Shown here: positions 1 through 64,000 of the stretch, piece after piece
Layout of the letters: each line of letters starts with the position of its first letter
How positions within the stretch are numbered: the stretch's first letter is position 1
Origin: a virus
IMG/VR virus record: IMGVR_UViG_3300031963_000013
Direction: 5' to 3' (one strand)
DNA: 64,000 nt
Made by a program: the position numbers and the translations under genes
The notes under the pieces: model-generated
What the model was told of the DNA's origin: nothing
The model's database searches: none
What the model saw: only the letters and a program-made list of their open reading frames with translations

Positions 1-1
1 G

Positions 2-1111
2 CCAAACAACCAACTCACAAGACAACCCGATTACTGGTTTCAGATTACTGTACCTAACGAATTTCAAAGAGTTGGAAAGCTAATGAATGTCGGATTGACA
101 GCTGGAATAGAAACAACAATATGTCATCCGTCTTGGGTAGACGGGGTTAATAGAATGGACTTAACTCTAGTGTCTTCTGAGCACGCCAAAAACGTTTTTA
201 AAAACTCACAATTCGAAGAGAGAGATCAACAGAACAATCTGAAGAGGAAGATATCCTTGGAAAAACCAGTAGAGGTGCTCTTCGAGGGACTTGACTTGAG
301 TAGGTTTTTCTATATCGATGATAAAGACATACCTAAAACAGAAATAGCAGAATCTTTAAAACAAATTAACGAAGAATTTAATTACCTATTTGTTGGCCAC
401 TGGTTGCACGGAGATAACGGAGAAGACAGAAAGAACATCTCAGGATTGATAAGGTTGTTTTTAGAAACATTCAAGAACAAGAAGAAACGTCCTGGTTTGA
501 TTCTAAAAACCACAAAGGTAGCTAACAGCGTGATGGACAGAGATGAAATCTTGGAAAAAATAGAGAGCATAAGAAACTCTATCAATTCGAACGATTTACC
601 GAACATATATCTACTTCATGGAGATCTTAATGAAGAGGATATGAACATAGTTTACAACCACCCGAAAGTGAAAGCTATGGTGTATTTTGGACACGGCGAA
701 GGTTTTGGTAGACCACTACTAGAGTTTTCGATATCTAAGAAACCCATTATAGCATCGGGCTGGTCGGGCCATCTAGATTTTCTTAACAACGAGTATTGCG
801 TTCTAATACCGGGAGAATTAAAAAACATTCATCCATCTGCGGTAGTAGAAAACATATTGATACCAGAATCCCAGTGGTTTAAAGTGGATGAAAAAGTTGC
901 AAAAAAGTCTATGGAACAAGTCTACGAGAATTATAGCAAAGTAGTTTCTGAAAAATCCAGCAGACAATCCTATTACGTAAAGAGCAATTTTTCTTTTGAA
1001 AAAATGACTGAGAAACTTATGAACTACGTGGATGCTTTTCCAAAACCGGTAGAAGTAAAGCTTCCTACTCTCAAGAAAATTGAATTACCTTCTTTAAAAA
1101 AAATAGGATAA
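2..1111 (+). CDS. Glycosyltransferase (GT-B/GT4-like), 5'-truncated
   Basis: Frame is open from position 2. Contains RKNISGLI and the GT4-like HGEGFGRPLLE...KPIIASGWSGH motif. Confidence 0.85.
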   Translation, partial: PNNQLTRQPDYWFQITVPNEFQRVGKLMNVGLTAGIETTICHPSWVDGVNRMDLTLVSSEHAKNVFKNSQFEERDQQNNLKRKISLEKPVEVLFEGLDLSRFFYIDDKDIPKTEIAESLKQINEEFNYLFVGHWLHGDNGEDRKNISGLIRLFLETFKNKKKRPGLILKTTKVANSVMDRDEILEKIESIRNSINSNDLPNIYLLHGDLNEEDMNIVYNHPKVKAMVYFGHGEGFGRPLLEFSISKKPIIASGWSGHLDFLNNEYCVLIPGELKNIHPSAVVENILIPESQWFKVDEKVAKKSMEQVYENYSKVVSEKSSRQSYYVKSNFSFEKMTEKLMNYVDAFPKPVEVKLPTLKKIELPSLKKIG

Positions 1112-1112
1112 C

Positions 1113-1340
1113 ATGAAAGACAAACACTTTGTAATATGGTTGAAGGGTTTCGTAACAGCTTGTCACAGTCATTTACCAACCCCTGCTCAGTGGGATCAAT
1201 TGGTAGAAAAACTAAACACTGTTAAGAGCGAGGGCGATAAACAAACACAAGATGATTGTTTGGCTCCAACTCTGGCTTCTTACTACTACTCGACAAACAC
1301 CAATCAAATAGCAAAAAGTAAAAAGATATTACATGACTAA
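1113..1340 (+). CDS. Hypothetical phage protein
   Basis: ORF tightly packed in the operon. Confidence 0.65.
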   Translation: MKDKHFVIWLKGFVTACHSHLPTPAQWDQLVEKLNTVKSEGDKQTQDDCLAPTLASYYYSTNTNQIAKSKKILHD

Positions 1341-1785
1341 ACAAAAAACAGATTCATTGATTGATTGCCCGTTATGCAAAGAAAAATTCGCTTGTTATTC
1401 CATAAAGATGAATGAGAATAAAAACACCTACCTTTGCTTGGGGTGTGGCTACCAATCAAACGATCTCATGAAACAGGGAGATTTTGACGAAGAGCAATAC
1501 GAACAAGAAATGCCTGAGTTGTATAAAGACTTAAAGAGATTGGACGAAGAAAACAGGGTTTGGTATCCGTCTGTGGTGAATATTCAAGAAAAGGGCACAG
1601 TATTTGTTAATGGCACTTGTAAAGAAGACGCTAGATGGTCGGCGATAAAGAGCGTTGAATTGACAGAAGAAGAAAAACAAAAACCCATGTTCAAGGATAA
1701 AACTCACAAATCAGACTCATCAACTCTAAAGGACTTTGGATCAGATTATCTGAGCTGTCTAGAATATATTGGGATAGATGTGTAA
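1333..1785 (+). CDS. Hypothetical protein with Zn-ribbon
   Basis: CPLC...CLGCG motifs; overlaps the upstream stop. Confidence 0.7.
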   Translation: MTKQKTDSLIDCPLCKEKFACYSIKMNENKNTYLCLGCGYQSNDLMKQGDFDEEQYEQEMPELYKDLKRLDEENRVWYPSVVNIQEKGTVFVNGTCKEDARWSAIKSVELTEEEKQKPMFKDKTHKSDSSTLKDFGSDYLSCLEYIGIDV

Positions 1786-1794
1786 AATTATAAT

Positions 1795-2415
1795 ATGGCA
1801 ACAATATCTTACGCGATTCCTGTTTGTAACGAACACGAAGAATTAGATAAACTACTGACTCTTTTAATTAAGTGTAAAAGAAAAGAAGACGACATAGTTA
1901 TACAGTGCGATCAAGGAAATACAACAAAACAGGTGTATGAAGTTATATCAAAACACAGTGATCACGTAAAAGTTGTGGAGTTTCCTCTTAAAGGAGATTT
2001 CGCAAGTTTTAAGAACAATCTAAAAAAACATTGTGTAGCAGATTGGATATTTCAAATAGACGCAGACGAACTACTGCACGAAGTATTTCTAGAAAATTTG
2101 CCTGAAATACTGGAAAATAATCCTGAAGTACAACTGTTTTGTCTTCCAAGAATTAACACCGTTGAAGGATTGACTCAAGACCACATAAACAAATGGGGAT
2201 GGAGCGTTAACGAGAAAGGTTGGGTTAATTTCCCAGATGTTCAAACTAGAATAATCCAAAATTCTCCAAAAATACAGTGGGTTGGTAAAGTACACGAAGT
2301 GATATATGGGCACAGTTCACAAGCAGTTTTACCAATTGAAGAGGCGTACTGTATACTACATCACAAACACATTCGTAGACAAGAAATTCAAAATACGTTG
2401 TACTCAATGATATGA
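1795..2415 (+). CDS. Glycosyltransferase family 2
   Basis: ISYAIPVCNE, WIFQIDADE (DxD) and GKVHE motifs. Confidence 0.9.
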   Translation: MATISYAIPVCNEHEELDKLLTLLIKCKRKEDDIVIQCDQGNTTKQVYEVISKHSDHVKVVEFPLKGDFASFKNNLKKHCVADWIFQIDADELLHEVFLENLPEILENNPEVQLFCLPRINTVEGLTQDHINKWGWSVNEKGWVNFPDVQTRIIQNSPKIQWVGKVHEVIYGHSSQAVLPIEEAYCILHHKHIRRQEIQNTLYSMI

Positions 2416-2461
2416 AAAAAGCTTCAATAACTAGAGTATAATAAAATAAAAAAACATAGTT

Positions 2462-2716
2462 ATGGTAAATCAAGAAACATACCAAGATCAAGAGAGAGTT
2501 TATACAGAGATAAGACAAAGATACTGTTTGCACAATTGGGTATTTCACTACAACCCGTTTACAGAATTATGGAACGCGATACACCGTGATAGATATGTTG
2601 ATTATTGGTATAATACAAATTCAAATTACGTACTAAAAAGCACCCAAATATACACACTAGTAGATTTGATTTTAAAGATTGAAAACAATAAATTAAATTT
2701 AGAAGACATAAAATAA
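2462..2716 (+). CDS. Hypothetical protein
   Basis: ORF with AGTTATG start context. Confidence 0.6.
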   Translation: MVNQETYQDQERVYTEIRQRYCLHNWVFHYNPFTELWNAIHRDRYVDYWYNTNSNYVLKSTQIYTLVDLILKIENNKLNLEDIK

Positions 2717-2723
2717 TCGCATA

Positions 2724-4046
2724 ATGGTTACAGAAAAACAGATACTCGAACTTGTGGAAGAGTACATAAAACAAAAACACGGCCAAAAGTCTTGGAAAGC
2801 AGGAGAAGATTGGGTGCAGTACGCAGGTCCGTATTTTGATTCCGAAGAATACGTTGCAGCAGTAAAAACCCTTCTTGGAGAATGGTTGGTTTTGGGAGCG
2901 GAAGCGATAAAATTTGAACGTAAATTCCCAAAGAAGTTTGATAAAAGTTACGGTCTATTGACTAATAGCGGTTCAAGCGCTAATCTTCTTATGATGTTAG
3001 CGATGACTTCTAAAAGATACAAGAACTTTCCGAAAGGCACAAAAGTAATTACGCCTATCGCAGGCTTTCCGACAACAATCAATCCAATACTTCAAGTTGG
3101 ATTTACACCAGTTTTCGTTGATATAGAGTTAGAGACACTTAATTTAGACCTTGATCAGGTGGAGCAAGCTTGCATAAACAATCCTGATGCAAAGATAATA
3201 ACTTTCGCTCACGTGTTAGGTAATCCTCCAAACATGAATAGGCTGATGGAGATTGTTAAGAAGTACAATCTAATACTGCTAGAAGACTGTTGCGATGCTT
3301 TAGGTTCCACTTACGAAGGCAAAGCTTTAGGTTCGTTTGGAGAAATGGCAAGTTGTTCGTTTTATCCTGCACACCATATCACAATGGGAGAGGGAGGTTT
3401 CGTAGCAATGAACGATCCACAGTTGGAGAGAATAGTGAGGAGCTTTAGAGAATGGGGAAGAGGTTGTTACTGCGTTGGAAAACAGAACTTACTTGAAAAG
3501 GGATCATGTGGTTGTAGGTTTAACAACTGGGTACCCAGCATACCAGACGAATTATTCGACCACAAGTACGTTTACGAAGAGATTGGTTATAACCTAAAAC
3601 CTATAGAACTTCAAGCTGCAATAGGGCTGGTGCAAATGAATAAATTGGAAGAGATAGGGCAGAAGAGAAAAGAAAACTATAAAAATCTGTTTAAAGCATT
3701 TGAGAAGTACAAGCAATATTTTCACTTACACGAAGCTCAACAAGGTGCAGACGTAGATTGGTTTGCTTTTCCTGTCACAGTAAAAGACGGAGCTCCATTC
3801 AAAAGATCAGACATTTGTAAGTTCTTTGAGTCAAATAAAGTGCAAACAAGACCGTACTTCGCTGGAAACGTTATGCTGCAACCAGCTTACGAAGGAATTA
3901 TGGATCCAAAAGAGGTCATAGAAAAATACCCTGTAGCAAGAAAAGTTACGACAGACACTTTTTTCTTAGGTACTTCACCAGTAATTAACAAAGAGAAAGT
4001 AGATTACATAGAATCTGTATTAGATAAATTTATAGAACAGTTATGA
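2724..4046 (+). CDS. rfbH: CDP-4-keto-6-deoxyglucose-3-dehydrase-like (RfbH/DdhC, DegT family)
   Basis: NSGSSANLL, EDCCDALGS and SFYPAHHITMGEGG (His in place of the Schiff-base Lys). Cys-rich WGRGCYC...CGCRF region. Confidence 0.9.
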   Translation: MVTEKQILELVEEYIKQKHGQKSWKAGEDWVQYAGPYFDSEEYVAAVKTLLGEWLVLGAEAIKFERKFPKKFDKSYGLLTNSGSSANLLMMLAMTSKRYKNFPKGTKVITPIAGFPTTINPILQVGFTPVFVDIELETLNLDLDQVEQACINNPDAKIITFAHVLGNPPNMNRLMEIVKKYNLILLEDCCDALGSTYEGKALGSFGEMASCSFYPAHHITMGEGGFVAMNDPQLERIVRSFREWGRGCYCVGKQNLLEKGSCGCRFNNWVPSIPDELFDHKYVYEEIGYNLKPIELQAAIGLVQMNKLEEIGQKRKENYKNLFKAFEKYKQYFHLHEAQQGADVDWFAFPVTVKDGAPFKRSDICKFFESNKVQTRPYFAGNVMLQPAYEGIMDPKEVIEKYPVARKVTTDTFFLGTSPVINKEKVDYIESVLDKFIEQL

Positions 4047-5026
4047 AAATTTGTTTTTTGACGGAGATGGGTTTAGAAGGCAAAGTTCCAAGCAATCACA
4101 CAAACATGAGGACAGAATTCGCTTGGATGTTTGCACTTGATGCTGATCACAGACACATAAGAAATTATCATAATGTTGTAGGATACGATCATGTTTTTAT
4201 TATATTCCCAAAAGGCGAAGTGTATCTTAACGCTGTAGGTGGAAAGTTAGTAGATAAGAAAAATCCGGTTAGCGATTTACTACATTCAGACTTCATAGAA
4301 GTATTAAAAAGCAACAACAAAAAGGTTCACTACGTTCAAGAAGGCCCGCACTGGTTATATAACGACTATGAATTAGCGGATCAAATACAGTTTTATAACA
4401 TGCTCTCTGGATGCGATTCTATATTCTCACACAACGAATCAGATGTACAGTACTATAGAGGCTTGCTTCCAACGAAACGAGTGCATGTGATGCCGACTTT
4501 AATGATAGAAAGCGTAATATCAAAAATACAGCAGAAGACAGAGGATAAGACGATAATCGGGGGAAACTTTGCTAGATGGTACGGAGGATTTGAAAGTTAT
4601 ATAGTAGCTCAAGAGTTTGAAGTGCCTATTTGGGGACAAACGTCCCATGCAACCAGAGACGGAGAGAGCCAATTAGTAAATTTACTCCCAAGAGTGATGT
4701 GGACTGACTGGATGATGCAGCTAAGTTCTTTCAAATATGCAGTACATTTGATGCCCACAGCTGCAGCAGGTACGTTTGGGTTAAACTGTGCGTACTTTGG
4801 CATACCGTGCATAGGAAACGAAGACGTAGATACACAGAGGTTGTGCCACCCCGATCTAGCAGTAAACGTCAAAGATATGAAAAAAGCCAGATCTTTGGCA
4901 AATAAGTTGAAGCAAGACGAGGGATTCTATGAACACTGTTCTAATTTAGCTATAACTAACTGCGAAAGATACTATAGTTTAAAACATTTTAACAACACAC
5001 TTAAAAATATATTACATGAACAATAA
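4043..5026 (+). CDS. Putative glycosyltransferase (GT-B-like)
   Basis: C-terminal AGTFGLNCAYFGIPCIG motif and cluster context. Confidence 0.55.
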   Translation: MKICFLTEMGLEGKVPSNHTNMRTEFAWMFALDADHRHIRNYHNVVGYDHVFIIFPKGEVYLNAVGGKLVDKKNPVSDLLHSDFIEVLKSNNKKVHYVQEGPHWLYNDYELADQIQFYNMLSGCDSIFSHNESDVQYYRGLLPTKRVHVMPTLMIESVISKIQQKTEDKTIIGGNFARWYGGFESYIVAQEFEVPIWGQTSHATRDGESQLVNLLPRVMWTDWMMQLSSFKYAVHLMPTAAAGTFGLNCAYFGIPCIGNEDVDTQRLCHPDLAVNVKDMKKARSLANKLKQDEGFYEHCSNLAITNCERYYSLKHFNNTLKNILHEQ

Positions 5027-5747
5027 ACATGTGTTAGTAATTACCGGTTGCGATGAAGCCATGCATTCAGTGCTAGATCTTACTATACCTTCAAAATTAA
5101 GATACACTCAAAAACATGGATACGACTTTAATGTGCTGAGATCTTTTAGATCATTTCCGCACATAGGTGTAGATGCTAAAAACCCTATCGGTTTAGGATT
5201 TGCTCGTACCATACATGTATTTCAAATGTTAGAGCACTACGATGTTGTTATGTGGATAGATGGAGACTCTGTTATCACGAACGATAATTTTACAATAGAT
5301 GATTTTATAAATGATCAACATACGATATATTTTTCTTACGATTGGCCTGTTGCTATGGACGGTAGTACTGGCCACGTTGGATTTAGTGGTGGTAATTTTA
5401 TAATAAAATCCACAGAACACGTTGAAGAATTATATAGTACATTTATAGAATATAGTAAACATTTCTTAAACGATCACGGAGCAGACCAAACGTGTTTAAA
5501 CGTAATACACAATAACACACCACTTAGAAAGCACTACGGATTGTTAGAACACAAATACTTAAACGCAGTGCCTGAGTTTATAACAAGAACTAGCGTGTGG
5601 CAAGCAGATCCAAATAGAACTGGTCCAAATAGGCGTTTTAGTATACCTTCTCCGTGGAATAAAGATTGTTTTCTTGCCCACTTAACCGGATGTAATACGG
5701 CTGACAGAATAGATTTACTACAAAACGAGTTCAAAGATTATTTGTAA
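5016..5747 (+). CDS. Glycosyltransferase, GT34/nucleotide-diphospho-sugar transferase-like
   Basis: SKLRYTQKHGY, VMWIDGD, DQTCLN and FLAHLTG motifs. Confidence 0.75.
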   Translation: MNNKHVLVITGCDEAMHSVLDLTIPSKLRYTQKHGYDFNVLRSFRSFPHIGVDAKNPIGLGFARTIHVFQMLEHYDVVMWIDGDSVITNDNFTIDDFINDQHTIYFSYDWPVAMDGSTGHVGFSGGNFIIKSTEHVEELYSTFIEYSKHFLNDHGADQTCLNVIHNNTPLRKHYGLLEHKYLNAVPEFITRTSVWQADPNRTGPNRRFSIPSPWNKDCFLAHLTGCNTADRIDLLQNEFKDYL

Positions 5748-5748
5748 T

Positions 5749-7398
5749 ATGAAACAAAATAAGTTCAAAATAATAATCGCGTCTTATAACAATGAAGATT
5801 GGGCATATTACAATATAGTTAGTGTGCTCAATCAAACTTATAAAAATTTTAATGTAGTTTATGTTGATGACTGTTCTACAGATAATACCAATTCAATAGT
5901 ATCTGATCTTATAAAAAATGATAATAGATTTAATCTTATAAGAAACAAAACAAATCTTGGAGCCGATGGAGGAGCAATATATAACTATATTAGATTTTAC
6001 GAATCGCTAGAAGACGAAGAGATATGTGTATCTATGTGCGGAGATGATTGGCTGATAGATGAAAATGTATTAGAGAATCTAAATAACTACTACAACAAGT
6101 ACGATGTTTGGATGACATACGGAGAATTCTATGTTTACGATGGGTCAGAGGATGTTTTAAAAGCCAATCCACAAAATACCCCATATCCAGACTTTGTGCA
6201 TCAATATAAGCTATATAGAAAAGACATATGGAGAGCAAGTCATTTATTAACTTTTAGGGGATTTTTAGCAAAAAAGATAGATCTTAATGATATAAAATCA
6301 AGATACAATAACAAGTGGTTTTATCATGCACCTGACTTAGCTGTTGCTTATCCGTGTTTAGAAATGTGTCCAAAAGAAAAGATAGGTGTTGTTGATTTTC
6401 CAACATATGTTTGGAATTCAAGCGAGCAGTGTCAAGTAAGAACTAGGCACAGAGAGTCTGAAGACAACATGAAATATGAAATCGAAATTAGAAACAAAAA
6501 ACACTACAAGGAGGGTTTAACTGGAGAAAAATTACCTCAGATAAACGCTATTGGTGGAAGTAGAGAAAACAACGATATACCAAAAGATTTTACTTATGTG
6601 TATAATATGCGTGATGGAGAATTTGATGCTGTCATAATACCTGATATGGAGATCATTAGATACATTGAAGGGCAAATATGCATAGACAAGAAGTGTCCAG
6701 TGATAGCTGATATACACGAACCTCCTTATTTGTTTGAGCAACAGAGAGTTTACGATACTGTATACAAAAACTATAAGATGTTTGATCGTATACTCACTTA
6801 CGATGAAAGACTACTAACACTACCAAACGCAGTATTCAGAAACGGAGGGTACGAATGTGTATTAAATAAAAGCGTACACACTGAAGAATATCCGACATTA
6901 TCAGACGCCAGTCTATATTCAATATATGATAAAAGTAAAAGCGTATCTATAATAAGTTCGAACAAAACATTTACGGATGGCCACAGATACCGCGTATCTT
7001 GCGTAGAATTAATAAGGCGTAACGATCAGAGTGTGGACATTTATGGAATGGGTTATAACCCAATAAATGGAAAATTGATCGGTTTAAAAGATTATAAGTA
7101 TTCTATCGCTATAGAAAACGGTGTATATAAAAACTATTTTACTGAAAAAATATTGGATTGCTTTTTAACAGGCACTATTCCAATCTATAGGGGATGTACA
7201 AACATTTTAGATTTTTTTAATCAAAAAGGAATAATTACTTTTGATACCCATGAAGAGCTTTTAGAAGTATTAAAAACAATAAGAAATGGTGGTTATGATA
7301 TAGACAAGACAATTATAGAGGAGAACTACGAATTGGCTTTGAAGTATCGATACGACAATGATAAGATATTTAATAAATACATAAAAGATTTAATATGA
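5749..7398 (+). CDS. Fused GT2 and GT10 (fucosyltransferase-like) glycosyltransferase
   Basis: N-terminal IIIASYN...VDDCSTD (GT2). C-terminal YKYSIAIEN...YFTEKILDCFLTGTIPIYRG (GT10 motif). Confidence 0.85.
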   Translation: MKQNKFKIIIASYNNEDWAYYNIVSVLNQTYKNFNVVYVDDCSTDNTNSIVSDLIKNDNRFNLIRNKTNLGADGGAIYNYIRFYESLEDEEICVSMCGDDWLIDENVLENLNNYYNKYDVWMTYGEFYVYDGSEDVLKANPQNTPYPDFVHQYKLYRKDIWRASHLLTFRGFLAKKIDLNDIKSRYNNKWFYHAPDLAVAYPCLEMCPKEKIGVVDFPTYVWNSSEQCQVRTRHRESEDNMKYEIEIRNKKHYKEGLTGEKLPQINAIGGSRENNDIPKDFTYVYNMRDGEFDAVIIPDMEIIRYIEGQICIDKKCPVIADIHEPPYLFEQQRVYDTVYKNYKMFDRILTYDERLLTLPNAVFRNGGYECVLNKSVHTEEYPTLSDASLYSIYDKSKSVSIISSNKTFTDGHRYRVSCVELIRRNDQSVDIYGMGYNPINGKLIGLKDYKYSIAIENGVYKNYFTEKILDCFLTGTIPIYRGCTNILDFFNQKGIITFDTHEELLEVLKTIRNGGYDIDKTIIEENYELALKYRYDNDKIFNKYIKDLI

Positions 7399-8363
7399 AA
7401 AAAATAGTATACGTTACAGGTTGTCTAGGTTTTATAGGATCTTACGTAACAAGGAAATGTTTAGAACTCGGTTGGTATGTTAAAGGAGTTGATAAGATAA
7501 CTTACGCGGCTAATAAAGATTTGCTTACTGAGTTTAAGAAAAATAAGAACTTTTCGTTTGTACACTGCGATATAAACGAATTGACTTTTCTTTACGATTG
7601 CGATTATGTGATAAACACGGCTGCCGAAACACACGTAGGTAATTCTATAATGAGTAGTTTAGAATTTGTAAAATCAAATATAGATGGCGTACACAATTTA
7701 CTTGAGTTAATAAAAAACTATAGAAGCGAAAATGGCAAAAAACCAGCGTTGATACATTTTAGCACAGACGAAGTTTATGGAGATATAGAAAGCGGAGATC
7801 ATTACGAAACAGACACGCTAAAACCTAGTAACCCATACTCAGCTACAAAAGCGGCCGCAGACATGCTCGTTATGGCTTGGGGAAGAACTCACAATATCCC
7901 ATACATGATTGTTAGACCTACAAATAATTACGGAATGGGTCAATATGTTGAGAAACTCATACCAAAAGCAATAAAGTTTTTGAATATAGGTAGGAAAATA
8001 CCTTTACACAATAACGGAGAACCCTATAGAAACTGGTTACACGCAGAAGATACTGCTACTGCAGTAATTACATTAATCGAAAAAGGAAAAATAGGAGAGA
8101 TATACAACGTAGCTGGTGGATTTGAACAACAGAATATAGATACTATAAAAAAGATAATTACAGAGTACGTAGAAATAGCAAACTGGCAAGACTTTTACGA
8201 CATAGAACATTACGTAGATTTCTCTTGCGACAGACCTGGTCAAGACGTACGCTACGCATTGAACGATGATAAACTAAGATCTTTAGGTTGGTCACCAAAA
8301 AAACAGTTTGATGCAGAATTAAAACATATTGTAAATTATTATAAGAACAAATTTGTATGGTAA
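7395..8363 (+). CDS. rfbB: dTDP/NDP-glucose 4,6-dehydratase
   Basis: TGCLGFIG, AAETHV, STDEVYG, PYSATKAA and DRPGQDVRY motifs. Confidence 0.9.
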   Translation: MKKIVYVTGCLGFIGSYVTRKCLELGWYVKGVDKITYAANKDLLTEFKKNKNFSFVHCDINELTFLYDCDYVINTAAETHVGNSIMSSLEFVKSNIDGVHNLLELIKNYRSENGKKPALIHFSTDEVYGDIESGDHYETDTLKPSNPYSATKAAADMLVMAWGRTHNIPYMIVRPTNNYGMGQYVEKLIPKAIKFLNIGRKIPLHNNGEPYRNWLHAEDTATAVITLIEKGKIGEIYNVAGGFEQQNIDTIKKIITEYVEIANWQDFYDIEHYVDFSCDRPGQDVRYALNDDKLRSLGWSPKKQFDAELKHIVNYYKNKFVW

Positions 8364-10123
8364 AAGTTAGTGATTTAGTGGCAGAGTTTCTGGTAGAAAA
8401 GAAAATACAGGTTGCTTTTGGAATAATAGGATCTGCAAATTCACACATATTTGATTCAATATCGGATAAAGGTTACACAAAAGTAGTGTACGTTCACCAT
8501 GAGCAAGCAGCAGTGATGGCAGCGGGGTCTTACTATAGGGCCACTGGAAAAATATCTGCGGCTATAGTTACTGCTGGAGCCGGATCAGCAAACGCGATAA
8601 CCGGAGTCATTAGTAATTGGGCTGATTCTATACCGTGTTTAGTAATATCAGGACAAGAATCCACAAAATATATAAAAGAGCATGCCAACTTAAGGATGAT
8701 TGGAACTCAAGGTTTTGATGTAGTTGAGATGGTTAAACGCGTTACAAAGTATGCTAAGACTGTTATAGATAAGAATGAAATAGTCAAGTGTCTTAACGAA
8801 GCATGTAGTTTTGCGCTTAGTGATAGACACGGTCCTTCATGGATAGATGTTCCTTTTGATATACAAAGTGCATTTGTAAATAAAGAAGAACTTGAAGTGT
8901 TTGAAGAACCCAAATCAGATCTTACAGCTGTAAGCGTTAAAGAATTACTAGATTTGTTAAAAACCTCAAAAAGACCAGTAATATTAGGAGGATACGGCAT
9001 AAAGGCGTCAAATAGTCAAAAAGAATTCGATAGTCTAGTAAGATCATACAAAATACCCGTCTTACTATCTTGGTCAGCTATAGACGTACTATCCCACGAT
9101 CACCCGTATAACTTCGGAACTTCTGGACTTTACGGACAGAGGCGAGCTAACTTCATATTACAGAATTGTGATCTATTGATAGTGCTTGGTAGTAGATTGG
9201 CTTTACCTCAAACGGGATACAACATAGATAACTTTGCACCAAACGCAAAAATTATTATGGTTAACAACGACCGAAATGAATTAGATAAGTACGCAAATAG
9301 ATACGACATAAAGATACCATTCGACGTTAAGCAAATAATCTCATGTCTTTTAGCGATTAAGTATGATAATAACATCTCAGAATGGTATGACAGGTGCGTA
9401 AAGTATAATTTAGATTTTCCAATAATAGAGGAGACCCACAAAATAGATAACGAGAGTTTTGATAATTCGTACGTGTTGATTAACAAACTCTCTGATTTGA
9501 TGTGTAAAAACGACATCCTTGTCATCGGTCAGGGAACTCCTTTACCGTGTGCACACCAAGCTTTCAAAATAAAAGAAGATCAGATAGCTTTTGCATCCAA
9601 CGGTTTGGGAGAAATGGGACACGGATTACCATCAGCAGTAGGTGCAGCTTTAAGCGGAAAAAAAGCCGTGTTACTAGATGGAGATGGAAGCATGATGATG
9701 AATTTACAAGAGCTACAAACAGTGGTAGGGTATAATCTTCCTATAAAAATAATAGTGTTTAACAATGAGGGATACTTATTCATCAAGCACACTCAAAAAA
9801 TGCTTTTTAATGGGAGATACACAGGCGTTGATTTAAACACTGGGGTCACTTTACCGAAGTTCGAGAAGATAGCAAATGCGTTTGGTATACCGTACTTTGA
9901 CTCTAAATCATCTTCTTTAGAGGATTTCATAAACCACGATGGATATGCCATATACGAGTGCCACATGAATCCAGAGCAAGATTTGATACCAAAAGTAAAA
10001 GGCGTTCCCGTAGCAGACGCTATATTGGCACCTCCGTTAGAAGAGATGTCACCCCTATTAACAATACAAGAGATAGAGAATAATATGATAAACATTAATG
10101 CACTTTCTTATAAATTAAGATGA
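8357..10123 (+). CDS. Thiamine-pyrophosphate-dependent enzyme (acetolactate synthase/YerE-like)
   Basis: HHEQAAVMAA and the GDGS...NN TPP-binding motif; located in a sugar cluster. Confidence 0.85.
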   Translation: MVKVSDLVAEFLVEKKIQVAFGIIGSANSHIFDSISDKGYTKVVYVHHEQAAVMAAGSYYRATGKISAAIVTAGAGSANAITGVISNWADSIPCLVISGQESTKYIKEHANLRMIGTQGFDVVEMVKRVTKYAKTVIDKNEIVKCLNEACSFALSDRHGPSWIDVPFDIQSAFVNKEELEVFEEPKSDLTAVSVKELLDLLKTSKRPVILGGYGIKASNSQKEFDSLVRSYKIPVLLSWSAIDVLSHDHPYNFGTSGLYGQRRANFILQNCDLLIVLGSRLALPQTGYNIDNFAPNAKIIMVNNDRNELDKYANRYDIKIPFDVKQIISCLLAIKYDNNISEWYDRCVKYNLDFPIIEETHKIDNESFDNSYVLINKLSDLMCKNDILVIGQGTPLPCAHQAFKIKEDQIAFASNGLGEMGHGLPSAVGAALSGKKAVLLDGDGSMMMNLQELQTVVGYNLPIKIIVFNNEGYLFIKHTQKMLFNGRYTGVDLNTGVTLPKFEKIANAFGIPYFDSKSSSLEDFINHDGYAIYECHMNPEQDLIPKVKGVPVADAILAPPLEEMSPLLTIQEIENNMININALSYKLR

Positions 10124-10824
10124 TAGACTTAACACTACAAACAATACCATCGCCATTAGTATCTGAATTGCTTACACACTCTAATTTAGACGGAGTTCTT
10201 TTGGATACTGAGCATGGACACTTTAACAACGAGACTCTTTACTCGTGTATACAGGTAATTACTTTAAGCCATAAAAAGTGTTTTGTACGATTTACAGATC
10301 TAAATAAACAATTGGTGAGAATGTGTTTGGATGCTGGCGTTGATGGAGTCGTATTTTCTACTGTTAATGACTACGTGTACGCGAAAGAAATAATAGAATA
10401 CTGCAAATACCCTAATCAAGGAGGAAACAGAGGAATAGGACTTGTGAGAGAAAATGGATGGGGCAAACACAAGTTGGGTAACAATAAACCAACAATAATA
10501 ATTCAAGTAGAAACAGCAAAAGCGATTGGTAATATACATGAACTATTAAAGTTATCTTCAGAAGTAGATTATTATTTAGTTGGACCATACGATATATCTT
10601 CAAGTCTCCTAAAACCAGGAGAATTTGAAGATGAAAACTTTGTGAATAAAATGGACTTGATTTATAAATGTATTCCGATAAGCAAATTAGGTTTATTTTT
10701 ACCAACCAAACAAGACATAGAAAGATTTAGAAAGCAAAAAAAAGATAGACCGAATTTATTAATTTGGGGAATGGACACGGACTTTATTTTACAATCCTTA
10801 AAAGATATACAAAATGGTAATTGA
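10120..10824 (+). CDS. HpcH/HpaI aldolase family protein
   Basis: LDTEHG, LDAGVDG, YPNQGGNRG, QVET and VGPYDIS motifs. Confidence 0.85.
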   Translation: MIDLTLQTIPSPLVSELLTHSNLDGVLLDTEHGHFNNETLYSCIQVITLSHKKCFVRFTDLNKQLVRMCLDAGVDGVVFSTVNDYVYAKEIIEYCKYPNQGGNRGIGLVRENGWGKHKLGNNKPTIIIQVETAKAIGNIHELLKLSSEVDYYLVGPYDISSSLLKPGEFEDENFVNKMDLIYKCIPISKLGLFLPTKQDIERFRKQKKDRPNLLIWGMDTDFILQSLKDIQNGN

Positions 10825-11569
10825 TTTAAAACAAAGCTTAGATAACTTAGGCAAAAATTGGGACGTCATAGGCATGAAACAATCTTTCGAAGACGAAGGT
10901 GTTTTACTGAATGACGTTGTTGCATTTAAAAGAGTAACAGAAATATGCGGACTACAATCTTTTGTAAAGATAGGTGGATGCGAAGCTAAGAGCGATCTTT
11001 ATAATTGCATAAGGATGGGCATAAACGGAATAATAGCGCCTATGGTAGAAACGCCTTTTGCTTTAGACAAGTTTATAACAATGATGAAAGATTATCCAAA
11101 CAGAGCCGATTCTTATATTGTTATAGAAAGCAAAACTGCCTATGAAAACATAGATAGTATACTAGAAAATGGCCGCGGTAACCTGAAAGGGATAATTGTT
11201 GGCAGATCAGACTTTTCTAAGTCATATAATCTAAATAAGTCAGAGGTAGACAGCGGTTTCATATACGACAAGGTAGAAGACATATTGACAAAGGCAAAAA
11301 AGTATAATTATATGACTACCATGGGAGGTAACGTATCAACAAGAAGTACTAAATTTATAAAAGATGCTTTCTCAAAAGGTTTGTTAGATAGAATAGAAAC
11401 AAGAAACGTTGTTATAGGTTTAAATAAATCTAACATAGTCAACATAGATAATAACATACAAAAAGCTCTTGACTTTGAAATAGAGTGGTTACAATATAAA
11501 TTATCAATATCATCGAAGCTTAGCGCCGATTATTCAGAAAGAATAGGTTTATTAAAAAATAGAAAGTAA
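10814..11569 (+). CDS. HpcH/citrate-lyase-like aldolase family protein
   Basis: KIGGCEA, IAPMVET, IES and VGRSD motifs. Confidence 0.7.
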   Translation: MVIDLKQSLDNLGKNWDVIGMKQSFEDEGVLLNDVVAFKRVTEICGLQSFVKIGGCEAKSDLYNCIRMGINGIIAPMVETPFALDKFITMMKDYPNRADSYIVIESKTAYENIDSILENGRGNLKGIIVGRSDFSKSYNLNKSEVDSGFIYDKVEDILTKAKKYNYMTTMGGNVSTRSTKFIKDAFSKGLLDRIETRNVVIGLNKSNIVNIDNNIQKALDFEIEWLQYKLSISSKLSADYSERIGLLKNRK

Positions 11570-11570
11570 A

Positions 11571-12731
11571 ATGCAAGAAAGATACAGCACGCTTCAAAGA
11601 TTATTAAACGAAGAGAAATGTTTTAAACTTATTTGCGGAGCGGGAAATGAAGATAAGCATCACGTTAAAAAACTAGCGTTTGTGTATACATTAGCAGGCG
11701 CTAAAGTCTTGGACGTTTCAGCTAATGTTGAGGTTGTTAAATACGCAGGACAGGGCATAGACATGGCCTTCCAATACGCAAATAAGCTAGGCATAACTCT
11801 AACAACAAGACCTTTTATTATGGTTAGTATAGGAATGCCTGGCGATCATCATGTTAGAAAGTCTTATATAGATCCTAACACTTGTGTATCTTGCGGCCTG
11901 TGCGCTCCCGTGTGTCCCACAAACGCAATACCATTTGGCTTTGAAAAGAATCTCGAACACTACATAAATCTTGGAGGTAGTTATGAAGTAGAAGATCAAA
12001 GTAAAGAGATAGTGATAAAAGATTTGTGTATTGGTTGTGGAAAGTGTAGTAATATATGTCCAAAGGATTATATAATATCGTATAGACATAACGAAAGACA
12101 GCTGAGAGAGTTACTCCCTAAATGTATGGAAGCGGGAGCAGAAACGTTTGAATTACATGCTGCTGTTGGAGAAGACGAGATTACACTTAAGGAGTGGCAA
12201 TTAATAAGTGAAATAAATCCGAACAACTTTAATTCTATGTGTTTGGATCGATTGAACTTGGGGAATTTGAATTTAGAACACAGAATAGAAGAGGCAAAAA
12301 GAATATCAAACAACAAGATTATCATTCAAGCTGATGGATATCCCATGAGTGGAGGAGCAGATGATTATAACACAACGCTTCAAGCTATATCTACTGCAGA
12401 CGTTATAAATAAAAAGTTTAATATTAGATTAGACAAAAAATCAGTTAAAAAGGATGGAGACAAAGTTATAACAAATAAAGTTTATAGAGCTCACGGTCAC
12501 CATCAAGGAGTTTATATAGTCTTATCAGGAGGTACAAATTCTCATAGCAAAAAATTATCAGAACTCGTTGGTGTTAGATGTAATGGAATAGCTATAGGTA
12601 CATTTGCAAGAAATATTATCGAACAGTACATAGACGATGTAAACTTTTACGAAGACGATAATCTAATAAAATCAGCTTACAAAATAGCAAAAAAATTAGT
12701 AACAGAAAATATAGGAGAGATATATGAATAA
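11571..12731 (+). CDS. LdpA-like 2x[4Fe-4S] protein
   Basis: FKLICGAG N-terminus, two CxxCxxCxxxCP motifs, QADGYPMSG and LSGGTN. Confidence 0.75.
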   Translation: MQERYSTLQRLLNEEKCFKLICGAGNEDKHHVKKLAFVYTLAGAKVLDVSANVEVVKYAGQGIDMAFQYANKLGITLTTRPFIMVSIGMPGDHHVRKSYIDPNTCVSCGLCAPVCPTNAIPFGFEKNLEHYINLGGSYEVEDQSKEIVIKDLCIGCGKCSNICPKDYIISYRHNERQLRELLPKCMEAGAETFELHAAVGEDEITLKEWQLISEINPNNFNSMCLDRLNLGNLNLEHRIEEAKRISNNKIIIQADGYPMSGGADDYNTTLQAISTADVINKKFNIRLDKKSVKKDGDKVITNKVYRAHGHHQGVYIVLSGGTNSHSKKLSELVGVRCNGIAIGTFARNIIEQYIDDVNFYEDDNLIKSAYKIAKKLVTENIGEIYE

Positions 12732-13101
12732 GATTTATAAAATAGCGGTAGACTTTGACGGAACGTTGTGTGAATACGCTTTTCCAAAAATAGGAGAACA
12801 GAAGGATCATCACATAAAGCTAATGAAAATTCTTATAGAATTAAGAAAAAAAGGGCATAAATTAATACTGTGGACGAATAGAGGCGATAATGAACAGTAT
12901 CCTGTCTTGAGTGAAGCTATCGAGTGGTGTAAAAATCGTGGATTAGAATTTGATGCAATTAATCAAAATCTGCAAGATCAAGTAAAATTATCGGGGCCTA
13001 GTCCCAAAATTATGGCGGACTATTATATAGATGACAAAGCTTTACAATTCAGCGATGAGGAAACCAAAATAAAAACAATAGAAGTTTTATCTACTCTATG
13101 A
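12724..13101 (+). CDS. HAD-superfamily phosphatase
   Basis: AVDFDGTL, LILWT and YYIDDK motifs. Confidence 0.85.
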   Translation: MNKIYKIAVDFDGTLCEYAFPKIGEQKDHHIKLMKILIELRKKGHKLILWTNRGDNEQYPVLSEAIEWCKNRGLEFDAINQNLQDQVKLSGPSPKIMADYYIDDKALQFSDEETKIKTIEVLSTL

Positions 13102-14018
13102 ATATCATTATAACTGGGGGGAACGGTTTTTTGGGATCTAGCATTGTCAGAAAATTTTTAAACAGTAATCATAACGTACTTGTGTTTTCTAAAAACTCAA
13201 ATAACATATCAGATATATTACACAAGATAAAGTATATACAATCAGACAATGATGATCTTATTTTACACAAAGATGCCATAAGCACTTTTCAACCACACGT
13301 AGTAGTTCATTGCGGTTGGTTCGGGGGAAATAGCCACGCTGACATTAACGATATGAATCAGTTCCATCGTAATGTACCATCAAGCATAAAACTAATAGAA
13401 ATTATAAACGAATTAGAAAACAAGCCAATGTTTGTGGGTTTTGGAAGCTTTGCTGAAAATGGAAAAATGCGATATCAAATAAGCGAACAAGATTCAGAAA
13501 ATCCAACCAATTTATATGGACTTTCAAAGTTAACTTTTAAGAATTATAGTAAAATGCTCTGTGATTCATATGGAATAGATTGGACTTGGATAAAACCCTG
13601 TTACATATACGGACCGAATGATGTTAAGACCAGACTAATACCGAGACTGATTAGTAAGTTTATAAAACACGAAGACGTAGTATTAGATGAATGTAAGTCT
13701 ATCGTTGATTACTTGTACATAGACGATTTCTCAGAGTATGTTTACCAACTAATAACAACAAGATGTTTGGGAGTGTACCACTTATGTTCAGGCAATCAAT
13801 ATAAGCTCAGAGATATAGTCGTATTGATAAAAAAACTAACTAACAGTAAGAGTGCTGTAATTTTTGACAAAACTAAAAATAGAGATTCTGCATTTGATTA
13901 CGTGTGCGGAAATAACCATAAACTAAAAAGCGTGTTAAATGTAGAAAATAATGTAAATTTAATAGAAGGAATAAAAAAAACTATAAATTATGAAAGATCT
14001 TGTAGTAATAAAGGATAA
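13098..14018 (+). CDS. NAD-dependent epimerase/reductase (SDR)
   Basis: TGGNGFLG and YGLSK motifs. Confidence 0.85.
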   Translation: MNIIITGGNGFLGSSIVRKFLNSNHNVLVFSKNSNNISDILHKIKYIQSDNDDLILHKDAISTFQPHVVVHCGWFGGNSHADINDMNQFHRNVPSSIKLIEIINELENKPMFVGFGSFAENGKMRYQISEQDSENPTNLYGLSKLTFKNYSKMLCDSYGIDWTWIKPCYIYGPNDVKTRLIPRLISKFIKHEDVVLDECKSIVDYLYIDDFSEYVYQLITTRCLGVYHLCSGNQYKLRDIVVLIKKLTNSKSAVIFDKTKNRDSAFDYVCGNNHKLKSVLNVENNVNLIEGIKKTINYERSCSNKG

Positions 14019-14637
14019 TAAATGGGTATGGCCAAAGAACGATGTAACTAGTTGGCCCGGTCAAAACGATAGCGTAAATTTAGTAGATTATGTTTTGCCT
14101 TATGTTAAAAACAAAGGTGTCATGGTACAAGCGGGTGGTAACTGTGGATTCATATTAAGCCAATTCGTACCTCACTTTAAAGCAGTATACACATTCGAAC
14201 CAGATCCTGTTAACTTCTATTGTTTGAGTCAAAACGTAACTTCTCCAAATGTCATAAAAATGCAAGCTTGCGTAGGAAACAATAAAAAAACCGTACAGAC
14301 ACAGCAGCTGATTAGAGAAGACAAGCCAGTCGATATAGGAGGCGTGCATATTTCTGGAGAGGGTTATACCCCAACCATTAGAGTAGACGATTTGAATTTG
14401 CCAGCTTGTGATCTTATACAGTATGATGTTGAGGGATACGAATTAGAGGCTTTGTTGGGTACCTTAGAAACTATTAAAAAGTATAAACCAACTATATGTT
14501 TAGAATTTTGTGAAAAGTGGTTAAATAGGTATGACACTAATACAGAAAGCGTATTAAGTCTTATGAAAGACTTGGGATATGTTGAGGTTTCTAGTATAAG
14601 AGTTGATAAGATATTTTTACATAAAGATAATTTATAA
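13990..14637 (+). CDS. FkbM-family methyltransferase
   Basis: QAGGNCG, YTFEP and DVEGYE motifs. Confidence 0.85.
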   Translation: MKDLVVIKDNKWVWPKNDVTSWPGQNDSVNLVDYVLPYVKNKGVMVQAGGNCGFILSQFVPHFKAVYTFEPDPVNFYCLSQNVTSPNVIKMQACVGNNKKTVQTQQLIREDKPVDIGGVHISGEGYTPTIRVDDLNLPACDLIQYDVEGYELEALLGTLETIKKYKPTICLEFCEKWLNRYDTNTESVLSLMKDLGYVEVSSIRVDKIFLHKDNL

Positions 14638-14638
14638 G

Positions 14639-15925
14639 ATGAATTCAAAAATAACTTTCGCTACAAACACCGGGCCCGGCACTTTAGAATACACTAAACT
14701 ATTATTGAGATCCCTTAAAGAAAACTTAGATAACAAAGAGCACGAGATACTTGTGTTTATAGACTCTGACAACGATGGCACTTTGGATTATTTAAAATCC
14801 ATTAAAAAAGACTTTCATGATTTAAAGATCGTTACTCACAAAGTTAAACCAGTAGTAGGACCAGAAAGAAATTGCAATCTTATCGCAGAACTAGCTAAGC
14901 ATGATATAGTCAGTTATCTCCAAAGCGATATGGTAGTATCAAAACACTACGACACAAACGTGCTAAGTAGTTTAGAAGAAAATACTATAATGAGTTCTAC
15001 AAGAGTAGAACCCCCTCTTCACGAACAATCAGACAAAACTTTTACTGCTAATTTTGGTTTGAATCCAGAAGAGTTCAACATGCGTGCCTTTTTAGAATAC
15101 TCAGAAAAAGTAAAGTCGAACAAAAGCTTAGACTATTTTTTTGCCCCCTATACGTTTCATAAAGACACGTGGAATAAAATGGGTGGATATGACACCGTAT
15201 TCAGAAGATCGAGGTGCGATTCAGATTTAGTGCAAAGGTGCATGCAATTGGGAATAAAATTAAAACAAACATTTTCTGCTAATGTATATCATTTCACGTG
15301 CGTATCTTCTAGAGGCAAAAACTGGTTCGATTCGGAAAACAAAGAAGCTCAGAACAGGGTTTTAATGCAAAACAAAGCAGACATGGTTGAATTAAGAAGA
15401 TTTGTTAGGAAGTGGGGATCTTTTAATCACGGAGAGTCTATATTATTTAAGTACGATATAGACTTATTTATTCACTCTGAAGACGATTCACTACTTAGTT
15501 TAGCTGTAAATTTAGAACCCTATTTTAGTAAGGTGTATTTAATGAATCCTAACCTTTTGGAAAAAGCAAAAAATACGCAGCAAATAGATTTAGAGCATGA
15601 GTACGCAAACAATCTTTACGGATTCTCAAATGAAGATTGGCAAGCATCTAAGAAGTTCTACAACAAAACTGACTACAACCAAATATACAAATTAACTGAC
15701 AGCCACAACAAATACAATGCGTGTTTATACTTACATTCAACAGAAAATTTAGATTATATCTATCAAAACATACAGCATTTACACAAACTAATAGATGAAG
15801 TAGAGGAATTAGGAGATTATGAGTTCGGATCCGCTGTATTATCGATTAAAAACAAAGTGCTTGTTCAAAACGATTTGTGTGTGAAAAATCCAGAATTTGA
15901 TATGAGCTTATTAACTATCGAATAA
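14639..15925 (+). CDS. Glycosyltransferase family 2-like protein
   Basis: FIDSDNDGT, LQSDMV, MGGYD...DSD and VYHFTC motifs; start moved to ATG 14639. Confidence 0.75.
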   Translation: MNSKITFATNTGPGTLEYTKLLLRSLKENLDNKEHEILVFIDSDNDGTLDYLKSIKKDFHDLKIVTHKVKPVVGPERNCNLIAELAKHDIVSYLQSDMVVSKHYDTNVLSSLEENTIMSSTRVEPPLHEQSDKTFTANFGLNPEEFNMRAFLEYSEKVKSNKSLDYFFAPYTFHKDTWNKMGGYDTVFRRSRCDSDLVQRCMQLGIKLKQTFSANVYHFTCVSSRGKNWFDSENKEAQNRVLMQNKADMVELRRFVRKWGSFNHGESILFKYDIDLFIHSEDDSLLSLAVNLEPYFSKVYLMNPNLLEKAKNTQQIDLEHEYANNLYGFSNEDWQASKKFYNKTDYNQIYKLTDSHNKYNACLYLHSTENLDYIYQNIQHLHKLIDEVEELGDYEFGSAVLSIKNKVLVQNDLCVKNPEFDMSLLTIE

Positions 15926-15930
15926 ACTAA

Positions 15931-15938
15931 ATATTTAT
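15931..15938 (+). promoter_or_regulatory. Putative phage late promoter ATATTTAT (representative copy)
   Basis: The same octamer lies shortly upstream of genes at 20448, 21159, 45922, 51537 and 52299 (+), and at 55136 and 57773 (-). Confidence 0.6.
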
Positions 15939-15952
15939 ATAAAACAATAGAA

Positions 15953-16261
15953 ATGCCAGCAAAACCACAATACCCAATAACCATAGCAGGGAAGAATTTA
16001 ATTCTGCAGTTCGATATATCAGACGCTCCAACAAAATTAGGAATCAACATGCAATTCGTAAGCAAAGAAGATTTTGCAGACGAGAGAGACAAGCAGGATC
16101 TTGCTAATAAATTAAGCGTAGTACTTCAAAAGAAGTTCGGCGATGCTGGGCTAGCTATAGATTACAACGAAAGAAATCCTTATAAAAATGTTATTAGTTA
16201 TATAATTCCTTTGAGCGCTATCTCTAATTTAATTATGAGTACTTTTAAAGGCGTTAAATAA
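15953..16261 (+). CDS. Hypothetical phage protein
   Basis: ORF directly after an ATATTTAT motif. Confidence 0.7.
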   Translation: MPAKPQYPITIAGKNLILQFDISDAPTKLGINMQFVSKEDFADERDKQDLANKLSVVLQKKFGDAGLAIDYNERNPYKNVISYIIPLSAISNLIMSTFKGVK

Positions 16262-16279
16262 AAAAATAAAAATAGAGTT

Positions 16280-16621
16280 ATGGCAAAAAAAAGAAGGTTA
16301 AGGGCTATAATCGATAATCTACAGCAAGTAACGTCTCTCGATCTGCAAAATTCAGAACAGTTTAACGCGCTTCTGATGAAAGAAACCCCGGAAGCGATTG
16401 CAGACGCCATAAAAAACAAACTGACTTACGCAACTATTTTTGAAATAAACAATACTAATCATTACGTAGAGATACACAAAAGGGACTGGCAGACTGCTCT
16501 TGAAGTGTGTTTAGATCACTACTCGTCGGAGGATCAGGAGGATTACGAAAAGTGCGTAGACATAAAAAAGTTGATAGAGCAAATAAATTCTAAAAAAACA
16601 AAACATCAAGAGAATGCCTGA
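16280..16621 (+). CDS. Hypothetical protein with UVR-like C-terminus
   Basis: EDYEKCVDIKKLI. Confidence 0.6.
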   Translation: MAKKRRLRAIIDNLQQVTSLDLQNSEQFNALLMKETPEAIADAIKNKLTYATIFEINNTNHYVEIHKRDWQTALEVCLDHYSSEDQEDYEKCVDIKKLIEQINSKKTKHQENA

Positions 16622-17024
16622 AAACTATAAAGAAGTTCAATCGGCAGTTAACGAGCTCCTAAAAGTATCATCAACTGTAAAAAGACGAGTTAAAACCGAA
16701 TCAGAGAAGAAGTTGGATTTTTTTGTTAGTGTTATGAATATGCTAGAAGACATTGAGGCAAGATCCATGATAGCCCAATTTGATTTTGATATAGATCTTT
16801 CTAAGTACGATGAAAAATACATGGACATTATAGATACTTTGTTGTACATATCTTACGGTAAAGAGTGTTACAATTTAATAAGTTTTTATAGGTTTGAAAG
16901 AATAAACCACGCAGATGGATCTATCAATCCAATAATAATAGAAGCCACTGGCGAAGAGGTGTTTTTAGAAAATCCTTACGATCTATACAATATGATGAGA
17001 AGGATCAATTCAAACATTGAGTAA
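16614..17024 (+). CDS. Hypothetical protein
   Basis: ORF overlaps its neighbours. Confidence 0.65.
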   Translation: MPENYKEVQSAVNELLKVSSTVKRRVKTESEKKLDFFVSVMNMLEDIEARSMIAQFDFDIDLSKYDEKYMDIIDTLLYISYGKECYNLISFYRFERINHADGSINPIIIEATGEEVFLENPYDLYNMMRRINSNIE

Positions 17025-17025
17025 G

Positions 17026-17760
17026 ATGAACGACAACAATCCACAAAGAAAAGAATGGGTACATCTGGGATTGCAGTTGACAGAGGACCAGATACGAGAA
17101 GCCATGTCGAAAACAACCAGCAATAAAAAGGCCTCACAGTATTTAGACGTATCGTATCCAACCTACAAGAAGTACGCTAAAATGTATAGGGATTGGGACA
17201 CAGGAAAAACCCTTTTCGAGCTACACATGAACGAAGCAATGAAAGGCGTAGTAGGTAGAACTTGGATAGGCGGTAAACCCAGAATGAATTGGGATAACAT
17301 ACTCAGAGAGAATCAGAAGGCCACACCCGAAAGGCTTTTAAAACTCAAACAGAGTCTCATAGATTACAACAAACTCGAGTGCAGGTGTTATAGGTGCAAT
17401 TACAACCAACAAAGGATCGAAGACCACAAAGTTCCTTTGCTTCTGAATTTTAAGAACGGTGATAAAACCAATTGGAAGATGCAAAACATAGAATTCGTGT
17501 GTTACAATTGTGCTTTTGTTTACGCGTTGGACTTTTTCGATGAATCGGTAACCAGAACGGTGGAATCTTACATGATAAACGCGAAACAGGGAAAAAAGGA
17601 AAAGTCAGAGTTTTACCAATTAGACGATTTTTATTTAGACTACATAAAAAAACTGGGCATAGAATTGGATCACCTAAATAAAGATTCAGTTGAGAAAGCA
17701 GACACAATCCAAGTAAGCGAAAGACAGGACGACGTAAATGATCTGATAGATTACTTATAG
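17026..17760 (+). CDS. HTH plus degenerate HNH/Zn-finger protein
   Basis: ASQYLDVSYPTYKKYA (HTH-like) and CYRC...NGDKTNWKMQNIEFVCYNC (HNH-like). Confidence 0.6.
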   Translation: MNDNNPQRKEWVHLGLQLTEDQIREAMSKTTSNKKASQYLDVSYPTYKKYAKMYRDWDTGKTLFELHMNEAMKGVVGRTWIGGKPRMNWDNILRENQKATPERLLKLKQSLIDYNKLECRCYRCNYNQQRIEDHKVPLLLNFKNGDKTNWKMQNIEFVCYNCAFVYALDFFDESVTRTVESYMINAKQGKKEKSEFYQLDDFYLDYIKKLGIELDHLNKDSVEKADTIQVSERQDDVNDLIDYL

Positions 17761-17837
17761 GGATATACCCAGTGTCACACCACCGCATCATAACTTCAAC
17801 TTTAAACAGTAATTAGTCTCCAAAAGAAAGCTGGCCA

Positions 17838-17999
17838 TGAGCTCCCAAATCACTCAAACGCAACTGATTGGAAATCAAAGCTTTGTAACTGATTGAAAAT
17901 CAAGCCTTTGCAACTCGTTGGTTTCCAATGCATATAAACTATTGGTTTCCAAAGCTTTGGGATAACTGATTGGTTTTCAATCAAGAATTTTAAAAAAAA
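17838..17999 (+). repeat. Array of five AACTGA-TTG-N5-CAA boxes
   Basis: TTG positions are 17868, 17893, 17918, 17942 and 17970. Preceded by TGAGCTCC and followed by an AT tract. Confidence 0.85.
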
Positions 18000-18034
18000 G
18001 TGCTAAATTATTTTTTTATTTGGGGATAGTTTCG

Positions 18035-18043
18035 TATATTTAC
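18035..18043 (+). promoter_or_regulatory. Putative early/middle promoter element TA(T/C)(A/T)TTTAC
   Basis: Also at 22427, 28814, 32922, 37294 and 38230, each upstream of a start. Resembles the Bacteroidetes -7 element TAnnTTTG. Confidence 0.55.
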
Positions 18044-18072
18044 CTTTCTTGTAACAAATCAAATTCAAAGTT

Positions 18073-19008
18073 ATGCAAAAAAGTAAACTATCCTACGGAC
18101 AAATGTATTACGCTAAATTGAAAGCCAGAGAGTATGGAATAAGCGTTGAAGATTATTTAGCAAATAAGGGCAAAAAGAGTTACGCGATAAAGAAAAACGT
18201 AACAGTCACTAAAACAGAAGAAATATCGTTGGACAAAGTAGTACGACTCAGCGATCTGAATGTTAGTGATAGCATGTTGAAATGTAATTCTACTGGACTT
18301 ATTGTCGATACTATATATTCGCACGAGGGCGGTATACCTGTAGGCACAAACATAATGTGTACAGGTGACCCGGGTGTGGGTAAGACTACACTGTTGCTTC
18401 ACACATTGGCAAATTTACAAAAGAAGAATCCGCATTTGAAGTGCTTGTTTGTCTGCGCAGAAATGTCGAAAATACAAATGTTCAAGTACATGCGTAGGTT
18501 CCCAGTGTTTGGCGAAGTGACAACTGTTTTTTCGTCAGATTACATGAACCATAATTTCAAAGAAGTAATGGAGAAGCTGATGGACGAGGGTTACGATTAC
18601 GTGCTTGTTGATTCAATAGTTGAAGTGCTAGAATCAGTAAAAGAGGACAACGGTATGTCTCAAGTTACCGCAGAAAAGTGGTTGATCGATCTTTGCGTAA
18701 AGAATAACGAGGCAAACAACAAGAGAAAAGTATATACCACTTTCATGCTTGTACAACAGGTAACCAAAAACGGTGTGTTTGTGGGTAGCAACAAGCTTAA
18801 ACACATCACAGATGCGCACATGGAAATGAAACGCGAGTCTGAAAGAGACGGTGGGGCTACGTACATAATGTTCTCTAAAAACAGAAACGGTCAAGCAGGC
18901 ATACGATTCAACTACCAACTTTCAAACAGTGAGATCGATTACGGTACAATGGTTAGCGAAGACGACAGCGAACAGAGGTCTTTTGCTTTAGAAAACGGTG
19001 TTAACTAA
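18073..19008 (+). CDS. RadA/Sms-like RecA-family ATPase
   Basis: GDPGVGKT Walker A, VLVDS Walker B, QVTKNG.FVGS..LKH..D and KNR motifs. Confidence 0.8.
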   Translation: MQKSKLSYGQMYYAKLKAREYGISVEDYLANKGKKSYAIKKNVTVTKTEEISLDKVVRLSDLNVSDSMLKCNSTGLIVDTIYSHEGGIPVGTNIMCTGDPGVGKTTLLLHTLANLQKKNPHLKCLFVCAEMSKIQMFKYMRRFPVFGEVTTVFSSDYMNHNFKEVMEKLMDEGYDYVLVDSIVEVLESVKEDNGMSQVTAEKWLIDLCVKNNEANNKRKVYTTFMLVQQVTKNGVFVGSNKLKHITDAHMEMKRESERDGGATYIMFSKNRNGQAGIRFNYQLSNSEIDYGTMVSEDDSEQRSFALENGVN

Positions 19009-19023
19009 TAAAACTATAAAAGT

Positions 19024-19417
19024 TATGAACAAAGAACAAAATGAATTAATGAGCATATTGCTCAATTACACAGCAACCTTTACTTTATGCTATTTCCTTG
19101 CGGCGCCAATAATACTTTTCATAAACCTAATTTTAGATGATGGACCGATAAAAAAGTTTATGAAAAAATCTGTGACTATAGTATTTTATTTGTTTCTTTT
19201 GCTTTTGTTCGGTTGGCCCTTTTTCTGGTTTATCAGCCTTTTCGTACATAGCATTAGTAGCGTAGACGTTTTTTTGAACTATTTATGGTTCTTTTGTGGA
19301 TTTGTTTTGGGTTTATTAATAGCTTACTTTATATACGGTATACTATGTTTAATATTAGCGCCTTTTGGAATAGCGTTATTTTCTTTCACCCAAATAATTA
19401 AAAAAATAAAAGAATAA
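19024..19417 (+). CDS. Membrane protein
   Basis: Three hydrophobic segments; AAAGTTATG start context. Confidence 0.6.
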
Positions 19418-19421
19418 TTGC

Positions 19422-20045
19422 ATGAATAAAAAAATGGACAAAAACGTATCAGCTTTTTTAGATCACGTAAAAAAGGAATGCGAAAAACACGATGTGAAGT
19501 TAACACTAAGAAACGTTAAGTATTTTAGATTATCTCCAAAAGTGACCTGCGGTGGTTATTTTGACGATGTGAATAAAGAACTAGCGTGCTCTACAAATAG
19601 AGAGGATTGGTTAGATTTGTTAGTGCACGAGTACGCTCATATGACACAGTGGCTTGATCGTGATAACTGTGTAGAGTGGATGAACGAGCAAAAATTCAAA
19701 TCACTTGAAAAATTGGACGAATGGTTAAACGGCAAAACAAAGTATAGAATGAAGTTCCATCTTGGTGTTTGTAGAGACCTTGAACTAGACAACGAAAAAA
19801 GAACAGTAGAACTAATAAAGAAATTTGGGTTGCAAAAACACATAGACATAGATTTTTATACTAAGAAAGCAAATGCGTACGTTCTTTTCTACAACTACAT
19901 GAATTTTACAAGGCGTTGGTGCAACACGAAAAACCCGTTTTACAAAAACAATGAGCTAATCAAAAAAATGTCGAACAAATTTGATATGAATTACAACGAA
20001 TTGGATTCACACATAAAATTAACTTTTGACAAATGCAAAATATAA
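19422..20045 (+). CDS. Zincin-like metallopeptidase domain protein
   Basis: LLVHEYAH with a downstream ELDNE. Confidence 0.6.
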   Translation: MNKKMDKNVSAFLDHVKKECEKHDVKLTLRNVKYFRLSPKVTCGGYFDDVNKELACSTNREDWLDLLVHEYAHMTQWLDRDNCVEWMNEQKFKSLEKLDEWLNGKTKYRMKFHLGVCRDLELDNEKRTVELIKKFGLQKHIDIDFYTKKANAYVLFYNYMNFTRRWCNTKNPFYKNNELIKKMSNKFDMNYNELDSHIKLTFDKCKI

Positions 20046-20437
20046 ACCAATCTAGATTACACAGGGGTCATGCGAAGCGGGTTTTGGATTGGTGCATTGA
20101 ACGATATGGAAAATCGAAGTATAGTAAGCATTATCCAACTATTAGGTTCATAAAGTTTACTGATTACGAAAACATCGGTCTGCTTGGATATTACGAGCCA
20201 GAATTTTGTGAAATATTCATAAATAGTGAGGATCATTTAAACGTAGACGAATTGTGCAAGACAATCATTGAGGAGTATCAGCACTACATGCAATCCGATA
20301 GCCAATATCAGAAAATGGCCAAGGTATACAGTTACGATCAACACCCGCTTGAAAAGCAAGCTCAAAAGATAGCAAATACACATTATAAAATTTGTGTAAA
20401 AGAATTAAAAAAATACCATAAGACATTCTTCTTTTAA
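20033..20437 (+). CDS. Zincin-like protein (degenerate HExxH)
   Basis: TIIEEYQHY...HPLEKQA. Confidence 0.5.
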   Translation: MQNINQSRLHRGHAKRVLDWCIERYGKSKYSKHYPTIRFIKFTDYENIGLLGYYEPEFCEIFINSEDHLNVDELCKTIIEEYQHYMQSDSQYQKMAKVYSYDQHPLEKQAQKIANTHYKICVKELKKYHKTFFF

Positions 20438-20462
20438 ACAATTCATAATATTTATATTCAGT

Positions 20463-20672
20463 ATGTTAATTGACGTATTAGACAAGGTAGCAAACAAAAA
20501 AATACCCGCTGGGGTCCACAAGTATTTGCATGTAGATAGTAGAAAGGCATGGGTTGAATCAGTTATATATTTAGTAGAAAATGCTAATGTAAAACTAGAC
20601 GTTCGTACTTTAAACACGCTAACAAAGAATTGGGAATCTATTTTATATAAAAAATACAGCACGTTAAATTAA
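20463..20672 (+). CDS. Hypothetical protein
   Basis: Follows an ATATTTAT motif. Confidence 0.5.
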   Translation: MLIDVLDKVANKKIPAGVHKYLHVDSRKAWVESVIYLVENANVKLDVRTLNTLTKNWESILYKKYSTLN

Positions 20673-20673
20673 G

Positions 20674-20940
20674 ATGAATAGTAACATGCCCTTCACAACA
20701 GAAGCACTACAGTACGGGATATTAGGAATAGTAGCACTGCTACTAGGGTATTTTGCATGGTCGCAATGGCAAAGACTCGAAAGAAAAAACTTAGAGTTAG
20801 AAAAAAAGGTAGATAGACTACAAAGTGAGATCATAGAAATAATGGGAGAAGAGAGGGATCGCATGGCAACCCTAGTTCAAGACAACACAAAAGCAATTCA
20901 AGAGTTATCAAGAATCATTTTAGAGTACATAGTAAAATAA
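20674..20940 (+). CDS. Small single-TM coiled-coil protein (BhlA-holin-like)
   Basis: QYGILGIVALLLGYF TM segment followed by a coiled coil. Confidence 0.45.
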   Translation: MNSNMPFTTEALQYGILGIVALLLGYFAWSQWQRLERKNLELEKKVDRLQSEIIEIMGEERDRMATLVQDNTKAIQELSRIILEYIVK

Positions 20941-20962
20941 AAACAAACCAAAAATCAAAGTT

Positions 20963-21169
20963 ATGAAAAAAATGTATTGCAAAATCTGCAACAAGGAAAT
21001 TCATCCAAAAAGAGTTCAATTAGGTTACAACGACACTTGCGTAGATCACTCGTCAACTTCAAGGTACACAGGAGTTATATCCGCGTCAGGTAAGTCAGAT
21101 TACGAGATAAACGTAATAAGAAACAAAGAGCAAGCACAGCACATCGTATCACTCTCTAATATTTATTAA
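20963..21169 (+). CDS. Small Zn-finger protein (DksA/TraR C4-like)
   Basis: CKIC...IHPKR...CVDH. Confidence 0.5.
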   Translation: MKKMYCKICNKEIHPKRVQLGYNDTCVDHSSTSRYTGVISASGKSDYEINVIRNKEQAQHIVSLSNIY

Positions 21170-21174
21170 AAAAC

Positions 21175-21357
21175 ATGAAATTAGACAACCTAACTTCTGA
21201 AGAAAAAAAGCAACTTAAGGAGTACATTCACAGCTTGAAAGAGATAAAGAAGTGCATCTCTGAACTTTTAGAAAAGGCAAACGTAAAAACAAACGATTTG
21301 GATGAAGTAGGTGGAAACATGTCAAAGGGTTTGACTCTGCATGTTGCTGAAAATTAA
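21175..21357 (+). CDS. Hypothetical protein
   Basis: Follows an ATATTTAT motif. Confidence 0.55.
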   Translation: MKLDNLTSEEKKQLKEYIHSLKEIKKCISELLEKANVKTNDLDEVGGNMSKGLTLHVAEN

Positions 21358-21374
21358 TAATAAATTAACAAGTT

Positions 21375-21716
21375 ATGCATTTATTTTTAGGTACTTTTTA
21401 TGGTTTCATAGGCCAAGTAATTAGTTTCTTAGCTTTACAAGGATCTTACAAGTACAATTTTCTAAAGGACAACGAGTGGATAGTAATTGCATCAGGAATG
21501 CCTACAGCTTTCTTTTTTTACAAAAGCGTTCATCACTTTATTGTTGCTTTTAACGGAGAGATGTGGCCGTCTAGACTTCTTGGATACTCTATAGGAGCGA
21601 TCGTATTTTACTTCATGTCTGCCATCTTATTTAAGGAAGCACTTACAATGAAAACAGTGGTGTGTTTGATTCTGTCATTGGTGATAATGCTGGTTCAAAT
21701 ATATTGGAAAAATTAA
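21375..21716 (+). CDS. Small multi-pass membrane protein (DMT/SMR-like)
   Basis: Four hydrophobic segments and an LFKE motif. Confidence 0.55.
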   Translation: MHLFLGTFYGFIGQVISFLALQGSYKYNFLKDNEWIVIASGMPTAFFFYKSVHHFIVAFNGEMWPSRLLGYSIGAIVFYFMSAILFKEALTMKTVVCLILSLVIMLVQIYWKN

Positions 21717-21740
21717 ACAACAAATAAAATTAAAAAGTTT

Positions 21741-21953
21741 ATGAAATTTACAAAAATTTACGAAATACTGCAGGATCTGGAAGAACACGAAAAGATAGAA
21801 ATGCTAAGATTGTTACAAGCGGAAGTGGAAGATTGGGATAGTTTATCCGTATCTGCTGTAGAGTATCAAAACGCTATTAAAACTCTAGAGAAAGCTTACT
21901 ACACGGATGGAGTCCGCGCCGAGACTATCTTAAAAATAGCAAAAAAATACTGA
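21741..21953 (+). CDS. Hypothetical protein
   Basis: ORF with A-rich leader. Confidence 0.6.
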   Translation: MKFTKIYEILQDLEEHEKIEMLRLLQAEVEDWDSLSVSAVEYQNAIKTLEKAYYTDGVRAETILKIAKKY

Positions 21954-21965
21954 TAAAACAAGTGT

Positions 21966-22157
21966 ATGATTGATAAGATTGAGAATTTCAACGAAAACAA
22001 AGCTTTGGATTTGTTTGAGCTCATAGAATTGATGTTTAACAATAAGCCAGACAAAAGAAAGAAGTTAGAATACACAGAGTGGAAGAACAACATAAACTCG
22101 TGGATAAACAAATGTAACAAGCTTTGCAAATTTAAAGTTTACGATAACCAAAAATAA
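21966..22157 (+). CDS. Hypothetical protein
   Basis: Packed ORF. Confidence 0.55.
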   Translation: MIDKIENFNENKALDLFELIELMFNNKPDKRKKLEYTEWKNNINSWINKCNKLCKFKVYDNQK

Positions 22158-22161
22158 AAAA

Positions 22162-22371
22162 ATGAAAAAGTATTTCCAAGTAAAGGTCCAATTCCGTCAA
22201 GAAGACGAAAGAGGTAAAATCAAAAAAGTGAATGTACAATACCTAGTCGATGCTATGAGTTGCACCGAAGCCGAAGCGAGAGTTGTTAAGTGGCTCGGAA
22301 GTATGAATGACTACGAAGTAAAATCTGTGTCTGAGTCACAAATAGCGGAAGTGATAGCTGTAGACAACTAA
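22162..22371 (+). CDS. DUF4494-like protein (Bacteroidetes-type)
   Basis: YF.VKV...GKIKKV..QYLVDA.S.TEAEARV pattern. Confidence 0.7.
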   Translation: MKKYFQVKVQFRQEDERGKIKKVNVQYLVDAMSCTEAEARVVKWLGSMNDYEVKSVSESQIAEVIAVDN

Positions 22372-22655
22372 TTGTTTGGTGCATACACACTAGAACCGAT
22401 AATTTTATAGTCTAAAACAAATATAGTATATTTACTTAAATAGTTAGTTATGTCATACTACATGATTCTGTGTTTAATAGTCATAGTTATTGCTCAAGCA
22501 GTTTATATCCTATATTTGCAATTCAACTTAGAAGAATACATGTATAAAATATCCTTCCTAGTGGATCAGCTCAAGAAGGTATCAAGCTCATTACACCACT
22601 TTCGAAGTGACAAAAAACAAAACGAATTAACAAAAGATAAAAATACAAAATAAAG

Positions 22656-22922
22656 ATGCTTACGATTAAATACTTCACTGCTACCTGGTGTGCTCCTTGT
22701 CGAGCTTTTGGGCCAATAGTAGATCAAGTTACGCAACAATACGCAAATAAAGTCAATCTCGTAAAGATAGACATCGAGACTAACGAGAGAGAAGTTTTTG
22801 GTTATTCGATTGTCAGCGTTCCGACTATGGTGTTTTTAAAAGGTGACACTGTTGTTCGTGTGCACAAGGGCGCAATGTCAAAACAACAACTTCAATCTTT
22901 GATAGAAGATTCGATTCACTAA
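22656..22922 (+). CDS. Thioredoxin
   Basis: FTATWCAPC and SVPT motifs. Confidence 0.9.
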   Translation: MLTIKYFTATWCAPCRAFGPIVDQVTQQYANKVNLVKIDIETNEREVFGYSIVSVPTMVFLKGDTVVRVHKGAMSKQQLQSLIEDSIH

Positions 22923-22943
22923 AACAAATTAAATAAAGGTTAT

Positions 22944-23300
22944 ATGAATGCTTCAAGCGAATTAACTCTCAAGAGTTTGTATCCCCCTGTGTGTGTATAC
23001 GGCGATTACTCAAAAAGCTGGTACATAATAGCCGATGGAGTTTGGCACCAGGTTAGAAGGAAGTACTCGTGGATGGAATTGGAGAAAATGTGGGAAAGAA
23101 GAGTAAGTACAAAGATCGAATATCCTAGAAAAAAAATCAATCACGAAAAGAAGAAGTGGCTCGTAGTCGGTAGCAAAGGAAACAATTACACTGTAGAAGT
23201 TTCTGGAGCAAATTGGACTTGTACGTGTCCATCTCACGGTTTTGGAAGAGGGAGAGACTGTAAACACATAACTCAAATAAAATCAAAAAATGGACAATAG
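22944..23300 (+). CDS. SWIM Zn-finger protein
   Basis: GSKGNNYTV...CTCP...CKH. Confidence 0.8.
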   Translation: MNASSELTLKSLYPPVCVYGDYSKSWYIIADGVWHQVRRKYSWMELEKMWERRVSTKIEYPRKKINHEKKKWLVVGSKGNNYTVEVSGANWTCTCPSHGFGRGRDCKHITQIKSKNGQ

Positions 23301-23628
23301 AATAGAGTACATAGATTCGCTGATACAAAGCATCACAGAACTAGAAGAGTCTTCAAACCCAGAGTACCGAATGGAAGAGCGCCAGTTTGAATTGTTCAAA
23401 GAACACTTGGTTCGTACGTGCAACGATAACTACCGCAAGTATTTAAGGGGAGAGCTAGACAGTTACGAAATCACAGAGCAGCAGTACGACGATGTGTACG
23501 ATGAATCATGTTTGGAATACGCTTCAGAGGTTCTTGACAACCTCGTAGATATGGGCTTTATGGAGGCAAGCGTATCTGAAACTGGAGAGATCCTATATGG
23601 AGCAATAGATCACAATAAAAACAAATAA
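23290..23628 (+). CDS. Hypothetical acidic protein
   Basis: ORF overlaps the upstream gene. Confidence 0.65.
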   Translation: MDNRIEYIDSLIQSITELEESSNPEYRMEERQFELFKEHLVRTCNDNYRKYLRGELDSYEITEQQYDDVYDESCLEYASEVLDNLVDMGFMEASVSETGEILYGAIDHNKNK

Positions 23629-23761
23629 AAGTTATATGAAAAAAGAAACAAAAAACGCCATCATCGTCATTGCGGCGATATTAGTATACGTTGCAACTGC
23701 AGCGTTGGTATCTTACTTATTAGGAGCATAAACAATAGTAATCAAAAAACCCAAAATAAAA

Positions 23762-24418
23762 ATGAAAACAACAATTTTATCGTTGATAGCTTTATTAGCA
23801 TTAACAACGTCCAACGCGCAAACAACAAACAGTGGAGGAGGACAATCACCAGAGAACACAGTTATTAGAATGAGATACGCAGGTTACCAGCAAGGCAACC
23901 ACGTATTCGTAATAAAAAACAAGAGAAACTGTGTGATAGGCATAACCACGAGAGTGGACACCGAGCAAGCTAGGGACACCACCATCCCCGCCCAAGACTC
24001 TATAGAGTTTAAAGTGCCAAAGCCAAGCGCTTTTACCCAAACAAAGTTCAGAGCAAAGGTTACTGAGGACTGCGTTCAAGATCCCAACCTGGGGTGGATA
24101 GAGATGGTAGTGCCATTCGCAAGCGCTTTATCTTTGTACGAAAGAGACCCCGAATATGTGAGAGAGAGACAGGGAATGACAGTTAAACTCGCATCAGTGG
24201 GAGCTGTGTTGGTAACCATGGGAGACAGCAAGAACTACTCAGTCTCAGTAGAAGAGCACGATCAACTCGGAAGAAAACTGTTAACAACCCAAATAAGGGC
24301 AACAAGATCTGCAACTGTGACTTTACCGAGGAGGCAACAGAACCAAATAACGTATTTAGTAGTAACAGTTCAAAGCAACCTACCCCATACGTTTACCTTA
24401 AAGAGAGTCCAACAGTAA
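23762..24418 (+). CDS. Secreted protein with T9SS-CTD-like C-terminus
   Basis: Signal peptide MKTTILSLIALLALTTSNAQ and C-terminal ...HDQLGRKL...YLVVTV...KRV. Confidence 0.55.
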   Translation: MKTTILSLIALLALTTSNAQTTNSGGGQSPENTVIRMRYAGYQQGNHVFVIKNKRNCVIGITTRVDTEQARDTTIPAQDSIEFKVPKPSAFTQTKFRAKVTEDCVQDPNLGWIEMVVPFASALSLYERDPEYVRERQGMTVKLASVGAVLVTMGDSKNYSVSVEEHDQLGRKLLTTQIRATRSATVTLPRRQQNQITYLVVTVQSNLPHTFTLKRVQQ

Positions 24419-24453
24419 CAAAACAAAAGTTATTAATAACCAAGCTTGAAATT

Positions 24454-24663
24454 ATGGAAAAGAAATTAACAATGATCGATCCACCAAGCGGTTGGCAATT
24501 TGGTTTCCCAAAACCAATACCTGAAGATAGAAAAAATGATGTTATTCCTTGGCTTATAGAACAAGGGTATCCTCAACATCTTATAGATGAACTAGGTGAG
24601 CATTTTTGTTGTAGATATTGGGAACAACCTGATGGAATAAAAACTAAAAAAGAAATAATATGA
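24454..24663 (+). CDS. Hypothetical phage protein
   Basis: IDPPSGWQFGFPK...WLIEQGYP. Confidence 0.7.
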   Translation: MEKKLTMIDPPSGWQFGFPKPIPEDRKNDVIPWLIEQGYPQHLIDELGEHFCCRYWEQPDGIKTKKEII

Positions 24664-25427
24664 AAAATCTACATTTATTGCCTACATACAAACCAAGTAG
24701 GTTATCAATACTAAATAGTGGTAAACTTAACTTTGGAGCAGAAATAATAAGTTCTTCTAACTCAAAACCTCAACACATCTACATCACTTCTGATGAAGAA
24801 ATTAAAGAAGGAGATGGTAGTTGGATTTTAGATTTAAGGTCAAATAGAAAGGCTAAAAATATAAATAACCATATTAAGGTTTGGAATGAAAACTGTAAAA
24901 AAATCACCCTAACAACAGACCAAGACTTAATCAAAGATGGTGTACAAGCTATTGATGATGAGTTTTTAGAATGGTTTGTAAAGAATCCAAGTTGTGAGGA
25001 AGTTGAAGTTGGATATGGGTGGATTAGACTTACTGAAACTGACAATGAAGGATATTGGGTTTCTATTCCTGATAAACAATTTGAAATGCAACAAGAAGAA
25101 CCTAAACAAGAAACACTTGAAGAAGTTGCTGAAAGATTACATCCAGTATGTATAAAACCTATACTTGATAAGTATGATGATAGAGTAACTAATGTTATTA
25201 GTGAAGAAGATGTAAATGAAGATTGCAGAGAGAGTTTTATTGAAGGTGCTAAATGGCAACAAGAAAGAATGTATAGTGAGGAAGATTTAAAGAAAGCATA
25301 TTTTTCCGCTATTGAAATAACTGGTGAGGGTTGGAATGGAGAATATGCTCAAGGTAATAATCCTAATATTGAAGAAACATTCCAAGAAGAGTTTAATCAA
25401 TGGTTTGAACAATTTAAAAAGAAATAA
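24660..25427 (+). CDS. Modular hypothetical protein, paralog of 40767-41432
   Basis: Shares near-identical DNA blocks YITSDEEIKEGD, LTTDQDLIKDGVQAIDDEFLEWFVKNPSCE and EEPKQETLEE with the paralog. Confidence 0.75.
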   Translation: MKNLHLLPTYKPSRLSILNSGKLNFGAEIISSSNSKPQHIYITSDEEIKEGDGSWILDLRSNRKAKNINNHIKVWNENCKKITLTTDQDLIKDGVQAIDDEFLEWFVKNPSCEEVEVGYGWIRLTETDNEGYWVSIPDKQFEMQQEEPKQETLEEVAERLHPVCIKPILDKYDDRVTNVISEEDVNEDCRESFIEGAKWQQERMYSEEDLKKAYFSAIEITGEGWNGEYAQGNNPNIEETFQEEFNQWFEQFKKK

Positions 25428-25428
25428 C

Positions 25429-25767
25429 ATGAATAAAGAATTTATCCCTTACGAACAAGCATTAGCACTTAAAGAACTTGGGTTTGATGAACCTTGTTTT
25501 GCTTGGTATGTTAGTGAGAAGCATGGATTGGAATATGGCAAAGTAATACAATCAGACTTACTCAGAGATGCTGTCATTGCACCAACATTCTCACAAGCAT
25601 TTAGATGGTTTAGAGAGAAATATGAACTATATTCTTTTGTATTTAAGTTTGATGAAGGATTTGGTTATGAAACTTACAAAGAAGGTGTAACACAAACCAA
25701 TGATTCATTTGACACCTATGAAGAAGCAGAACTTGCTTGTCTTAATAAGTTAATTGAAATTGTATAG
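25429..25767 (+). CDS. Hypothetical phage protein
   Basis: EFIPYEQALALKELGFDEPC...APTFSQAFRWFREK...YEEAELACL. Confidence 0.75.
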   Translation: MNKEFIPYEQALALKELGFDEPCFAWYVSEKHGLEYGKVIQSDLLRDAVIAPTFSQAFRWFREKYELYSFVFKFDEGFGYETYKEGVTQTNDSFDTYEEAELACLNKLIEIV

Positions 25768-25792
25768 AGAACAATTTAAAAATTAAATAACT

Positions 25793-26236
25793 ATGGCACA
25801 ACAAACAGCAGTAGAATTTTTAATAAAAGCATTTCAAGGTGCTTATGGAGATAAAGTAATAAATGTAGTATCTGTACAAGTTGAACAAGCCAAACAAATG
25901 GAGAAGCAGCAAATATTTGATGCCTTTAAAGAAGGAGTATCAGATGGATTTGATGGCTGGGGAGATACATATAAAGAAAAATACTACAATGAAACTTATG
26001 GAAGTAAGGGAAGTGATGAATTTAAAACTAATTTAGACAGATTGCCTTTCCCTGAATTAGTAGAAGAAATTGCTAAGTATTATGAAAAAGTACCTATAAT
26101 AGAAGCCACATCTTCCCAAACAGAAATATCAGATGAGGAGATAGAGAAAGAATCAAATAGAATTAATGGGGTATATTCAATAGCATTTGAGGAAGGAGCC
26201 AAATGGTACAGAGAACAATTAAAAAAGAAAATATGA
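25793..26236 (+). CDS. Modular hypothetical protein (QTAVE family)
   Basis: First ~100 nt identical to the 40541 ORF. Confidence 0.7.
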   Translation: MAQQTAVEFLIKAFQGAYGDKVINVVSVQVEQAKQMEKQQIFDAFKEGVSDGFDGWGDTYKEKYYNETYGSKGSDEFKTNLDRLPFPELVEEIAKYYEKVPIIEATSSQTEISDEEIEKESNRINGVYSIAFEEGAKWYREQLKKKI

Positions 26237-26469
26237 CACCAAAAGAAAAAGCAAAAGAGTTATGCAATAAGTTTTTAAGAACTTATAAAGTTGATCTTTA
26301 TCCTCCATTTAATTCAGCAAGTCAAGAAGCCAAACAATGTGCTTTAATAGCAGCAGATGAGATATTAAATGTCGTATCACGATATAATGCCAGTTGGCAT
26401 TGGCCAATGGATACTGCAAACGAATTTTATTATTGGCAAGAAGTAAAACAAGAAATTGAAAAGTTATGA
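26233..26469 (+). CDS. Modular hypothetical protein (MTPKEKA family)
   Basis: Paralog of 27169-27402. Confidence 0.7.
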   Translation: MTPKEKAKELCNKFLRTYKVDLYPPFNSASQEAKQCALIAADEILNVVSRYNASWHWPMDTANEFYYWQEVKQEIEKL

Positions 26470-26648
26470 ATAAAGAATTATTAACTAAATTATTAAGTGC
26501 GGCTCAGGAATTGGTAGTAACCCCTAAAGCCGATTATATCCACCTTTCCGAAGAATTCATACAGAAAAAAGCTGACGAAGAGAATGTATCATTTGAGGAA
26601 ATGGTAAATATTATTGAAAATTATCTGAAACCAAAACAATAGAAAGTT

Positions 26649-26849
26649 ATGAATAAAGAAAGATACAATCAGATTATTGATGTGGCGTATGAGAATTATA
26701 CTCAAACCAAGATTATTAAAACTAATAGTGGTGAAACACACATATCTCCTATAGGTCATTATAATGGAATGACCAAAGAAGAATTCATCAACAAATGTAA
26801 AACTGACACAGAGTTCTCAGAAATGTGGGGATTAAAAAGAAAAATCTAA
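26649..26849 (+). CDS. Hypothetical protein sharing a segment with ThyA
   Basis: EFINKCKTDTEFSEMWG. Confidence 0.55.
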   Translation: MNKERYNQIIDVAYENYTQTKIIKTNSGETHISPIGHYNGMTKEEFINKCKTDTEFSEMWGLKRKI

Positions 26850-26863
26850 TCATAACGATTTAT

Positions 26864-27166
26864 ATGGAAAATAAACAAACAGCAGCAGAATGGCTAATAG
26901 ACCAACTACGTCAACTTGCACATAACCCAAGCACACATCTAGGAATGGGTGATATAAGAGTTACACAAGGAATACTTGATGATCTTGAAGAACAAGCCAA
27001 ACAAATGGAGAAGGAGCAAGCTGAAAGAATGTATAGTGAGGCAATTGAGTTTGCTGAGTGGATTAGAATCAAGGACTTCCAAACTGCATCTAAAGATAAT
27101 TGGATTGGCTTAAATATGAAATGCTATACAACAAAAGAATTATTTGAACAATTTAAAAAGAAATAA
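26864..27166 (+). CDS. Modular hypothetical protein (QTAVE family)
   Basis: KQTAAEWL, EQAKQMEK, ERMYSE and FEQFKKK blocks. Confidence 0.7.
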   Translation: MENKQTAAEWLIDQLRQLAHNPSTHLGMGDIRVTQGILDDLEEQAKQMEKEQAERMYSEAIEFAEWIRIKDFQTASKDNWIGLNMKCYTTKELFEQFKKK

Positions 27167-27168
27167 TT

Positions 27169-27402
27169 ATGACACCAAAAGAGAAAGCAGAAGAGTTGGT
27201 TATTAAAATGTATCAGCCACTACTAGCTTCAAAAGAAGCAGAAAAAGGTAAAGAACATTTATATTATCAATATAAGGCAGCCAAACAATGTGCTTTGATT
27301 TGTGTGCAGGAAATACAAAGTAGAATTGTTAATCACCCGATGGATTGGGGCGCAAGTTCTTTGTATTGGGGACAAGTAAAACAAGAAATTGAAAAGCTAT
27401 GA
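27169..27402 (+). CDS. Modular hypothetical protein (MTPKEKA family)
   Basis: MTPKEKA, AKQCALI and VKQEIEKL blocks. Confidence 0.7.
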   Translation: MTPKEKAEELVIKMYQPLLASKEAEKGKEHLYYQYKAAKQCALICVQEIQSRIVNHPMDWGASSLYWGQVKQEIEKL

Positions 27403-27593
27403 GTAAAAGACAAACTGCTGTTGAATGGTTAGTAGATGAGTTATTAGATGGTAAACTTTTAATGCCATCACTAATCGAAGAAGCCAAACAAATGGAGAAG
27501 GATCAAATGAAAATAATGTTCGAGAAGGGAATAAAATTCATGTCTCCACCCCCTGGAAACAGCTATATGGCAATCAAAAACCCAAAGCAATAA
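27399..27593 (+). CDS. Modular hypothetical protein (QTAVE family)
   Basis: RQTAVEWL...EEAKQMEK. Confidence 0.65.
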   Translation: MSKRQTAVEWLVDELLDGKLLMPSLIEEAKQMEKDQMKIMFEKGIKFMSPPPGNSYMAIKNPKQ

Positions 27594-27595
27594 AA

Positions 27596-27901
27596 ATGAA
27601 ATACACCTACGACATAAGACAGTTCAAATACAACAAAGAGACAAACACCCTGTACGCTGAAGCTTTCAACCTAGAGGCACAGCTGCCCGACGGAAGCACG
27701 CACCAAGACCCGTTCCCAAGCGGTAGGGGACAGTTCTACGTAAAGAACCACGAAACCGGCAACGAGAGAAGGTTCACTTCCCTAAAGGAACAAACGGTCA
27801 AGTACTACGACAACCACGAGGAAGAGGGCTGGACCCAAGAGTTCACGCAGTGGGTGTTCGAGTCCGAGGACGGCATCAAGTGCGTGGTGAACCTTGACTA
27901 A
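27596..27901 (+). CDS. Hypothetical protein
   Basis: ORF with abrupt shift to C-ending codons. Confidence 0.65.
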   Translation: MKYTYDIRQFKYNKETNTLYAEAFNLEAQLPDGSTHQDPFPSGRGQFYVKNHETGNERRFTSLKEQTVKYYDNHEEEGWTQEFTQWVFESEDGIKCVVNLD

Positions 27902-28688
27902 CCGGCGCAAAAACCGAGGGGTACCCAAGGCAACGGCCGGAAAAACCGAAATCACCAAAGAAACACGGAAGCTGGGGGATAGACACGTAGGGGGAAATAC
28001 TCCCGTCTTCACCATCATCGCCAAAAAAATTGTCCGATATGTTGCTAAGGCAAAAAAAGAGAAGAACCATGAGCACGGGTGCAGCACAGGACGCATATAA
28101 AAATAGCTACCGCAAACACCGCTGTACGAACCAACGATAATTATTTTATCGCAAGTGTGCATATTTATTGTTAGAATACACGCACCAGTGTAGCGAAACT
28201 AAGCAGTCACCGTTGACCGTACGGCAGTGAAACAATAACGGCACAAGTCTCACAGAGCTCAGGAACAATAGAGGTTTTAGGTATACCATCGGTAGTAGAC
28301 CAAAGGCAAGCAGGGTGGCAACGAGCGTTGGGGCACAAAAGCACTCTCGGTCCAAGTAATCGAACCCGTCGGTGGACATGGGAATAAAATTTACTTGCTC
28401 GGTGAAGGGGACTCCTGGAATCGGGCACGAGTGGTGTAATGTGGTTACTCGATAGATATTCTTTACAGTTTAGGGGGAATTCAGTACATTTACCCTTATG
28501 GTATCGATACACTTCTTATACGTTCTATTTTTTACTCTCAACGTTTTGGTGGTTGCGGGAGGCATCAAGTTCTTGAGCAGCTACACTTGCAACACAGAAA
28601 GGGACATGGACACGGTCGCTTACGTTAAATTCTCGATATGGGTGAACGCCGGACTGGCCGCCCTCTGGTGTGCCCTGGCCTTCCTGGG

Positions 28689-28775
28689 TAACTGATTGGT
28701 TTCCAATGGGGTGCAACTCTTTGGTACCCAAGGCGTTGGTGCAACTGATTGGTTCCCAACAAAGAATTTTAAAAA
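28689..28775 (+). repeat. Array of three TTG-N5-CAA boxes
   Basis: TTG at 28696, 28721 and 28749, followed by AAGAATTTTAAAAA as at 17983. Confidence 0.8.
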
Positions 28776-28843
28776 TAGTTACGAAATTATTTCTCCAGCT
28801 CGCAGGAATGTGGTATATTTACCCAGTAACAAATCACTTAAAT

Positions 28844-29227
28844 ATGTCGCATTTCGTATCAACCCAGGCCCAGTTAAGACAGTTAGAGACACGCAACTTA
28901 GTTCGCAAGCACAATTCCGATCCCATCGTATACAAGCGATTCGCCGCATCGAAGGTAAGCGATCACGTTAAGCCTATGACGGTTGTTGAATTCACCGACC
29001 TGTTGGGCCGTAAGCACCGCATCCCTGTACGCAACAAGAAAATGATGCGCGAGGCGCAGGAGTTTTTGGCCATCTTCAAGCGCGAGGTTAGCGATGTGAA
29101 CGCTATCATTAACGAGTACCCGATGTCGTACGGTAAGGTTGCGCCCGAGTTTGCGGCTGATTGCGTTAACGAACTTCTTGCTTACGGCCTTTCTGAGGAA
29201 TTGGTTAAGCGCATCATCGGTTACTAA
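28844..29227 (+). CDS. Hypothetical early protein
   Basis: ATG 28844 lies downstream of the TATATTTAC element. Confidence 0.65.
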   Translation: MSHFVSTQAQLRQLETRNLVRKHNSDPIVYKRFAASKVSDHVKPMTVVEFTDLLGRKHRIPVRNKKMMREAQEFLAIFKREVSDVNAIINEYPMSYGKVAPEFAADCVNELLAYGLSEELVKRIIGY

Positions 29228-29272
29228 TCTGTACGCCGTTGCTGGCCTGGAAAACACCCAAAACAAACAAAC

Positions 29273-29395
29273 AGTCAGGTGGCGGAATTGGTAGACGCTA
29301 TATCAATAGTAGTGGAGACATAGAGTGGAATCTATGCCGCCCGCCAAAAAGAAAGAACTGATAAACCATTACAGGTTCGATTCCTGTCCTGACCA
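29273..29395 (+). ncRNA. tRNA-like element with variable core (copy 1)
   Basis: AGTCAGG-TG-GCGGAATTGGTAGACGC ... ACAGG-TTCGATT-CCTGT-CCTGACC-A. No 7-nt anticodon loop. Confidence 0.75.
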
Positions 29396-29412
29396 CTAAA
29401 ACAATAAAAGTT

Positions 29413-29760
29413 ATGAAAAAAACAAAACAATCGGTGAGCGGCACAAGCTATCACGGCGATACGGTAAGAGCGACGCTGCTAGACATGTACGCGATACTTG
29501 GACAACCAACCGACAGGAACGGAGACAAAACAACCTACGAATGGCACATGGAGACAGAATCCGGCCACGTATTTACAGTGTACGATTGGAAGGAGTACAG
29601 ACAGTTCGGTCCAAACGAGCGCATAGAGTGGCACATCGGCGGCCACACAGGTGCTGTAACTGCGGAAGCTATGTACAAAATAGCCGATCTGCGTAACGCG
29701 CTTGAGAGAATGTCTTCGGACATGAGAGACCTTGTTTCGGGCCAGATCGAGCTCATCTAA
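29413..29760 (+). CDS. Hypothetical phage protein
   Basis: DKTTYEW...FTVYDWKE...WHIGG. Confidence 0.75.
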   Translation: MKKTKQSVSGTSYHGDTVRATLLDMYAILGQPTDRNGDKTTYEWHMETESGHVFTVYDWKEYRQFGPNERIEWHIGGHTGAVTAEAMYKIADLRNALERMSSDMRDLVSGQIELI

Positions 29761-29802
29761 CACAGACACTAATCACTCACATAAACAAAAACAATAAAAG
29801 TT

Positions 29803-30615
29803 ATGAACACAAACAACAATTGGACAAGACAGAACTTAGAAGGCATCTCAATGGAAGTAGCAAAGGATAAAGCACCAGCCATCTTTGCGACCAAGCCCGC
29901 AGATTACATCAACACGAAGCTGTACCACTTCACACCGACAACCGAGATCGTTGACTACATGAAGGATCTGGGTTACGTATTAACAGACGCCAAACAGTCT
30001 AAGACAAAGATCGCACTAAGGAACAACTACGGTACACACATCGTATCCTTCCAGCACCCCGAGATATTCGTTAAGGACAACCAAGGAGGCATAGAAGCAA
30101 GGCCAACCATCGTACTACTCAACAGCCACGACGGATCGAGGCCGATACAATTCGAAATGGGACTCTTCAGACTGGTGTGCAGCAACGGCCTGATGGTGAA
30201 GTCTATGGACATGGGAAGCTTCAAAGAGAGACACACCAAGTACACCTTCCAACAGGTGAAGGACCTCATAGCATCCAAGATAGACACCCTCCCCAAGGTG
30301 GTAGAGAAGATCAACGACTGGAACTCCCTAGAGATGACGCCCAAACAGAGGCACCGCTTTGCCCTCGAGGCCCTGAAGATAAGAGCGGGAGAGGAGAGGG
30401 TGCCCGAAGATTACGAGCTGCACTCCATCCTCGAACCAAAACGCAAGGAGGACAACGGCAACACCCTCTGGAAGACGTTCAACGTTGTACAGGAGAACCT
30501 GATCAAGGGCGGCTTCCAAATGAACAACCGCACCGCCCGCGGCATCACCAACCCCGTACAGGACATGGTGCTGAACAAGGGGCTTTGGCAGTTGGCGGAA
30601 GAGTTCGCTGCTTAA
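29803..30615 (+). CDS. DUF932-family protein
   Basis: LLNSHDGS...GLFRLVCSNGL and LWKTFNVVQENLIKGG. Confidence 0.85.
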   Translation: MNTNNNWTRQNLEGISMEVAKDKAPAIFATKPADYINTKLYHFTPTTEIVDYMKDLGYVLTDAKQSKTKIALRNNYGTHIVSFQHPEIFVKDNQGGIEARPTIVLLNSHDGSRPIQFEMGLFRLVCSNGLMVKSMDMGSFKERHTKYTFQQVKDLIASKIDTLPKVVEKINDWNSLEMTPKQRHRFALEALKIRAGEERVPEDYELHSILEPKRKEDNGNTLWKTFNVVQENLIKGGFQMNNRTARGITNPVQDMVLNKGLWQLAEEFAA

Positions 30616-30915
30616 GTCGGTCGCTAGCGCGGTGCTAAAGGAGTCTAGCGGCTTGTTAGCGCCCCGCCAAAGCGATAATTGTTGTAGACAGGGGCCCTTA
30701 GCGCTGGGGCCCTTGCTTTAAGCCAAATATACCAACAAGGGAATTTTCAAAACCGGCACTTTCATATATACAAAAACATAAGTTATGTATCGCATAGAAT
30801 ATAGAAATTACACATGGGTAGTAGTAGATACTGTTACTGGTGCCGGAATAGTGTGCTTTCCTACACAAATCGCAGCAGTAAATTGGATAAATTCTAAAAA
30901 ACAAAAACAAATAGC

Positions 30916-31131
30916 ATGAACGCAGAAAGCATCAGAAGTTACACAAAGCGGGAGCTTCAAAATCTACCGACTATCGAACAAGCTTGGGACGGTGACGAGT
31001 TAAAGATCGACGACGGAACTGTTAGGGTGTGGTTAACGAATCGCGAGAACAGGCAGTACAACGGAGATTATACGATCGAAGTACTAATGAATGGCCGGTG
31101 GGTACAGAGCAATCAAAATTTTCCAATCTAA
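30916..31131 (+). CDS. Hypothetical protein
   Basis: Leader AAAACAAATAGCATGA is shared with the next ORF. Confidence 0.6.
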   Translation: MNAESIRSYTKRELQNLPTIEQAWDGDELKIDDGTVRVWLTNRENRQYNGDYTIEVLMNGRWVQSNQNFPI

Positions 31132-31143
31132 AAAACAAATAGC

Positions 31144-31587
31144 ATGAGCAAAAAATCAAACGAAATCGCGTTCGCAGTAAAATCGAAGTACTTTTCGGTA
31201 TACGAAGCGTACAAAAAGGAATTAGAAAAGATCGGGTACAAGTGGAACCACAATTTCAACCCGTTCCAAGAGCTAATAACAAAAGACAGAACGTGCATAT
31301 ATGTAGGCACAGGCTGGCAGGGTTACTGCGATGCACCGATGATGTCATTCAGCAACCCCGGCCGATGCGCTAGAGTGTACAATTTGGATAGCGAGTTCGA
31401 AGCGGCGGTATCTTACGCTAAGTCAGAGTACGATTGCCACAAGCTTGTGGCAATTGAAAAAGTGATTCTCAACCGCGACTATGTTGTCGAAGTGTACCAC
31501 GATAGGATAGTAGTCTGCGGGGAAACGTTCTATCAACCAGAGGTTACAGCGCTTTTCAGGGCGGCAAAAAACGCAGGCTTAGTGTAA
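31144..31587 (+). CDS. Hypothetical protein
   Basis: ORF. Confidence 0.65.
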   Translation: MSKKSNEIAFAVKSKYFSVYEAYKKELEKIGYKWNHNFNPFQELITKDRTCIYVGTGWQGYCDAPMMSFSNPGRCARVYNLDSEFEAAVSYAKSEYDCHKLVAIEKVILNRDYVVEVYHDRIVVCGETFYQPEVTALFRAAKNAGLV

Positions 31588-31869
31588 AAAGCCACCGCGG
31601 GCCAGGGGAAATTTTCTAAACAAAGCAAAATCGTATATTCAAGTATGGACAAACAATCAAGCACACTCGTAAAAGGCCTGCTGGCCGTAGCGAAAGAGTA
31701 CATCGAGTACCGGTACAAGAAAGAAGTGATATCGCTCGAACTCGAAGACGGCAGCGGCAGAAAGTTTATAGTGGTTACCAAGGACCAGCCACTGAAAAGA
31801 CAGTTCATTCGACTCTAAAAAACCACCCAGACAACCAAATAATAAGTAAATTTAAACAAAATCAAAGTT

Positions 31870-32193
31870 ATGTACACAAACATTCAACAAGCGATCGCAG
31901 CGGTAGAGTCTGCGTATCCGTCTATTTTCACAAAACAGGACGTTATCAAGCTGTTAAACAACATCGACATCAAAGACGAGGAACCCATAGCGGTAAACGT
32001 CGACGAACTGACCGACGCGGTCGAAACGCTCATAGATCACTTCGACCCTACATGCATGGTAGATTACGACAGCATCGAGCTTAGCATTAGCTACGATCGT
32101 CGCATCGATATCGAGAGCGTCGACGTAGATCTCGAAGATCTTAAAACGGAAGTGACGGTGGCCATCCAAGAGTACTTCAAAAAGAACAGCTAA
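31870..32193 (+). CDS. Hypothetical acidic protein
   Basis: AAAGTTATG start context. Confidence 0.7.
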   Translation: MYTNIQQAIAAVESAYPSIFTKQDVIKLLNNIDIKDEEPIAVNVDELTDAVETLIDHFDPTCMVDYDSIELSISYDRRIDIESVDVDLEDLKTEVTVAIQEYFKKNS

Positions 32194-32199
32194 TCTACG

Positions 32200-32249
32200 G
32201 ATCGGGTACGGTAAGCCGGTGGGCGCGGGTTCGATTCCCGCCCCGATCG
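32200..32249 (+). ncRNA. Minimal 50-nt tRNA-like element (acceptor stem plus T-arm)
   Basis: GATCGGG/CCCGATC acceptor stem and perfect GCGGG-TTCGATT-CCCGC T-arm, with only 18 nt between them. Confidence 0.65.
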
Positions 32250-32268
32250 CAAATCAAAAACAAATACC

Positions 32269-32613
32269 ATGGCAGAAAAAGAAGTTATGAACCTCGATTT
32301 AAAGGCTGTGTATGTGTGCGTGTCATCGCGCGGCAAATGGGGCAAAGGACTCAACCCGTTTGAAGCTATCAAGAATGCTGGGCTGAGGCCCAACGCCAAG
32401 ATGCAGCACTTTGTGCAGGCGGCGGTCTTCAACAACCCCACAGACGAAGAGCTGGACAATCTTTACACGTGCGTTATTGTGAACCATTACGGATCGCCCA
32501 ATTTCTACGACTTTAACAGGGACGACAGCGAGGAATCGAAACGCGATAAAGAAATGATACAGCGGTTGCTGGTAGGCTGGATGACGGTGTTCTCTAACGT
32601 TCCAAAAGACTAA
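32269..32613 (+). CDS. Hypothetical protein
   Basis: ORF after the tRNA-like element. Confidence 0.6.
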   Translation: MAEKEVMNLDLKAVYVCVSSRGKWGKGLNPFEAIKNAGLRPNAKMQHFVQAAVFNNPTDEELDNLYTCVIVNHYGSPNFYDFNRDDSEESKRDKEMIQRLLVGWMTVFSNVPKD

Positions 32614-32794
32614 GACCGGTCGATCGTTAAACGTATATCGATATCGACGTATACGGCCGGGGGCCGGGCATTGTACAGTGTATACCGCGAGTTGGTGCTA
32701 TCCCATGAGCGTTTGGGTCACGTTGGGCGCAGCCAAATAACAAACGATGTAAAACCATAAGCTTGAAAAAGGCTGTGCCCAACAGCGCCCGGTG

Positions 32795-32969
32795 CGCTCC
32801 CAACGCAACTGATTGGTTTTCAAAGGATTGCTAATCTGTTGGTTGTCAATCGGTTGTAAATTCTTCATTGGAAACCAATGGACTATTTTTTAAAATATTT
32901 TTTTGTTTGAAGGGTTTGGGGTACTTTTACCTTTCACCGCTGACAAAACAGCGACTGTACAACGTTATG
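32795..32969 (+). repeat. TTG-N5-CAA array plus promoter/leader, duplicated at 37155-37341
   Basis: Boxes at 32813, 32839 and 32868. The leader TACTTTTACCTTTCA.CGCTGACAAAACAG.GACTGTACAA.GTTATG is shared. Confidence 0.8.
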
Positions 32970-33230
32970 AAAGTAAGTGAATTGAATTTAACAATCGGGC
33001 AAAAGATCAAGCTTTACGTAAAAGTAGCAAGCGACGGATCCGGCCGTGCAATGGGACGCGGCATAGACGGTATCGAAAGCAATTTGGTGGAAGTCACCTG
33101 GAACGGGGGCATCTACGACGGTACTATGGGTAGCGCTATTCTGTTGGACGGAACTCACATAGGCATGCCGATATCTGCGAAAGACGTTATATCTGCGAAT
33201 CCTGAACTTAAACCAAAAAACTTAAACTGA
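32967..33230 (+). CDS. Hypothetical protein
   Basis: ATG after the shared leader. Confidence 0.6.
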   Translation: MKVSELNLTIGQKIKLYVKVASDGSGRAMGRGIDGIESNLVEVTWNGGIYDGTMGSAILLDGTHIGMPISAKDVISANPELKPKNLN

Positions 33231-33375
33231 GATGATCAATATTAATCGAAACGTTAGACAAAAGATCGAACAGGTAACCTATTGTGCAACTGTCTGTTTT
33301 GCTGTTATAACCATATCTCTTTGGGTTATAGGCAACATCGCTCTAATAATAAAACAACTAATAAAATAAAACGTT

Positions 33376-33780
33376 ATGAACGCAACATTAAAACAACAGC
33401 TCGAAGCATTTGAAAACGGAAAGTACGTAGACTCAAGCGGCAGAGAAGATCGTTGCTTCAACTTCTACGATTGGTTCTGTAGGGAATCTTCGCTTGAAGG
33501 AAAAGCAAAAAGACTTTTCGCGGTAGTTAAACGTTGGGTAAAAGAACGCAATACGGATACTGATAAGGTCTACGTATTCTTCAAAAACAACTGCCCTGTT
33601 AACGGACCTTTGTACGATGACTTTCGTATATGTGACTTAGAAACCGGAAATGTGATATGGACAGTTATACCAAAGTGTGGACACTCAGGCAAAGCAGAAG
33701 TTTGGGGAAGACAAAACAACTTCGAAGGCCCAATAGTTACCGCAGAAAATATGACGGGTATCTACAAACAATCATTCTAA
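33376..33780 (+). CDS. Hypothetical phage protein
   Basis: FYDWFC...YVFFKNNCP..GPLYDDFRICD. Confidence 0.75.
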   Translation: MNATLKQQLEAFENGKYVDSSGREDRCFNFYDWFCRESSLEGKAKRLFAVVKRWVKERNTDTDKVYVFFKNNCPVNGPLYDDFRICDLETGNVIWTVIPKCGHSGKAEVWGRQNNFEGPIVTAENMTGIYKQSF

Positions 33781-33798
33781 AAACAAAAACAATAGGTT

Positions 33799-34581
33799 AT
33801 GCAAATTTCATTATTTCAGCGCTACAAAGCTTACATTAACTCATTATCGATTGGAGAAACATACACTACCGACGATCTATACAAAAACGTCGGTTGCCAC
33901 GAGTCTTCTACTTGGTGGAAAAAACTTAACAAGCAAAGAATGTACCGCACATCAACGTACCAGACGTACCTTAAAAGGCTGGGCGCCTTGGAAAACGTCA
34001 AGCGCGGCACATGGAAGGTGTTGCACCACATTCCTGAGTGGTTCTATTCAAAGCACATGAATTACTTATTGGGTTACAGCGATAGATCAAGCGCAGAAAG
34101 CTTGGCAGTATTAGAAGCGATGGGTTGCCCTAAGGAAGCTATGCAGTCCATCTATATACCCGAATCGCAACGCACCAACCCGTTTAAATTAACTTCTTTG
34201 CAAACGGTGAGTTCTCCAAGCAAAGCAATCAATTCAATCATTAAATCAGAATCTCAAATAACTAATACGAACAATTCAACAAAAGCCGGTAATAGCGAAA
34301 CAGTATCAATCGATGTAAGACTGTTAAAGAAACTGTACGATGGTGCAAGCCAAGACATGAAAGATAGATTGCGGAAAGAATACGCTCCTCACTTTGAAAC
34401 GTTTTACGATTTTGGAGACTCGTTAGAACTTTCAACATCCCGCTTTGCGGGTCCACTCATGATCGCAAAAGGTCTTGCAGAAATGGGATACGAGAAAAAG
34501 TGTTTGGTAGTCGCATGTAATTACGAGCTCCACACTAAAATCTCCGGAGAAAACACCTTCCTTTACTTTATTGAGAAGTAA
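33799..34581 (+). CDS. Hypothetical protein (possible N-terminal wHTH)
   Basis: ORF; STYQTYLKRLG..RGTWK. Confidence 0.6.
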   Translation: MQISLFQRYKAYINSLSIGETYTTDDLYKNVGCHESSTWWKKLNKQRMYRTSTYQTYLKRLGALENVKRGTWKVLHHIPEWFYSKHMNYLLGYSDRSSAESLAVLEAMGCPKEAMQSIYIPESQRTNPFKLTSLQTVSSPSKAINSIIKSESQITNTNNSTKAGNSETVSIDVRLLKKLYDGASQDMKDRLRKEYAPHFETFYDFGDSLELSTSRFAGPLMIAKGLAEMGYEKKCLVVACNYELHTKISGENTFLYFIEK

Positions 34582-34643
34582 GCGCTTTATACTGGTAAGT
34601 ATTATACCAATAGGTAAAAAAATTGTAAACGAAAATAAAAGTT

Positions 34644-35333
34644 ATGAAACTGTTAACAACGCAAAACTACAAGACAACAAAGGGAGAAAAGCTCGGTATC
34701 CTCACAGGTATACTGTATTTGGCTCCCGCAAAAATATCGGGTTTCGAAGTTTGCCCACGCAGGTCAGAGGGTTGTACGCAAGCGTGTTTATATTCTGCCG
34801 GCCGCGGCGCCTTCAGTACCGTACAAAAGTCTCGAATAGCAAAGACAAAGCTGTTCTTTGAAAATCGTGAAGCATTCATGAACACTCTCAGAAAGGACAT
34901 CAAGTCTATTGTCAAGACAGCAGAGAAGAAAAACATGGTACCTGCCGTAAGGCTCAACGGTACTTCCGACATCGAATGGACCCGCACAGGCATCATGGAA
35001 GAATTTCCCGATGTTCAGTTCTACGATTACACAAAAGTGCTGAACAGGTTGGATAAACAGTTGCCCAAGAACTACCACGTTACGTTCAGCAAGAACGAAG
35101 CTAACGAAGTAGAGTGCGAAGCTGCTTTGAAAATCGGTGCAAACGTTGCGGTTGTTTTCGATACAAAAAAGGGTGAACCATTACCAGCAGAGTGGAAGGG
35201 TTTCCCAGTTTACGACGGCGACGATACAGATGCTCGCTTCTTGGATCCAAAAGGTGGCCACGTAATAGGCCTAAGGGCAAAAGGTAAAGCCCGCAAAGAC
35301 ACAACAGGTTTCGTAGTAAAATTAAACAAATAA
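34644..35333 (+). CDS. Gp88-like protein
   Basis: CP..S.GC..ACL..AGRG, VRLNGTSDI, FYDYTK and DGD..D.RFLDP motifs. Confidence 0.8.
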   Translation: MKLLTTQNYKTTKGEKLGILTGILYLAPAKISGFEVCPRRSEGCTQACLYSAGRGAFSTVQKSRIAKTKLFFENREAFMNTLRKDIKSIVKTAEKKNMVPAVRLNGTSDIEWTRTGIMEEFPDVQFYDYTKVLNRLDKQLPKNYHVTFSKNEANEVECEAALKIGANVAVVFDTKKGEPLPAEWKGFPVYDGDDTDARFLDPKGGHVIGLRAKGKARKDTTGFVVKLNK

Positions 35334-35736
35334 GTATGAAAAAAATAAAACAAATGGTCGAAAGCGCTTTTACAAAGATGGACGCTATCAATATGTTGAA
35401 TACGTGGAAACTGTTCGGTAACATCAGTGATAAGCAGTACGAAGCCGGCAGAGCTCTAATCAGAAAAGAGTTTGGAGAATAACAAAATATAAAATCAATA
35501 AAACATTAAATGTATGATATATATGCCACTAGACCCCTTAGAACAACGCATTACATACATCCTCACAAAGCATGGAGCTTCACATTACAATATTAAATCT
35601 TATTTAGAAGACATATTTACCTTCAGTGATAGAGAATTATATCAAGAAGCAGATGATGAAGTTATTATTGAAGACTTTGAAGATTGGTTGGTAAAATAAA
35701 ATTTTAATATTATATTTAAAATATGGAAAATAAACG

Positions 35737-35964
35737 ATGACAAAATATAAAAGCTTCTATCCGCCTGTATGCCTTCAGGGCCCGATCAGTAAACAGTGGT
35801 GCTTCGGTTACGGTAAAGAAGACGATTACATAGAAGTGACTGAATGGGTCAACGGTGCGGGTTTCGACGTGGACATTGAGACGAGTCAAAGACAGCGGTT
35901 TCAATTGACGTGGGAACAGTACGAAGCTCTGAAAGCGTTGGTAAACAAAATAGAAAATCAATAA
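35737..35964 (+). CDS. Hypothetical protein
   Basis: YIEVTEW.NG.GFDV. The KSFYPPVC start resembles the SWIM gene (KSLYPPVC). Confidence 0.6.
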   Translation: MTKYKSFYPPVCLQGPISKQWCFGYGKEDDYIEVTEWVNGAGFDVDIETSQRQRFQLTWEQYEALKALVNKIENQ

Positions 35965-35975
35965 AACAAAATATC

Positions 35976-36410
35976 ATGGCAACAAGATCAATGATTGGAA
36001 AACTGAACGAAGACAAAAAAACTGTAACCGCTATCTACTGTCACTGGGACGGTTACTTAGAGAACAACGGTCAACTGTTAACTGAGAACTATGCAGATGC
36101 AAATAAGATCGATCAGCTGTTAGCGCTTGGAGATCTGAGTGTATTGGGCGAGGAGATCGGTGAGAAACACGATTTCGATACGACCGTTGAAAATAGTTGT
36201 ACCGCTTACGGAAGGGATAGGGGTGAAGAGGGCGTAGAAGCAAAAACGTACTCAATAGAGGAGTATAACTATAGCGATGCAGGAAACAAAAGAGGCGTAA
36301 GCTACGTTTATCTATTCGACGGAAAAGAGTGGCTGTATCAAGACTACAGCGCTAAAGGATGGAAACCGGTATCTATTAACTTGAAACTATTAAAAGAAAC
36401 AGCACGATGA
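35976..36410 (+). CDS. Conserved phage hypothetical protein
   Basis: MATRS.IG...IYCHWDGY...GDLS...AYGRDRGE. Confidence 0.75.
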   Translation: MATRSMIGKLNEDKKTVTAIYCHWDGYLENNGQLLTENYADANKIDQLLALGDLSVLGEEIGEKHDFDTTVENSCTAYGRDRGEEGVEAKTYSIEEYNYSDAGNKRGVSYVYLFDGKEWLYQDYSAKGWKPVSINLKLLKETAR

Positions 36411-36585
36411 ACAAAGTAGAAGCTTTCGTAGAATTGCAAATGAACGCCAACGCAGAAATAGACGAGCTCGGTGAAGTTTCAGAATACACAGCAAAAAAGC
36501 TTGAAGAAGTTGCAGATTTGCTATCACCAAAAGAAATAGAAGAAGCTATACAGCTATACGATAAAATAACAAAACCTTCCGACAA

Positions 36586-37077
36586 ATGAGCTTAAAAAGA
36601 CTAACTTTAGAAGAAGCAAAAATGTACAGGAAACTTCCTCAAGACGACCCAAGAACTATAAAACACGCGGTGGCATTCACGCTAACGCATGTTGAAGGCG
36701 AATCGGGTTGGGAAGAAGTTACCTACTACGGTGAGGGCATGATAGACCCTTCCCACGCTATAGCCAAACCCGAGTACGTCTACGTTCTCGTCAACCAATC
36801 GGTACCGGGTATATGCAAGATAGGCATGACTACCACTTCTGTTGCACAAAGAACAAAGGAGATAAACTCAGCCACAGGAGTTATAACGCCGTGGTACTGC
36901 GTATACAGCTACAGGTGTTTGAACTCGGCTTTACTCGAAAAGGAAGTGCACCACAGACTAGAAAGCATGGGATACCGAGTGAACGATAGGCGAGAGGGAT
37001 TTCGCATCGAGTCTGATAAAGCTGAGCTCATAATCGAAGAGGCAGCCAAATCAATCATGATTCAGGGATCCCCATAG
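36586..37077 (+). CDS. T5orf172/GIY-YIG-family protein
   Basis: YVYVL.N...KIGMT...R.KEI..ATGV...LEKEVH...REGF. Confidence 0.8.
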   Translation: MSLKRLTLEEAKMYRKLPQDDPRTIKHAVAFTLTHVEGESGWEEVTYYGEGMIDPSHAIAKPEYVYVLVNQSVPGICKIGMTTTSVAQRTKEINSATGVITPWYCVYSYRCLNSALLEKEVHHRLESMGYRVNDRREGFRIESDKAELIIEEAAKSIMIQGSP

Positions 37078-37154
37078 TTCACTCCAGCGCTCACCCTTTA
37101 ACCCAATTTTAGGCGCTTAGGTTACCACAGCCTCATGGATCATACATTGGCCAT

Positions 37155-37341
37155 GAGCTCCTGGGCTGATTCGGGTGTAACTGATTGGAAACCAACCTGT
37201 TGCTAATCCGTTGAAAACCAATCAGTTGTAAATTCTTCATTGGAAACCAATGGACTATTTTCCACCGAATTTTTTTATTTCAACCCTTTTATGTACTTTT
37301 ACCTTTCAGCGCTGACAAAACAGTGACTGTACAAAGTTATG
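37155..37341 (+). repeat. TGAGCTCC plus TTG-N5-CAA array plus promoter/leader
   Basis: Boxes at 37185, 37211 and 37240, with the same 26/29 spacing as the 32813 copy. Confidence 0.8.
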
Positions 37342-37602
37342 AACAAAATTAGTTTTATAGTAGGTCGCGATCGCGGAATATTCCTTCAGAAGGAATTAGA
37401 AGCTTGGGAAGGAGGTAAGAAAAATTGGAAGCTTGAAGTAAAAAACGAAGATGGTATTGATTGGTTGTATGTTGAAATTACAGACATCGGTAGCGTAGAT
37501 GCGCTCATACTCTTCCATGCAGGCGTAAGTGCAGGCTTCAACGCTGCAGTTGGCAGTTTAAATTCAAAAAAAGGTGTAACCGATAACGTAAATAACTATT
37601 AA
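37339..37602 (+). CDS. Hypothetical protein
   Basis: Follows the shared leader. Confidence 0.6.
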   Translation: MNKISFIVGRDRGIFLQKELEAWEGGKKNWKLEVKNEDGIDWLYVEITDIGSVDALILFHAGVSAGFNAAVGSLNSKKGVTDNVNNY

Positions 37603-37626
37603 TTAAACCAATAAAAATCAAAAGTT

Positions 37627-37983
37627 ATGACTCAACAAGAGATAAAAGAAATGGCAAAACGCGTGGTAGGAGACGGAGGCACGCCAAACAAGTGGTTCGT
37701 TACAACCGGTCCATACTATAGATCGAACGTATCAAACCCTGACTGGGAGTTCGAACTGATGGATGGATACTCAGAAAAAGACGTGTACACTTACGGACCT
37801 TTTGATACGTATGAAGATGCTGTCGATTGTTACGAAGCAGAAACGCTTTACGCAGACTCGGGCGTGTGCCAGGCGTTTATCGAAGACAGAAAGTGCGGTA
37901 CCGTAAGGGAGAAGTGGCTCACCAAAAAAGTGGTTGTAGAGTACGAAGAAGATGAAGTAGACCATTCGAAGATATTTTATTAA
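37627..37983 (+). CDS. Hypothetical protein
   Basis: AAAAGTTATG start context. Confidence 0.65.
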   Translation: MTQQEIKEMAKRVVGDGGTPNKWFVTTGPYYRSNVSNPDWEFELMDGYSEKDVYTYGPFDTYEDAVDCYEAETLYADSGVCQAFIEDRKCGTVREKWLTKKVVVEYEEDEVDHSKIFY

Positions 37984-38264
37984 ATTTAAAAAAAAGACAT
38001 GATCAAAAAGCTATTGAACTCAATTAAAGAATTCCTTTTAGGCCAACGCAGAACCGGAGAAAAGGCGTATCCTCGAGTAAACAACGCTGTGAAAAATTAC
38101 CAAGAATTCACCAAAGACGAAATGGAAGCGTTCAACCGCTGGTGTTACGAATTAAATTTCAGTGGAATGTACCAAAGAAAACAATCTTAAAACCGAAAAC
38201 AAAAACTTTTATACATCGACTTAACGTTGTATATTTACTATGTATTAATAATCAAAAACAGTTT

Positions 38265-38531
38265 ATGAAAAAACAAACAGCAAAAAGGACGTCTAACCGT
38301 CCAACGAGCTACAGAAAGCTCACTTACATTCAAAAAATGTCGTTAATCAACCGCAAACTCCGCATGGGTGATGTGTCAACTGTAGCAGAAGCTACAGGTT
38401 ACTCTACAACTCACGTGTCTGATGTGTTAAGCGGCAAGCAGTTCAACGATCGTATCGTTAACGAAGCTTACGACTACACCCGTGGACGCTTAGCTAATAC
38501 AATTAAGATCCAGAGACTAGCTACAGCCTAA
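38265..38531 (+). CDS. Small basic HTH DNA-binding protein
   Basis: GDVSTVAEATGYSTTHVSDVLSG; has its own promoter at 38230. Confidence 0.7.
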   Translation: MKKQTAKRTSNRPTSYRKLTYIQKMSLINRKLRMGDVSTVAEATGYSTTHVSDVLSGKQFNDRIVNEAYDYTRGRLANTIKIQRLATA

Positions 38532-38591
38532 CTGGTACTCGGAACCTTTAAACACCTCTCGCTAACGTAAGGTTCGCGATTTGTTACAACA

Positions 38592-38646
38592 AGATCGGTA
38601 AGTATGTGCATTTCTATGCATTACGCGCCGATCTTTTCTATTTTTT
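38592..38646 (+). terminator. Stem-loop with U tract after the HTH gene
   Basis: AGATCGG...CCGATCT followed by T runs. Confidence 0.45.
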
Positions 38647-38672
38647 AACTAAAACGATACAAAATAAAAGTT

Positions 38673-38987
38673 ATGCCAAAAGCTACAGTAAAAATAACAG
38701 ACAAAAAGAACAAAGTTATTTTCGAAAAGACGTGGGAAACAGCAGACGTGTCTAAGGCTGCACACAAGTTTTCTTCAATGTATCCGGATTGCTGGGTAAA
38801 TGTAACCGCTGACGAGAATAATTTCTCGGCGCTTTCTCCCATGAACATGCACAGGGACGAGAGACTTGTAGAAGAGGGACTATTGAGTTTTAACAAGTAC
38901 GTGACTAGGTGGTACGGCAAACAAGTAGCGAAGAAAACTGTAGAACAGGAATTAATTAAAGAATTCGGAGAAGAGGATATGGTGTAA
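38673..38987 (+). CDS. Hypothetical protein
   Basis: AAAAGTTATG start context. Confidence 0.65.
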   Translation: MPKATVKITDKKNKVIFEKTWETADVSKAAHKFSSMYPDCWVNVTADENNFSALSPMNMHRDERLVEEGLLSFNKYVTRWYGKQVAKKTVEQELIKEFGEEDMV

Positions 38988-39059
38988 TCGTACGCAAAAC
39001 TAACATTTTTTAGTATCAACCCAATGCTATAGATTTATATAGATTAGTAAAAAAACAAA

Positions 39060-39146
39060 GGAGGTTTGGCAGAGCGGTCGAATGCGTCGGTCTTGAAAAC
39101 CGAAATACGGGAAACTGTATCTGGGGTTCGAATCCCTGAGCCTCCG
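39060..39146 (+). tRNA. tRNA-Ser(TGA)
   Basis: Cloverleaf with anticodon arm TCGGT-CTTGAAA-ACCGA and a long variable arm. Confidence 0.92.
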
Positions 39147-39149
39147 CTG

Positions 39150-39223
39150 GGACCCTTAGCTCAATTGGTTAGAGCACCTGACTCATAATCAGGGGGTCGT
39201 AGGTTCAAGTCCTACAGGGTCCA
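39150..39223 (+). tRNA. tRNA-CAT (elongator Met or Ile2)
   Basis: GGACCCT/AGGGTCC acceptor and CCTGA-CTCATAA-TCAGG anticodon arm. Confidence 0.92.
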
Positions 39224-39443
39224 CAAAAATAAACTCATGAAAAAAGTAAAAATAACTGAAGAGGACTTACAGATAATTCAGTACTATTTAAAAGAAGCAA
39301 ACGAATACGGACTTGCAGTTGAGGTTGTGGCTTGGGCTCTTAAAAGCATGAAGGAGAATTCGCAAATAAGCGTATCAACAGCTATCGCTTTGGGAGCTTC
39401 AGAATGGGTAAAATAAAATCAGTAACCAAAAACCAAACATAAG

Positions 39444-39593
39444 ATGAAGAAAATCATCGCAATTACGATGGCTGCTTTTTTATTAGCGGCGTGTGGCTCA
39501 GGAGAGAGCACAGAACAAGTTACGACAGATTCTACAACAGTTGATTCTACAGTCGTTGATTCCGTTAAAGTAGCTGTAGATAGCACTAAGTAA
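39444..39593 (+). CDS. 49-aa lipoprotein
   Basis: MKKIIAITMAAFLLAAC lipobox followed by DST-rich repeats; below the ORF-track cutoff. Confidence 0.75.
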   Translation: MKKIIAITMAAFLLAACGSGESTEQVTTDSTTVDSTVVDSVKVAVDSTK

Positions 39594-39602
39594 TACGGAA
39601 AC

Positions 39603-39757
39603 TATCGGGTGGTGAAAAGCGTACGCACGGCATACACACCCTCTCGTCTCGAGGGCGCTGATTAGGAAACAGGTAACAGGATACGGGTTGACCACGAAGC
39701 ATGCTAATTTGTCTTTTACTGAATCCCAGTGTGAAGGTTCGAATCCTTCCCCGATAG
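39603..39757 (+). ncRNA. Oversized tRNA-like RNA (155 nt)
   Basis: TATCGGG/CCCGATA acceptor, GAAGG-TTCGAAT-CCTTC T-arm and CCCTC-TCGTCTC-GAGGG arm. Enlarged D loop and ~75-nt variable region. Confidence 0.65.
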
Positions 39758-39770
39758 CAAAAACTAAAAT

Positions 39771-39871
39771 AGTCAGGTGGCGAAATTGGTAACGCAAGCC
39801 TTCACAGAGCAACTGAACCGCAAGTGAGTGAAGCACGTAGGTTCTTACAGGTTCGAATCCTGTCCTGACTA
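39771..39871 (+). ncRNA. tRNA-like element with variable core (copy 2)
   Basis: AGTCAGGTGGCGAAATTGGTAACGC ... ACAGGTTCGAATCCTGTCCTGACTA. Confidence 0.75.
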
Positions 39872-40087
39872 CTATGAGTAAGAGATACTCAGAGTCTTTA
39901 ATTCAAGACTTAAACAATGAATAGGGTATTGGACTGGACATCCTTAAACGCCAGTCTCTTTGGAATAAAGCTAGGTAACAGAGGCTCCAAGTAGTTTGAC
40001 TAATTTTAAGAGGGTAAGACCCGCAGGTTTATTGAAAGAAAGAAAACCGATACATCTACTCACCTGTAATCTCAAGGTGGGGAATAT

Positions 40088-40185
40088 AGTCAGGTGGCGG
40101 AATGGTAGACGCAGTTGATTACAACCCCGAGGTAAAATCTTGGCGCAAAAAGAGTTGATTACAGGTTCGAATCCTGTCCTGACTA
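40088..40185 (+). ncRNA. tRNA-like element with variable core (copy 3)
   Basis: Same constant arms with an unrelated middle. Confidence 0.75.
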
Positions 40186-40202
40186 TTAAAACAATAAAAG
40201 TT

Positions 40203-40400
40203 ATGAGATGTAAAATTATTGACAACAGAAAAGAAGGACAACAAAGAATAATTAGTAAGTATCTTTTCATTCCTAAAAGGATTGGAGATGAACGTAGATG
40301 GTTGGAAAGAGTATCTATCAAACAAACTTTATATAGAATGTTTGACGTAACTTGTGGTTCATGTTGGTGGGAATGGAGAGATACTGAGTGGGTAGATTAA
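40203..40400 (+). CDS. Hypothetical protein between tRNA-like elements
   Basis: AAAACAATAAAAGTTATG leader. Confidence 0.65.
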   Translation: MRCKIIDNRKEGQQRIISKYLFIPKRIGDERRWLERVSIKQTLYRMFDVTCGSCWWEWRDTEWVD

Positions 40401-40405
40401 AACAT

Positions 40406-40512
40406 AGTCAGGTGGCGGAATTGGTGTCAATTAAGTTACTCAAAAGGTTGTAAAGCTTGAATGTGGTACATTCTGTTGCTACTTAATATAGGTTCGAATC
40501 CTGTCCTGACTA
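40406..40512 (+). ncRNA. tRNA-like element with variable core (copy 4)
   Basis: AGTCAGGTGGCGGAATTGGT ... AGGTTCGAATCCTGTCCTGACTA. Confidence 0.7.
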
Positions 40513-40540
40513 CTAAATAAATATTAAAAATCAAATAACT

Positions 40541-40765
40541 ATGGCACAACAAACAGCAGTAGAATTTTTAATAAAAGCATTTCAAGGTGCTTATGGAGAT
40601 AAAGTAATAAATGTAGTATCTGTACAAGTTGAACAAGCCAAAGAAATGGAAAAGGAACAGATAATAGATGCTTTTGGTGTTGGTTGTCAAGTTGAATCAA
40701 CAAGACTAATTGGTTATCAAGGTATGGCAGAACAATACTACAACGAAACCTTTAAATCAGAATAA
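40541..40765 (+). CDS. Modular hypothetical protein (QTAVE family)
   Basis: 5' ~100 nt identical to the 25793 ORF. Confidence 0.7.
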   Translation: MAQQTAVEFLIKAFQGAYGDKVINVVSVQVEQAKEMEKEQIIDAFGVGCQVESTRLIGYQGMAEQYYNETFKSE

Positions 40766-40766
40766 G

Positions 40767-41432
40767 ATGAAAAACATTCACGTATTACCAACAGACAAAC
40801 CAACTGGTATATTTAAATCGGGTGATAATTTACTTTTTTCTATTACGGATAAAGTAAGAACAACCAATGAAGGATTTTACATCTACATCACTTCTGATGA
40901 AGAAATTAAAGAAGGGGATTGGTATTATAATTATAAAACTAATACAATTCAAAGAAGAACTGAAGGTACTAACAATGAATCTTATATAGGATTTAAAAAA
41001 ATCATTCTAACAACAGACCAAGACTTAATTAAAGATGGTGTACAAGCTATTGATGATGAGTTTTTAGAATGGTTTGTTAAGAATCCAAGTTGTGAGAGTG
41101 TTGATGTTGAGAGTAATTACAGAGTAAAATCTGGTACTATTCAAGAACATAATGAAGGTAAAGCAGGTTATGAATATTATGAGTACAAAATAATCATTCC
41201 AAAAGAAGAACCTAAACAAGAAACACTTGAAGAAGCTGAACAAAAAACACCTGATGAGTATTTACAAGTATGTAAATATTGTAGTTCTGAAGAAGTTGCA
41301 AGATGTAAATGGGTAAATGTAAATACAGAAGAAATTTATTCTGCTGATTCAGGAACTAATCTTGAATGGTGTTTTGATTGTAAAAGTGAAACTAATATAA
41401 TAGATAAAAAAGATTATGAAACTAAAATTTAG
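40767..41432 (+). CDS. Modular hypothetical protein with C-terminal Zn-ribbon
   Basis: Paralog of the 24660 ORF, with a CKYC...CFDC tail. Confidence 0.75.
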   Translation: MKNIHVLPTDKPTGIFKSGDNLLFSITDKVRTTNEGFYIYITSDEEIKEGDWYYNYKTNTIQRRTEGTNNESYIGFKKIILTTDQDLIKDGVQAIDDEFLEWFVKNPSCESVDVESNYRVKSGTIQEHNEGKAGYEYYEYKIIIPKEEPKQETLEEAEQKTPDEYLQVCKYCSSEEVARCKWVNVNTEEIYSADSGTNLEWCFDCKSETNIIDKKDYETKI

Positions 41433-41631
41433 TAGAGTTCAAGAAGTTGAAGTTCAATTAAAAAGAGAGCCAACAATTGAAGAACTAAAAATCCTTTTAG
41501 GTAAAGATGATGAAGCAACTATGTTTGATTTACCAGAAGATTTAATTGATTGGAATAGTGAAGATGTAGTAGGTGAAGATTATTCTAGTCATTGTAATAT
41601 CTATATCCCTCGTCCAGAAATAATTAATTAG
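41416..41631 (+). CDS. Hypothetical protein
   Basis: Overlapping ORF. Confidence 0.55.
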   Translation: MKLKFSRVQEVEVQLKREPTIEELKILLGKDDEATMFDLPEDLIDWNSEDVVGEDYSSHCNIYIPRPEIIN

Positions 41632-41786
41632 TAAATTATGACAAAAATAGAAATTAAATTAAATGTAGTCGCTGGCTCAACAGAGCATCATAAGTTGATA
41701 GCGTTTTTGCACGACAACCTTTATGAATTTTCGTCAAAGCCCAATGGCACAAAACCCCTTGTTATGTGTCAGTTAATATTATTAAA

Positions 41787-41903
41787 ATGGTAACAATTAA
41801 AACAAAACACGGAGAGTTTAAATACAAAGATTGGCAATGGAACTTGGCTTGGTTACTGGTCTTTTTATGTGGAGTAGCTGTTGGAATTATAGGTGGTCTT
41901 TAA
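41787..41903 (+). CDS. 38-aa membrane peptide (cassette 1)
   Basis: MVTIKTKHGEFKYKDWQWNLAWLLVFLCGVAVGIIGGL; the stop abuts the site. Confidence 0.55.
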   Translation: MVTIKTKHGEFKYKDWQWNLAWLLVFLCGVAVGIIGGL

Positions 41904-42010
41904 TGGCACATAACGCTTGGCGGCTTTGCGAAGTGGGTAGAAAAGGCAGCTTTTGCCAAACCCGTGTTATGCGTTCGGGCGGTATTTGAAAACGAATTAA
42001 ATTTTAAAAT

Positions 42011-42544
42011 ATGAATAGTAAAATAATCAGCTTTGCAATAGAAGCCCACAACAAAGTAAACCACCTGTATGATGGCAAACCTTATTCCGTCCATTTGTCA
42101 ATGGTTGCACATTATGCAGTAAAGTATATTGATGCAATACCTCAACAATGCTGGGGAACTGTATTAAATGCTGCATGGTTACATGATACTATTGAAGATT
42201 GCAGACTTACTTACAATGATGTAAAAGAAGTTGCAGGGTATGAAGTTGCTGAAATCGTTTACGCTTTAACAAACGATAAGGGTAAAAACAGAAAAGAACG
42301 TGCTGGCGAAAATTATTACAAAGGTATTCGTGAAACAGCTTGGGCAAAGTATGTAAAGTTATGTGATAGGCTTGCTAATGTAAAATATTCAGTTGATACC
42401 AATTCTCGAATGTTGGAAGTTTACAGAAAAGAAAATGCAAGTTTTTTAACTGGTTTAATGTCGGGCAGTTCTGATGCCTTAATTTATAAATACCCGTTGG
42501 AAGAATTAGACACATTGCTTTATGGCGTGTCAAAGGTAGCATGA
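42011..42544 (+). CDS. HD-domain hydrolase, small alarmone hydrolase/Mesh1-like (cassette 2)
   Basis: PYSVHL, AAWLHDTIED, ALT and VKLCDRLAN motifs. Confidence 0.8.
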   Translation: MNSKIISFAIEAHNKVNHLYDGKPYSVHLSMVAHYAVKYIDAIPQQCWGTVLNAAWLHDTIEDCRLTYNDVKEVAGYEVAEIVYALTNDKGKNRKERAGENYYKGIRETAWAKYVKLCDRLANVKYSVDTNSRMLEVYRKENASFLTGLMSGSSDALIYKYPLEELDTLLYGVSKVA

Positions 42545-42607
42545 CCACCAACGTGGTAGCATTGTTTTTGTGCTGATATTTTTTAACTAAAAACTCAATT
42601 ACTTAAT

Positions 42608-42982
42608 ATGGATAATAGCAATTCAAAACTTGAAGGTACTTCCGAAAGCCAGCATAAGAACAATGCAATGTTACCTGCCGTTTCTGATATGGAGTATATT
42701 TTATGTGCAGCAATTTGGTTTGATGATGGTGAGCAATATGAGCATCAGCCTAAAAATATTACTACTGGGCTTGTTTTTTGCGGCTATAGACACGGATGTA
42801 TTTTTCAGCAGATAGGTGGCACGATGGGAGAAAGGAAACAGCTCGGTATTTATGAAAAGGAGCAGGGCTTTTTGACGAATAGAAATCGTTTTGTTGATAG
42901 AGAAGAGGCCGCAAAAATTGCATTACAGGCGAACCAAATTGCAGAACCATTACTTAGGCTATTCAGCGAGGATTTATACTAA
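42608..42982 (+). CDS. Hypothetical phage protein (cassette 3; start uncertain)
   Basis: ILCAAIW...GYRH...QGFLT..NRFVDREEA...LFSEDLY. Confidence 0.7.
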   Translation: MDNSNSKLEGTSESQHKNNAMLPAVSDMEYILCAAIWFDDGEQYEHQPKNITTGLVFCGYRHGCIFQQIGGTMGERKQLGIYEKEQGFLTNRNRFVDREEAAKIALQANQIAEPLLRLFSEDLY

Positions 42983-43099
42983 TGTTCGCAATGGCAGTGT
43001 AACGTCAGGTATTTGTGAAGGCGGCACGAATACCCTTTAAATTAACCGCAAGTGTCCAGCCGCTTGCACAAATACCCTTGTTATAGGGCGTTTATTATT

Positions 43100-43414
43100 A
43101 TGTCAGGAGGAAGATTTGATTATACACAATATCACATCAACACTATTGCGGATAGTATTGAAAGTGAATTAGAACGTCAGGGCAAAGAAAAGCCTAAAGA
43201 CGAATTGTATTTTGATAAGGAATACTTAGAAAAATACCCAGAAGAAAAGTATTACTATATTCATCCATTAGAGGTGCAAAATGAAATGCGAAAAGCTATC
43301 AAAATACTTCGTCAGGCTTCAGTCTATGCCCAACGAGTTGATTGGTATTTGTCTGGGGATGATGGAGATGAAAACTTCTTAAAGCGTTTGAAGGCTGAAT
43401 TAAATGCCCTATAA
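43100..43414 (+). CDS. Hypothetical phage protein (cassette 4)
   Basis: MSGGRFDY...RVDWYLSGDDG; the stop TAA lies inside CTATAAC. Confidence 0.75.
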   Translation: MSGGRFDYTQYHINTIADSIESELERQGKEKPKDELYFDKEYLEKYPEEKYYYIHPLEVQNEMRKAIKILRQASVYAQRVDWYLSGDDGDENFLKRLKAELNAL

Positions 43415-43482
43415 CGGATAGGTATTACTGCCGCCTGTGAATTGGCAGTGCAACAGTATTTAACAATTAAACAGTTTACAAT

Positions 43483-43695
43483 ATGCAAAACAGTACAGAA
43501 AAGAACGTCAGCACAGGTGGAAGTAATACCAATGTTATACGCCGTTTGTCACGATGGCTAAAAATTAGAATGTTAAAGACAAAGATGTATAACCTTGATT
43601 GCGATATGATGTTTTTTGCAATCCCGTTTTCGCAGTATGAAAAAGAAATGGAAGCGTACCAAAATGAATTAGAGTGCTTGTCAAATGGCGTATAA
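43483..43695 (+). CDS. Hypothetical protein (cassette 5), started within the upstream hairpin loop
   Basis: ATG in the loop reads through GTT; the stop lies inside GTATAAC. Confidence 0.55.
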   Translation: MQNSTEKNVSTGGSNTNVIRRLSRWLKIRMLKTKMYNLDCDMMFFAIPFSQYEKEMEAYQNELECLSNGV

Positions 43696-43771
43696 CGTTT
43701 TGCAGGTTGCTTTAGTGGCGACCTTAACAGATAAACTTGATTAGAATTACAAACTTTAAATAAACAAAGAT

Positions 43772-43975
43772 ATGTCAAAAGAAAACGAAACTAAGCCATT
43801 GAAGCAACCTGATGTTAGCAGTAGTGCGGATTACGAGGGATTTTACACTCATTTAAAAGAGTATGAAGAAAATGGAATATCCACAAGTTTTAAAGACTTG
43901 GTAAGGTTGGCAAAACAATACAATTGTGAAATACCAAAAGTGGTAGATGGAAAACTTGTGTTTAAAACGATATAG
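43772..43975 (+). CDS. Hypothetical protein (cassette 6), started within the upstream hairpin loop
   Basis: The only ATG is in the loop; reads through the arm (KPLKQPDVSSS). Confidence 0.6.
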   Translation: MSKENETKPLKQPDVSSSADYEGFYTHLKEYEENGISTSFKDLVRLAKQYNCEIPKVVDGKLVFKTI

Positions 43976-43988
43976 CATTACTAATAAT

Positions 43989-44070
43989 GCCCCGTTGGTG
44001 AAATTGGTAGACACACCAGACTTAGGATCTGGTGCCGAAAGGTGTGAGAGTTCGAGTCTCTCATGGGGCA
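43989..44070 (+). tRNA. tRNA-Leu(TAG)
   Basis: CCAGA-CTTAGGA-TCTGG anticodon arm and class II variable arm. Confidence 0.92.
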
Positions 44071-44092
44071 CAAAACTTTAAATAAACACAAT

Positions 44093-44326
44093 ATGATGCT
44101 AGAACAAATCATTGGAATTTACGTTACGGTAGGGATAGTCGTAGCGATAATAAACGGAGCAATAAGGAACATTGAAGCAGACGCACTGTTGGGTTTTGCG
44201 TGGATAATCGTTTGGCCTCTCACCCCCATCGGGTACCTTGCAAGACTGCTGATATACGTCCATCAGGCGGTGAAGGCGTACCAACCATACAGACGTACGA
44301 AAATCTATTTCTTGAAAAGGTTTTAA
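44093..44326 (+). CDS. Small membrane protein
   Basis: Two hydrophobic segments. Confidence 0.55.
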   Translation: MMLEQIIGIYVTVGIVVAIINGAIRNIEADALLGFAWIIVWPLTPIGYLARLLIYVHQAVKAYQPYRRTKIYFLKRF

Positions 44327-44339
44327 AGTCTGTCTTCTG

Positions 44340-44411
44340 GGTTCCATAGTTCAATGGAAAGAACGACCGCCTTCTAAGCAGTAGATCCAAGTTCGATTCT
44401 TGGTGGAACTA
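44340..44411 (+). tRNA. tRNA-Arg(TCT)
   Basis: GGTTCCA/TGGAACT acceptor and CTTCTAA anticodon loop. Confidence 0.85.
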
Positions 44412-44623
44412 CTAATCGTTTACACTAAAAACTTATATATGAAATATTTTGTAGCTTTAGGTATATTAGCAATTGCAGGCCTAGTTTGGGCTTGGATAAT
44501 CGGAATAGCGGAGATGAACGATATCCACCCAGAATACAAAGGCGAAGACTTTTTGGATTGGGACGATAACAAAAACCACACCGAAGGAGAAATATAAGAT
44601 GCTACACAATAAAGTAAAAGTAT

Positions 44624-45694
44624 ATGGGACTTATGAATAACATAGACAAACAATACCAAGCATTACTTCAAGACATACTTGATAACGGTGTAAAAAAACA
44701 AGACCGTACAGGTACAGGAACGTTAAGTGTATTTGGAAGACAGATACGACACAAAATGAGCGATGGGTTTCCATTACTTACAACTAAAAAGATGTACTTC
44801 AAAGGCATTGTAACTGAGTTACTTTGGTTCCTTAGAGGTGATACAAACATCAAATACCTAGTTGATAACAATTGTCATATTTGGGATGGTGATGCTTATA
44901 AGAACTATTGTAAAAGTTTTGAACCAACAGATAGTCCGTATGATTTTAGAATTAAAGGTTTATTTGGTGGACCTCTTACACAACAGGAGTTTATCAACAA
45001 AATAAAAACAGATGATGAGTTTGCTAAGACGTGGGGTGAGTTAGGTCCAATTTACGGTAAGCAATGGAGACAATGGGAATATCAATATGGGGATGAATAT
45101 AGTGGTGGTCATCATTTACCAACATTAAAAAAACAAATAGACCAAATCCAAAATCTAATCAACGACCTTAAAACAAACCCAGACTCAAGACGATTAATGG
45201 TTAACGCTTGGAACGTAGGTGAATTAGATCAAATGGTACTTCCACCTTGTCATTATGGATTTCAAGTTTATACAAGAGAATTGAATAATCAAGAAAGATA
45301 TCATTTATTCAGAATACAGGATGAAGATATAAATCCTTATAAAACAATAAACGATACACCAACCAGAGCAATATCTTTAATGTGGAATCAACGTTCAGTA
45401 GATACATTCTTGGGCTTACCATTCAACATTGCTTCTTATGGTTTACTACTTGAAATAATTGCTAAAGAAGTTAATATGATTCCAGATGAATTGATTGGTA
45501 ACTTGGGTGATGTACATTTATATAGTAATCACATTGAGCAAGCAAAGGAACAAATTACTAGAACGCCATTTGAATTGCCTATATTGGCCATAATAAATGA
45601 TCCTAAATTAAAATTTGATGAACTTACTTTAGATAATTTTGCATTAATAAAATACCAAGCACACCCAGCAATTAAAGCACCTCTTTCTAATTAA
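44624..45694 (+). CDS. thyA: Thymidylate synthase
   Basis: DRTGTGT, ELLWFLRG, LGPIYGKQWR, LPPCH and QRSVDTFLGLPFNIASY motifs. Confidence 0.97.
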   Translation: MGLMNNIDKQYQALLQDILDNGVKKQDRTGTGTLSVFGRQIRHKMSDGFPLLTTKKMYFKGIVTELLWFLRGDTNIKYLVDNNCHIWDGDAYKNYCKSFEPTDSPYDFRIKGLFGGPLTQQEFINKIKTDDEFAKTWGELGPIYGKQWRQWEYQYGDEYSGGHHLPTLKKQIDQIQNLINDLKTNPDSRRLMVNAWNVGELDQMVLPPCHYGFQVYTRELNNQERYHLFRIQDEDINPYKTINDTPTRAISLMWNQRSVDTFLGLPFNIASYGLLLEIIAKEVNMIPDELIGNLGDVHLYSNHIEQAKEQITRTPFELPILAIINDPKLKFDELTLDNFALIKYQAHPAIKAPLSN

Positions 45695-45706
45695 AAAATA
45701 ATAGTT

Positions 45707-45922
45707 ATGGCAAAGTTTTATGTAAAAGACAAGTACAGAACTAATCCGCTGTCTTTGAAACCGGGCGGACACACGGTGAGCGTTGAATTCGAAAACGGAG
45801 ACGTGTTAAGTTACAACAAGATCAAAAGCCCAAAGGCGTACATTAAATCGCTGAACAACGACGAAGTTAGGGGAAAAATAGTAAGAGTTGTAGTGGACGG
45901 CGAACCTTTACTCGATTGGTGA
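45707..45922 (+). CDS. Hypothetical protein
   Basis: AGTTATG start context. Confidence 0.65.
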   Translation: MAKFYVKDKYRTNPLSLKPGGHTVSVEFENGDVLSYNKIKSPKAYIKSLNNDEVRGKIVRVVVDGEPLLDW

Positions 45923-45946
45923 TATTTATAGATAAACAGAAACAAA

Positions 45947-46366
45947 ATGGCAGATAAATTTAACTTACAGGGATACTTAAAGAAGAACGCTTTGTTAAAC
46001 GAGAATCTTGGTGCATCAATGGGAGAAGATCAAGAAAGCCTAAAAGAGGCGACTGATAATGAACTGTCTTCTTATTTAAAGGCTGCTGCTGAAAAATGTT
46101 TTGTCAAAGGGGGGAACGGTCAGAACTTATTAGACTGCTTAAGCGAAGCGGCCGCTTTCATAGGTGCATATATGACTACTAGCGCAAGAATGAGCCCAGA
46201 AGAACCTGGTTTCTATACAGATAAAACAGCTGTGGCGTTTAAGAATCTAGTTAACGCTATGGTTCAAGACGAAATTACAAACAATCATGTAAGTAAATAC
46301 GGAGCCGGTGGTGATATGGATGATGACGGCGATTACGATAATTTCATAAAATCAGTAAACAGATAA
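45947..46366 (+). CDS. Putative late/internal virion protein
   Basis: ATATTTAT upstream; N-terminus FNL.GYLK.N.LLNEN is shared with the next gene. Confidence 0.5.
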   Translation: MADKFNLQGYLKKNALLNENLGASMGEDQESLKEATDNELSSYLKAAAEKCFVKGGNGQNLLDCLSEAAAFIGAYMTTSARMSPEEPGFYTDKTAVAFKNLVNAMVQDEITNNHVSKYGAGGDMDDDGDYDNFIKSVNR

Positions 46367-46376
46367 TAAATAAAAA

Positions 46377-47045
46377 ATGAAAGACAATTTTAACTTAACC
46401 GGGTTCTTGAAAGGGAACAAATTACTGAACGAAAACATAGGTGGATACGTAGACATTAAACCCGTAAACGAAGAAATGGGTACAGCTATGGAAGATCTTA
46501 AAAAGCCTTCTAAAGTGTACACAGACGATTGGGTACGTTCAGCTATAGAGAGCAAGTTGGGATCTTGGACGTTTGACTACGATTATATGAGCGGAGTTTA
46601 CATGTGGACCCACGACGATATAGATCCTGAAGACCTTGTTGTGTACGCGACTCCGGGTTTTGACGGAGAAGAAGGCATCGCTGGAGAGGTTAATTTGGGA
46701 TTCGGAGATAGAGTGGTAGACCAAGAAGTTTTTGGAGATGCGTCTTACCCCGATTTTGAATCTTACGCGGCAGCTGTGAAGCCCTATTTGGATAAGGTCG
46801 AAGACAAATACAACGACGGCGAATACGCAGAAGATATAGAATCAACGTACAAACGTGGTGTTAGTTTAAAAAGAGAAGAGATCGGTACAGCTATGGAAGA
46901 AGACGATACGGAGGATTTCGGTACTACAGACGATCGAATTATGGGATTGGGCGGAGACAGACTATTGGCTGCAGCTCAGTTTCTTATTGACGATGGTTTC
47001 GAGCTCGAAGATCTTATGGACTTCTTGCGCAACAAACTTGCATAA
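46377..47045 (+). CDS. Putative late/internal virion protein (acidic)
   Basis: FNLTGFLKGNKLLNEN and an internal EE.GTAME repeat. Confidence 0.5.
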   Translation: MKDNFNLTGFLKGNKLLNENIGGYVDIKPVNEEMGTAMEDLKKPSKVYTDDWVRSAIESKLGSWTFDYDYMSGVYMWTHDDIDPEDLVVYATPGFDGEEGIAGEVNLGFGDRVVDQEVFGDASYPDFESYAAAVKPYLDKVEDKYNDGEYAEDIESTYKRGVSLKREEIGTAMEEDDTEDFGTTDDRIMGLGGDRLLAAAQFLIDDGFELEDLMDFLRNKLA

Positions 47046-47065
47046 CAACACAAAAATCTATACGT

Positions 47066-47094
47066 AAAAGACCCTATCTTTGGGGTCTTTTTTT
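47066..47094 (+). terminator. Rho-independent terminator
   Basis: AAAAGACCC...GGGTCTTTTTTT. Confidence 0.7.
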
Positions 47095-47162
47095 CGTTTG
47101 TACTTGAAAGATAAGCTTAGTTGTTTGAGAACTATTTGTTAATTTAGTATACAATCAAAGTT

Positions 47163-47927
47163 ATGAGACTACAAACTTCCCCGTACGAAACAAGGCAAGA
47201 AGAGTACAGAGACGATCCGTGGAAAATGTTAATGGTGTGTTTCATGCTCAACCAGACAAGCCACAAACAGGTCGACCAGGTTCGCCACGAGTTCTTTCAA
47301 AGGTATCCAAACGCAGAAGCGTTGTTAGAAGCAGAAGAATCAGAGATAGCGTCGGTGATAAAAACACTGGGCTTCTATAACCGAAGAGCAAAGGCGTGGA
47401 AGCGGTTCAGCAAACAGTGGATAGAAGCAGTAGAAGAATACGGTACTTCGGTTCCCATATCAGTTTTACAAGACATGAAAGGTGTGGGTAGGTACGCTTT
47501 AGATTCGTGGAAAGTGTTTCAATTGTTTCAGTACGACATCGAAGTTGACGATCACGTTCTAAACTGGTACGTCGATTGGGCAAGACAGGAGGTCGAGAGG
47601 TTAAAGAGGGAAAGTTCTCCGTGGAAACCGATGGTTGTGTATTACCTTCACTACAAGGACGATCGTTACTTCATAAACAATTGGAACAAATTGGGAGACT
47701 ACGTCTGCTGCGTCATGGCAAGGACAATGGGGGAGGCGATAGAAAAGACACGGAAGATCGCGTTGAACCAGAAGGGCGCAATGAACATCAAGATCATGGG
47801 AATAAGCAAAGGCAAAGAAGAGTGGGTGAACGAAGAGAGTCCATCGGTTACTAACGAAGATATCTACACTAAACACATAACAGCGTTGTTCGAAAGAATT
47901 AAAATAAAAGCAGCACAACATGGTTAA
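47163..47927 (+). CDS. MBD4-like HhH DNA glycosylase with extra C-terminal domain
   Basis: DPWKMLMVCFMLNQT, LGFYNRRAK, GVGRYALDSWKVF and DHVLNWYVDW. Confidence 0.8.
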   Translation: MRLQTSPYETRQEEYRDDPWKMLMVCFMLNQTSHKQVDQVRHEFFQRYPNAEALLEAEESEIASVIKTLGFYNRRAKAWKRFSKQWIEAVEEYGTSVPISVLQDMKGVGRYALDSWKVFQLFQYDIEVDDHVLNWYVDWARQEVERLKRESSPWKPMVVYYLHYKDDRYFINNWNKLGDYVCCVMARTMGEAIEKTRKIALNQKGAMNIKIMGISKGKEEWVNEESPSVTNEDIYTKHITALFERIKIKAAQHG

Positions 47928-48141
47928 AGAAGGATACATAGAAATGATTAAAGATAGGCTTCAGTGGTGCATAGACACAGAAAGGTACGAAATGGCGGCA
48001 AGGCTGAGGGATCAAATACGTTTACACAGCACAAGAGAGGGAGAAGACGAAGAGTGGAAACAACAGTACTACTTAAGCTTAGCTAAAAAATACGCGCCTG
48101 AATTTTGCGAATTATTTAATAAAACAAACAAAAATGGATAA
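47920..48141 (+). CDS. UVR-motif protein
   Basis: ERYEMAARLRDQI. Confidence 0.65.
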   Translation: MVKEGYIEMIKDRLQWCIDTERYEMAARLRDQIRLHSTREGEDEEWKQQYYLSLAKKYAPEFCELFNKTNKNG

Positions 48142-49189
48142 CAATTTCAATTTCACTTACTTCACAGATTACGAAAAAGACAAGTCTGTAAAGATCGGCA
48201 TCTCTGCCCTTGTGGGTAAGATCAGCAGACAGATCTCCTCTCATAAAGCCGGTTGGCCGACTATGATCGCTAATCAACTAAAGCACGCTGGGTATCCAAA
48301 CGTCACAGTTATTCACGATCAGAAAACGGATTGGTCGGAATACGATGTGATACTTTTAGAACACGGTATGGAGTTCAAGGGAACTTTCAATATCTTTGGA
48401 GGCGCCAACGACGAACTGTACGATCAAGTTAAAAGGATATTTGTGCAAGGCGTTAGAATGTACTCGCTTCACGTTGACATGCCGTTGATCGGTGACTTAA
48501 TTAAAGTTCGCCACAGAACGGGCACAGAACAGTTCAAAAGCCTGTTAGAGAAAGCTGACATGGTAAACAACGTGTGTGCTACTTCTATTCCTCGTGTAGA
48601 CTTCATCGAAAAGACAGACAAGTTGGTGTTTGGCGACTCACACTGCTTCAGTACTTACAGACCCGGTTGGATGGTGTGTAGGAACGACGGTATGACAATG
48701 TACGGTTGCTTGAATAGAGGATTGAAGTCTTACGTGTTTCCTTGGGTAAAAGAGCTCATCGTTTACATGGGTAACATAGACGTTCGTCACCATCTGATGA
48801 GACAGCAAGACCCAATCAAATCTATTGACGAAATGATGGCCGCTCTAGAGCAGCAACTGCTTGAACTCAATCTAGATTCTGTTACGTTGACTGAAGTACT
48901 GCCTATTGAGAACGTTTCTAGAAAGATCCCCAAAACTGGTTGGTACAAAAAGATGCCGTACTTCGGAACTTGGGAAGAGCGCTCAGCGTTGGCAAAGTAC
49001 ATAAGCGTAAAGCTCAACGAGATTGCAGAAAGAAACAAGTGGAACGTTTACAAAGTGCCTGCGATCTTCAAAAACGAGAACGCTGAATTGGACTTCAAAG
49101 TTATGGAGAGGCCACAATCTGTACACATCTCCAGGGAATTCCACTACTGGGACTACGAATTAGATCAACAAAACACAAGAATACAATAA
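48134..49189 (+). CDS. Two-domain protein with SGNH-like C-terminus
   Basis: VFGDSH, GNIDVRHH and SVHIS motifs. Confidence 0.55.
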   Translation: MDNNFNFTYFTDYEKDKSVKIGISALVGKISRQISSHKAGWPTMIANQLKHAGYPNVTVIHDQKTDWSEYDVILLEHGMEFKGTFNIFGGANDELYDQVKRIFVQGVRMYSLHVDMPLIGDLIKVRHRTGTEQFKSLLEKADMVNNVCATSIPRVDFIEKTDKLVFGDSHCFSTYRPGWMVCRNDGMTMYGCLNRGLKSYVFPWVKELIVYMGNIDVRHHLMRQQDPIKSIDEMMAALEQQLLELNLDSVTLTEVLPIENVSRKIPKTGWYKKMPYFGTWEERSALAKYISVKLNEIAERNKWNVYKVPAIFKNENAELDFKVMERPQSVHISREFHYWDYELDQQNTRIQ

Positions 49190-49192
49190 CAC

Positions 49193-50374
49193 ATGGACAA
49201 AAAAGCAATGAACAACGTCAAGTACCTAAAGATGACCAAGTACTACGACGAATTTTTGAAGTACTTTAGAATGGCCACTGTACAACAGGCCGAGTGCAAT
49301 TTAGGTAAGATCAGACACTGCGACTCAAGCGTAGAGGACGATCTGATGAAGCACGTTGAGCTGTACGATGTGGTCGAAAGAAAATACGCAGGATTCTCCC
49401 AGATTGTCAACGACTGCTTCTACGGTTTCACAGAGGACCATCCGTATTGGGACAAGATGAAGGACGGTATCATGTCAAAGCAGCGCGAAATCATATCTAA
49501 GAACTGGACTGGTAAACGCAATGTGTTTGGAGTGCGAGAGTGGATGTACCTTTTCTTGTTTCACCGTTTAACAGGCTCCGCTATCAACTATTCGATGAAG
49601 CCTTCAGGGTACCACAATACGCTTCTGTTCGATATGCACAAAGCCGACAACATACCGCAAATGGTACAGATCATTCAGCAAGCGATCAGACCGTTTTATA
49701 CGTCTATAGGTTACCAGTTCCCAAGCTTTCCTAAGCCCAAAGGCAGATACAAGCGTGGAGGAGACTACTTCCTTTGCGAATACGTACCGCAGTTGGCCGA
49801 GGACCTTACGAGGTTTTTAGAGCAGGGAGAAAAGAAAGACTTGCGTGAAGTAGGCGACTTCATGTTTAAGTGGAACAAAGACAGGGACCTCAGAGCTTTC
49901 AAATTCCAGTACGCCGCTGTTATCGCTGATATTGCCGATTGGTTCCCTGAGTTTGTGAACAGAGAGAGCCCGTTCTACTACGGCACAAACGCTATCGAAT
50001 GCATCGAGTATCTTGCTACCAAGTCTATCAAGATGCCAAAAGAGGACTTCTTAGACGCAGTAATGATGAAGATATACGAAGACACAGGTAGCTACCCGTA
50101 CAACGCAGAGGACGTTGCGTGCGATAGCATACGTTGGATCGAGAACTACGTTAAGCCTGGTGCAGACTACGATCACTTGGACTTCGACCACGTTTGGAAC
50201 AGTTCGAGCATTAAAGATCACCCTTACGGAAGACAAAAAGCTATGTTAGACCTTGGGTTGGTACCGAGTTTCAATGGTATCACCGAACATCCGTCAGACG
50301 ACAAAGTTATCAAGTCTTTAAATATGACAGAAGAACAATACAAACAACGAGTAAAAGAATACTACGGACTATGA
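49193..50374 (+). CDS. Putative amino-acid:DNA transferase (aGPT-Pplase-like) DNA-modification protein
   Basis: Helical protein with FHR..GS and a C-terminal E-D-x-x-C motif (NAEDVACD); family match is from memory only. Confidence 0.45.
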   Translation: MDKKAMNNVKYLKMTKYYDEFLKYFRMATVQQAECNLGKIRHCDSSVEDDLMKHVELYDVVERKYAGFSQIVNDCFYGFTEDHPYWDKMKDGIMSKQREIISKNWTGKRNVFGVREWMYLFLFHRLTGSAINYSMKPSGYHNTLLFDMHKADNIPQMVQIIQQAIRPFYTSIGYQFPSFPKPKGRYKRGGDYFLCEYVPQLAEDLTRFLEQGEKKDLREVGDFMFKWNKDRDLRAFKFQYAAVIADIADWFPEFVNRESPFYYGTNAIECIEYLATKSIKMPKEDFLDAVMMKIYEDTGSYPYNAEDVACDSIRWIENYVKPGADYDHLDFDHVWNSSSIKDHPYGRQKAMLDLGLVPSFNGITEHPSDDKVIKSLNMTEEQYKQRVKEYYGL

Positions 50375-50559
50375 GCAATACAGAAACAAAAAAAGACAGA
50401 GTAGAGATCTCTGAACTGGTTGAATTCTATTACCAAGCTGGAGATGATTACCAACTCTGGGATGAAACGGAAAGCGGGCCTTATCCGATAGACCGCATGC
50501 TAACAGCTTTTAAAAACTTTCTAAACCAATACAACCATGGCCAACATAATATACAATAA
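50371..50559 (+). CDS. Hypothetical protein
   Basis: Overlaps both neighbours. Confidence 0.55.
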   Translation: MSNTETKKDRVEISELVEFYYQAGDDYQLWDETESGPYPIDRMLTAFKNFLNQYNHGQHNIQ

Positions 50560-51532
50560 CACGTGCGAAGTACCCTTTAAGGGAAAGAAACCGCAAAGAT
50601 CATGGATGAAGGATTGGACCGAAGAGGAACGCATAGACAAGTTCTTCGAGTTCTGTCACAAGTTCGACGACAGACAGGACGATCTACTAAAAAATGAGTA
50701 CCAGATATTCTCCCACCGCCTACACTGGCACGAACACCCGTACTGCGAGTACATGAAAGAGATAGTAAGTAACAAAGCGAGACTGTTCTATACGCTTGTG
50801 TTCTCCTTTACTAACGAACACTGGGGCACATTTATGAAGCTTTATGACGGGGGTATAGAAGCAACAAGAGAACACTTCAAAGAGAACAGACACGCTCGCA
50901 ACGACCTGTTTCAGATATATTACCCTAAGGGTACAAACGTAAAAGAGTGGGTGTTGGAAGGACCCAAGCAAGCAGCTGAAGATCTGTATCACGTGTTGGA
51001 CGAAGTAGAAAGGGGAGTAAGACCCAAGTTCACGATGATGGGCTTTGCTAAACTGTTAGAGTCGTATTTCAAAGAACACCAGAAGTTCAGAAGCCCGCTT
51101 TACCCCTGTAAGAACACGGCCAGATATGTAGCGATGTCTTACCCGCACTTGGTCGATCCAGAGTCGATACTATTTGGAGGTACTGGCCACTTCGACGGAC
51201 TTCACCAGATATTCGATGGTCAGAACTTAAACGGTAAAGTTAAGTACAGCGTAAACTCAGCGGGAGAATTTATACCAGAAAACAAACAGGCGCACGAGTG
51301 GTTGAGACAGATGAAAGTGCTGGTTGAACACCCTAAGAACCCTATGGTGTCACAAAAGTACTTGAATGTAGAAGATAAAACTTGCTTTTTTTGGAAGCAC
51401 ATAGCAATATCTCACGGAGAAAAGCGTCCTACTAAAAATATTCCTTACACTTGGATATTCAATGATAAGTTCAATTTAGGTAATAGACCCGAATTCTTAG
51501 AAGGCATTAAAGATAGGTGTCTAATGTATTAA
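50537..51532 (+). CDS. Second putative aGPT-Pplase-like protein
   Basis: DDLLKNEY..F.HR, FSFTNEHW and NVEDKTCFFWK. Confidence 0.4.
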   Translation: MANIIYNNTCEVPFKGKKPQRSWMKDWTEEERIDKFFEFCHKFDDRQDDLLKNEYQIFSHRLHWHEHPYCEYMKEIVSNKARLFYTLVFSFTNEHWGTFMKLYDGGIEATREHFKENRHARNDLFQIYYPKGTNVKEWVLEGPKQAAEDLYHVLDEVERGVRPKFTMMGFAKLLESYFKEHQKFRSPLYPCKNTARYVAMSYPHLVDPESILFGGTGHFDGLHQIFDGQNLNGKVKYSVNSAGEFIPENKQAHEWLRQMKVLVEHPKNPMVSQKYLNVEDKTCFFWKHIAISHGEKRPTKNIPYTWIFNDKFNLGNRPEFLEGIKDRCLMY

Positions 51533-51555
51533 TTGAATATTTATTAAAAACTCTT

Positions 51556-52107
51556 ATGATAAAGTTAACTAACTTAGTAAACGAGGCTTATGGATCTACA
51601 AAGTTAAGCGCTGATATAGAAAACTGGGCAAATAGTAAAGGATTAAACTTTAAAAAGCTGTCTGCAAAAAAATCCCCTGGTAATTACGGAGCGAGCATAT
51701 CGAATACATTTTTACAAGTCGGTGACAAATATGTATTAGTGAGATACGAAACAGTACCAGGAGCACCAAGATTGAATCAGTTACGGTTTTTCATTTTAGA
51801 TAAACCAGATCTATCAGCTAAAGTATTAGCGAGCGCTGATTATGTTGAAGATTTTGGATACGTACAATCTGCGTTAGAAAAAGCTATATCTGCTAGTGGT
51901 AAAGAAGCCGAAAATTGGAACGTAAAATCAAAGCTTGACAAATTCATAAGAGACTTATCAAAAGATAAAAAATACAATAAGTTCTCCGACGCACAAGCTG
52001 GTGATATGGCACAGTCTATATTAGACGACAACGAAGGCCTCGAAAGAGCAATTCAACAAATATATAAAGTGAGTGATGCCGCAGGATGGTTAGCGGATAG
52101 ACTATAG
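51556..52107 (+). CDS. Putative late/internal virion protein
   Basis: ATATTTAT at 51537 and MIKLTNLVNE N-terminus. Confidence 0.5.
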   Translation: MIKLTNLVNEAYGSTKLSADIENWANSKGLNFKKLSAKKSPGNYGASISNTFLQVGDKYVLVRYETVPGAPRLNQLRFFILDKPDLSAKVLASADYVEDFGYVQSALEKAISASGKEAENWNVKSKLDKFIRDLSKDKKYNKFSDAQAGDMAQSILDDNEGLERAIQQIYKVSDAAGWLADRL

Positions 52108-52126
52108 TCACCAAAAAATTTAAGTA

Positions 52127-52190
52127 TTGGAAACCAATCAGTTATAACCAATTGATAACCAATGCGCCCAAGACACACCAGGAGCTCACC
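52127..52190 (-). repeat. Inverted copy of the TGAGCTCC plus TTG-N5-CAA element
   Basis: Boxes at 52127 and 52152 (25 bp apart); the reverse strand reads TAACTGATTGGTTTCCAA. Confidence 0.65.
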
Positions 52191-52204
52191 AGAGCTCCTT
52201 TTTT
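52181..52204 (+). terminator. Hairpin terminator GGAGCTC-ACCA-GAGCTCC-T6
   Basis: An identical 24-mer occurs at 54591. Confidence 0.7.
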
Positions 52205-52379
52205 AGGGCCTATACGTTATCCTATCCCAATAAACACATTCGAATTGGGAGTTACGGGTGAGTATTTGGGAGAGTCTGTGTTTTTTGGATAGCAAAGCAT
52301 ATTTATTGACGGAATGGTTATAGTGTTAATTGCATTGTAGCCATTTTTTTTGTAACAACTCATCGTAAACCTCTAACCT

Positions 52380-52652
52380 ATGAAAAACTTTTTATCCAAC
52401 CTGTTCAGAGATGGCAATGACATCAATGAAAAATCTGTAATTGGTTTTGCGTCCTTTCTAATGATGATAATATTTGCTGTAGTAGATATAATTACAGGGT
52501 ACATGGGCAAACAGCTCTTGATTAACGATTTTATTTTCAATTCATTTTTGATTATGACTTTAGGCGCTTTTGGTATAGCGTCTGTAGACAAGTTTATCAA
52601 TACAAAATACCAAAATAAAACCGAAGAAACACCACAAGAAGAAAACCTATAA
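52380..52652 (+). CDS. Putative holin (two TM segments)
   Basis: Two TM helices and a charged tail; upstream of the endolysin. Confidence 0.55.
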   Translation: MKNFLSNLFRDGNDINEKSVIGFASFLMMIIFAVVDIITGYMGKQLLINDFIFNSFLIMTLGAFGIASVDKFINTKYQNKTEETPQEENL

Positions 52653-52654
52653 CC

Positions 52655-52957
52655 ATGGCAACAAAAAAATCAGCAGTAGAAGCAGTAGCCGGTACAGTAA
52701 AACCGCCTATCAGCTTTAAAGAGTTTGCGAAAGAACCGGTAAAGGGACTCATGTTCATCTGCATCATCGCGGTTGGATACCTTTATGTAGACATCAAAAT
52801 GAGCAACTCTTCTACGCAAAAAGCGCAAAACGAAAAGATCCAGAAACTAGAAGCAAAGATCGATGAGTTGACAAACGCTCTCAGAAAATCTGATAGCACG
52901 TTAGCCGCTGCAGCTTCCAAAATAACCGTATTACAACAACTAGGTAAAATACAATAA
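52655..52957 (+). CDS. TM plus coiled-coil protein (i-spanin/holin-like)
   Basis: One TM segment followed by a coiled coil, in the lysis module. Confidence 0.45.
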   Translation: MATKKSAVEAVAGTVKPPISFKEFAKEPVKGLMFICIIAVGYLYVDIKMSNSSTQKAQNEKIQKLEAKIDELTNALRKSDSTLAAAASKITVLQQLGKIQ

Positions 52958-52958
52958 C

Positions 52959-53345
52959 ATGAAAATATTTTATTTATTATTATTGTCTTTAGTAGCAAGT
53001 TGTTCATCACACCAAATCAAAACAGAAACCAACTATGAAAAAGCTGATTCAATTATACAAAGTAGTAAAGCCACTGTTATCAAAAGCGACAGCATTGATA
53101 GACGAAGCGAAAAAGCTATTAACAAAAAAATAACCCAAACGGTATTTAAAATAAAGACGCTAGAGAACGAGATAATTATAGTTAAAGGCGCATTGGATCA
53201 GGCCACAAAAAACCCAACTGTGATTAGGGTGGTAGATACGGTGTACATAGAAAGGAAGAAGAACTTTTGGGGGAAAGAAAAGACGACTGTAACAATCAAC
53301 TCGGACAGCACAAGTGTGGCCGACACTACGTTTCAAAACAAATAA
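52959..53345 (+). CDS. Lipoprotein (spanin-like)
   Basis: LLLLSLVASC lipobox. Confidence 0.5.
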   Translation: MKIFYLLLLSLVASCSSHQIKTETNYEKADSIIQSSKATVIKSDSIDRRSEKAINKKITQTVFKIKTLENEIIIVKGALDQATKNPTVIRVVDTVYIERKKNFWGKEKTTVTINSDSTSVADTTFQNK

Positions 53346-53357
53346 AAACAATAAAGT

Positions 53358-53957
53358 ATGGACTTAAACAAACTGAAGGGACACGTTCCCGACACTGTTA
53401 TCGCACAGTTACCCGACACAATCGCAAAATTCGAACTAAACACTCCCCTTCGCTTGGCGCACTTCTTAGCCCAAGCGGGCCACGAGAGCGGTGGCTTCAA
53501 AGCAGTAAACGAGAATCTAAACTACGGCGCAAAAGGCCTTTTGGGAATATTCAAGAAGTATTTCCCCACGCCTGAGAAGGCAGCTTTGTACGAGCGCAAG
53601 CCCGAAAAGATCGCTAACTTGGTGTACGGTGGTAGAATGGGTAACGGACCAGAAGCGTCCGGTGAGGGTTGGAAATTTCGCGGCCGTGGATACATTCAAT
53701 TAACCGGTAAAGACAACTACAAGGCGTTCGACGCTGTTGTAGCAGAATCTATTGTAGATAACCCGGATTTGGTAGCCACTAAATACCCGTTGTTATCAGC
53801 TGCTTGGTTCTTTCACAAAAACGGACTACACAAGATAGCCGATCAGGGCGCTACCGACGCTGTCGTAACTTCTGTTACAAAGCGCGTTAACGGTGGAACC
53901 ATAGGACTACCCGATCGCATAAAGCACTTCAAAGAGTATTACAATCTTTTAAAATAG
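53358..53957 (+). CDS. GH19 endolysin
   Basis: LAHFLAQAGHESGG, ENLNY, FRGRGYIQLTGKDNY, SAAWFF and VNGG motifs. Confidence 0.92.
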   Translation: MDLNKLKGHVPDTVIAQLPDTIAKFELNTPLRLAHFLAQAGHESGGFKAVNENLNYGAKGLLGIFKKYFPTPEKAALYERKPEKIANLVYGGRMGNGPEASGEGWKFRGRGYIQLTGKDNYKAFDAVVAESIVDNPDLVATKYPLLSAAWFFHKNGLHKIADQGATDAVVTSVTKRVNGGTIGLPDRIKHFKEYYNLLK

Positions 53958-53961
53958 ACCG

Positions 53962-54567
53962 ATGAATAGGCTTCAAAAGTTTTCGATAGGCCTTGTTTTT
54001 TTAGCTCTGTGTTCTTTCCAGCAAAAAAATTCACTCGGTAAAAGCGCGTTAAGAGACTCTGTATTGGTAAAATCCGATATATTCACGATAATGTACTCTG
54101 AGACGTTCGAACAACCGTTGTGGATAAGATATACGGTTAAGTGCCCAAAGGGGAACGCTTCCAGGTCTGGTATGAACTTTTACACGAACGACACTGTGCA
54201 CACTTCGAACGATCTAGATTACGCAAACAACGTGTACGATAAGGGACACATGGCACCCGCTGCCGATTTCAACTGTAACACAGACATGTTGAGGAAGACT
54301 TTTAGTTACATCAACTGCGCGCTACAGGACCAGTATTTGAATAGGGGCGTTTGGAGATTTTTGGAAGCTTACGAGAGGGAGTTGGCTGTGAACGGAGAAG
54401 TTAACGTTCTCATCACAGTGAATTTCGGATCTACAAGGTTGGCTTCCGGAGCAATAGTACCGCTGTCTTTCAAAAAACAAATATCTTACCAAGGTAAAAC
54501 AGAGTGCTATTTATTCCTTAACGAAAAACCTAGGAGCTCCAATTTTTTGGACTATAAGTGTAAGTAG
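53962..54567 (+). CDS. Secreted DNA/RNA non-specific endonuclease (NucA-like)
   Basis: YDKGHMAPAAD, TFSYIN, LNRGVW..LE; N-terminal signal or lipobox. Confidence 0.88.
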   Translation: MNRLQKFSIGLVFLALCSFQQKNSLGKSALRDSVLVKSDIFTIMYSETFEQPLWIRYTVKCPKGNASRSGMNFYTNDTVHTSNDLDYANNVYDKGHMAPAADFNCNTDMLRKTFSYINCALQDQYLNRGVWRFLEAYERELAVNGEVNVLITVNFGSTRLASGAIVPLSFKKQISYQGKTECYLFLNEKPRSSNFLDYKCK

Positions 54568-54590
54568 ACGTACAACACCACAACGTAATG

Positions 54591-54614
54591 GGAGCTCACC
54601 AGAGCTCCTTTTTT
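54591..54614 (+). terminator. Hairpin terminator between convergent units
   Basis: Identical to 52181-52204. Confidence 0.7.
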
Positions 54615-54635
54615 ATTGAGTATGGTTATTGCGTG

Positions 54636-55121
54636 TTAATAAATACTGTCTGATGGTGCGCTCTGGTGCAGATCTGGATCTGGTTTAACGTCCCTTCTGT
54701 AGTATCTTCCTGCTATCGTATCGTTGTAAGAGTCTACGTGAAGCACTTTTAATTTGTGTTGCCACTGTTCTTCGTAGTAAGTGCACTGCTTTTTGTTGAA
54801 ACAGAACTCTAGTATTTCCCTGTGAAAGTGTTGTAGACCCATGAGTTTAATGTCCTCCTGCAGGTTCTTGTTGCTACCGTTGTAGTCGGACCAGTTGCTT
54901 TCTTTCCTCTCTTTCTTTTTCTTTGGAATGCGCCCTGGTTTGTCCCAGTTCTCTGTTTCTTTTTTTGTAAGCTTCTTTGTGAGTGTATTGAACAGCGTTT
55001 TCTTTCCTACGTAGATCTTACCGTTTGTGGTATTGGTGATCATGTATACAAAACCTACGCAGCCTTCGGGGAATTGGGAGAGACTCTCTATCTCTATACC
55101 CTCGTATAACCATTTTTGCAT
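54636..55121 (-). CDS. GIY-YIG (Seg-like) nuclease family protein
   Basis: GFVYMITN..NGKIYVGKK, ESNW..Y.GS and FHREIL. Confidence 0.8.
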   Translation of the reverse strand: MQKWLYEGIEIESLSQFPEGCVGFVYMITNTTNGKIYVGKKTLFNTLTKKLTKKETENWDKPGRIPKKKKERKESNWSDYNGSNKNLQEDIKLMGLQHFHREILEFCFNKKQCTYYEEQWQHKLKVLHVDSYNDTIAGRYYRRDVKPDPDLHQSAPSDSIY

Positions 55122-55145
55122 TAACTTCTTTTTATATAAATATGA

Positions 55146-56048
55146 TTAACTGTCCCAACGCACCACGAACGTTAAATCGGTGTTAGACGGTATTGACGTT
55201 GGATTGCCAAGCTTACCAACCAACAGTAGCTCGTTTTGTTGATTGTACAGACCCACTGTTGTAGCGTACGGCCTAAAATCCGAACCAGTGACAGCGTCTA
55301 TGTAAGATCCGGTCGATCCCGCCTTGTTTGCGCTTGGGTTTAAAGTGTAATTGAAATCGTTTTCGGAAACTCTGCATCTTACGGTGTTTTCGTATATCGT
55401 AGATTCGGCGTAAAAGTTCAAAGAGTTCAAAGAGTTCAGCAAATCTTCGTAGTTTCCGTCTGTTATAATCGCCATGCCTTGCGAATAGATTATGTTTCCC
55501 ACGTGACTACCCGTAACGATGTACGTAGGCATCAACTCAAAATAATTATTTGGGTTGCTGAAGTAGTTGTTTTTGGAAAAGTTTAACAGTTGGGTGTTGT
55601 TCGTTATGTCTACTAGATTTCCGTTTCCGTCGTCAGTGATGTAACCCAGTGATGAAGAAACTACAAAACTGTATCTAGCTATGTTCTCTCCGTACTTCTC
55701 CCTTGGTATCGATATTGCTGTTGCTAAAGAGCCTGGTCCAACAGGATATGCCCTCCTATCAGCGTCCAAAGCTCCTGATGCCGCAGTTGATTGTAACCAA
55801 TTTTCGTACATCGAAGAGGAGTTTGGAAAGTGGTTGTTAAAGAACCTTGAATAGTAGAGGTGCTTTATAGACAAGTAGTTTATTGAATCTTGATTGATGT
55901 TTCCTGAGAGCGATATTGACCCGCTCTCGCCCCTAAACGTAGTGATGCTGCTGCCTGATATCGACCCCGAAAACGAAGACGAATATCTAAGTTTTATGGG
56001 CACAACAGTAACGTCTGATGCGTACAGTGTATTTGAAGATAAACTCAT
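55146..56048 (-). CDS. Putative virion structural protein
   Basis: C-terminus FNYTLNPS...TTVGLYN..NELL.VGKL..P is paralogous to the adjacent gene. Confidence 0.6.
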   Translation of the reverse strand: MSLSSNTLYASDVTVVPIKLRYSSSFSGSISGSSITTFRGESGSISLSGNINQDSINYLSIKHLYYSRFFNNHFPNSSSMYENWLQSTAASGALDADRRAYPVGPGSLATAISIPREKYGENIARYSFVVSSSLGYITDDGNGNLVDITNNTQLLNFSKNNYFSNPNNYFELMPTYIVTGSHVGNIIYSQGMAIITDGNYEDLLNSLNSLNFYAESTIYENTVRCRVSENDFNYTLNPSANKAGSTGSYIDAVTGSDFRPYATTVGLYNQQNELLLVGKLGNPTSIPSNTDLTFVVRWDS

Positions 56049-56054
56049 GAGATT

Positions 56055-57074
56055 TTACCAATCTAATTTCACTCTTATCAACATCTCTTTCGTGAAGTCC
56101 TTTGTAAGAGGTTTAGACAATTTTGCTACAGCCAATAGATCGTTGTTTTCATTATAAAGGCCAACAGTTGTTGGGTAAGTTTGTGGACTGTTTATAAAAT
56201 TGCTGTAAATCAATTCCCCAGAGCCAGTCAAGAACGATGGGTTTGTAGTGTAGTTGTAGTCTGCGTTTCTAACCCTAACAAACACGTAGTTCGAAGAAAT
56301 CGTCTCTTGAGACAAAAGTTGAAAAGAAGATCCTGAAGATATAGATTCAAAAACCAAGTTATTATTTACCGTGTTTAATGCGCTAGCAGAATAAAAAGGT
56401 ATAGCAATACCGCCCGATGCTGCTGTAAGCGCTAACGCCCTTGGATTAAGAAGTATGGTTCCGATGTCTGGTAAGAACAGTCCGTAAGATCCCGATACTG
56501 TGTAACCATTTGTTGAAGCACCTAACGGCGCAGTAACATTAGCTGAAGTGCCGTTTGAACCTGAAACTACTTGAAACACTCTTCCGCAATCCAAGTAAGA
56601 TATTACTGTGGTATCGTTAGAGTTGTCAGTCAATCTCAAAGGACTATTGGTTCCGTATCCAAGTCTCAAATTGAAAGTACCAGGCATTAGGCTCTCTTTG
56701 TACCTGCTTCTGTCTACAGTTATAGCGATCAGATCGTAAGCGTCTGTGTTTCCGGTACCGAAGTTTACGCTCGATTCAGCGTCACCGTATATCAGATTTC
56801 TGAACTGACCGAAGTTTATTCTGGTCGGAGTGTTCTGTGTCACCAAAGGATTGATGGGTACCGAACCCGACGCATCTTTTCTACCGTAAGCGATAGAGAA
56901 CTGGATGGCAGCGTTTATCTGACTAGAACCGGTATTATACACGTCAAGGTAGTAATTGCCTTGCGAAGCTGTAAAGAATGATGATAGCGTAGGTATGTTA
57001 CTACTCCAAGCCGGAGCTGTTACCGAATCGGCCGATACTACGAAATCGTTTGGATCCAATGCTGTGAATGACAT
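56055..57074 (-). CDS. Putative virion structural protein
   Basis: YNYTTNPSF...TTVGLYNENNDLLAVAKLSKPL...RVKLD, resembling tail-collar/baseplate domains. Confidence 0.6.
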   Translation of the reverse strand: MSFTALDPNDFVVSADSVTAPAWSSNIPTLSSFFTASQGNYYLDVYNTGSSQINAAIQFSIAYGRKDASGSVPINPLVTQNTPTRINFGQFRNLIYGDAESSVNFGTGNTDAYDLIAITVDRSRYKESLMPGTFNLRLGYGTNSPLRLTDNSNDTTVISYLDCGRVFQVVSGSNGTSANVTAPLGASTNGYTVSGSYGLFLPDIGTILLNPRALALTAASGGIAIPFYSASALNTVNNNLVFESISSGSSFQLLSQETISSNYVFVRVRNADYNYTTNPSFLTGSGELIYSNFINSPQTYPTTVGLYNENNDLLAVAKLSKPLTKDFTKEMLIRVKLDW

Positions 57075-57094
57075 ATTTCTTGTTTATTGTGTTG

Positions 57095-57754
57095 TTATAT
57101 ATTTGTTTTTGTTATCTGCACAGGGATCGATATTCTAGCTCCTGAGTCTCTACCCGTTACGATGAGAGTTGTGTACAGAGTCGTTTGGTTACCGAACAGC
57201 GTATTCACTGTAGTAGCAGTTAGGTTGATGGTTGTACCTATAACAGTCTTGCTAACGTTTGTGCCTACGGTTGTTGTGGCGTTTAACGATGTTGCTTCAG
57301 CTGTATTGATACCAACTCCTGTGAAAGTACTCATCGTTCTAACGTCGCCGATTGTTGCTACGTAACCTGAAGCTTCAAACTGGGTGGTAGAAGACAGATA
57401 ATTCAAGGTCTGTGGAGTTATCGATAGAGATGCACCTTGCTTTAGTATGATTGTATTGTAAGGTATGCTAATCACAGGTAGTTTAGCGGTTCCCCTTGGA
57501 AGGGTTATGAGCTTATATTTCATGATCTCCTCGTCGTTGGGGAAAGCCTGCAACACTGGCATGGCTTCGATCGCCTCTCCGTAAAACGCTGAACCGGAAG
57601 GGTGGGTTGGGTTGTAAAGTGAATAGTCCACTTCGTCGTCTGATAGCGAGAATTGGGTTATTCTAAAAGATCCATCGTTTCTAGAAAGAGCCTCTCTTCC
57701 TTTTTTGGTCAGTATAGCGTCTACTACAACTGATGTTTGACTTAAATAAGACAT
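57095..57754 (-). CDS. Putative virion structural protein
   Basis: VDAILTKKGRE...ITQFSLSDDEVDY; late promoter upstream. Confidence 0.6.
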   Translation of the reverse strand: MSYLSQTSVVVDAILTKKGREALSRNDGSFRITQFSLSDDEVDYSLYNPTHPSGSAFYGEAIEAMPVLQAFPNDEEIMKYKLITLPRGTAKLPVISIPYNTIILKQGASLSITPQTLNYLSSTTQFEASGYVATIGDVRTMSTFTGVGINTAEATSLNATTTVGTNVSKTVIGTTINLTATTVNTLFGNQTTLYTTLIVTGRDSGARISIPVQITKTNI

Positions 57755-57811
57755 GATAAATTTGCTTTAAATATAAATATAATGTTTTTCGATTCTTGTT
57801 TCACAAATATC

Positions 57812-60800
57812 TTATTGGTTTGTGATTAAATTTTGGGCCTTAAGAGATTTTATTATGTTACCAGATCTATCTCTAAGGTCTTCGTCTATGTATTGCGGAT
57901 ACAAAAGCCCGTTTTCTACAAGGGTTTGATCTTTCGGATCGTATCTCAGTATGACATTCGTTTCGTCGGGAATGTGTTTCCAGACAATGTATCTGCAAGT
58001 TCTGAAGTTTGCACCTGTGACTTGATCCACAAGAGAAGAAGAGTTGATCAGAGAACCGTCGAGGGTTGTGCCCAACCCAGCCACTAGTCTAGATCCGGTC
58101 ACATCCGAAGTGCTCGAAGAGCCTGTAAAGTAAACGTTTTTAACAACGTACTCCCACCGTTCGTTCCAACCTAAAGAGGATGCGTTATAAAAACTAATCC
58201 TATCACCTACTCCTATCGAAAAAGGATACACAACTCTACTCAATCCAGACGTACTCCAAGAGGGATCGGAAGTTGAATTCATCAGCGGAACGTGTCCGTA
58301 ACGGTAGTAGTACGACAGAGCGCTATCAAAAACAATCTCGTTCGAGGAAGTGTTGTAGTACAAACAGGGTTGGCTGCTGCTCACTTCTGTAGTTAACGTT
58401 GTTGTAAAGCTTCCTGTTGTACTTCCTCCTGCGCCTCTACCAAGTATAGATATATCGCTTACTGTAAACGTAAAATCGCTGATTGTGTAACCACCAGGGG
58501 GTACGCCCGCTATACGCAGAGTTACAATATCGCCAGTTGCGTCACTATTTCCGGTTGTTATAGTTAGTGTTCCAGCTGAAGAGTACGATACGCCTGGTCC
58601 CGTTATAGTATAGTTGAAATTAACGCCTGTGTTGCTGCTCACAGCTCCCCCGGACTTTTCAACTCTCGCGGTAAACGTATAATCTGCCTCTGTATTTTCG
58701 GGAGGATCTACAAATGTTTCGTTGACAGAGAATAGAAATACGTTGAACAATGTTGGATCCAAGCTAGAGGGAGGTATTGTTGATCCCAGTGGTAACCTAA
58801 CCTCTATAGGTATTTGTAAAGAAAAGCTCTGCGTAACTGTAGAAGATCCTCCTATGTTGTGTAGTATCGGTAGGTATCTAAATCCGCCTTCAAATATTTG
58901 TAGTGTGGGATTGTTTACCAATAACTGGGCGTACGGGTTTCTCTCGTCGTATTCGAATAGGGATACGTCGCACGTTTCCCCACTTTTGAAAAAGTTCTGT
59001 ACATCGAATATGTTAAAGTTTGCTTTACTCAAATCCAATACTGCCTCGTTGCTATTTATGAGGTACTTTATCTGCGCGTTTGAGCGGCCCGGTAAAAAAA
59101 TGGATGCTGAGTATATGTCTACAAGATAAGCAAAACTCTGTTTTACTTTGTCTATAGTTGCGCTGCTGCCGTAAGACTGGTCTCCGGCTGTGTACGTGTT
59201 GTAGGTTGCGCTGTTTATCGACGATCCTACAAACCTAGGATACGTAAAAGCTCTGGTAGCGTAGTTTGAATCCTGTAACTGAGCGTACGGAGAATTAGGG
59301 TTGGTGTACGTTTGGAAGTTATCGATTTGAGCATCTATTATTGATTTGGTTATTATTCCGAAGTTAACCGGGGTGTTTTGGTTATAAGTGTAGTCTAGAT
59401 CTAAGAACTTTAAAGATCTCACAGAAGCCGTAACGTTTTGGTACACAGCTCCGTAATTTACCGTGGTAACCAAAGAACCGCTAGAGTTGCTTGAGATTTC
59501 TGACTGATCGCTTATCGATGTTGCCGTTGTCACAACTATCGAACTTCCGCTAAGTTCTCCGGTGTATTTTTCTACGCCGTCGGTAGAGCTCACAGTCGCA
59601 AAACCGTACGGAGACATAACGCTACCAGACCAACTTGTAGAAAACTCGTAACCCAAAGCGTTACTACCCGAGATGTCTATCATGTCGACGGACTGCGAAT
59701 AGTTGTTGTAAAAACTCATGCTTGGTTCGTGCCTTGCGTACTTATTTCTTTCAAGGATGTGACTCTTTATTATGATTCCTGTTGATACGTTAGACCTTGC
59801 AGGAGCAAAATCCTTTATCATTTTAAACAGAGAATTGTTGTAATACTTTATCAGTCTAAAGTATTCGTACAAACTGTGAGGTTGCGTATAAGTCGAAAAG
59901 TACTGTTTGCTTAAAGCGTCTAACGATGGGTAAGACGATTTGTATTGGTCTTCTGGATTGCCTATTAGTTGATTGAAGTTTACGTAACCAGAAGAAGACT
60001 CAAAATTGTTATTGATTGTGTTTGATGGAGAGAATCCAACTTCTATGTCCATCGAATTTGCTCTAACTAGGTTGTTGTACTCTTGCGCTGTCGTGTACGG
60101 GGAAAGGACAGGTTCTCCCAAAGCTATGCTGGAAGTTACAATGTTTATCTTTTCGTTGTTTGCCTCTATTAAGCCGCTTCCTGTGTATATGTTGTTAGCT
60201 CCGAATTCGGTTACCGTCAGAATCTCTTCTGGTATACCGTAACAAGATATTAAAGCTTTTATTCCCCTTTGAGTACCCTTTGATTTTAAAAGGTAGGGCA
60301 AGTTGTGATAAAGTCTCTTGTACAACTCTTTTTCAAGCTGGTTAGAGGGTAAAGTGTCTATGCTAGAAGTAACGTAGCTAGTAATTACTTCTGATCCAGT
60401 TGGAGGAAGCAGGGAACCGTCTGGGTTCATCCCAAACAGCGTGTAATACAGGTTATCTGATACGCTTGTGTTTGTGTACAAGTTCATACCTAGACCACGT
60501 AATGCGTCTGCAACAACGTCCATAGACACACCTTCGTACGGATTGTTAAAAGAGCTGTATCTGTTGCTTAGATCCTTGTAATATATCCAAAGGTTATCGA
60601 AGTGTTGTCCAACCATGTCAACAAATGTAACGTATGGTTGGTTGTCTGGGTTTTCAAGCAGATATTGCGGTATGGTATTTGTTAGTCTGTCTGAGTTGTT
60701 TGCGTCGTACAGCGATGACGAATAGAGTATCGACACGCCTGACAAAGAAGGCGTAGTATTCTCCGATCCCAACCAATTCAATGCTTGGGAAGAAGTCACT

Positions 60801-61948
60801 GAATAGAGATCGTACGGCTTTTGACTCGTAGATTTGGGCCACGCAAAAGATTCAGATTCGTAATAGAGGTAGTATTCGTAAACATCGAATTTTTTTATGA
60901 TGTTGTCTATCTTGTTTTGAATCAATACGTTCGATTGAGAAACAGAAGTATTTGTATCAACACTCATGCTAGTAAAAGAGGTTGTATCCGATATCTGTGA
61001 TCTGTAATCCTCTATCAAAGACAGCTTATAAACGAAGTTATTTAGCCTCTCTGTTGCGCTAGAGAAGTGAACGAAGTTTTCAAAGTTAGAATAGTCTACG
61101 TTTATCTGTATTGCTTTATCGTCGTAATAGCTTTGTAACTGTTGCATCGATGACGATAGATCGCTACTAAACAGCGCGTTGTAGTTGTAGTACGGCGTTG
61201 TTTGACCTATTCTATCGGAAACCTTTATTTTGAAATTCGGTCCCCTAAGTTGGTTCATTGTCGCTTCTGATTCAGCTTCTATCTGAATGTTAACGTCAAA
61301 GCTAACCGAATCTGAAAGCGCATCAACTAACCAAAGCGTTGATTTTAAATCGAACTCTGGTGGAAGAGGTTCGTAAAGTTTTATGAGTAGGTAAGTTCCA
61401 TCGTCCTCAACCGAAACAGCGACGTTGTTAGCTATCAGTAACCTATTTAAACCGAAGTTGACGTAGAAGTCTGTGAAATAGTTTTTACCAGATACGTAAG
61501 TTTGGTAAGCAGCAAAGCCCTCTTGTATTTGGGTATTACTTAAAAATTGGCTGCTTAACTTTAACTCCGTTCTGGATCTGGAAATTTCCTTTATCCAATA
61601 GTTTATGTTGGAAGTAGAATTGAATAAGTTCTTATAAAAACCGTATTGCGTGTTTAGCAAGCCTCGGTTGTAACCGCGGTCTTGAAGATCTTTTTTTGGA
61701 TCGATCTCTATGCTTGAAGCTAAACCGTCTACGGGATTTGTCGAACCTTGTGATGGATAGTAGCTTGTGACGTTGTAGTCTATATCTATCAATTGACCCA
61801 CTTCGTCAAAGATCGATAGCTCAACGTAATCTTCAGGAGCACCAAAGGAGGAGTTTATAAAATTTGTAACTATCAACCGATCGTCAACAAGTTTGTAATC
61901 CTGATAAGTTTTACCCGTGCCTCTGTATGTTATATTAACTAATTCCAT
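57812..61948 (-). CDS. Large baseplate/tail-associated structural protein
   Basis: Tail_P2_I/gp7-like segment FVDMVGQHFD...NLPYLLKSKGTQRGIKALISCYG; Ser/Thr-rich. Confidence 0.65.
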   Translation of the reverse strand: MELVNITYRGTGKTYQDYKLVDDRLIVTNFINSSFGAPEDYVELSIFDEVGQLIDIDYNVTSYYPSQGSTNPVDGLASSIEIDPKKDLQDRGYNRGLLNTQYGFYKNLFNSTSNINYWIKEISRSRTELKLSSQFLSNTQIQEGFAAYQTYVSGKNYFTDFYVNFGLNRLLIANNVAVSVEDDGTYLLIKLYEPLPPEFDLKSTLWLVDALSDSVSFDVNIQIEAESEATMNQLRGPNFKIKVSDRIGQTTPYYNYNALFSSDLSSSMQQLQSYYDDKAIQINVDYSNFENFVHFSSATERLNNFVYKLSLIEDYRSQISDTTSFTSMSVDTNTSVSQSNVLIQNKIDNIIKKFDVYEYYLYYESESFAWPKSTSQKPYDLYSVTSSQALNWLGSENTTPSLSGVSILYSSSLYDANNSDRLTNTIPQYLLENPDNQPYVTFVDMVGQHFDNLWIYYKDLSNRYSSFNNPYEGVSMDVVADALRGLGMNLYTNTSVSDNLYYTLFGMNPDGSLLPPTGSEVITSYVTSSIDTLPSNQLEKELYKRLYHNLPYLLKSKGTQRGIKALISCYGIPEEILTVTEFGANNIYTGSGLIEANNEKINIVTSSIALGEPVLSPYTTAQEYNNLVRANSMDIEVGFSPSNTINNNFESSSGYVNFNQLIGNPEDQYKSSYPSLDALSKQYFSTYTQPHSLYEYFRLIKYYNNSLFKMIKDFAPARSNVSTGIIIKSHILERNKYARHEPSMSFYNNYSQSVDMIDISGSNALGYEFSTSWSGSVMSPYGFATVSSTDGVEKYTGELSGSSIVVTTATSISDQSEISSNSSGSLVTTVNYGAVYQNVTASVRSLKFLDLDYTYNQNTPVNFGIITKSIIDAQIDNFQTYTNPNSPYAQLQDSNYATRAFTYPRFVGSSINSATYNTYTAGDQSYGSSATIDKVKQSFAYLVDIYSASIFLPGRSNAQIKYLINSNEAVLDLSKANFNIFDVQNFFKSGETCDVSLFEYDERNPYAQLLVNNPTLQIFEGGFRYLPILHNIGGSSTVTQSFSLQIPIEVRLPLGSTIPPSSLDPTLFNVFLFSVNETFVDPPENTEADYTFTARVEKSGGAVSSNTGVNFNYTITGPGVSYSSAGTLTITTGNSDATGDIVTLRIAGVPPGGYTISDFTFTVSDISILGRGAGGSTTGSFTTTLTTEVSSSQPCLYYNTSSNEIVFDSALSYYYRYGHVPLMNSTSDPSWSTSGLSRVVYPFSIGVGDRISFYNASSLGWNERWEYVVKNVYFTGSSSTSDVTGSRLVAGLGTTLDGSLINSSSLVDQVTGANFRTCRYIVWKHIPDETNVILRYDPKDQTLVENGLLYPQYIDEDLRDRSGNIIKSLKAQNLITNQ

Positions 61949-62292
61949 TAGGTTGCTATGTTGTTAACTGTTAAATATGTAGAGCTTAAATCTATTAATT
62001 GTTGTCTTAACGAGTTAATTTCTTCTACGAGTGCCGCTTTTTCTGCATCGAATATCGATCCTCCCAGGTATTGAGTACTTTTTTCTACCAAATACTTGTG
62101 AGAATTTATCTCCCCTTCGGTTGGTATGTCGAAAAAAAGCTGTTCGTAGTAGTTAAAAAAATCCTCTACTGTAACAATGGGAGTTTGTTCTACAACTTGC
62201 GGAGAAATAAGCTCTGTAAATTGGTTGTCTATAGCGTTTGTGTACGTACTTACGCCCCTTATTTTTTTAACTAAATTTACTTTTTCCATCAA
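61948..62292 (-). CDS. Hypothetical structural-module protein
   Basis: Translationally coupled within the module. Confidence 0.65.
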   Translation of the reverse strand: MMEKVNLVKKIRGVSTYTNAIDNQFTELISPQVVEQTPIVTVEDFFNYYEQLFFDIPTEGEINSHKYLVEKSTQYLGGSIFDAEKAALVEEINSLRQQLIDLSSTYLTVNNIAT

Positions 62293-63389
62293 TTAGTTAC
62301 TTTGAATATTAGGTTGTTGTCGTAATCTACCTGTTCTCCTGAAGGCAAATTGCACTTTATGAGTAGTTTGTAATAACGTTCTGGTTCTAAACCGTTCATG
62401 TGTACGTTAAAATAGCTACTAACTCCATCGCAACTTATCTTTGTGTAATTGGTATCAAAGTCAACAACGGTTTCGTTCGTTTTTGCGTCTACTAAAGACC
62501 AATACGACTGTTGTGGTAATCTCTTGTTTGAAGTGTATAAAGAAGAGGTTGTAAACACCCTTGTCGGGTATTTGTCCCTTGAATTGACTCTGAACTTATA
62601 GATGTCTGTGTTCTTTTTGTAATAACCCATGTTGTTAGATAGAGTTATTACAGAATCGCTATCGCTCAACACTGAGAGGCTTCCTGTCGTGTATACGCTA
62701 TCGTCCCACCTGATTTCTAGGGTTGGAGGGTATATTGTGTGAGTATCGTTGCTGTAGAAGTTCAAAGCAATGTAGCTTCCTGAATTGTTTTCCACCGCGT
62801 TCGGGTGTTTCACCAAAAAACCGTAATTGCTTTGAGATCCGCTGAACCACTCGTCAACTATGGCTGTAACGTCTACGTTTATGTCTTTATCGCTGTTGTA
62901 ATCGAAAGATTGGGTGGTGAACGTGTTGTTCCAAGAACCACCGCCGGGTGTTAAGTAATACTGAGGATTTAACCAATTTGTTACATTTGTGTAGTAAGAC
63001 TGTGAAGTATACCAACAAGCTCCGTTTTTTGTTTGAGGAGAATCAGCAAAGTGTCCTGTACCCATTTCCCAATCCTGAGCAACCTGTCTTATTTCTAAGT
63101 AGTAGTCAGTGTTTAAGTTTTCTGCGTTGGCCAAGTAAAGTTTCAAATACACTTTAAAAGAACCAGTTGCGTACGCTTTGAGTTTCTGTAGATCGTCGCT
63201 AGAAAATTTAATCAAAGATCTGCGTAAGTCATCCGATGATATGGGACCAACTCCAGCTATCAAACTGTTGTTTGCGTCTTCTGAATTTTTAACGCTAACT
63301 TCCAAGATCTCGTCAAGCCCAGTGTTCATCGCTGGAAACTTTGAGTAGATCGTTGTGTCCGCTTCTGAAAATATTTTGTATATTGCCAT
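62289..63389 (-). CDS. DNRLRE/CBM96-like virion protein
   Basis: DTTIYS...NTGLDEILE...RSLIKF...W.MGTG...NYGF...P.LEI.WDD. Confidence 0.55.
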   Translation of the reverse strand: MAIYKIFSEADTTIYSKFPAMNTGLDEILEVSVKNSEDANNSLIAGVGPISSDDLRRSLIKFSSDDLQKLKAYATGSFKVYLKLYLANAENLNTDYYLEIRQVAQDWEMGTGHFADSPQTKNGACWYTSQSYYTNVTNWLNPQYYLTPGGGSWNNTFTTQSFDYNSDKDINVDVTAIVDEWFSGSQSNYGFLVKHPNAVENNSGSYIALNFYSNDTHTIYPPTLEIRWDDSVYTTGSLSVLSDSDSVITLSNNMGYYKKNTDIYKFRVNSRDKYPTRVFTTSSLYTSNKRLPQQSYWSLVDAKTNETVVDFDTNYTKISCDGVSSYFNVHMNGLEPERYYKLLIKCNLPSGEQVDYDNNLIFKVTN

Positions 63390-63403
63390 TTTTGTTGTTT
63401 TTA

Positions 63404-64000
63404 TTAGAAGCTAACCACTCTTCCTTGTATGTCTGTGTCTAAGTATTTAACTTCAAACACAGAAGGATCCAAAGAAGGATAAATTATACCGTTTACCAAA
63501 CCTGCGTTTATGTCGTATACGTACTTAGAGTACCCGTTTGAAACCCCAGATTTGTTAACTATTTCTACGCTTTTCACAGTTTGTACGCCCTCTACAGTAT
63601 CCAAAAGCGTGTAAACGTCGCTAAGAACTATAGGTTCGTTTATTTGCCAATTGCTTATGTTAAAAAAGTCCTTTAGCACTGTTAAGCACCTTGCTATTAC
63701 GTCTGTGCCAGTGTAATTGGGCCTTATGATCACATCGAAATTGCAACCTATGTTTATAACGTACCCAGGTTTTAGGTTTATAGCGTCTGTCATCATTCTG
63801 TATTCAGACAGATACGTTTGAACGTTTTTCAATAACGCTTCGCTTGGCTCCGCAAGGTGACCGTTTGAGTCCAATCCCAAAAGGTACATGCTAACAAGCG
63901 TTTGGTTCTTGTTTGTGTAATCCGAGCTATAGTAGTTTGCAAAAGTAGTATCGTCCTTTGTTACGTAGGCTTTTGATATTTTGCCGTACTTGGAAGGCAT
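63404..64000 (-). CDS. Baseplate wedge (gp6/J-like) protein, C-terminal part
   Basis: MPSKYG.I.KAY, YLSEYRMMTD, WQINEPI..SD and VEGVQTV. Confidence 0.7.
   Translation of the reverse strand: MPSKYGKISKAYVTKDDTTFANYYSSDYTNKNQTLVSMYLLGLDSNGHLAEPSEALLKNVQTYLSEYRMMTDAINLKPGYVINIGCNFDVIIRPNYTGTDVIARCLTVLKDFFNISNWQINEPIVLSDVYTLLDTVEGVQTVKSVEIVNKSGVSNGYSKYVYDINAGLVNGIIYPSLDPSVFEVKYLDTDIQGRVVSF

Follow-up and report, generated by a model that had tools for sequence, protein, structure and literature searches.

A 64,000-nt stretch of DNA (hereafter the window) from a T4-like phage found in freshwater metagenomes very probably carries an orphan array of six cassettes whose origin is an integron-like system of site-specific recombination borne by phages. 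An integron-like cassette array had originally been predicted from the sequence alone, and this central part of the prediction was upheld: the junction sites are members of a family that shows structure and covariation, and the arrays that such sites form in related phages adjoin a dedicated tyrosine recombinase. Integrons are held to depend on an extra domain of IntI that reads the bulged bases of the folded attC site, and they are regarded as bacterial, and lately also archaeal, elements. The phage arrays display integron site logic together with an enzyme minus that domain, bulge-free sites and inverted cassettes. With such a family, it could be tested directly how Xer-type enzymes gave rise to single-strand recombination, and whether phages shuffle small accessory genes by site-specific cassette exchange. 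The enzyme-less and population-invariant array of the window would be a natural control, with sites that have fallen out of use or are seldom used.

The cassette array and its junctions

All elements of the predicted arrangement, six single-ORF units with AAC...GTT hairpins between them, were found in the sequence (Table 1). The AAC-to-GTT spans were exactly as predicted, amounting to 57 nt (41912–41968), 123 nt (42550–42672), 82 nt (43001–43082), 124 nt (43413–43536) and 123 nt (43694–43816). An inverse core followed by a core (xxxAAC ... GTTxxx) is present at all five junctions and, apart from these cores, the inner stems are mutually unrelated in sequence, as had been anticipated. These stems are the best long-loop inverted repeats of the whole 64 kb and were found only in the array. 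Their non-Watson-Crick positions on the + strand are G:T only, with no A:C; site B/C, for instance, has two G:T and zero A:C. The fold of site A/B was not better than that of its shuffles (z 0.04).

Table 1. Positions of the cassettes, junction sites and bordering tRNA gene in the window. R1 and R2 are the covariance models described in the text.
Feature	Position	Strand	Description
Cassette array	41761–43988	+	six single-ORF units (A–F); five AAC...GTT junction hairpins
Cassette A (body)	41761–41914	+	starts GTTATGTGTCA, ends TGGCACATAAC; 38-aa ORF 41787–41903
Site A/B	41906–41975	+	57 nt AAC-to-GTT; weak or decayed; R2 21.7 bits
Cassette B	41915–42552	+	177-aa HD-domain phosphohydrolase ORF 42011–42544
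Site B/C	42544–42679	+	R1 38.1 bits, E 1.3e-5; fold z -2.55; 17-bp stem 42559–42575 / 42650–42666; 74-nt loop with ATG of C ORF at 42608
Cassette C	42553–43003	+	hairpin, GTTACCTGCCGTT, 124-aa ORF 42608–42982, AATGGCAGTGTAAC
Site C/D	42995–43089	+	short-loop class; R2 38.6 bits, E 1.6e-5; 18-bp stem 43008–43025 / 43059–43076; 33-nt loop bearing family motif TTTAAATTAACC
Cassette D	43004–43415	+	hairpin, GTTATAGGGCGTTTA, 104-aa ORF 43100–43414, TAAATGCCCTATAAC; stop inside TAAC
Site D/E	43407–43543	+	R1 66.9 bits, E 1.8e-11; 19–22 bp stem 43418–43439 / 43512–43533; 72-nt loop with ATG of E ORF at 43483
Cassette E	43416–43696	+	hairpin, GTTATACGCCGTTTG, 70-aa ORF 43483–43695, CAAATGGCGTATAAC; stop inside TAAC
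Site E/F	43688–43823	+	R1 74 bits, E 6e-13; 17-bp stem 43703–43719 / 43795–43811; 75-nt loop with ATG of F ORF at 43772
Cassette F	43697–43988	+	hairpin, GTTAGCAGTAGTGC, 67-aa ORF 43772–43975; degenerate end GCATTACTAATAA
tRNA-Leu (tag)	43989–44071	+	ARAGORN and Rfam; right border of array

The end of each unit had been predicted to be complementary to the start of the same unit. When this complementarity was scored per start/end pair, with a mean of 4.8 for random pairs, the prediction held for cassettes A, C, D and E but not for B. Cassettes D and E scored 14 each, as opposed to 7 and 4, respectively, for the composite site. Cassette A reached a score of about 10 by hand count (TAAC at 41911–41914), 10 of the 11 positions being complementary, one of them as G:T, and cassette C scored 5 ungapped and about 12 when one bulged base was allowed. 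Cassette B, which ends in CCAAC, lacks such end complementarity (score 3), while the own-unit end pairing of cassette F is degenerate. The hairpin upstream of cassette A itself is also degenerate, the putative site at 41694–41770 reaching 10.2 bits (E 1.7). Furthermore, the presence of two stop codons within TAAC was confirmed for the D ORF (43412–43414) and the E ORF (43693–43695), and in cassette E the GTT is a codon in the frame of its ORF.

Some of the cassette genes have recognisable relatives. The B ORF matches Pfam HD_4 (E 4e-6) and phrog_990, a metal-dependent phosphohydrolase (E 1e-30). The C ORF matches phrog_839 and has PF26092 T4_Y16D among its precomputed matches, and the alignment with its homologues elsewhere begins only at residue 21–29, i.e. 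past the GTT. Two relatives, L108 and L121, have a homologue of cassette D among the cassettes of their arrays. In most other phages, homologues of genes C and D occur without any hairpins, and these genes are therefore not tied to the cassette system. The tRNA-Leu gene at the right border of the array stands where relatives have an attI-like site and the recombinase gene, and no attI-like site was found after cassette F. A blastn search of the region against GenBank phages returned tRNA-Leu matches only, and Rfam at gathering thresholds returned only tRNAs.

A covarying site family beside a tyrosine recombinase

Two covariance models, R1 and R2, were built solely from recombinase-linked arrays of other phages. 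Together they recovered all five sites of the window (E 6e-13 to 0.06), exclusively on the + strand, and gave no credible match elsewhere in the 64 kb. Recognition of site A/B by R2 was only marginal, with an E value of 0.058 in the whole window and 0.006 in a 7-kb search; the matches of the other four sites exceeded chance expectation by a wide margin. In about 75 phage loci of IMG/VR, sites of this kind are arrayed in a common orientation immediately upstream of a recombinase gene; in about 60 of the roughly 66 loci possessing upstream DNA, the sites are on the same strand and directly upstream of the recombinase. R1 produced 318 matches across 75 loci, and all 300 matches listed were on the + strand. 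The carriers are related large freshwater phages and also the cultured Polaribacter phages Freya_1 and Freya_10.

The enzyme of these relatives is a Xer/IntI-like tyrosine recombinase of 266 aa with the Pfam domains Phage_integrase and Phage_int_SAM_4. It does not reach the score thresholds of XerA or of the integron integrase (TIGR02249), although XerA is the protein nearest to it in sequence (E 4e-37), and in the region of the IntI insertion it has about 48 residues fewer than VchIntIA (2a3v). By its position alone, this recombinase is presumably the enzyme that acts on the sites.

The anatomy of a family site is xxxTAAC, a spacer of 4–6 nt, a stem of about 17–20 bp of free sequence, a loop, 1–3 nt and GTTAxxx. 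TAAC and GTTA were invariant in the 39 and 45 family sites that were aligned, and both sides had changed in 17 of 19 stem pairs. Pairing was observed in 96.7% of stem cells, as compared to 36–45% over the structure as a whole after sliding of the partners. The stems are continuous, without bulges or extrahelical bases, and contain one invariant G:U pair; their asymmetry derives from G:T wobbles and not, as in classical attC sites, from extrahelical bases that direct the choice of strand. Across 231 sites, the stem cells on the sense strand comprised 3959 Watson-Crick, 535 G:T and 35 A:C combinations. This bias of G:T over A:C shows that the strand that folds is the sense strand. Complementarity between a unit's own start and end, averaged over 162 units, scored 9.3, against 4.9 for the composite site and 4.8 for random pairs. 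The loops fall into size classes of about 22, 34, 65 or 72 nt, and an ATG reading through the GTT was present in 77 of 125 long loops versus 5 of 78 short ones. In both informative pairs of homologous cassettes (2/2), the hairpin had moved with the downstream ORF. One hairpin recurs in many phages at about 95% identity with different flanks, for example in L006 and L040, where homology stops directly after TGTTAT.

Conceivably, the hairpins could be MITE- or REP-type miniature repeats, or PeSL-like joints for homologous recombination, that have spread between genes, in which case the units would not be cassettes. The recurrence of the same hairpin between different flanks would agree with this, as would the T4-like nature of the phage. 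Yet the hairpins in the window's array are mutually unrelated in sequence, the unit ends pair with each other and not across the site, and the arrays have a polarity and are linked to a recombinase, so that this explanation appears highly improbable. Promoter-early stem-loops (PeSLs) are sequence-conserved, carry expression signals and presumably act through homologous recombination. They were reportedly described in T4-type phages by Arbiol and colleagues in 2010. Common to PeSLs and the present array are small accessory genes of T4-like phages that are bracketed by stem-loops and shuffled between relatives; the stems of the window differ in being sequence-unrelated and covarying, with AAC/GTT cores, and in belonging to a family linked to a tyrosine recombinase. 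A repeated conserved promoter with stem-loop, as in PeSLs, was not found among the window's hairpins, which share only the cores. IS200/IS605-type ends and REP elements were also considered and were rejected on the grounds that the hairpin sequences are dissimilar and that there is no associated HUH enzyme.

Cassette boundaries and relation to known systems

Ahead of nearly every recombinase gene, the array ends with a hairpin-less junction, xxxTAAC/TATNATATATA. In the near-identical relatives L108, L121 and L122, common blocks are 99.9–100% identical while their order differs, and one cassette is duplicated beside the recombinase, ending exactly at TAAC; between L108 and L121, the cassette differences are placed exactly at AAC. 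The only difference between Freya_1 and Freya_10 is a block of 4.9 kb with about 12 small genes, which is inserted after AAC, begins with spacer, hairpin and GTTA, and has TAAC at its end. The original prediction had expected changes between related phages at G/TT. Whole-cassette differences at the core were indeed observed, but they are located at AAC instead. Likewise, the crossover that had been assigned to G/TT of the + strand is better placed at the TAAC box, judging from the array ends of the relatives and the insertions after AAC. Since the arrays end hairpin-less at TAAC/TATNATATATA and insertions start after AAC, a cassette would consist of a hairpin with GTTA, the ORF and a terminal TAAC. 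A crossover at the TAAC box therefore implies that each hairpin belongs to the downstream ORF, whose start codon it often carries.

In the mechanism that we propose, the recombinase would bind the folded sense strand, and strands would be exchanged inside the AAC of the TAAC box or immediately behind it. This exchange point would be the mirror image of the classical G/TT and would equal AA/C on the classical folded bottom strand. The cassette would be excised as a circle and re-inserted at the enzyme-proximal site. Viewed on the minus strand, the arrangement would correspond to the classical integron topology of a divergent integrase, then attI, then the cassettes, and the cassette ORFs would be inverted relative to that topology and antisense to the classical attC polarity. 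With the ORFs inverted in this manner, the hairpin would go with the ORF downstream, and the long loops would supply the start codon of that ORF. The wobble bias of the sense strand had at one point been taken as evidence against an integron mechanism, an argument that was dropped because the array ends show the inverted polarity.

It could be argued that both the hairpins and the stems that close the units are structures of the sense transcript, with roles in processing, stability or translation control, and that no DNA recombination is involved. Nearly all non-Watson-Crick stem positions are indeed G:U on the sense strand, the loops contain start codons, and the array is static across samples. 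However, this would leave unexplained why the arrays have a constant position beside a tyrosine recombinase, why they have hairpin-less ends at TAAC/TATNATATATA, and why near-identical phages show reordering and insertion exactly at AAC. We regard such an explanation as very unlikely. The sense-strand bias as such is equally compatible with RNA structure, and a role of the RNA could coexist with recombination.

The site-specific recombination system favoured here resembles classical integrons (IntI, attI, attC; class 1, Vibrio chromosomal) in its arrays of mostly single-ORF cassettes and in its folded single-strand sites with AAC/GTT cores and stems that are conserved in structure but free in sequence. 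Further likenesses are a composite site whose core flank comes from the neighbouring cassette (in the window, D and E score 14, while B fails), the minus-strand order of divergent integrase, attI-like site and cassettes in the platform of the relatives, and the enzyme-proximal insertion. In contrast to classical integrons, the phage family has a Xer-like enzyme of 266 aa without the IntI insertion, stems with fixed G:T wobbles in place of extrahelical bases, R-box pairing that extends to 10–15 bp, and a hairpin that precedes its ORF, whose start codon it may contain, and folds on the sense strand; a classical attC site follows its ORF and folds on the opposite (bottom) strand. Its carriers are large phages of the virulent type, and the array in the window differs additionally in being without enzyme and attI-like site. 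Xer/dif module exchange (archaeal XerA, 4a8e; XerC/D with pdif) is comparable in having a recombinase closest to XerA and short sites that bound modules, whereas a dif-type site is a short palindrome of double-stranded DNA that includes a spacer and not a strand-biased folded hairpin of 60–140 nt.

A further possibility, which we advance tentatively, is that the phage arrays represent a separate lineage of integron-type gene capture, carried by virulent large phages, T4-like ones among them, that infect aquatic bacteria. This lineage may be marked by a Xer-like enzyme without the IntI insertion, bulge-free G:T-marked hairpins and inverted cassettes with their own translation start, and its orphan arrays might be mobilised in trans upon co-infection by a recombinase-bearing relative.

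Clusters of attC sites without integrase (CALINs) have been reported in phage genomes by Qi et al. 2023 (PMC9892861), who used IntegronFinder and HattCI to call the sites, some of which IntI1 recombined. These phage CALINs, the closest published work (no paper describing the present cassette system was found), share with it a cluster of attC-like sites, small cassettes, no integrase nearby and DNA methyltransferase cargo, the latter being included in the array of L002. The family of the window differs from them in its polarity and in having, in relatives, a recombinase of its own, and model R1 did not match the CALIN of Polaribacter phage P12002L (PMC9892861). An ordinary CALIN, i.e. classical attC sites from a bacterial integron that are recognised by a host IntI, would fit the geometry of the window, with its AAC...GTT cores, variable stems, spans of 57–124 nt and single-ORF cassettes, and CALINs that IntI1 can in part recombine are known from virulent phages (PMC9892861). 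It would not account for stems without extrahelical bases, for ORFs inverted with respect to the classical polarity, for a family that travels with its own recombinase lacking the IntI insertion, or for the failure of R1 to match P12002L. This origin is considered very unlikely.

State of the array in this phage

As the original prediction stated, the window contains no integrase: tblastn and an HMM of the recombinase family, applied to all six frames, gave a best E value of 0.13, and a Pfam scan of 21 large ORFs of the window likewise showed no integrase. The enzyme was also sought beyond the window, and no recombinase was present in the approximately 30 kb past its end, which makes about 95 kb of contiguous genome. 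The attI-like motif TAACTATNATATATA does not occur in the window, and no attI-like site was found either in the window or in the approximately 30 kb beyond its end. Comprising five family sites within 2.2 kb, in a 64-kb window that contains no integrase, the array has the make-up of a CALIN as judged by family-specific and not by classical attC models.

The array was 100% identical in six metagenome contigs from six samples. No variation of cassette content at the AAC core was seen across these six contigs, and no recombination event was observed for the window's own cassettes. The contigs of runs X18 and X20 matched the array without differences and showed no joints at the cassette borders; since contigs drop rare variants, this match is uninformative on rare circles. 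The phage was absent from two raw-read runs. An exact 36-nt pattern had no match in IMG/VR or in JGI metagenome contigs, blanks that carry little weight because identical contigs were later found by another search. The idea of a shufflable array served by a recombinase in trans is unproven for this phage, where neither enzyme nor attI-like site is present within about 95 kb and six contigs are identical. The array is orphan and looks frozen. Given that the array ends at a tRNA gene, that neither an attI-like site nor a recombinase was found in the window and the approximately 30 kb beyond its end, and that samples show no variation, its likeliest status is that of a relic, or of a store movable only by an enzyme from elsewhere in the genome or from a co-infecting phage. 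The hairpin of site E/F has counterparts outside the array: in run X18, a 90%-identical copy of the site lies on a different contig, and in X20 the hairpin is partly covered by three other contigs, at higher depth.

The window array and the ends of its cassettes

The array comprises six small ORFs, A to F, all on the + strand. As originally predicted, the spans from AAC to GTT between these ORFs measure exactly 57, 123, 82, 124 and 123 nt. Four of the five intervening elements form stems of 17-22 bp with loops of 33 or 72-75 nt, and these four stems rank above all other long-loop inverted repeats in the entire 64 kb and are found at the array only. The 57-nt A|B element folded no better than shuffled sequence. 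All transition-type mismatches in the window stems are G:T on the + strand, with no A:C. The start ATG lies inside a hairpin loop for ORFs C, E and F, and the alignment of C with its homologues in other phages begins only at residue 21-29, that is, past the GTT.

The original prediction also held that the end of each unit is complementary to its own start, and not to the opposite side of the neighbouring hairpin. This was true for A, C, D and E, while B failed and the end of F has decayed. The own-unit score was 14 for both D and E, versus 7 and 4, respectively, for the composite site. ORFs D and E both have their stop codon within TAAC. In an unrelated 190-kb phage contig (L016, 5688-6312), a D homologue is directly followed by a C homologue, the reverse of the window order, with no hairpins.

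Features of the window, with bit scores for matches to the covariance models
Feature	Position	Strand	Details
Cassette array	41761-43988	+	six single-ORF cassettes
ORF A		+	38 aa
ORF B		+	177 aa, HD-domain phosphohydrolase
ORF C		+	124 aa
ORF D		+	104 aa
ORF E		+	70 aa
ORF F		+	67 aa
Site A|B	41906-41975	+	21.7 bits, marginal
Site B|C	42544-42679	+	38.1 bits
Site C|D	42995-43089	+	38.6 bits
Site D|E	43407-43543	+	66.9 bits
Site E|F	43688-43823	+	74 bits, E 6e-13
tRNA-like gene 1	39771-39871		
tRNA-like gene 2	40088-40185		
tRNA-like gene 3	40406-40512		
Partial tRNA match	32200-32249		
Sugar-modification gene block	2724-15925		DegT-type aminotransferase, two GT2 glycosyltransferases, two epimerase/dehydratases, TPP enzyme, 4Fe-4S protein

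A family of hairpin sites in other phages

Scanning for hairpins in IMG/VR loci that had been retrieved via neighbouring genes revealed the window-type architecture in several phage contigs, some of which carry up to eight sites consecutively. Each site reads xxxTAAC, GGTT, a stem of ~20 bp, a loop, the return stem, T and GTTAxxx. Two covariance models were trained exclusively on sites from other phages, the window being left out: R1 from 39 long-loop sites and R2 from 45 short-loop sites. In R1, 17 of the 19 stem pairs have changed on both sides, and 96.7% of the paired stem cells in the alignment are indeed paired; with the partners slid, the value for the whole structure fell to 36-45%. Searching the window with both models returned five matches, every one on the + strand, and no credible match outside the five array sites.

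A G:U (G:T) wobble is invariant in 39/39 long-loop sites (columns 28/137 of their alignment, A2) and also occurs at about position 13 in the four strong window stems. It may serve as a strand or register mark that replaces the extrahelical bases of classical attC. The cassette signature holds across the site family: over 162 units, own-unit complementarity averaged 9.3, whereas the composite site averaged 4.9, with random pairs at 4.8. Units of the family repeatedly have a G:T at position 11, and window cassettes C, D and E have it too. Identical hairpins recur with different flanks, as would be expected of repeat elements or PeSL-like joints. However, the stems within the window array are unrelated to each other and the cassette ends are self-complementary, both of which argue against that explanation.

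In run X18, the E|F hairpin (window 43693-43832) also occurs, at 90% identity, on another contig of 1089 nt with a depth of 13.9, and in run X20 part of this hairpin was found on three other contigs, at depths above that of the window phage. The E|F site is therefore common to other genomes in these samples. On a 5-kb viral contig (L002, 4701-4835), a family site truncates a D homologue, which has lost its last 10 codons; a DNA methyltransferase gene comes next, with its ATG within the hairpin loop.

The linked recombinase and the probable position of strand exchange

In both array-bearing contigs subjected to a Pfam search, a tyrosine recombinase of 266-267 aa with Phage_integrase and Phage_int_SAM_4 domains is encoded just downstream of the array. 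Used as a query, it retrieved 80 loci at 55-100% identity on contigs of up to 362 kb. The hairpin scanner detected same-strand sites within the 10 kb directly upstream of the recombinase in ~60 of the ~66 loci with upstream DNA, and almost none downstream. R1 gave 318 matches in 75 loci, with the + strand in all 300 matches listed. Unlike nearly all other loci, L167 has a second cluster of family sites (~8900-11600) on the downstream side of the recombinase gene, 7-10 kb away.

The recombinase scored below the curated cut-offs for both XerA (195 versus 220 bits) and integron integrases (161 bits in two stretches, versus 265). Its nearest PDB structure is Pyrococcus XerA, and in an alignment with VchIntIA ~48 residues are absent at the IntI extra segment. 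A full-text literature search turned up no account of a family that combines this recombinase with such arrays, the nearest paper reporting CALINs plus a few integrons in phages (PMC9892861). While that precedent and the geometry agree with a classical CALIN on which a host IntI acts, the stems here lack bulged bases, the ORFs are inverted, the family has a dedicated short enzyme, and P12002L of the same paper gave no R1 match.

Nearly every recombinase gene is preceded by a last cassette ending in xxxTAAC, followed directly, with no hairpin, by a conserved TAT(T/C/A)ATATATA; this junction lies ~45-60 nt ahead of the recombinase start codon. Three recombinase-bearing loci, L108, L121 and L122, share blocks of 99.9-100% identity in differing order. 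A cassette that is distal in L108 has an additional copy in L121, which adjoins the recombinase and ends exactly ...GTGTATAAC|TATTTTATATAAAC. Two cultured phages of Polaribacter, Freya_1 (MT732463) and Freya_10 (MT732472), have a recombinase with 36% identity to the query; sizes from Freya_1 to Freya_10 span 43,978 to 48,920 bp. The two do not differ on either side of a 4.9-kb block of ~12 small genes. Located immediately upstream of the integrase, this block is inserted exactly after the AAC core: it opens with spacer, hairpin and GTTA behind ...ACAAC and closes with ...GCTAAC. In comparisons of homologous cassette bodies from different arrays, conservation extended to the upstream hairpin but not to the downstream one (2/2 informative pairs). 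Furthermore, 77 of 125 long loops contain an ATG whose ORF runs through the GTT, which is an in-frame codon in 59 of these, versus 5 of 78 short loops.

Together, the array ends, the junctions in relatives, the hairpin travel and the loop ATGs define the cassette as spacer, hairpin and GTTA...ORF...TAAC. On the sense strand, exchange would take place inside AAC or directly behind it, which corrects the originally predicted crossover at G|TT of the + strand. Along the minus strand, the platform follows the classical integron order of divergent integrase, attI, G|TT and cassettes, and it is the cassette ORFs whose orientation is inverted. The folding strand is the classical 'bottom' strand, consistent with the bias among stem mismatches across the family (535 G:T versus 35 A:C on the sense strand). 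This bias and the start codons in loops would equally suit hairpins that function only in RNA, but such a role explains neither the association with a recombinase nor the way the arrays end, nor the precise insertions. For cassette recombination, we infer that the recombinase of the array-bearing relatives would be the acting enzyme, with single-stranded DNA as its probable substrate and circles as the likely intermediate of cassette movement.

State of the window array and neighbouring features

No family recombinase was detected in any frame of the window (no tblastn match; best E 0.13 with an HMM of 66 sequences), and an attI-like motif is absent from it. The array ends on the right at a tRNA-Leu, and on a 109.8-kb metagenome contig the ~30 kb beyond the window end carry T4-type structural genes and no recombinase. 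Six contigs from six samples, although they differ elsewhere, share the 3-kb array region at 100% identity. In 20 runs, 94-100% of the sampled words of this region were present; these runs come from 15 studies, are mostly freshwater and date from 2017-2025. Contigs of two further runs (X18 and X20) matched the array with no differences and no joints. We therefore take the window array, which appears to be inactive, to be either a relic or a store movable only in trans.

Of two contigs of the same phage, L190 (~11525-15836) represents a strain variant relative to L189, with a ThyA of 413 versus 356 aa and different genes after ThyA; the upstream cassette array is identical. The window also contains a sugar-modification gene block, a partial tRNA match and three tRNA-like genes of 98-107 nt. 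The latter have common 5' and 3' ends around unrelated middle inserts of 25-35 nt, and they matched the Rfam tRNA model at 32-43 bits and were not called by ARAGORN.

Follow-up and report, generated by a model that had tools for sequence, protein, structure and literature searches.

In integrons, the choice of the recombined strand is thought to depend on extrahelical bases that are read by an IntI-specific domain. The 'reverse' integrons of Treponema and its relatives have co-directional integrase and cassette genes, with the integrase upstream of the array. A Xer/dif site is a single short stretch of double-stranded DNA in which two binding arms flank a 6–8 bp central region, and at attP(+) of the CTX phage XerCD recombines the folded hairpin of one specific DNA strand. 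Canonical attC sites carry 1.24 G:T pairs per site on the bottom strand versus 0.39 (Nivina 2016). In Bacteroidetes, a survey with IntegronFinder found one complete integron (Salinibacter ruber) and otherwise only In0 elements. CALINs have been described in virulent phages, including Polaribacter phage P12002L (Qi et al. 2023, PMC9892861); the sites were handled as ordinary attC, 'divergent directions' were reported, and P12002L_attC1 was the sole one of six sites that IntI1 did not recombine.

The window analysed here is a 64,000-nucleotide stretch of the IMG/VR virus record IMGVR_UViG_3300031963_000013. Its segment at 41.7–44.0 kb is probably an array of some six gene cassettes that has no integrase and belongs to an integron-like system common to Bacteroidota and their phages; this assignment is held jointly with the reading of strand and cargo given below. 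The attC architecture is present: as with attC/IntI of class 1 and chromosomal integrons, single-gene cassettes form a co-oriented array, and the sites are imperfect palindromes with inverted R/L boxes, AAC/GTT cores, an unpaired central spacer, an L stem and a variable loop (56–140 nt here). The window has five co-oriented sites and no integrase in 64 kb, where a CALIN is defined by at least two attC and no integrase nearby; no tyrosine recombinase was found in the 64 kb window. Attc-like clusters lacking an integrase in lytic phage genomes are likewise what Qi et al. (PMC9892861) described as CALINs.

All of the following features lie on the + strand. The 5′ boundary of the array is the half-site S0 (41709–41767), which consists of a right arm only (L′-R′, ...GCACAAAACCCCTTGTTAT) and was missed by the covariance model R1 described below; it is a direct repeat of the S3 right arm, and this right arm also occurs in IMG/VR and Bacteroidota sites. 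Site S1 (41904–41976) is a compact hairpin, TAACG...TGTTA, scored by R1 at 26.7 bits (E = 0.002) and homologous to the GGGCTTGGCGAAG/TTTTGCCAAACCC type of L003. Site S2 (42542–42680) has the core CAACG...TGTTA, a 17 bp inner stem (42559–42575/42650–42666) with two G·T pairs and a loop of 74 nt with an ATG at 42608. The other three sites read TAACG...TGTTA: S3 (42993–43090; 53.4 bits) has its inner stem at 43008–43025/43059–43076 with one G·T and one A·G, S4 (43405–43544) at 43421–43439/43512–43530 with one G·T, one G·A and a loop ATG at 43483, and S5 (43686–43824) at 43703–43719/43795–43811 with two G·T and a loop ATG at 43772.

The ORF of cassette 1 lies at 41787–41903 (38 residues), that of cassette 2 at 42011–42544 (177 residues, with a weak HD_4 domain match) and that of cassette 3 at 42608–42982 (T4_Y16D; PF26092). 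In cassette 3 the conserved domain starts from an internal ATG at 42689 and the first 27 codons lie within the S2 loop and right arm; T4_Y16D homologues are mostly 98–101 residues long and cover 77% of the query. The ORFs of cassette 4 (43100–43414; 104 residues, no family) and cassette 5 (43483–43695; 70 residues, or 41 from the ATG at 43570) both have their stop codon within the TAAC core. The last cassette ORF (43772–43975; 67 residues) is followed by what reads as a decayed end core (GCATTACTAATAATG, 43975–43988), abutting a tRNA-Leu at 43989. A GenBank phage search with the window returned tRNA matches only. The array is identical across 20 freshwater metagenome runs from 15 studies (2017–2025); no excision joints were found in the contigs and reads of these runs, which gave no sign of current activity.

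A preliminary description of this DNA had counted ten G·T pairs, no A·C pairs and two G·A mismatches on the top strand over four inner stems and the cassette-end pairings, and the recount agrees. The inner stems of S2–S5 total 63 Watson–Crick pairs, six G·T, no A·C and two G·A; as had been stated for extrahelical bases, none of the four has a single-base bulge. Cassette ends were paired by setting the cassette start after GTTA against the cassette end before TAAC. The ends of cassette 1 form 11 bp with one G·T (paired by hand, anchor G at 41761), those of cassette 2 pair weakly (7 bp with one G·T against GCATGAC at 42539–42545, also by hand) and those of cassettes 3, 4 and 5 form 13 bp (one G·T and one bulged base), 15 bp (one G·T) and 17 of 18 bp (one G·T and one T·T), respectively. 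Such long cassette-end stems (11–17 bp) are unlike integrons. Inner stems and cassette ends together hold 10–11 G·T and no A·C. A further fixed G·T, absent from the earlier count, sets AACG against TGTT in all five window sites. Given an expected G·T share of 0.54 from the local base composition, ten G·T out of ten corresponds to p ≈ 0.002; the ten are not ten independent events, because most of them sit at a few homologous conserved positions.

Minimum free energies of the single-stranded DNA (sense/antisense) were −11.2/−9.6 for S1, −22.6/−19.3 for S2, −15.4/−15.2 for S3, −17.6/−17.8 for S4 and −14.9/−11.4 kcal/mol for S5. The sense-strand preference that had been expected on folding both strands was found across the family, with the sense strand more stable in 34 of 37 sites by a mean of 2.1 kcal/mol (Wilcoxon p = 4e-7), but the window itself is only modestly asymmetric and S4 marginally favours the antisense strand.

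The covariance model recovered 53 related sites in eight phage-type contigs. Covariation, which had been proposed as a check, is strong in the stems of these 53 sites (R1; score 0.604 versus 0.171, with slid controls at most 0.15), and standard pairs occupy 90.5% of cells versus 65% in shuffles (0/500). The G·T strand bias also persists in the larger alignment, with 79 G·T against 21 A·C in the L stems of 35 sites. G·U forms the core pair in 52 of the 53 sites and occupies one L-stem position in 44 of the 53, while the neighbours of that position change on both sides in 15–28 sequences. It is very improbable that the G·T excess has no function and merely results from mutation with a strand bias (C to T on the G-rich strand). 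The sense strand does show positive GC skew over this region, but composition gives a G·T share of only 0.54, the wobbles stay at fixed positions through heavy covariation, and in the bacterial sites the strand that carries them is antisense to the genes.

The family occurs in Chitinophagaceae, in Cytophagales-type genomes and in many freshwater and marine phage contigs. A genome-wide pattern scan gave mostly chance matches, with only four real loci, in Bacteroidota; in the R1 scan of whole bacterial genomes (best 150 candidates per genome) the long bacterial sites (185–220 nt) score poorly, so the site counts are unreliable. A Xer/dif-type site was rejected, since the arms are 20–90 nt apart (loops) and selection acts on within-strand pairing. 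Unlike in attC, the inner stems of the window are free of extrahelical bases and the extra unpaired bases are in the spacer of the 5′ arm (4–5 versus 0–2 nt); some sites of L003 and L004 have one bulged T, in the 5′ arm. In canonical attC, the extrahelical bases of the bottom strand belong to its 3′ arm, and the extra bases of this family are in the 5′ arm. Most G·T positions are conserved in sequence and could be protein contacts rather than wobble pairs.

The wobble bias had been regarded as unlike canonical attC. This view was not borne out: the recombined (bottom) strand of canonical attC carries the same G:T bias and the same AACG...TGTT asymmetry. By every polarity marker testable, the favoured sense strand is the integron 'bottom' strand. 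The bottom strand of attCaadA7 reads TCTAACG...TTGTTAGA, with the asymmetry seen in the window sites; in a class 1 integron control this TCTAACG...TTGTTAGA strand is intI1-sense and antisense to aadA7, and on it the hairpin lies 5′ of its own cargo. As in integrons, one strand of the family sites combines the G:T excess with the more stable fold, the AACG...TGTT asymmetry is on the integrase-sense strand and, read along that strand, the array precedes the integrase. Both the folding energy and the G:T mispairs favour the integrase-sense strand, as in integrons.

In the phage contigs, 98 of 98 ORFs next to a site lie on the strand that folds; in four Bacteroidota genomes, 30 of 32 lie on the opposite strand. 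The canonical layout (genes antisense to the recombined strand, attC 3′ of the ORF) is missing from the phage contigs and kept in the Bacteroidota chromosomes, whose sites retain the wobble positions of the phage sites. Because the sites are sense in phages and antisense in Bacteroidota, the bias follows the DNA site and not the mRNA. A functional fold of the ORF-sense strand as a single-stranded hairpin, with the ORFs on the strand opposite to that of canonical cassettes, had been proposed and is supported. The accompanying suggestion of a transcript or RNA intermediate is contradicted by the Bacteroidota sites, in which the same fixed G·T positions are antisense to the adjacent genes. For the same reason it is unlikely that the hairpins act in mRNA and owe their sense-strand G·U to selection on RNA structure (processing, stability or control of translation start in the loops), although all sites in phage contigs fall on the coding strand, start codons are present in the loops of S2, S4 and S5 and G·U in RNA is more stabilizing than G·T in DNA. 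Action in mRNA would also leave unexplained the cassette-specific complementarity of the ends and the recombinase at the end of the array; moreover, the sites do not fit intrinsic terminators and an Rfam search returned nothing at them.

Three related arrays (L055, L099 and G003) are situated directly upstream of a tyrosine recombinase, on its sense strand. In L055 the recombinase gene is at 5762–6565 and the site closest to it at 5551–5691. The enzyme is 265–279 residues long and belongs to the Xer/IntI clade, with XerA and VchIntIA as the best PDB matches. Unlike IntI, it lacks the insertion of about 48 residues (relative to VchIntIA) that reads extrahelical bases, and the three proteins match TIGR02249 in two stretches with 143–163 bits, under the cut-off of 265. 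No IntI-type integrase with the integron-specific additional domain was found in the window or in these three loci, and the four bacterial genomes have no integron integrase above the cut-off and no recombinase near their arrays. Among 80 ThyA-linked phage loci, homologues of the recombinase occur only in two of the four array-carrying loci. Polaribacter Freya phages show up to 4 kb of variation upstream of a related integrase; no family sites were seen in that variable region.

The recombinase is placed like intI on the favoured strand, and neither the different recombinase chemistry suggested earlier nor an RNA intermediate is needed. Another single-strand chemistry on the top strand, by a HUH/Y1 transposase of the IS200/IS605 or REP/RAYT type, would suit the use of hairpins of one defined strand by such enzymes and a window that has no tyrosine recombinase. 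We regard it as highly unlikely: the three related arrays end in a tyrosine recombinase, which is the only one in the L055 and L099 contigs, and an AAC/GTT core with an R-L-loop-L-R layout is that of attC. Like CTX attP(+), the system would pair a Xer-type tyrosine recombinase with a single-strand hairpin; unlike the window array, CTX attP(+) is one integration site for a whole phage genome, relies on host enzymes and has no cassette array. Integrase and cassette genes point one way, as in the 'reverse' integrons of Treponema. The integrase is downstream here and upstream in Treponema; therefore, the geometry of site and integrase is canonical and only the cargo is flipped.

We consider the best explanation, on good though not compelling grounds, to be an integron-like array in which the site is a hairpin of one DNA strand marked by fixed G·T and in which the phage cargo is flipped. 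Each cassette would be bounded by an attC-type imperfect palindrome made up of a (T/C)AACG core, a 4–5 nt spacer, an L stem of 17–20 bp, a loop of 20–90 nt, the return arm of the L stem, a 0–2 nt spacer and a TGTTA core. The active form would be single-stranded DNA, folded as the hairpin of the counterpart of the integron 'bottom' strand; the fixed G·T that mark this strand would comprise a single pair at the core, one or two pairs in the L stem and a single pair in the extended stem formed by the cassette ends. The array-linked recombinase of 265–279 residues probably acts on these sites by cleaving the AAC of the 5′ arm, and with cleavage there the hairpin would travel with the gene on its 3′ side. 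Since the phage gene is sense on the recombined strand, the hairpin would be 5′ of the ORF and sometimes hold its start codon; in bacterial chromosomes the gene would be antisense, which is the canonical layout. Cargo that is sense on the recombined strand and runs in the same direction as the integrase is unlike integrons. New features are the flipped cargo, with each hairpin located 5′ of its gene, the window's inner stems free of extrahelical bases and an integrase lacking the IntI insertion.

ORFs begin in the loops and read through the right arm at S2, S4 and S5 of the window and at sites 2174 and 4848 of L055. The T4_Y16D cassette recurs in L136 with other neighbours. Identity between the window and L136 is 88% and is confined to the stretch that begins at TGTTA (42669) and stops immediately short of the following TAACG (42997); the upstream site in L136 is alike in length (123 versus 126 nt) and weakly similar, and the downstream site is unrelated. 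No other cassettes are shared at the DNA level among the arrays, a homologue in L057 being too diverged for alignment. In two stray contigs, cassette 4 is joined to the arms of other sites, at 43079 and at 43417, and therefore exchange may occur at both cores.

With the usual layout relative to the ORFs, crossover would be at the right core (G|TTA), the hairpin would belong to the upstream gene and the loops would donate a start codon and N-terminus to the incoming downstream cassette. The start of high identity to L136 exactly at TGTTA, the different right arm joined to cassette 4 at 43079 and the likeness of the three loop-encoded N-termini (M-x-N/K-S/E...) all fit this arrangement. It nonetheless seems improbable to us. 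The integrase geometry and the class 1 control both locate the cleaved AAC on the G·T-rich strand, within its 5′ arm; in L136, length and part of the sequence are conserved in the site upstream of T4_Y16D but not in the one downstream; and T4_Y16D homologues have no loop-encoded extension.

A more far-reaching proposal, which we put forward tentatively and at well under even odds, is that of a separate Bacteroidota/phage integron-like system. Here a short Xer-like recombinase without the IntI domain would act on hairpins without extrahelical bases, the strand would be chosen by the fixed G·T and the asymmetric spacer, and the phage hairpin, which would precede the gene on the coding strand, might form around the start codon in the mRNA as well and so serve as both recombination site and expression signal.

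Extrahelical bases and the IntI domain are both missing, yet the strand asymmetry is stronger, which makes the family a natural test of other strand marks. Because it spans Chitinophagaceae, Cytophagales-type genomes and many phage contigs, cassette platforms may be more widespread than surveys based on integrases indicate. T4_Y16D is a cassette here and an ordinary gene in other phages (three further contexts, among ordinary phage genes without sites), which bears on how cassettes are made.

Phage P12002L carries six sites of the window's family, one of which is P12002L_attC1 (L151 30001–30063, minus strand). This is the only family member that has been bench-tested, and it gave no IntI1 recombinants. 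The family, a recombinase of its own and the flipped cargo were not noted by Qi et al. (PMC9892861). As P12002L is a cultured phage that carries the site family, bench tests are possible. In its genome, a family site lies 5′ of each of five methyltransferase/DNA-modification genes, on the sense strand.

The window element is a variant of the integron kind. Its array (41.7–44.0 kb) lies in AT-rich phage surroundings with genes in one direction, tRNA genes and thymidylate synthase, and consists of six small ORFs, five imperfect palindromes between them (sites S1–S5) and a half-site at the 5′ edge. All full sites follow the order (T/C)AACG, a 4–5 nt spacer, a 17–20 bp stem, the loop, the return arm, a 0–2 nt spacer and TGTTA. 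Trained on 14 compact relatives, a covariance model recovers just these five sites across the 64 kb window, all on the plus strand. Cassette ends are complementary over 11–17 bp (bases after GTTA against bases before TAAC; read by hand for cassette 1), which is the signature of units able to close into a circle like integron cassettes. The TAA of the TAAC core is the stop codon of several cassette ORFs (window 43412–43415 and 43693–43696; about 5143–5147 in L055, a related phage-type contig), often preceded by an AATGGC-like conserved motif. Upstream, three matches of about 100 nt to the Rfam tRNA model (39771–39871, 40088–40185 and 40406–40512; 32–43 bits), uncalled by ARAGORN, look like tRNA-like genes carrying long inserts.

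The window array is probably a frozen remnant without an integrase. No recombinase was found within the 64 kb of the window. The array opens with a half-site, and next to tRNA-Leu it closes with a decayed core. Across 20 freshwater runs drawn from 15 studies it does not vary, and no joints were seen in these runs. Its position relative to thymidylate synthase is that of the complete element in L055.

The preliminary description had reported hairpins with G·T but no A·C pairs on the ORF-sense strand and no obvious single extrahelical bases in the inner stems, and both observations are borne out. Four inner stems comprise 63 Watson–Crick, six G·T, no A·C and two G·A pairs, with no single-base bulge, and the cassette-end helices add four or five G·T and no A·C. 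A G·T pair at the AACG/TGTT junction in all five window cores is additional to the earlier count. The G·T share expected from base composition is 0.54; ten of ten were observed (p about 0.002). When both strands were folded as ssDNA, the sense strand was favoured at three window sites by 1.6–3.5 kcal/mol and two were ties, so that the preference in the window is only modest.

Homologous arrays were located in three IMG/VR contigs using the right-arm motif, in three more phage contigs (including L055, with about 12 sites within 4 kb) through thymidylate-synthase relatives, and in contig L136 through a cassette homologue. In 53 aligned sites, standard pairs fill 90.5% of cells (65% in shuffles) and the stems covary, with a score of 0.604 against 0.171 for shuffles and at most 0.15 for slid partners. 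At the core, 52 of the 53 have a G·U pair. One pair of the L stem (the inner stem) is G·U in 44, even though the pairs next to it vary on both sides in 15–28 sequences. Under a scoring scheme that weights G·T and A·C equally, 79 G·T and 21 A·C pairs were counted in the L stems of 35 sites, much of the A·C falling at a single conserved position in two site types (GGGC facing ACCC). Of 37 sites folded as ssDNA, 34 are more stable as the sense strand (mean gain 2.1 kcal/mol). Because of these alignment, wobble and folding results, the bias is genuine and largely position-specific, with wobbles kept rather than scattered.

The proposed sense-strand ssDNA fold stands; the contrast drawn with canonical attC does not. 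'Top' had meant the ORF-sense strand, whereas polarity was judged here by the recombination machinery, a better definition than ORF direction. In L055 and L099 a tyrosine recombinase of 265–267 aa, the only one on either contig, begins about 80–180 nt beyond the final site and on its strand, and in G003 about 400 nt or less separate the array from a homologue of 279 aa. Among 80 thymidylate-synthase loci, the recombinase gene occurs in two of the four bearing arrays and in no others. In the class 1 integron site attCaadA7, the strand reading TCTAACG...TTGTTAGA is intI1-sense and antisense to aadA7, and has its own cargo 3′ of the hairpin; this is the published bottom strand and has the AACG/TGTT asymmetry of the phage sites. 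In 263 attC sites, bottom strands are the more stable and carry 1.24 G:T per site versus 0.39 on top strands (Nivina et al., 2016). The site family also occurs in four genomes of Bacteroidota (Ilyomonas, Chitinophagaceae, Arcicella and Spirosoma), where 30 of 32 adjacent ORFs lie opposite the site strand, the canonical integron layout, with wobble positions unchanged; in phage-type contigs all 98 of 98 share the site strand. Since recombinase position, locus co-occurrence, the class 1 integron, the attC survey and the Bacteroidota layout agree, the G·T-rich strand is the ordinary recombined strand, and what is flipped is the phage cargo genes.

The preliminary description had also allowed the transcript as the functional structure and pointed to a different recombinase chemistry or an RNA intermediate. 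The bias stays with the site where genes sit on the other strand, as in Bacteroidota, which makes a transcript-level cause unlikely as a general explanation. Neither an RNA intermediate nor a different recombinase chemistry is needed. The array-linked enzyme is a tyrosine recombinase of the Xer/IntI clade with its catalytic motifs present. By its sequence it is not an IntI: its alignment with VchIntIA falls into two blocks, some 48 residues of the integron-specific insertion being absent, and its score is below the integron-integrase cut-off. In IntI, this insertion reads the extrahelical bases, so a recombinase lacking it fits sites lacking them. Fixed wobbles together with the asymmetric spacer may set strand choice instead.

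By analogy with IntI, cleavage would fall in AAC of the folded strand's 5′ arm, and the hairpin would therefore travel with the gene 3′ of it. Such a left-core crossover is likely, supported by three observations. ORFs begin inside loops and run through the right arm at S2, S4 and S5 and in two clear cases in L055. The T4_Y16D (PF26092) cassette (cassette 3; ORF 42608–42982, plus strand) recurs in L136 among different neighbours, where the upstream site is of near-equal length and patchily similar to that of the window and the downstream site is unrelated. In Polaribacter phage P12002L (29.2–39.3 kb), each of five genes, four for methyltransferases and one for DNA modification, has a family site 5′ on the sense strand. 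Two observations speak against it: the window and L136 are highly identical only from TGTTA to the next TAACG, and in two stray contigs cassette 4 is joined to different arms, at both cores. Left-core crossover remains the likely reading. In other phages (L147–L150), T4_Y16D is a tightly packed ordinary gene without flanking sites, and its cassette form in the window looks derived.

Clusters of attC sites have been reported in lytic phages (Qi et al., 2023), and P12002L_attC1, the one of their six sites not recombined by IntI1, belongs to the window's site family. The published P12002L 'attC2' (29175–29243, plus strand) lies outside it, and its GTTAGGC end is the adjacent cassette's end core. 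IntegronFinder 2.0 reports almost nothing in Bacteroidetes, and full-text searches of a limited collection of papers yielded no description of these sites as a family, of their short recombinase or of flipped cargo. Among the Polaribacter phages Freya_1 to Freya_10 (MT732463–MT732472), isolates vary by as much as 4.1 kb on the upstream side of a related integrase (34% identity), and no family sites were seen in that variable region. Bacteroidota sites at four loci (L033, L018, L025 and L007; 185–220 nt) have loops with two or three direct repeats, TTCCGTC(T/C)GCCCGAAC-like, of which phage sites show shorter traces (CGTCAAGCC) before the right arm; the repeats and CGTCAAGCC traces may be accessory binding sites.
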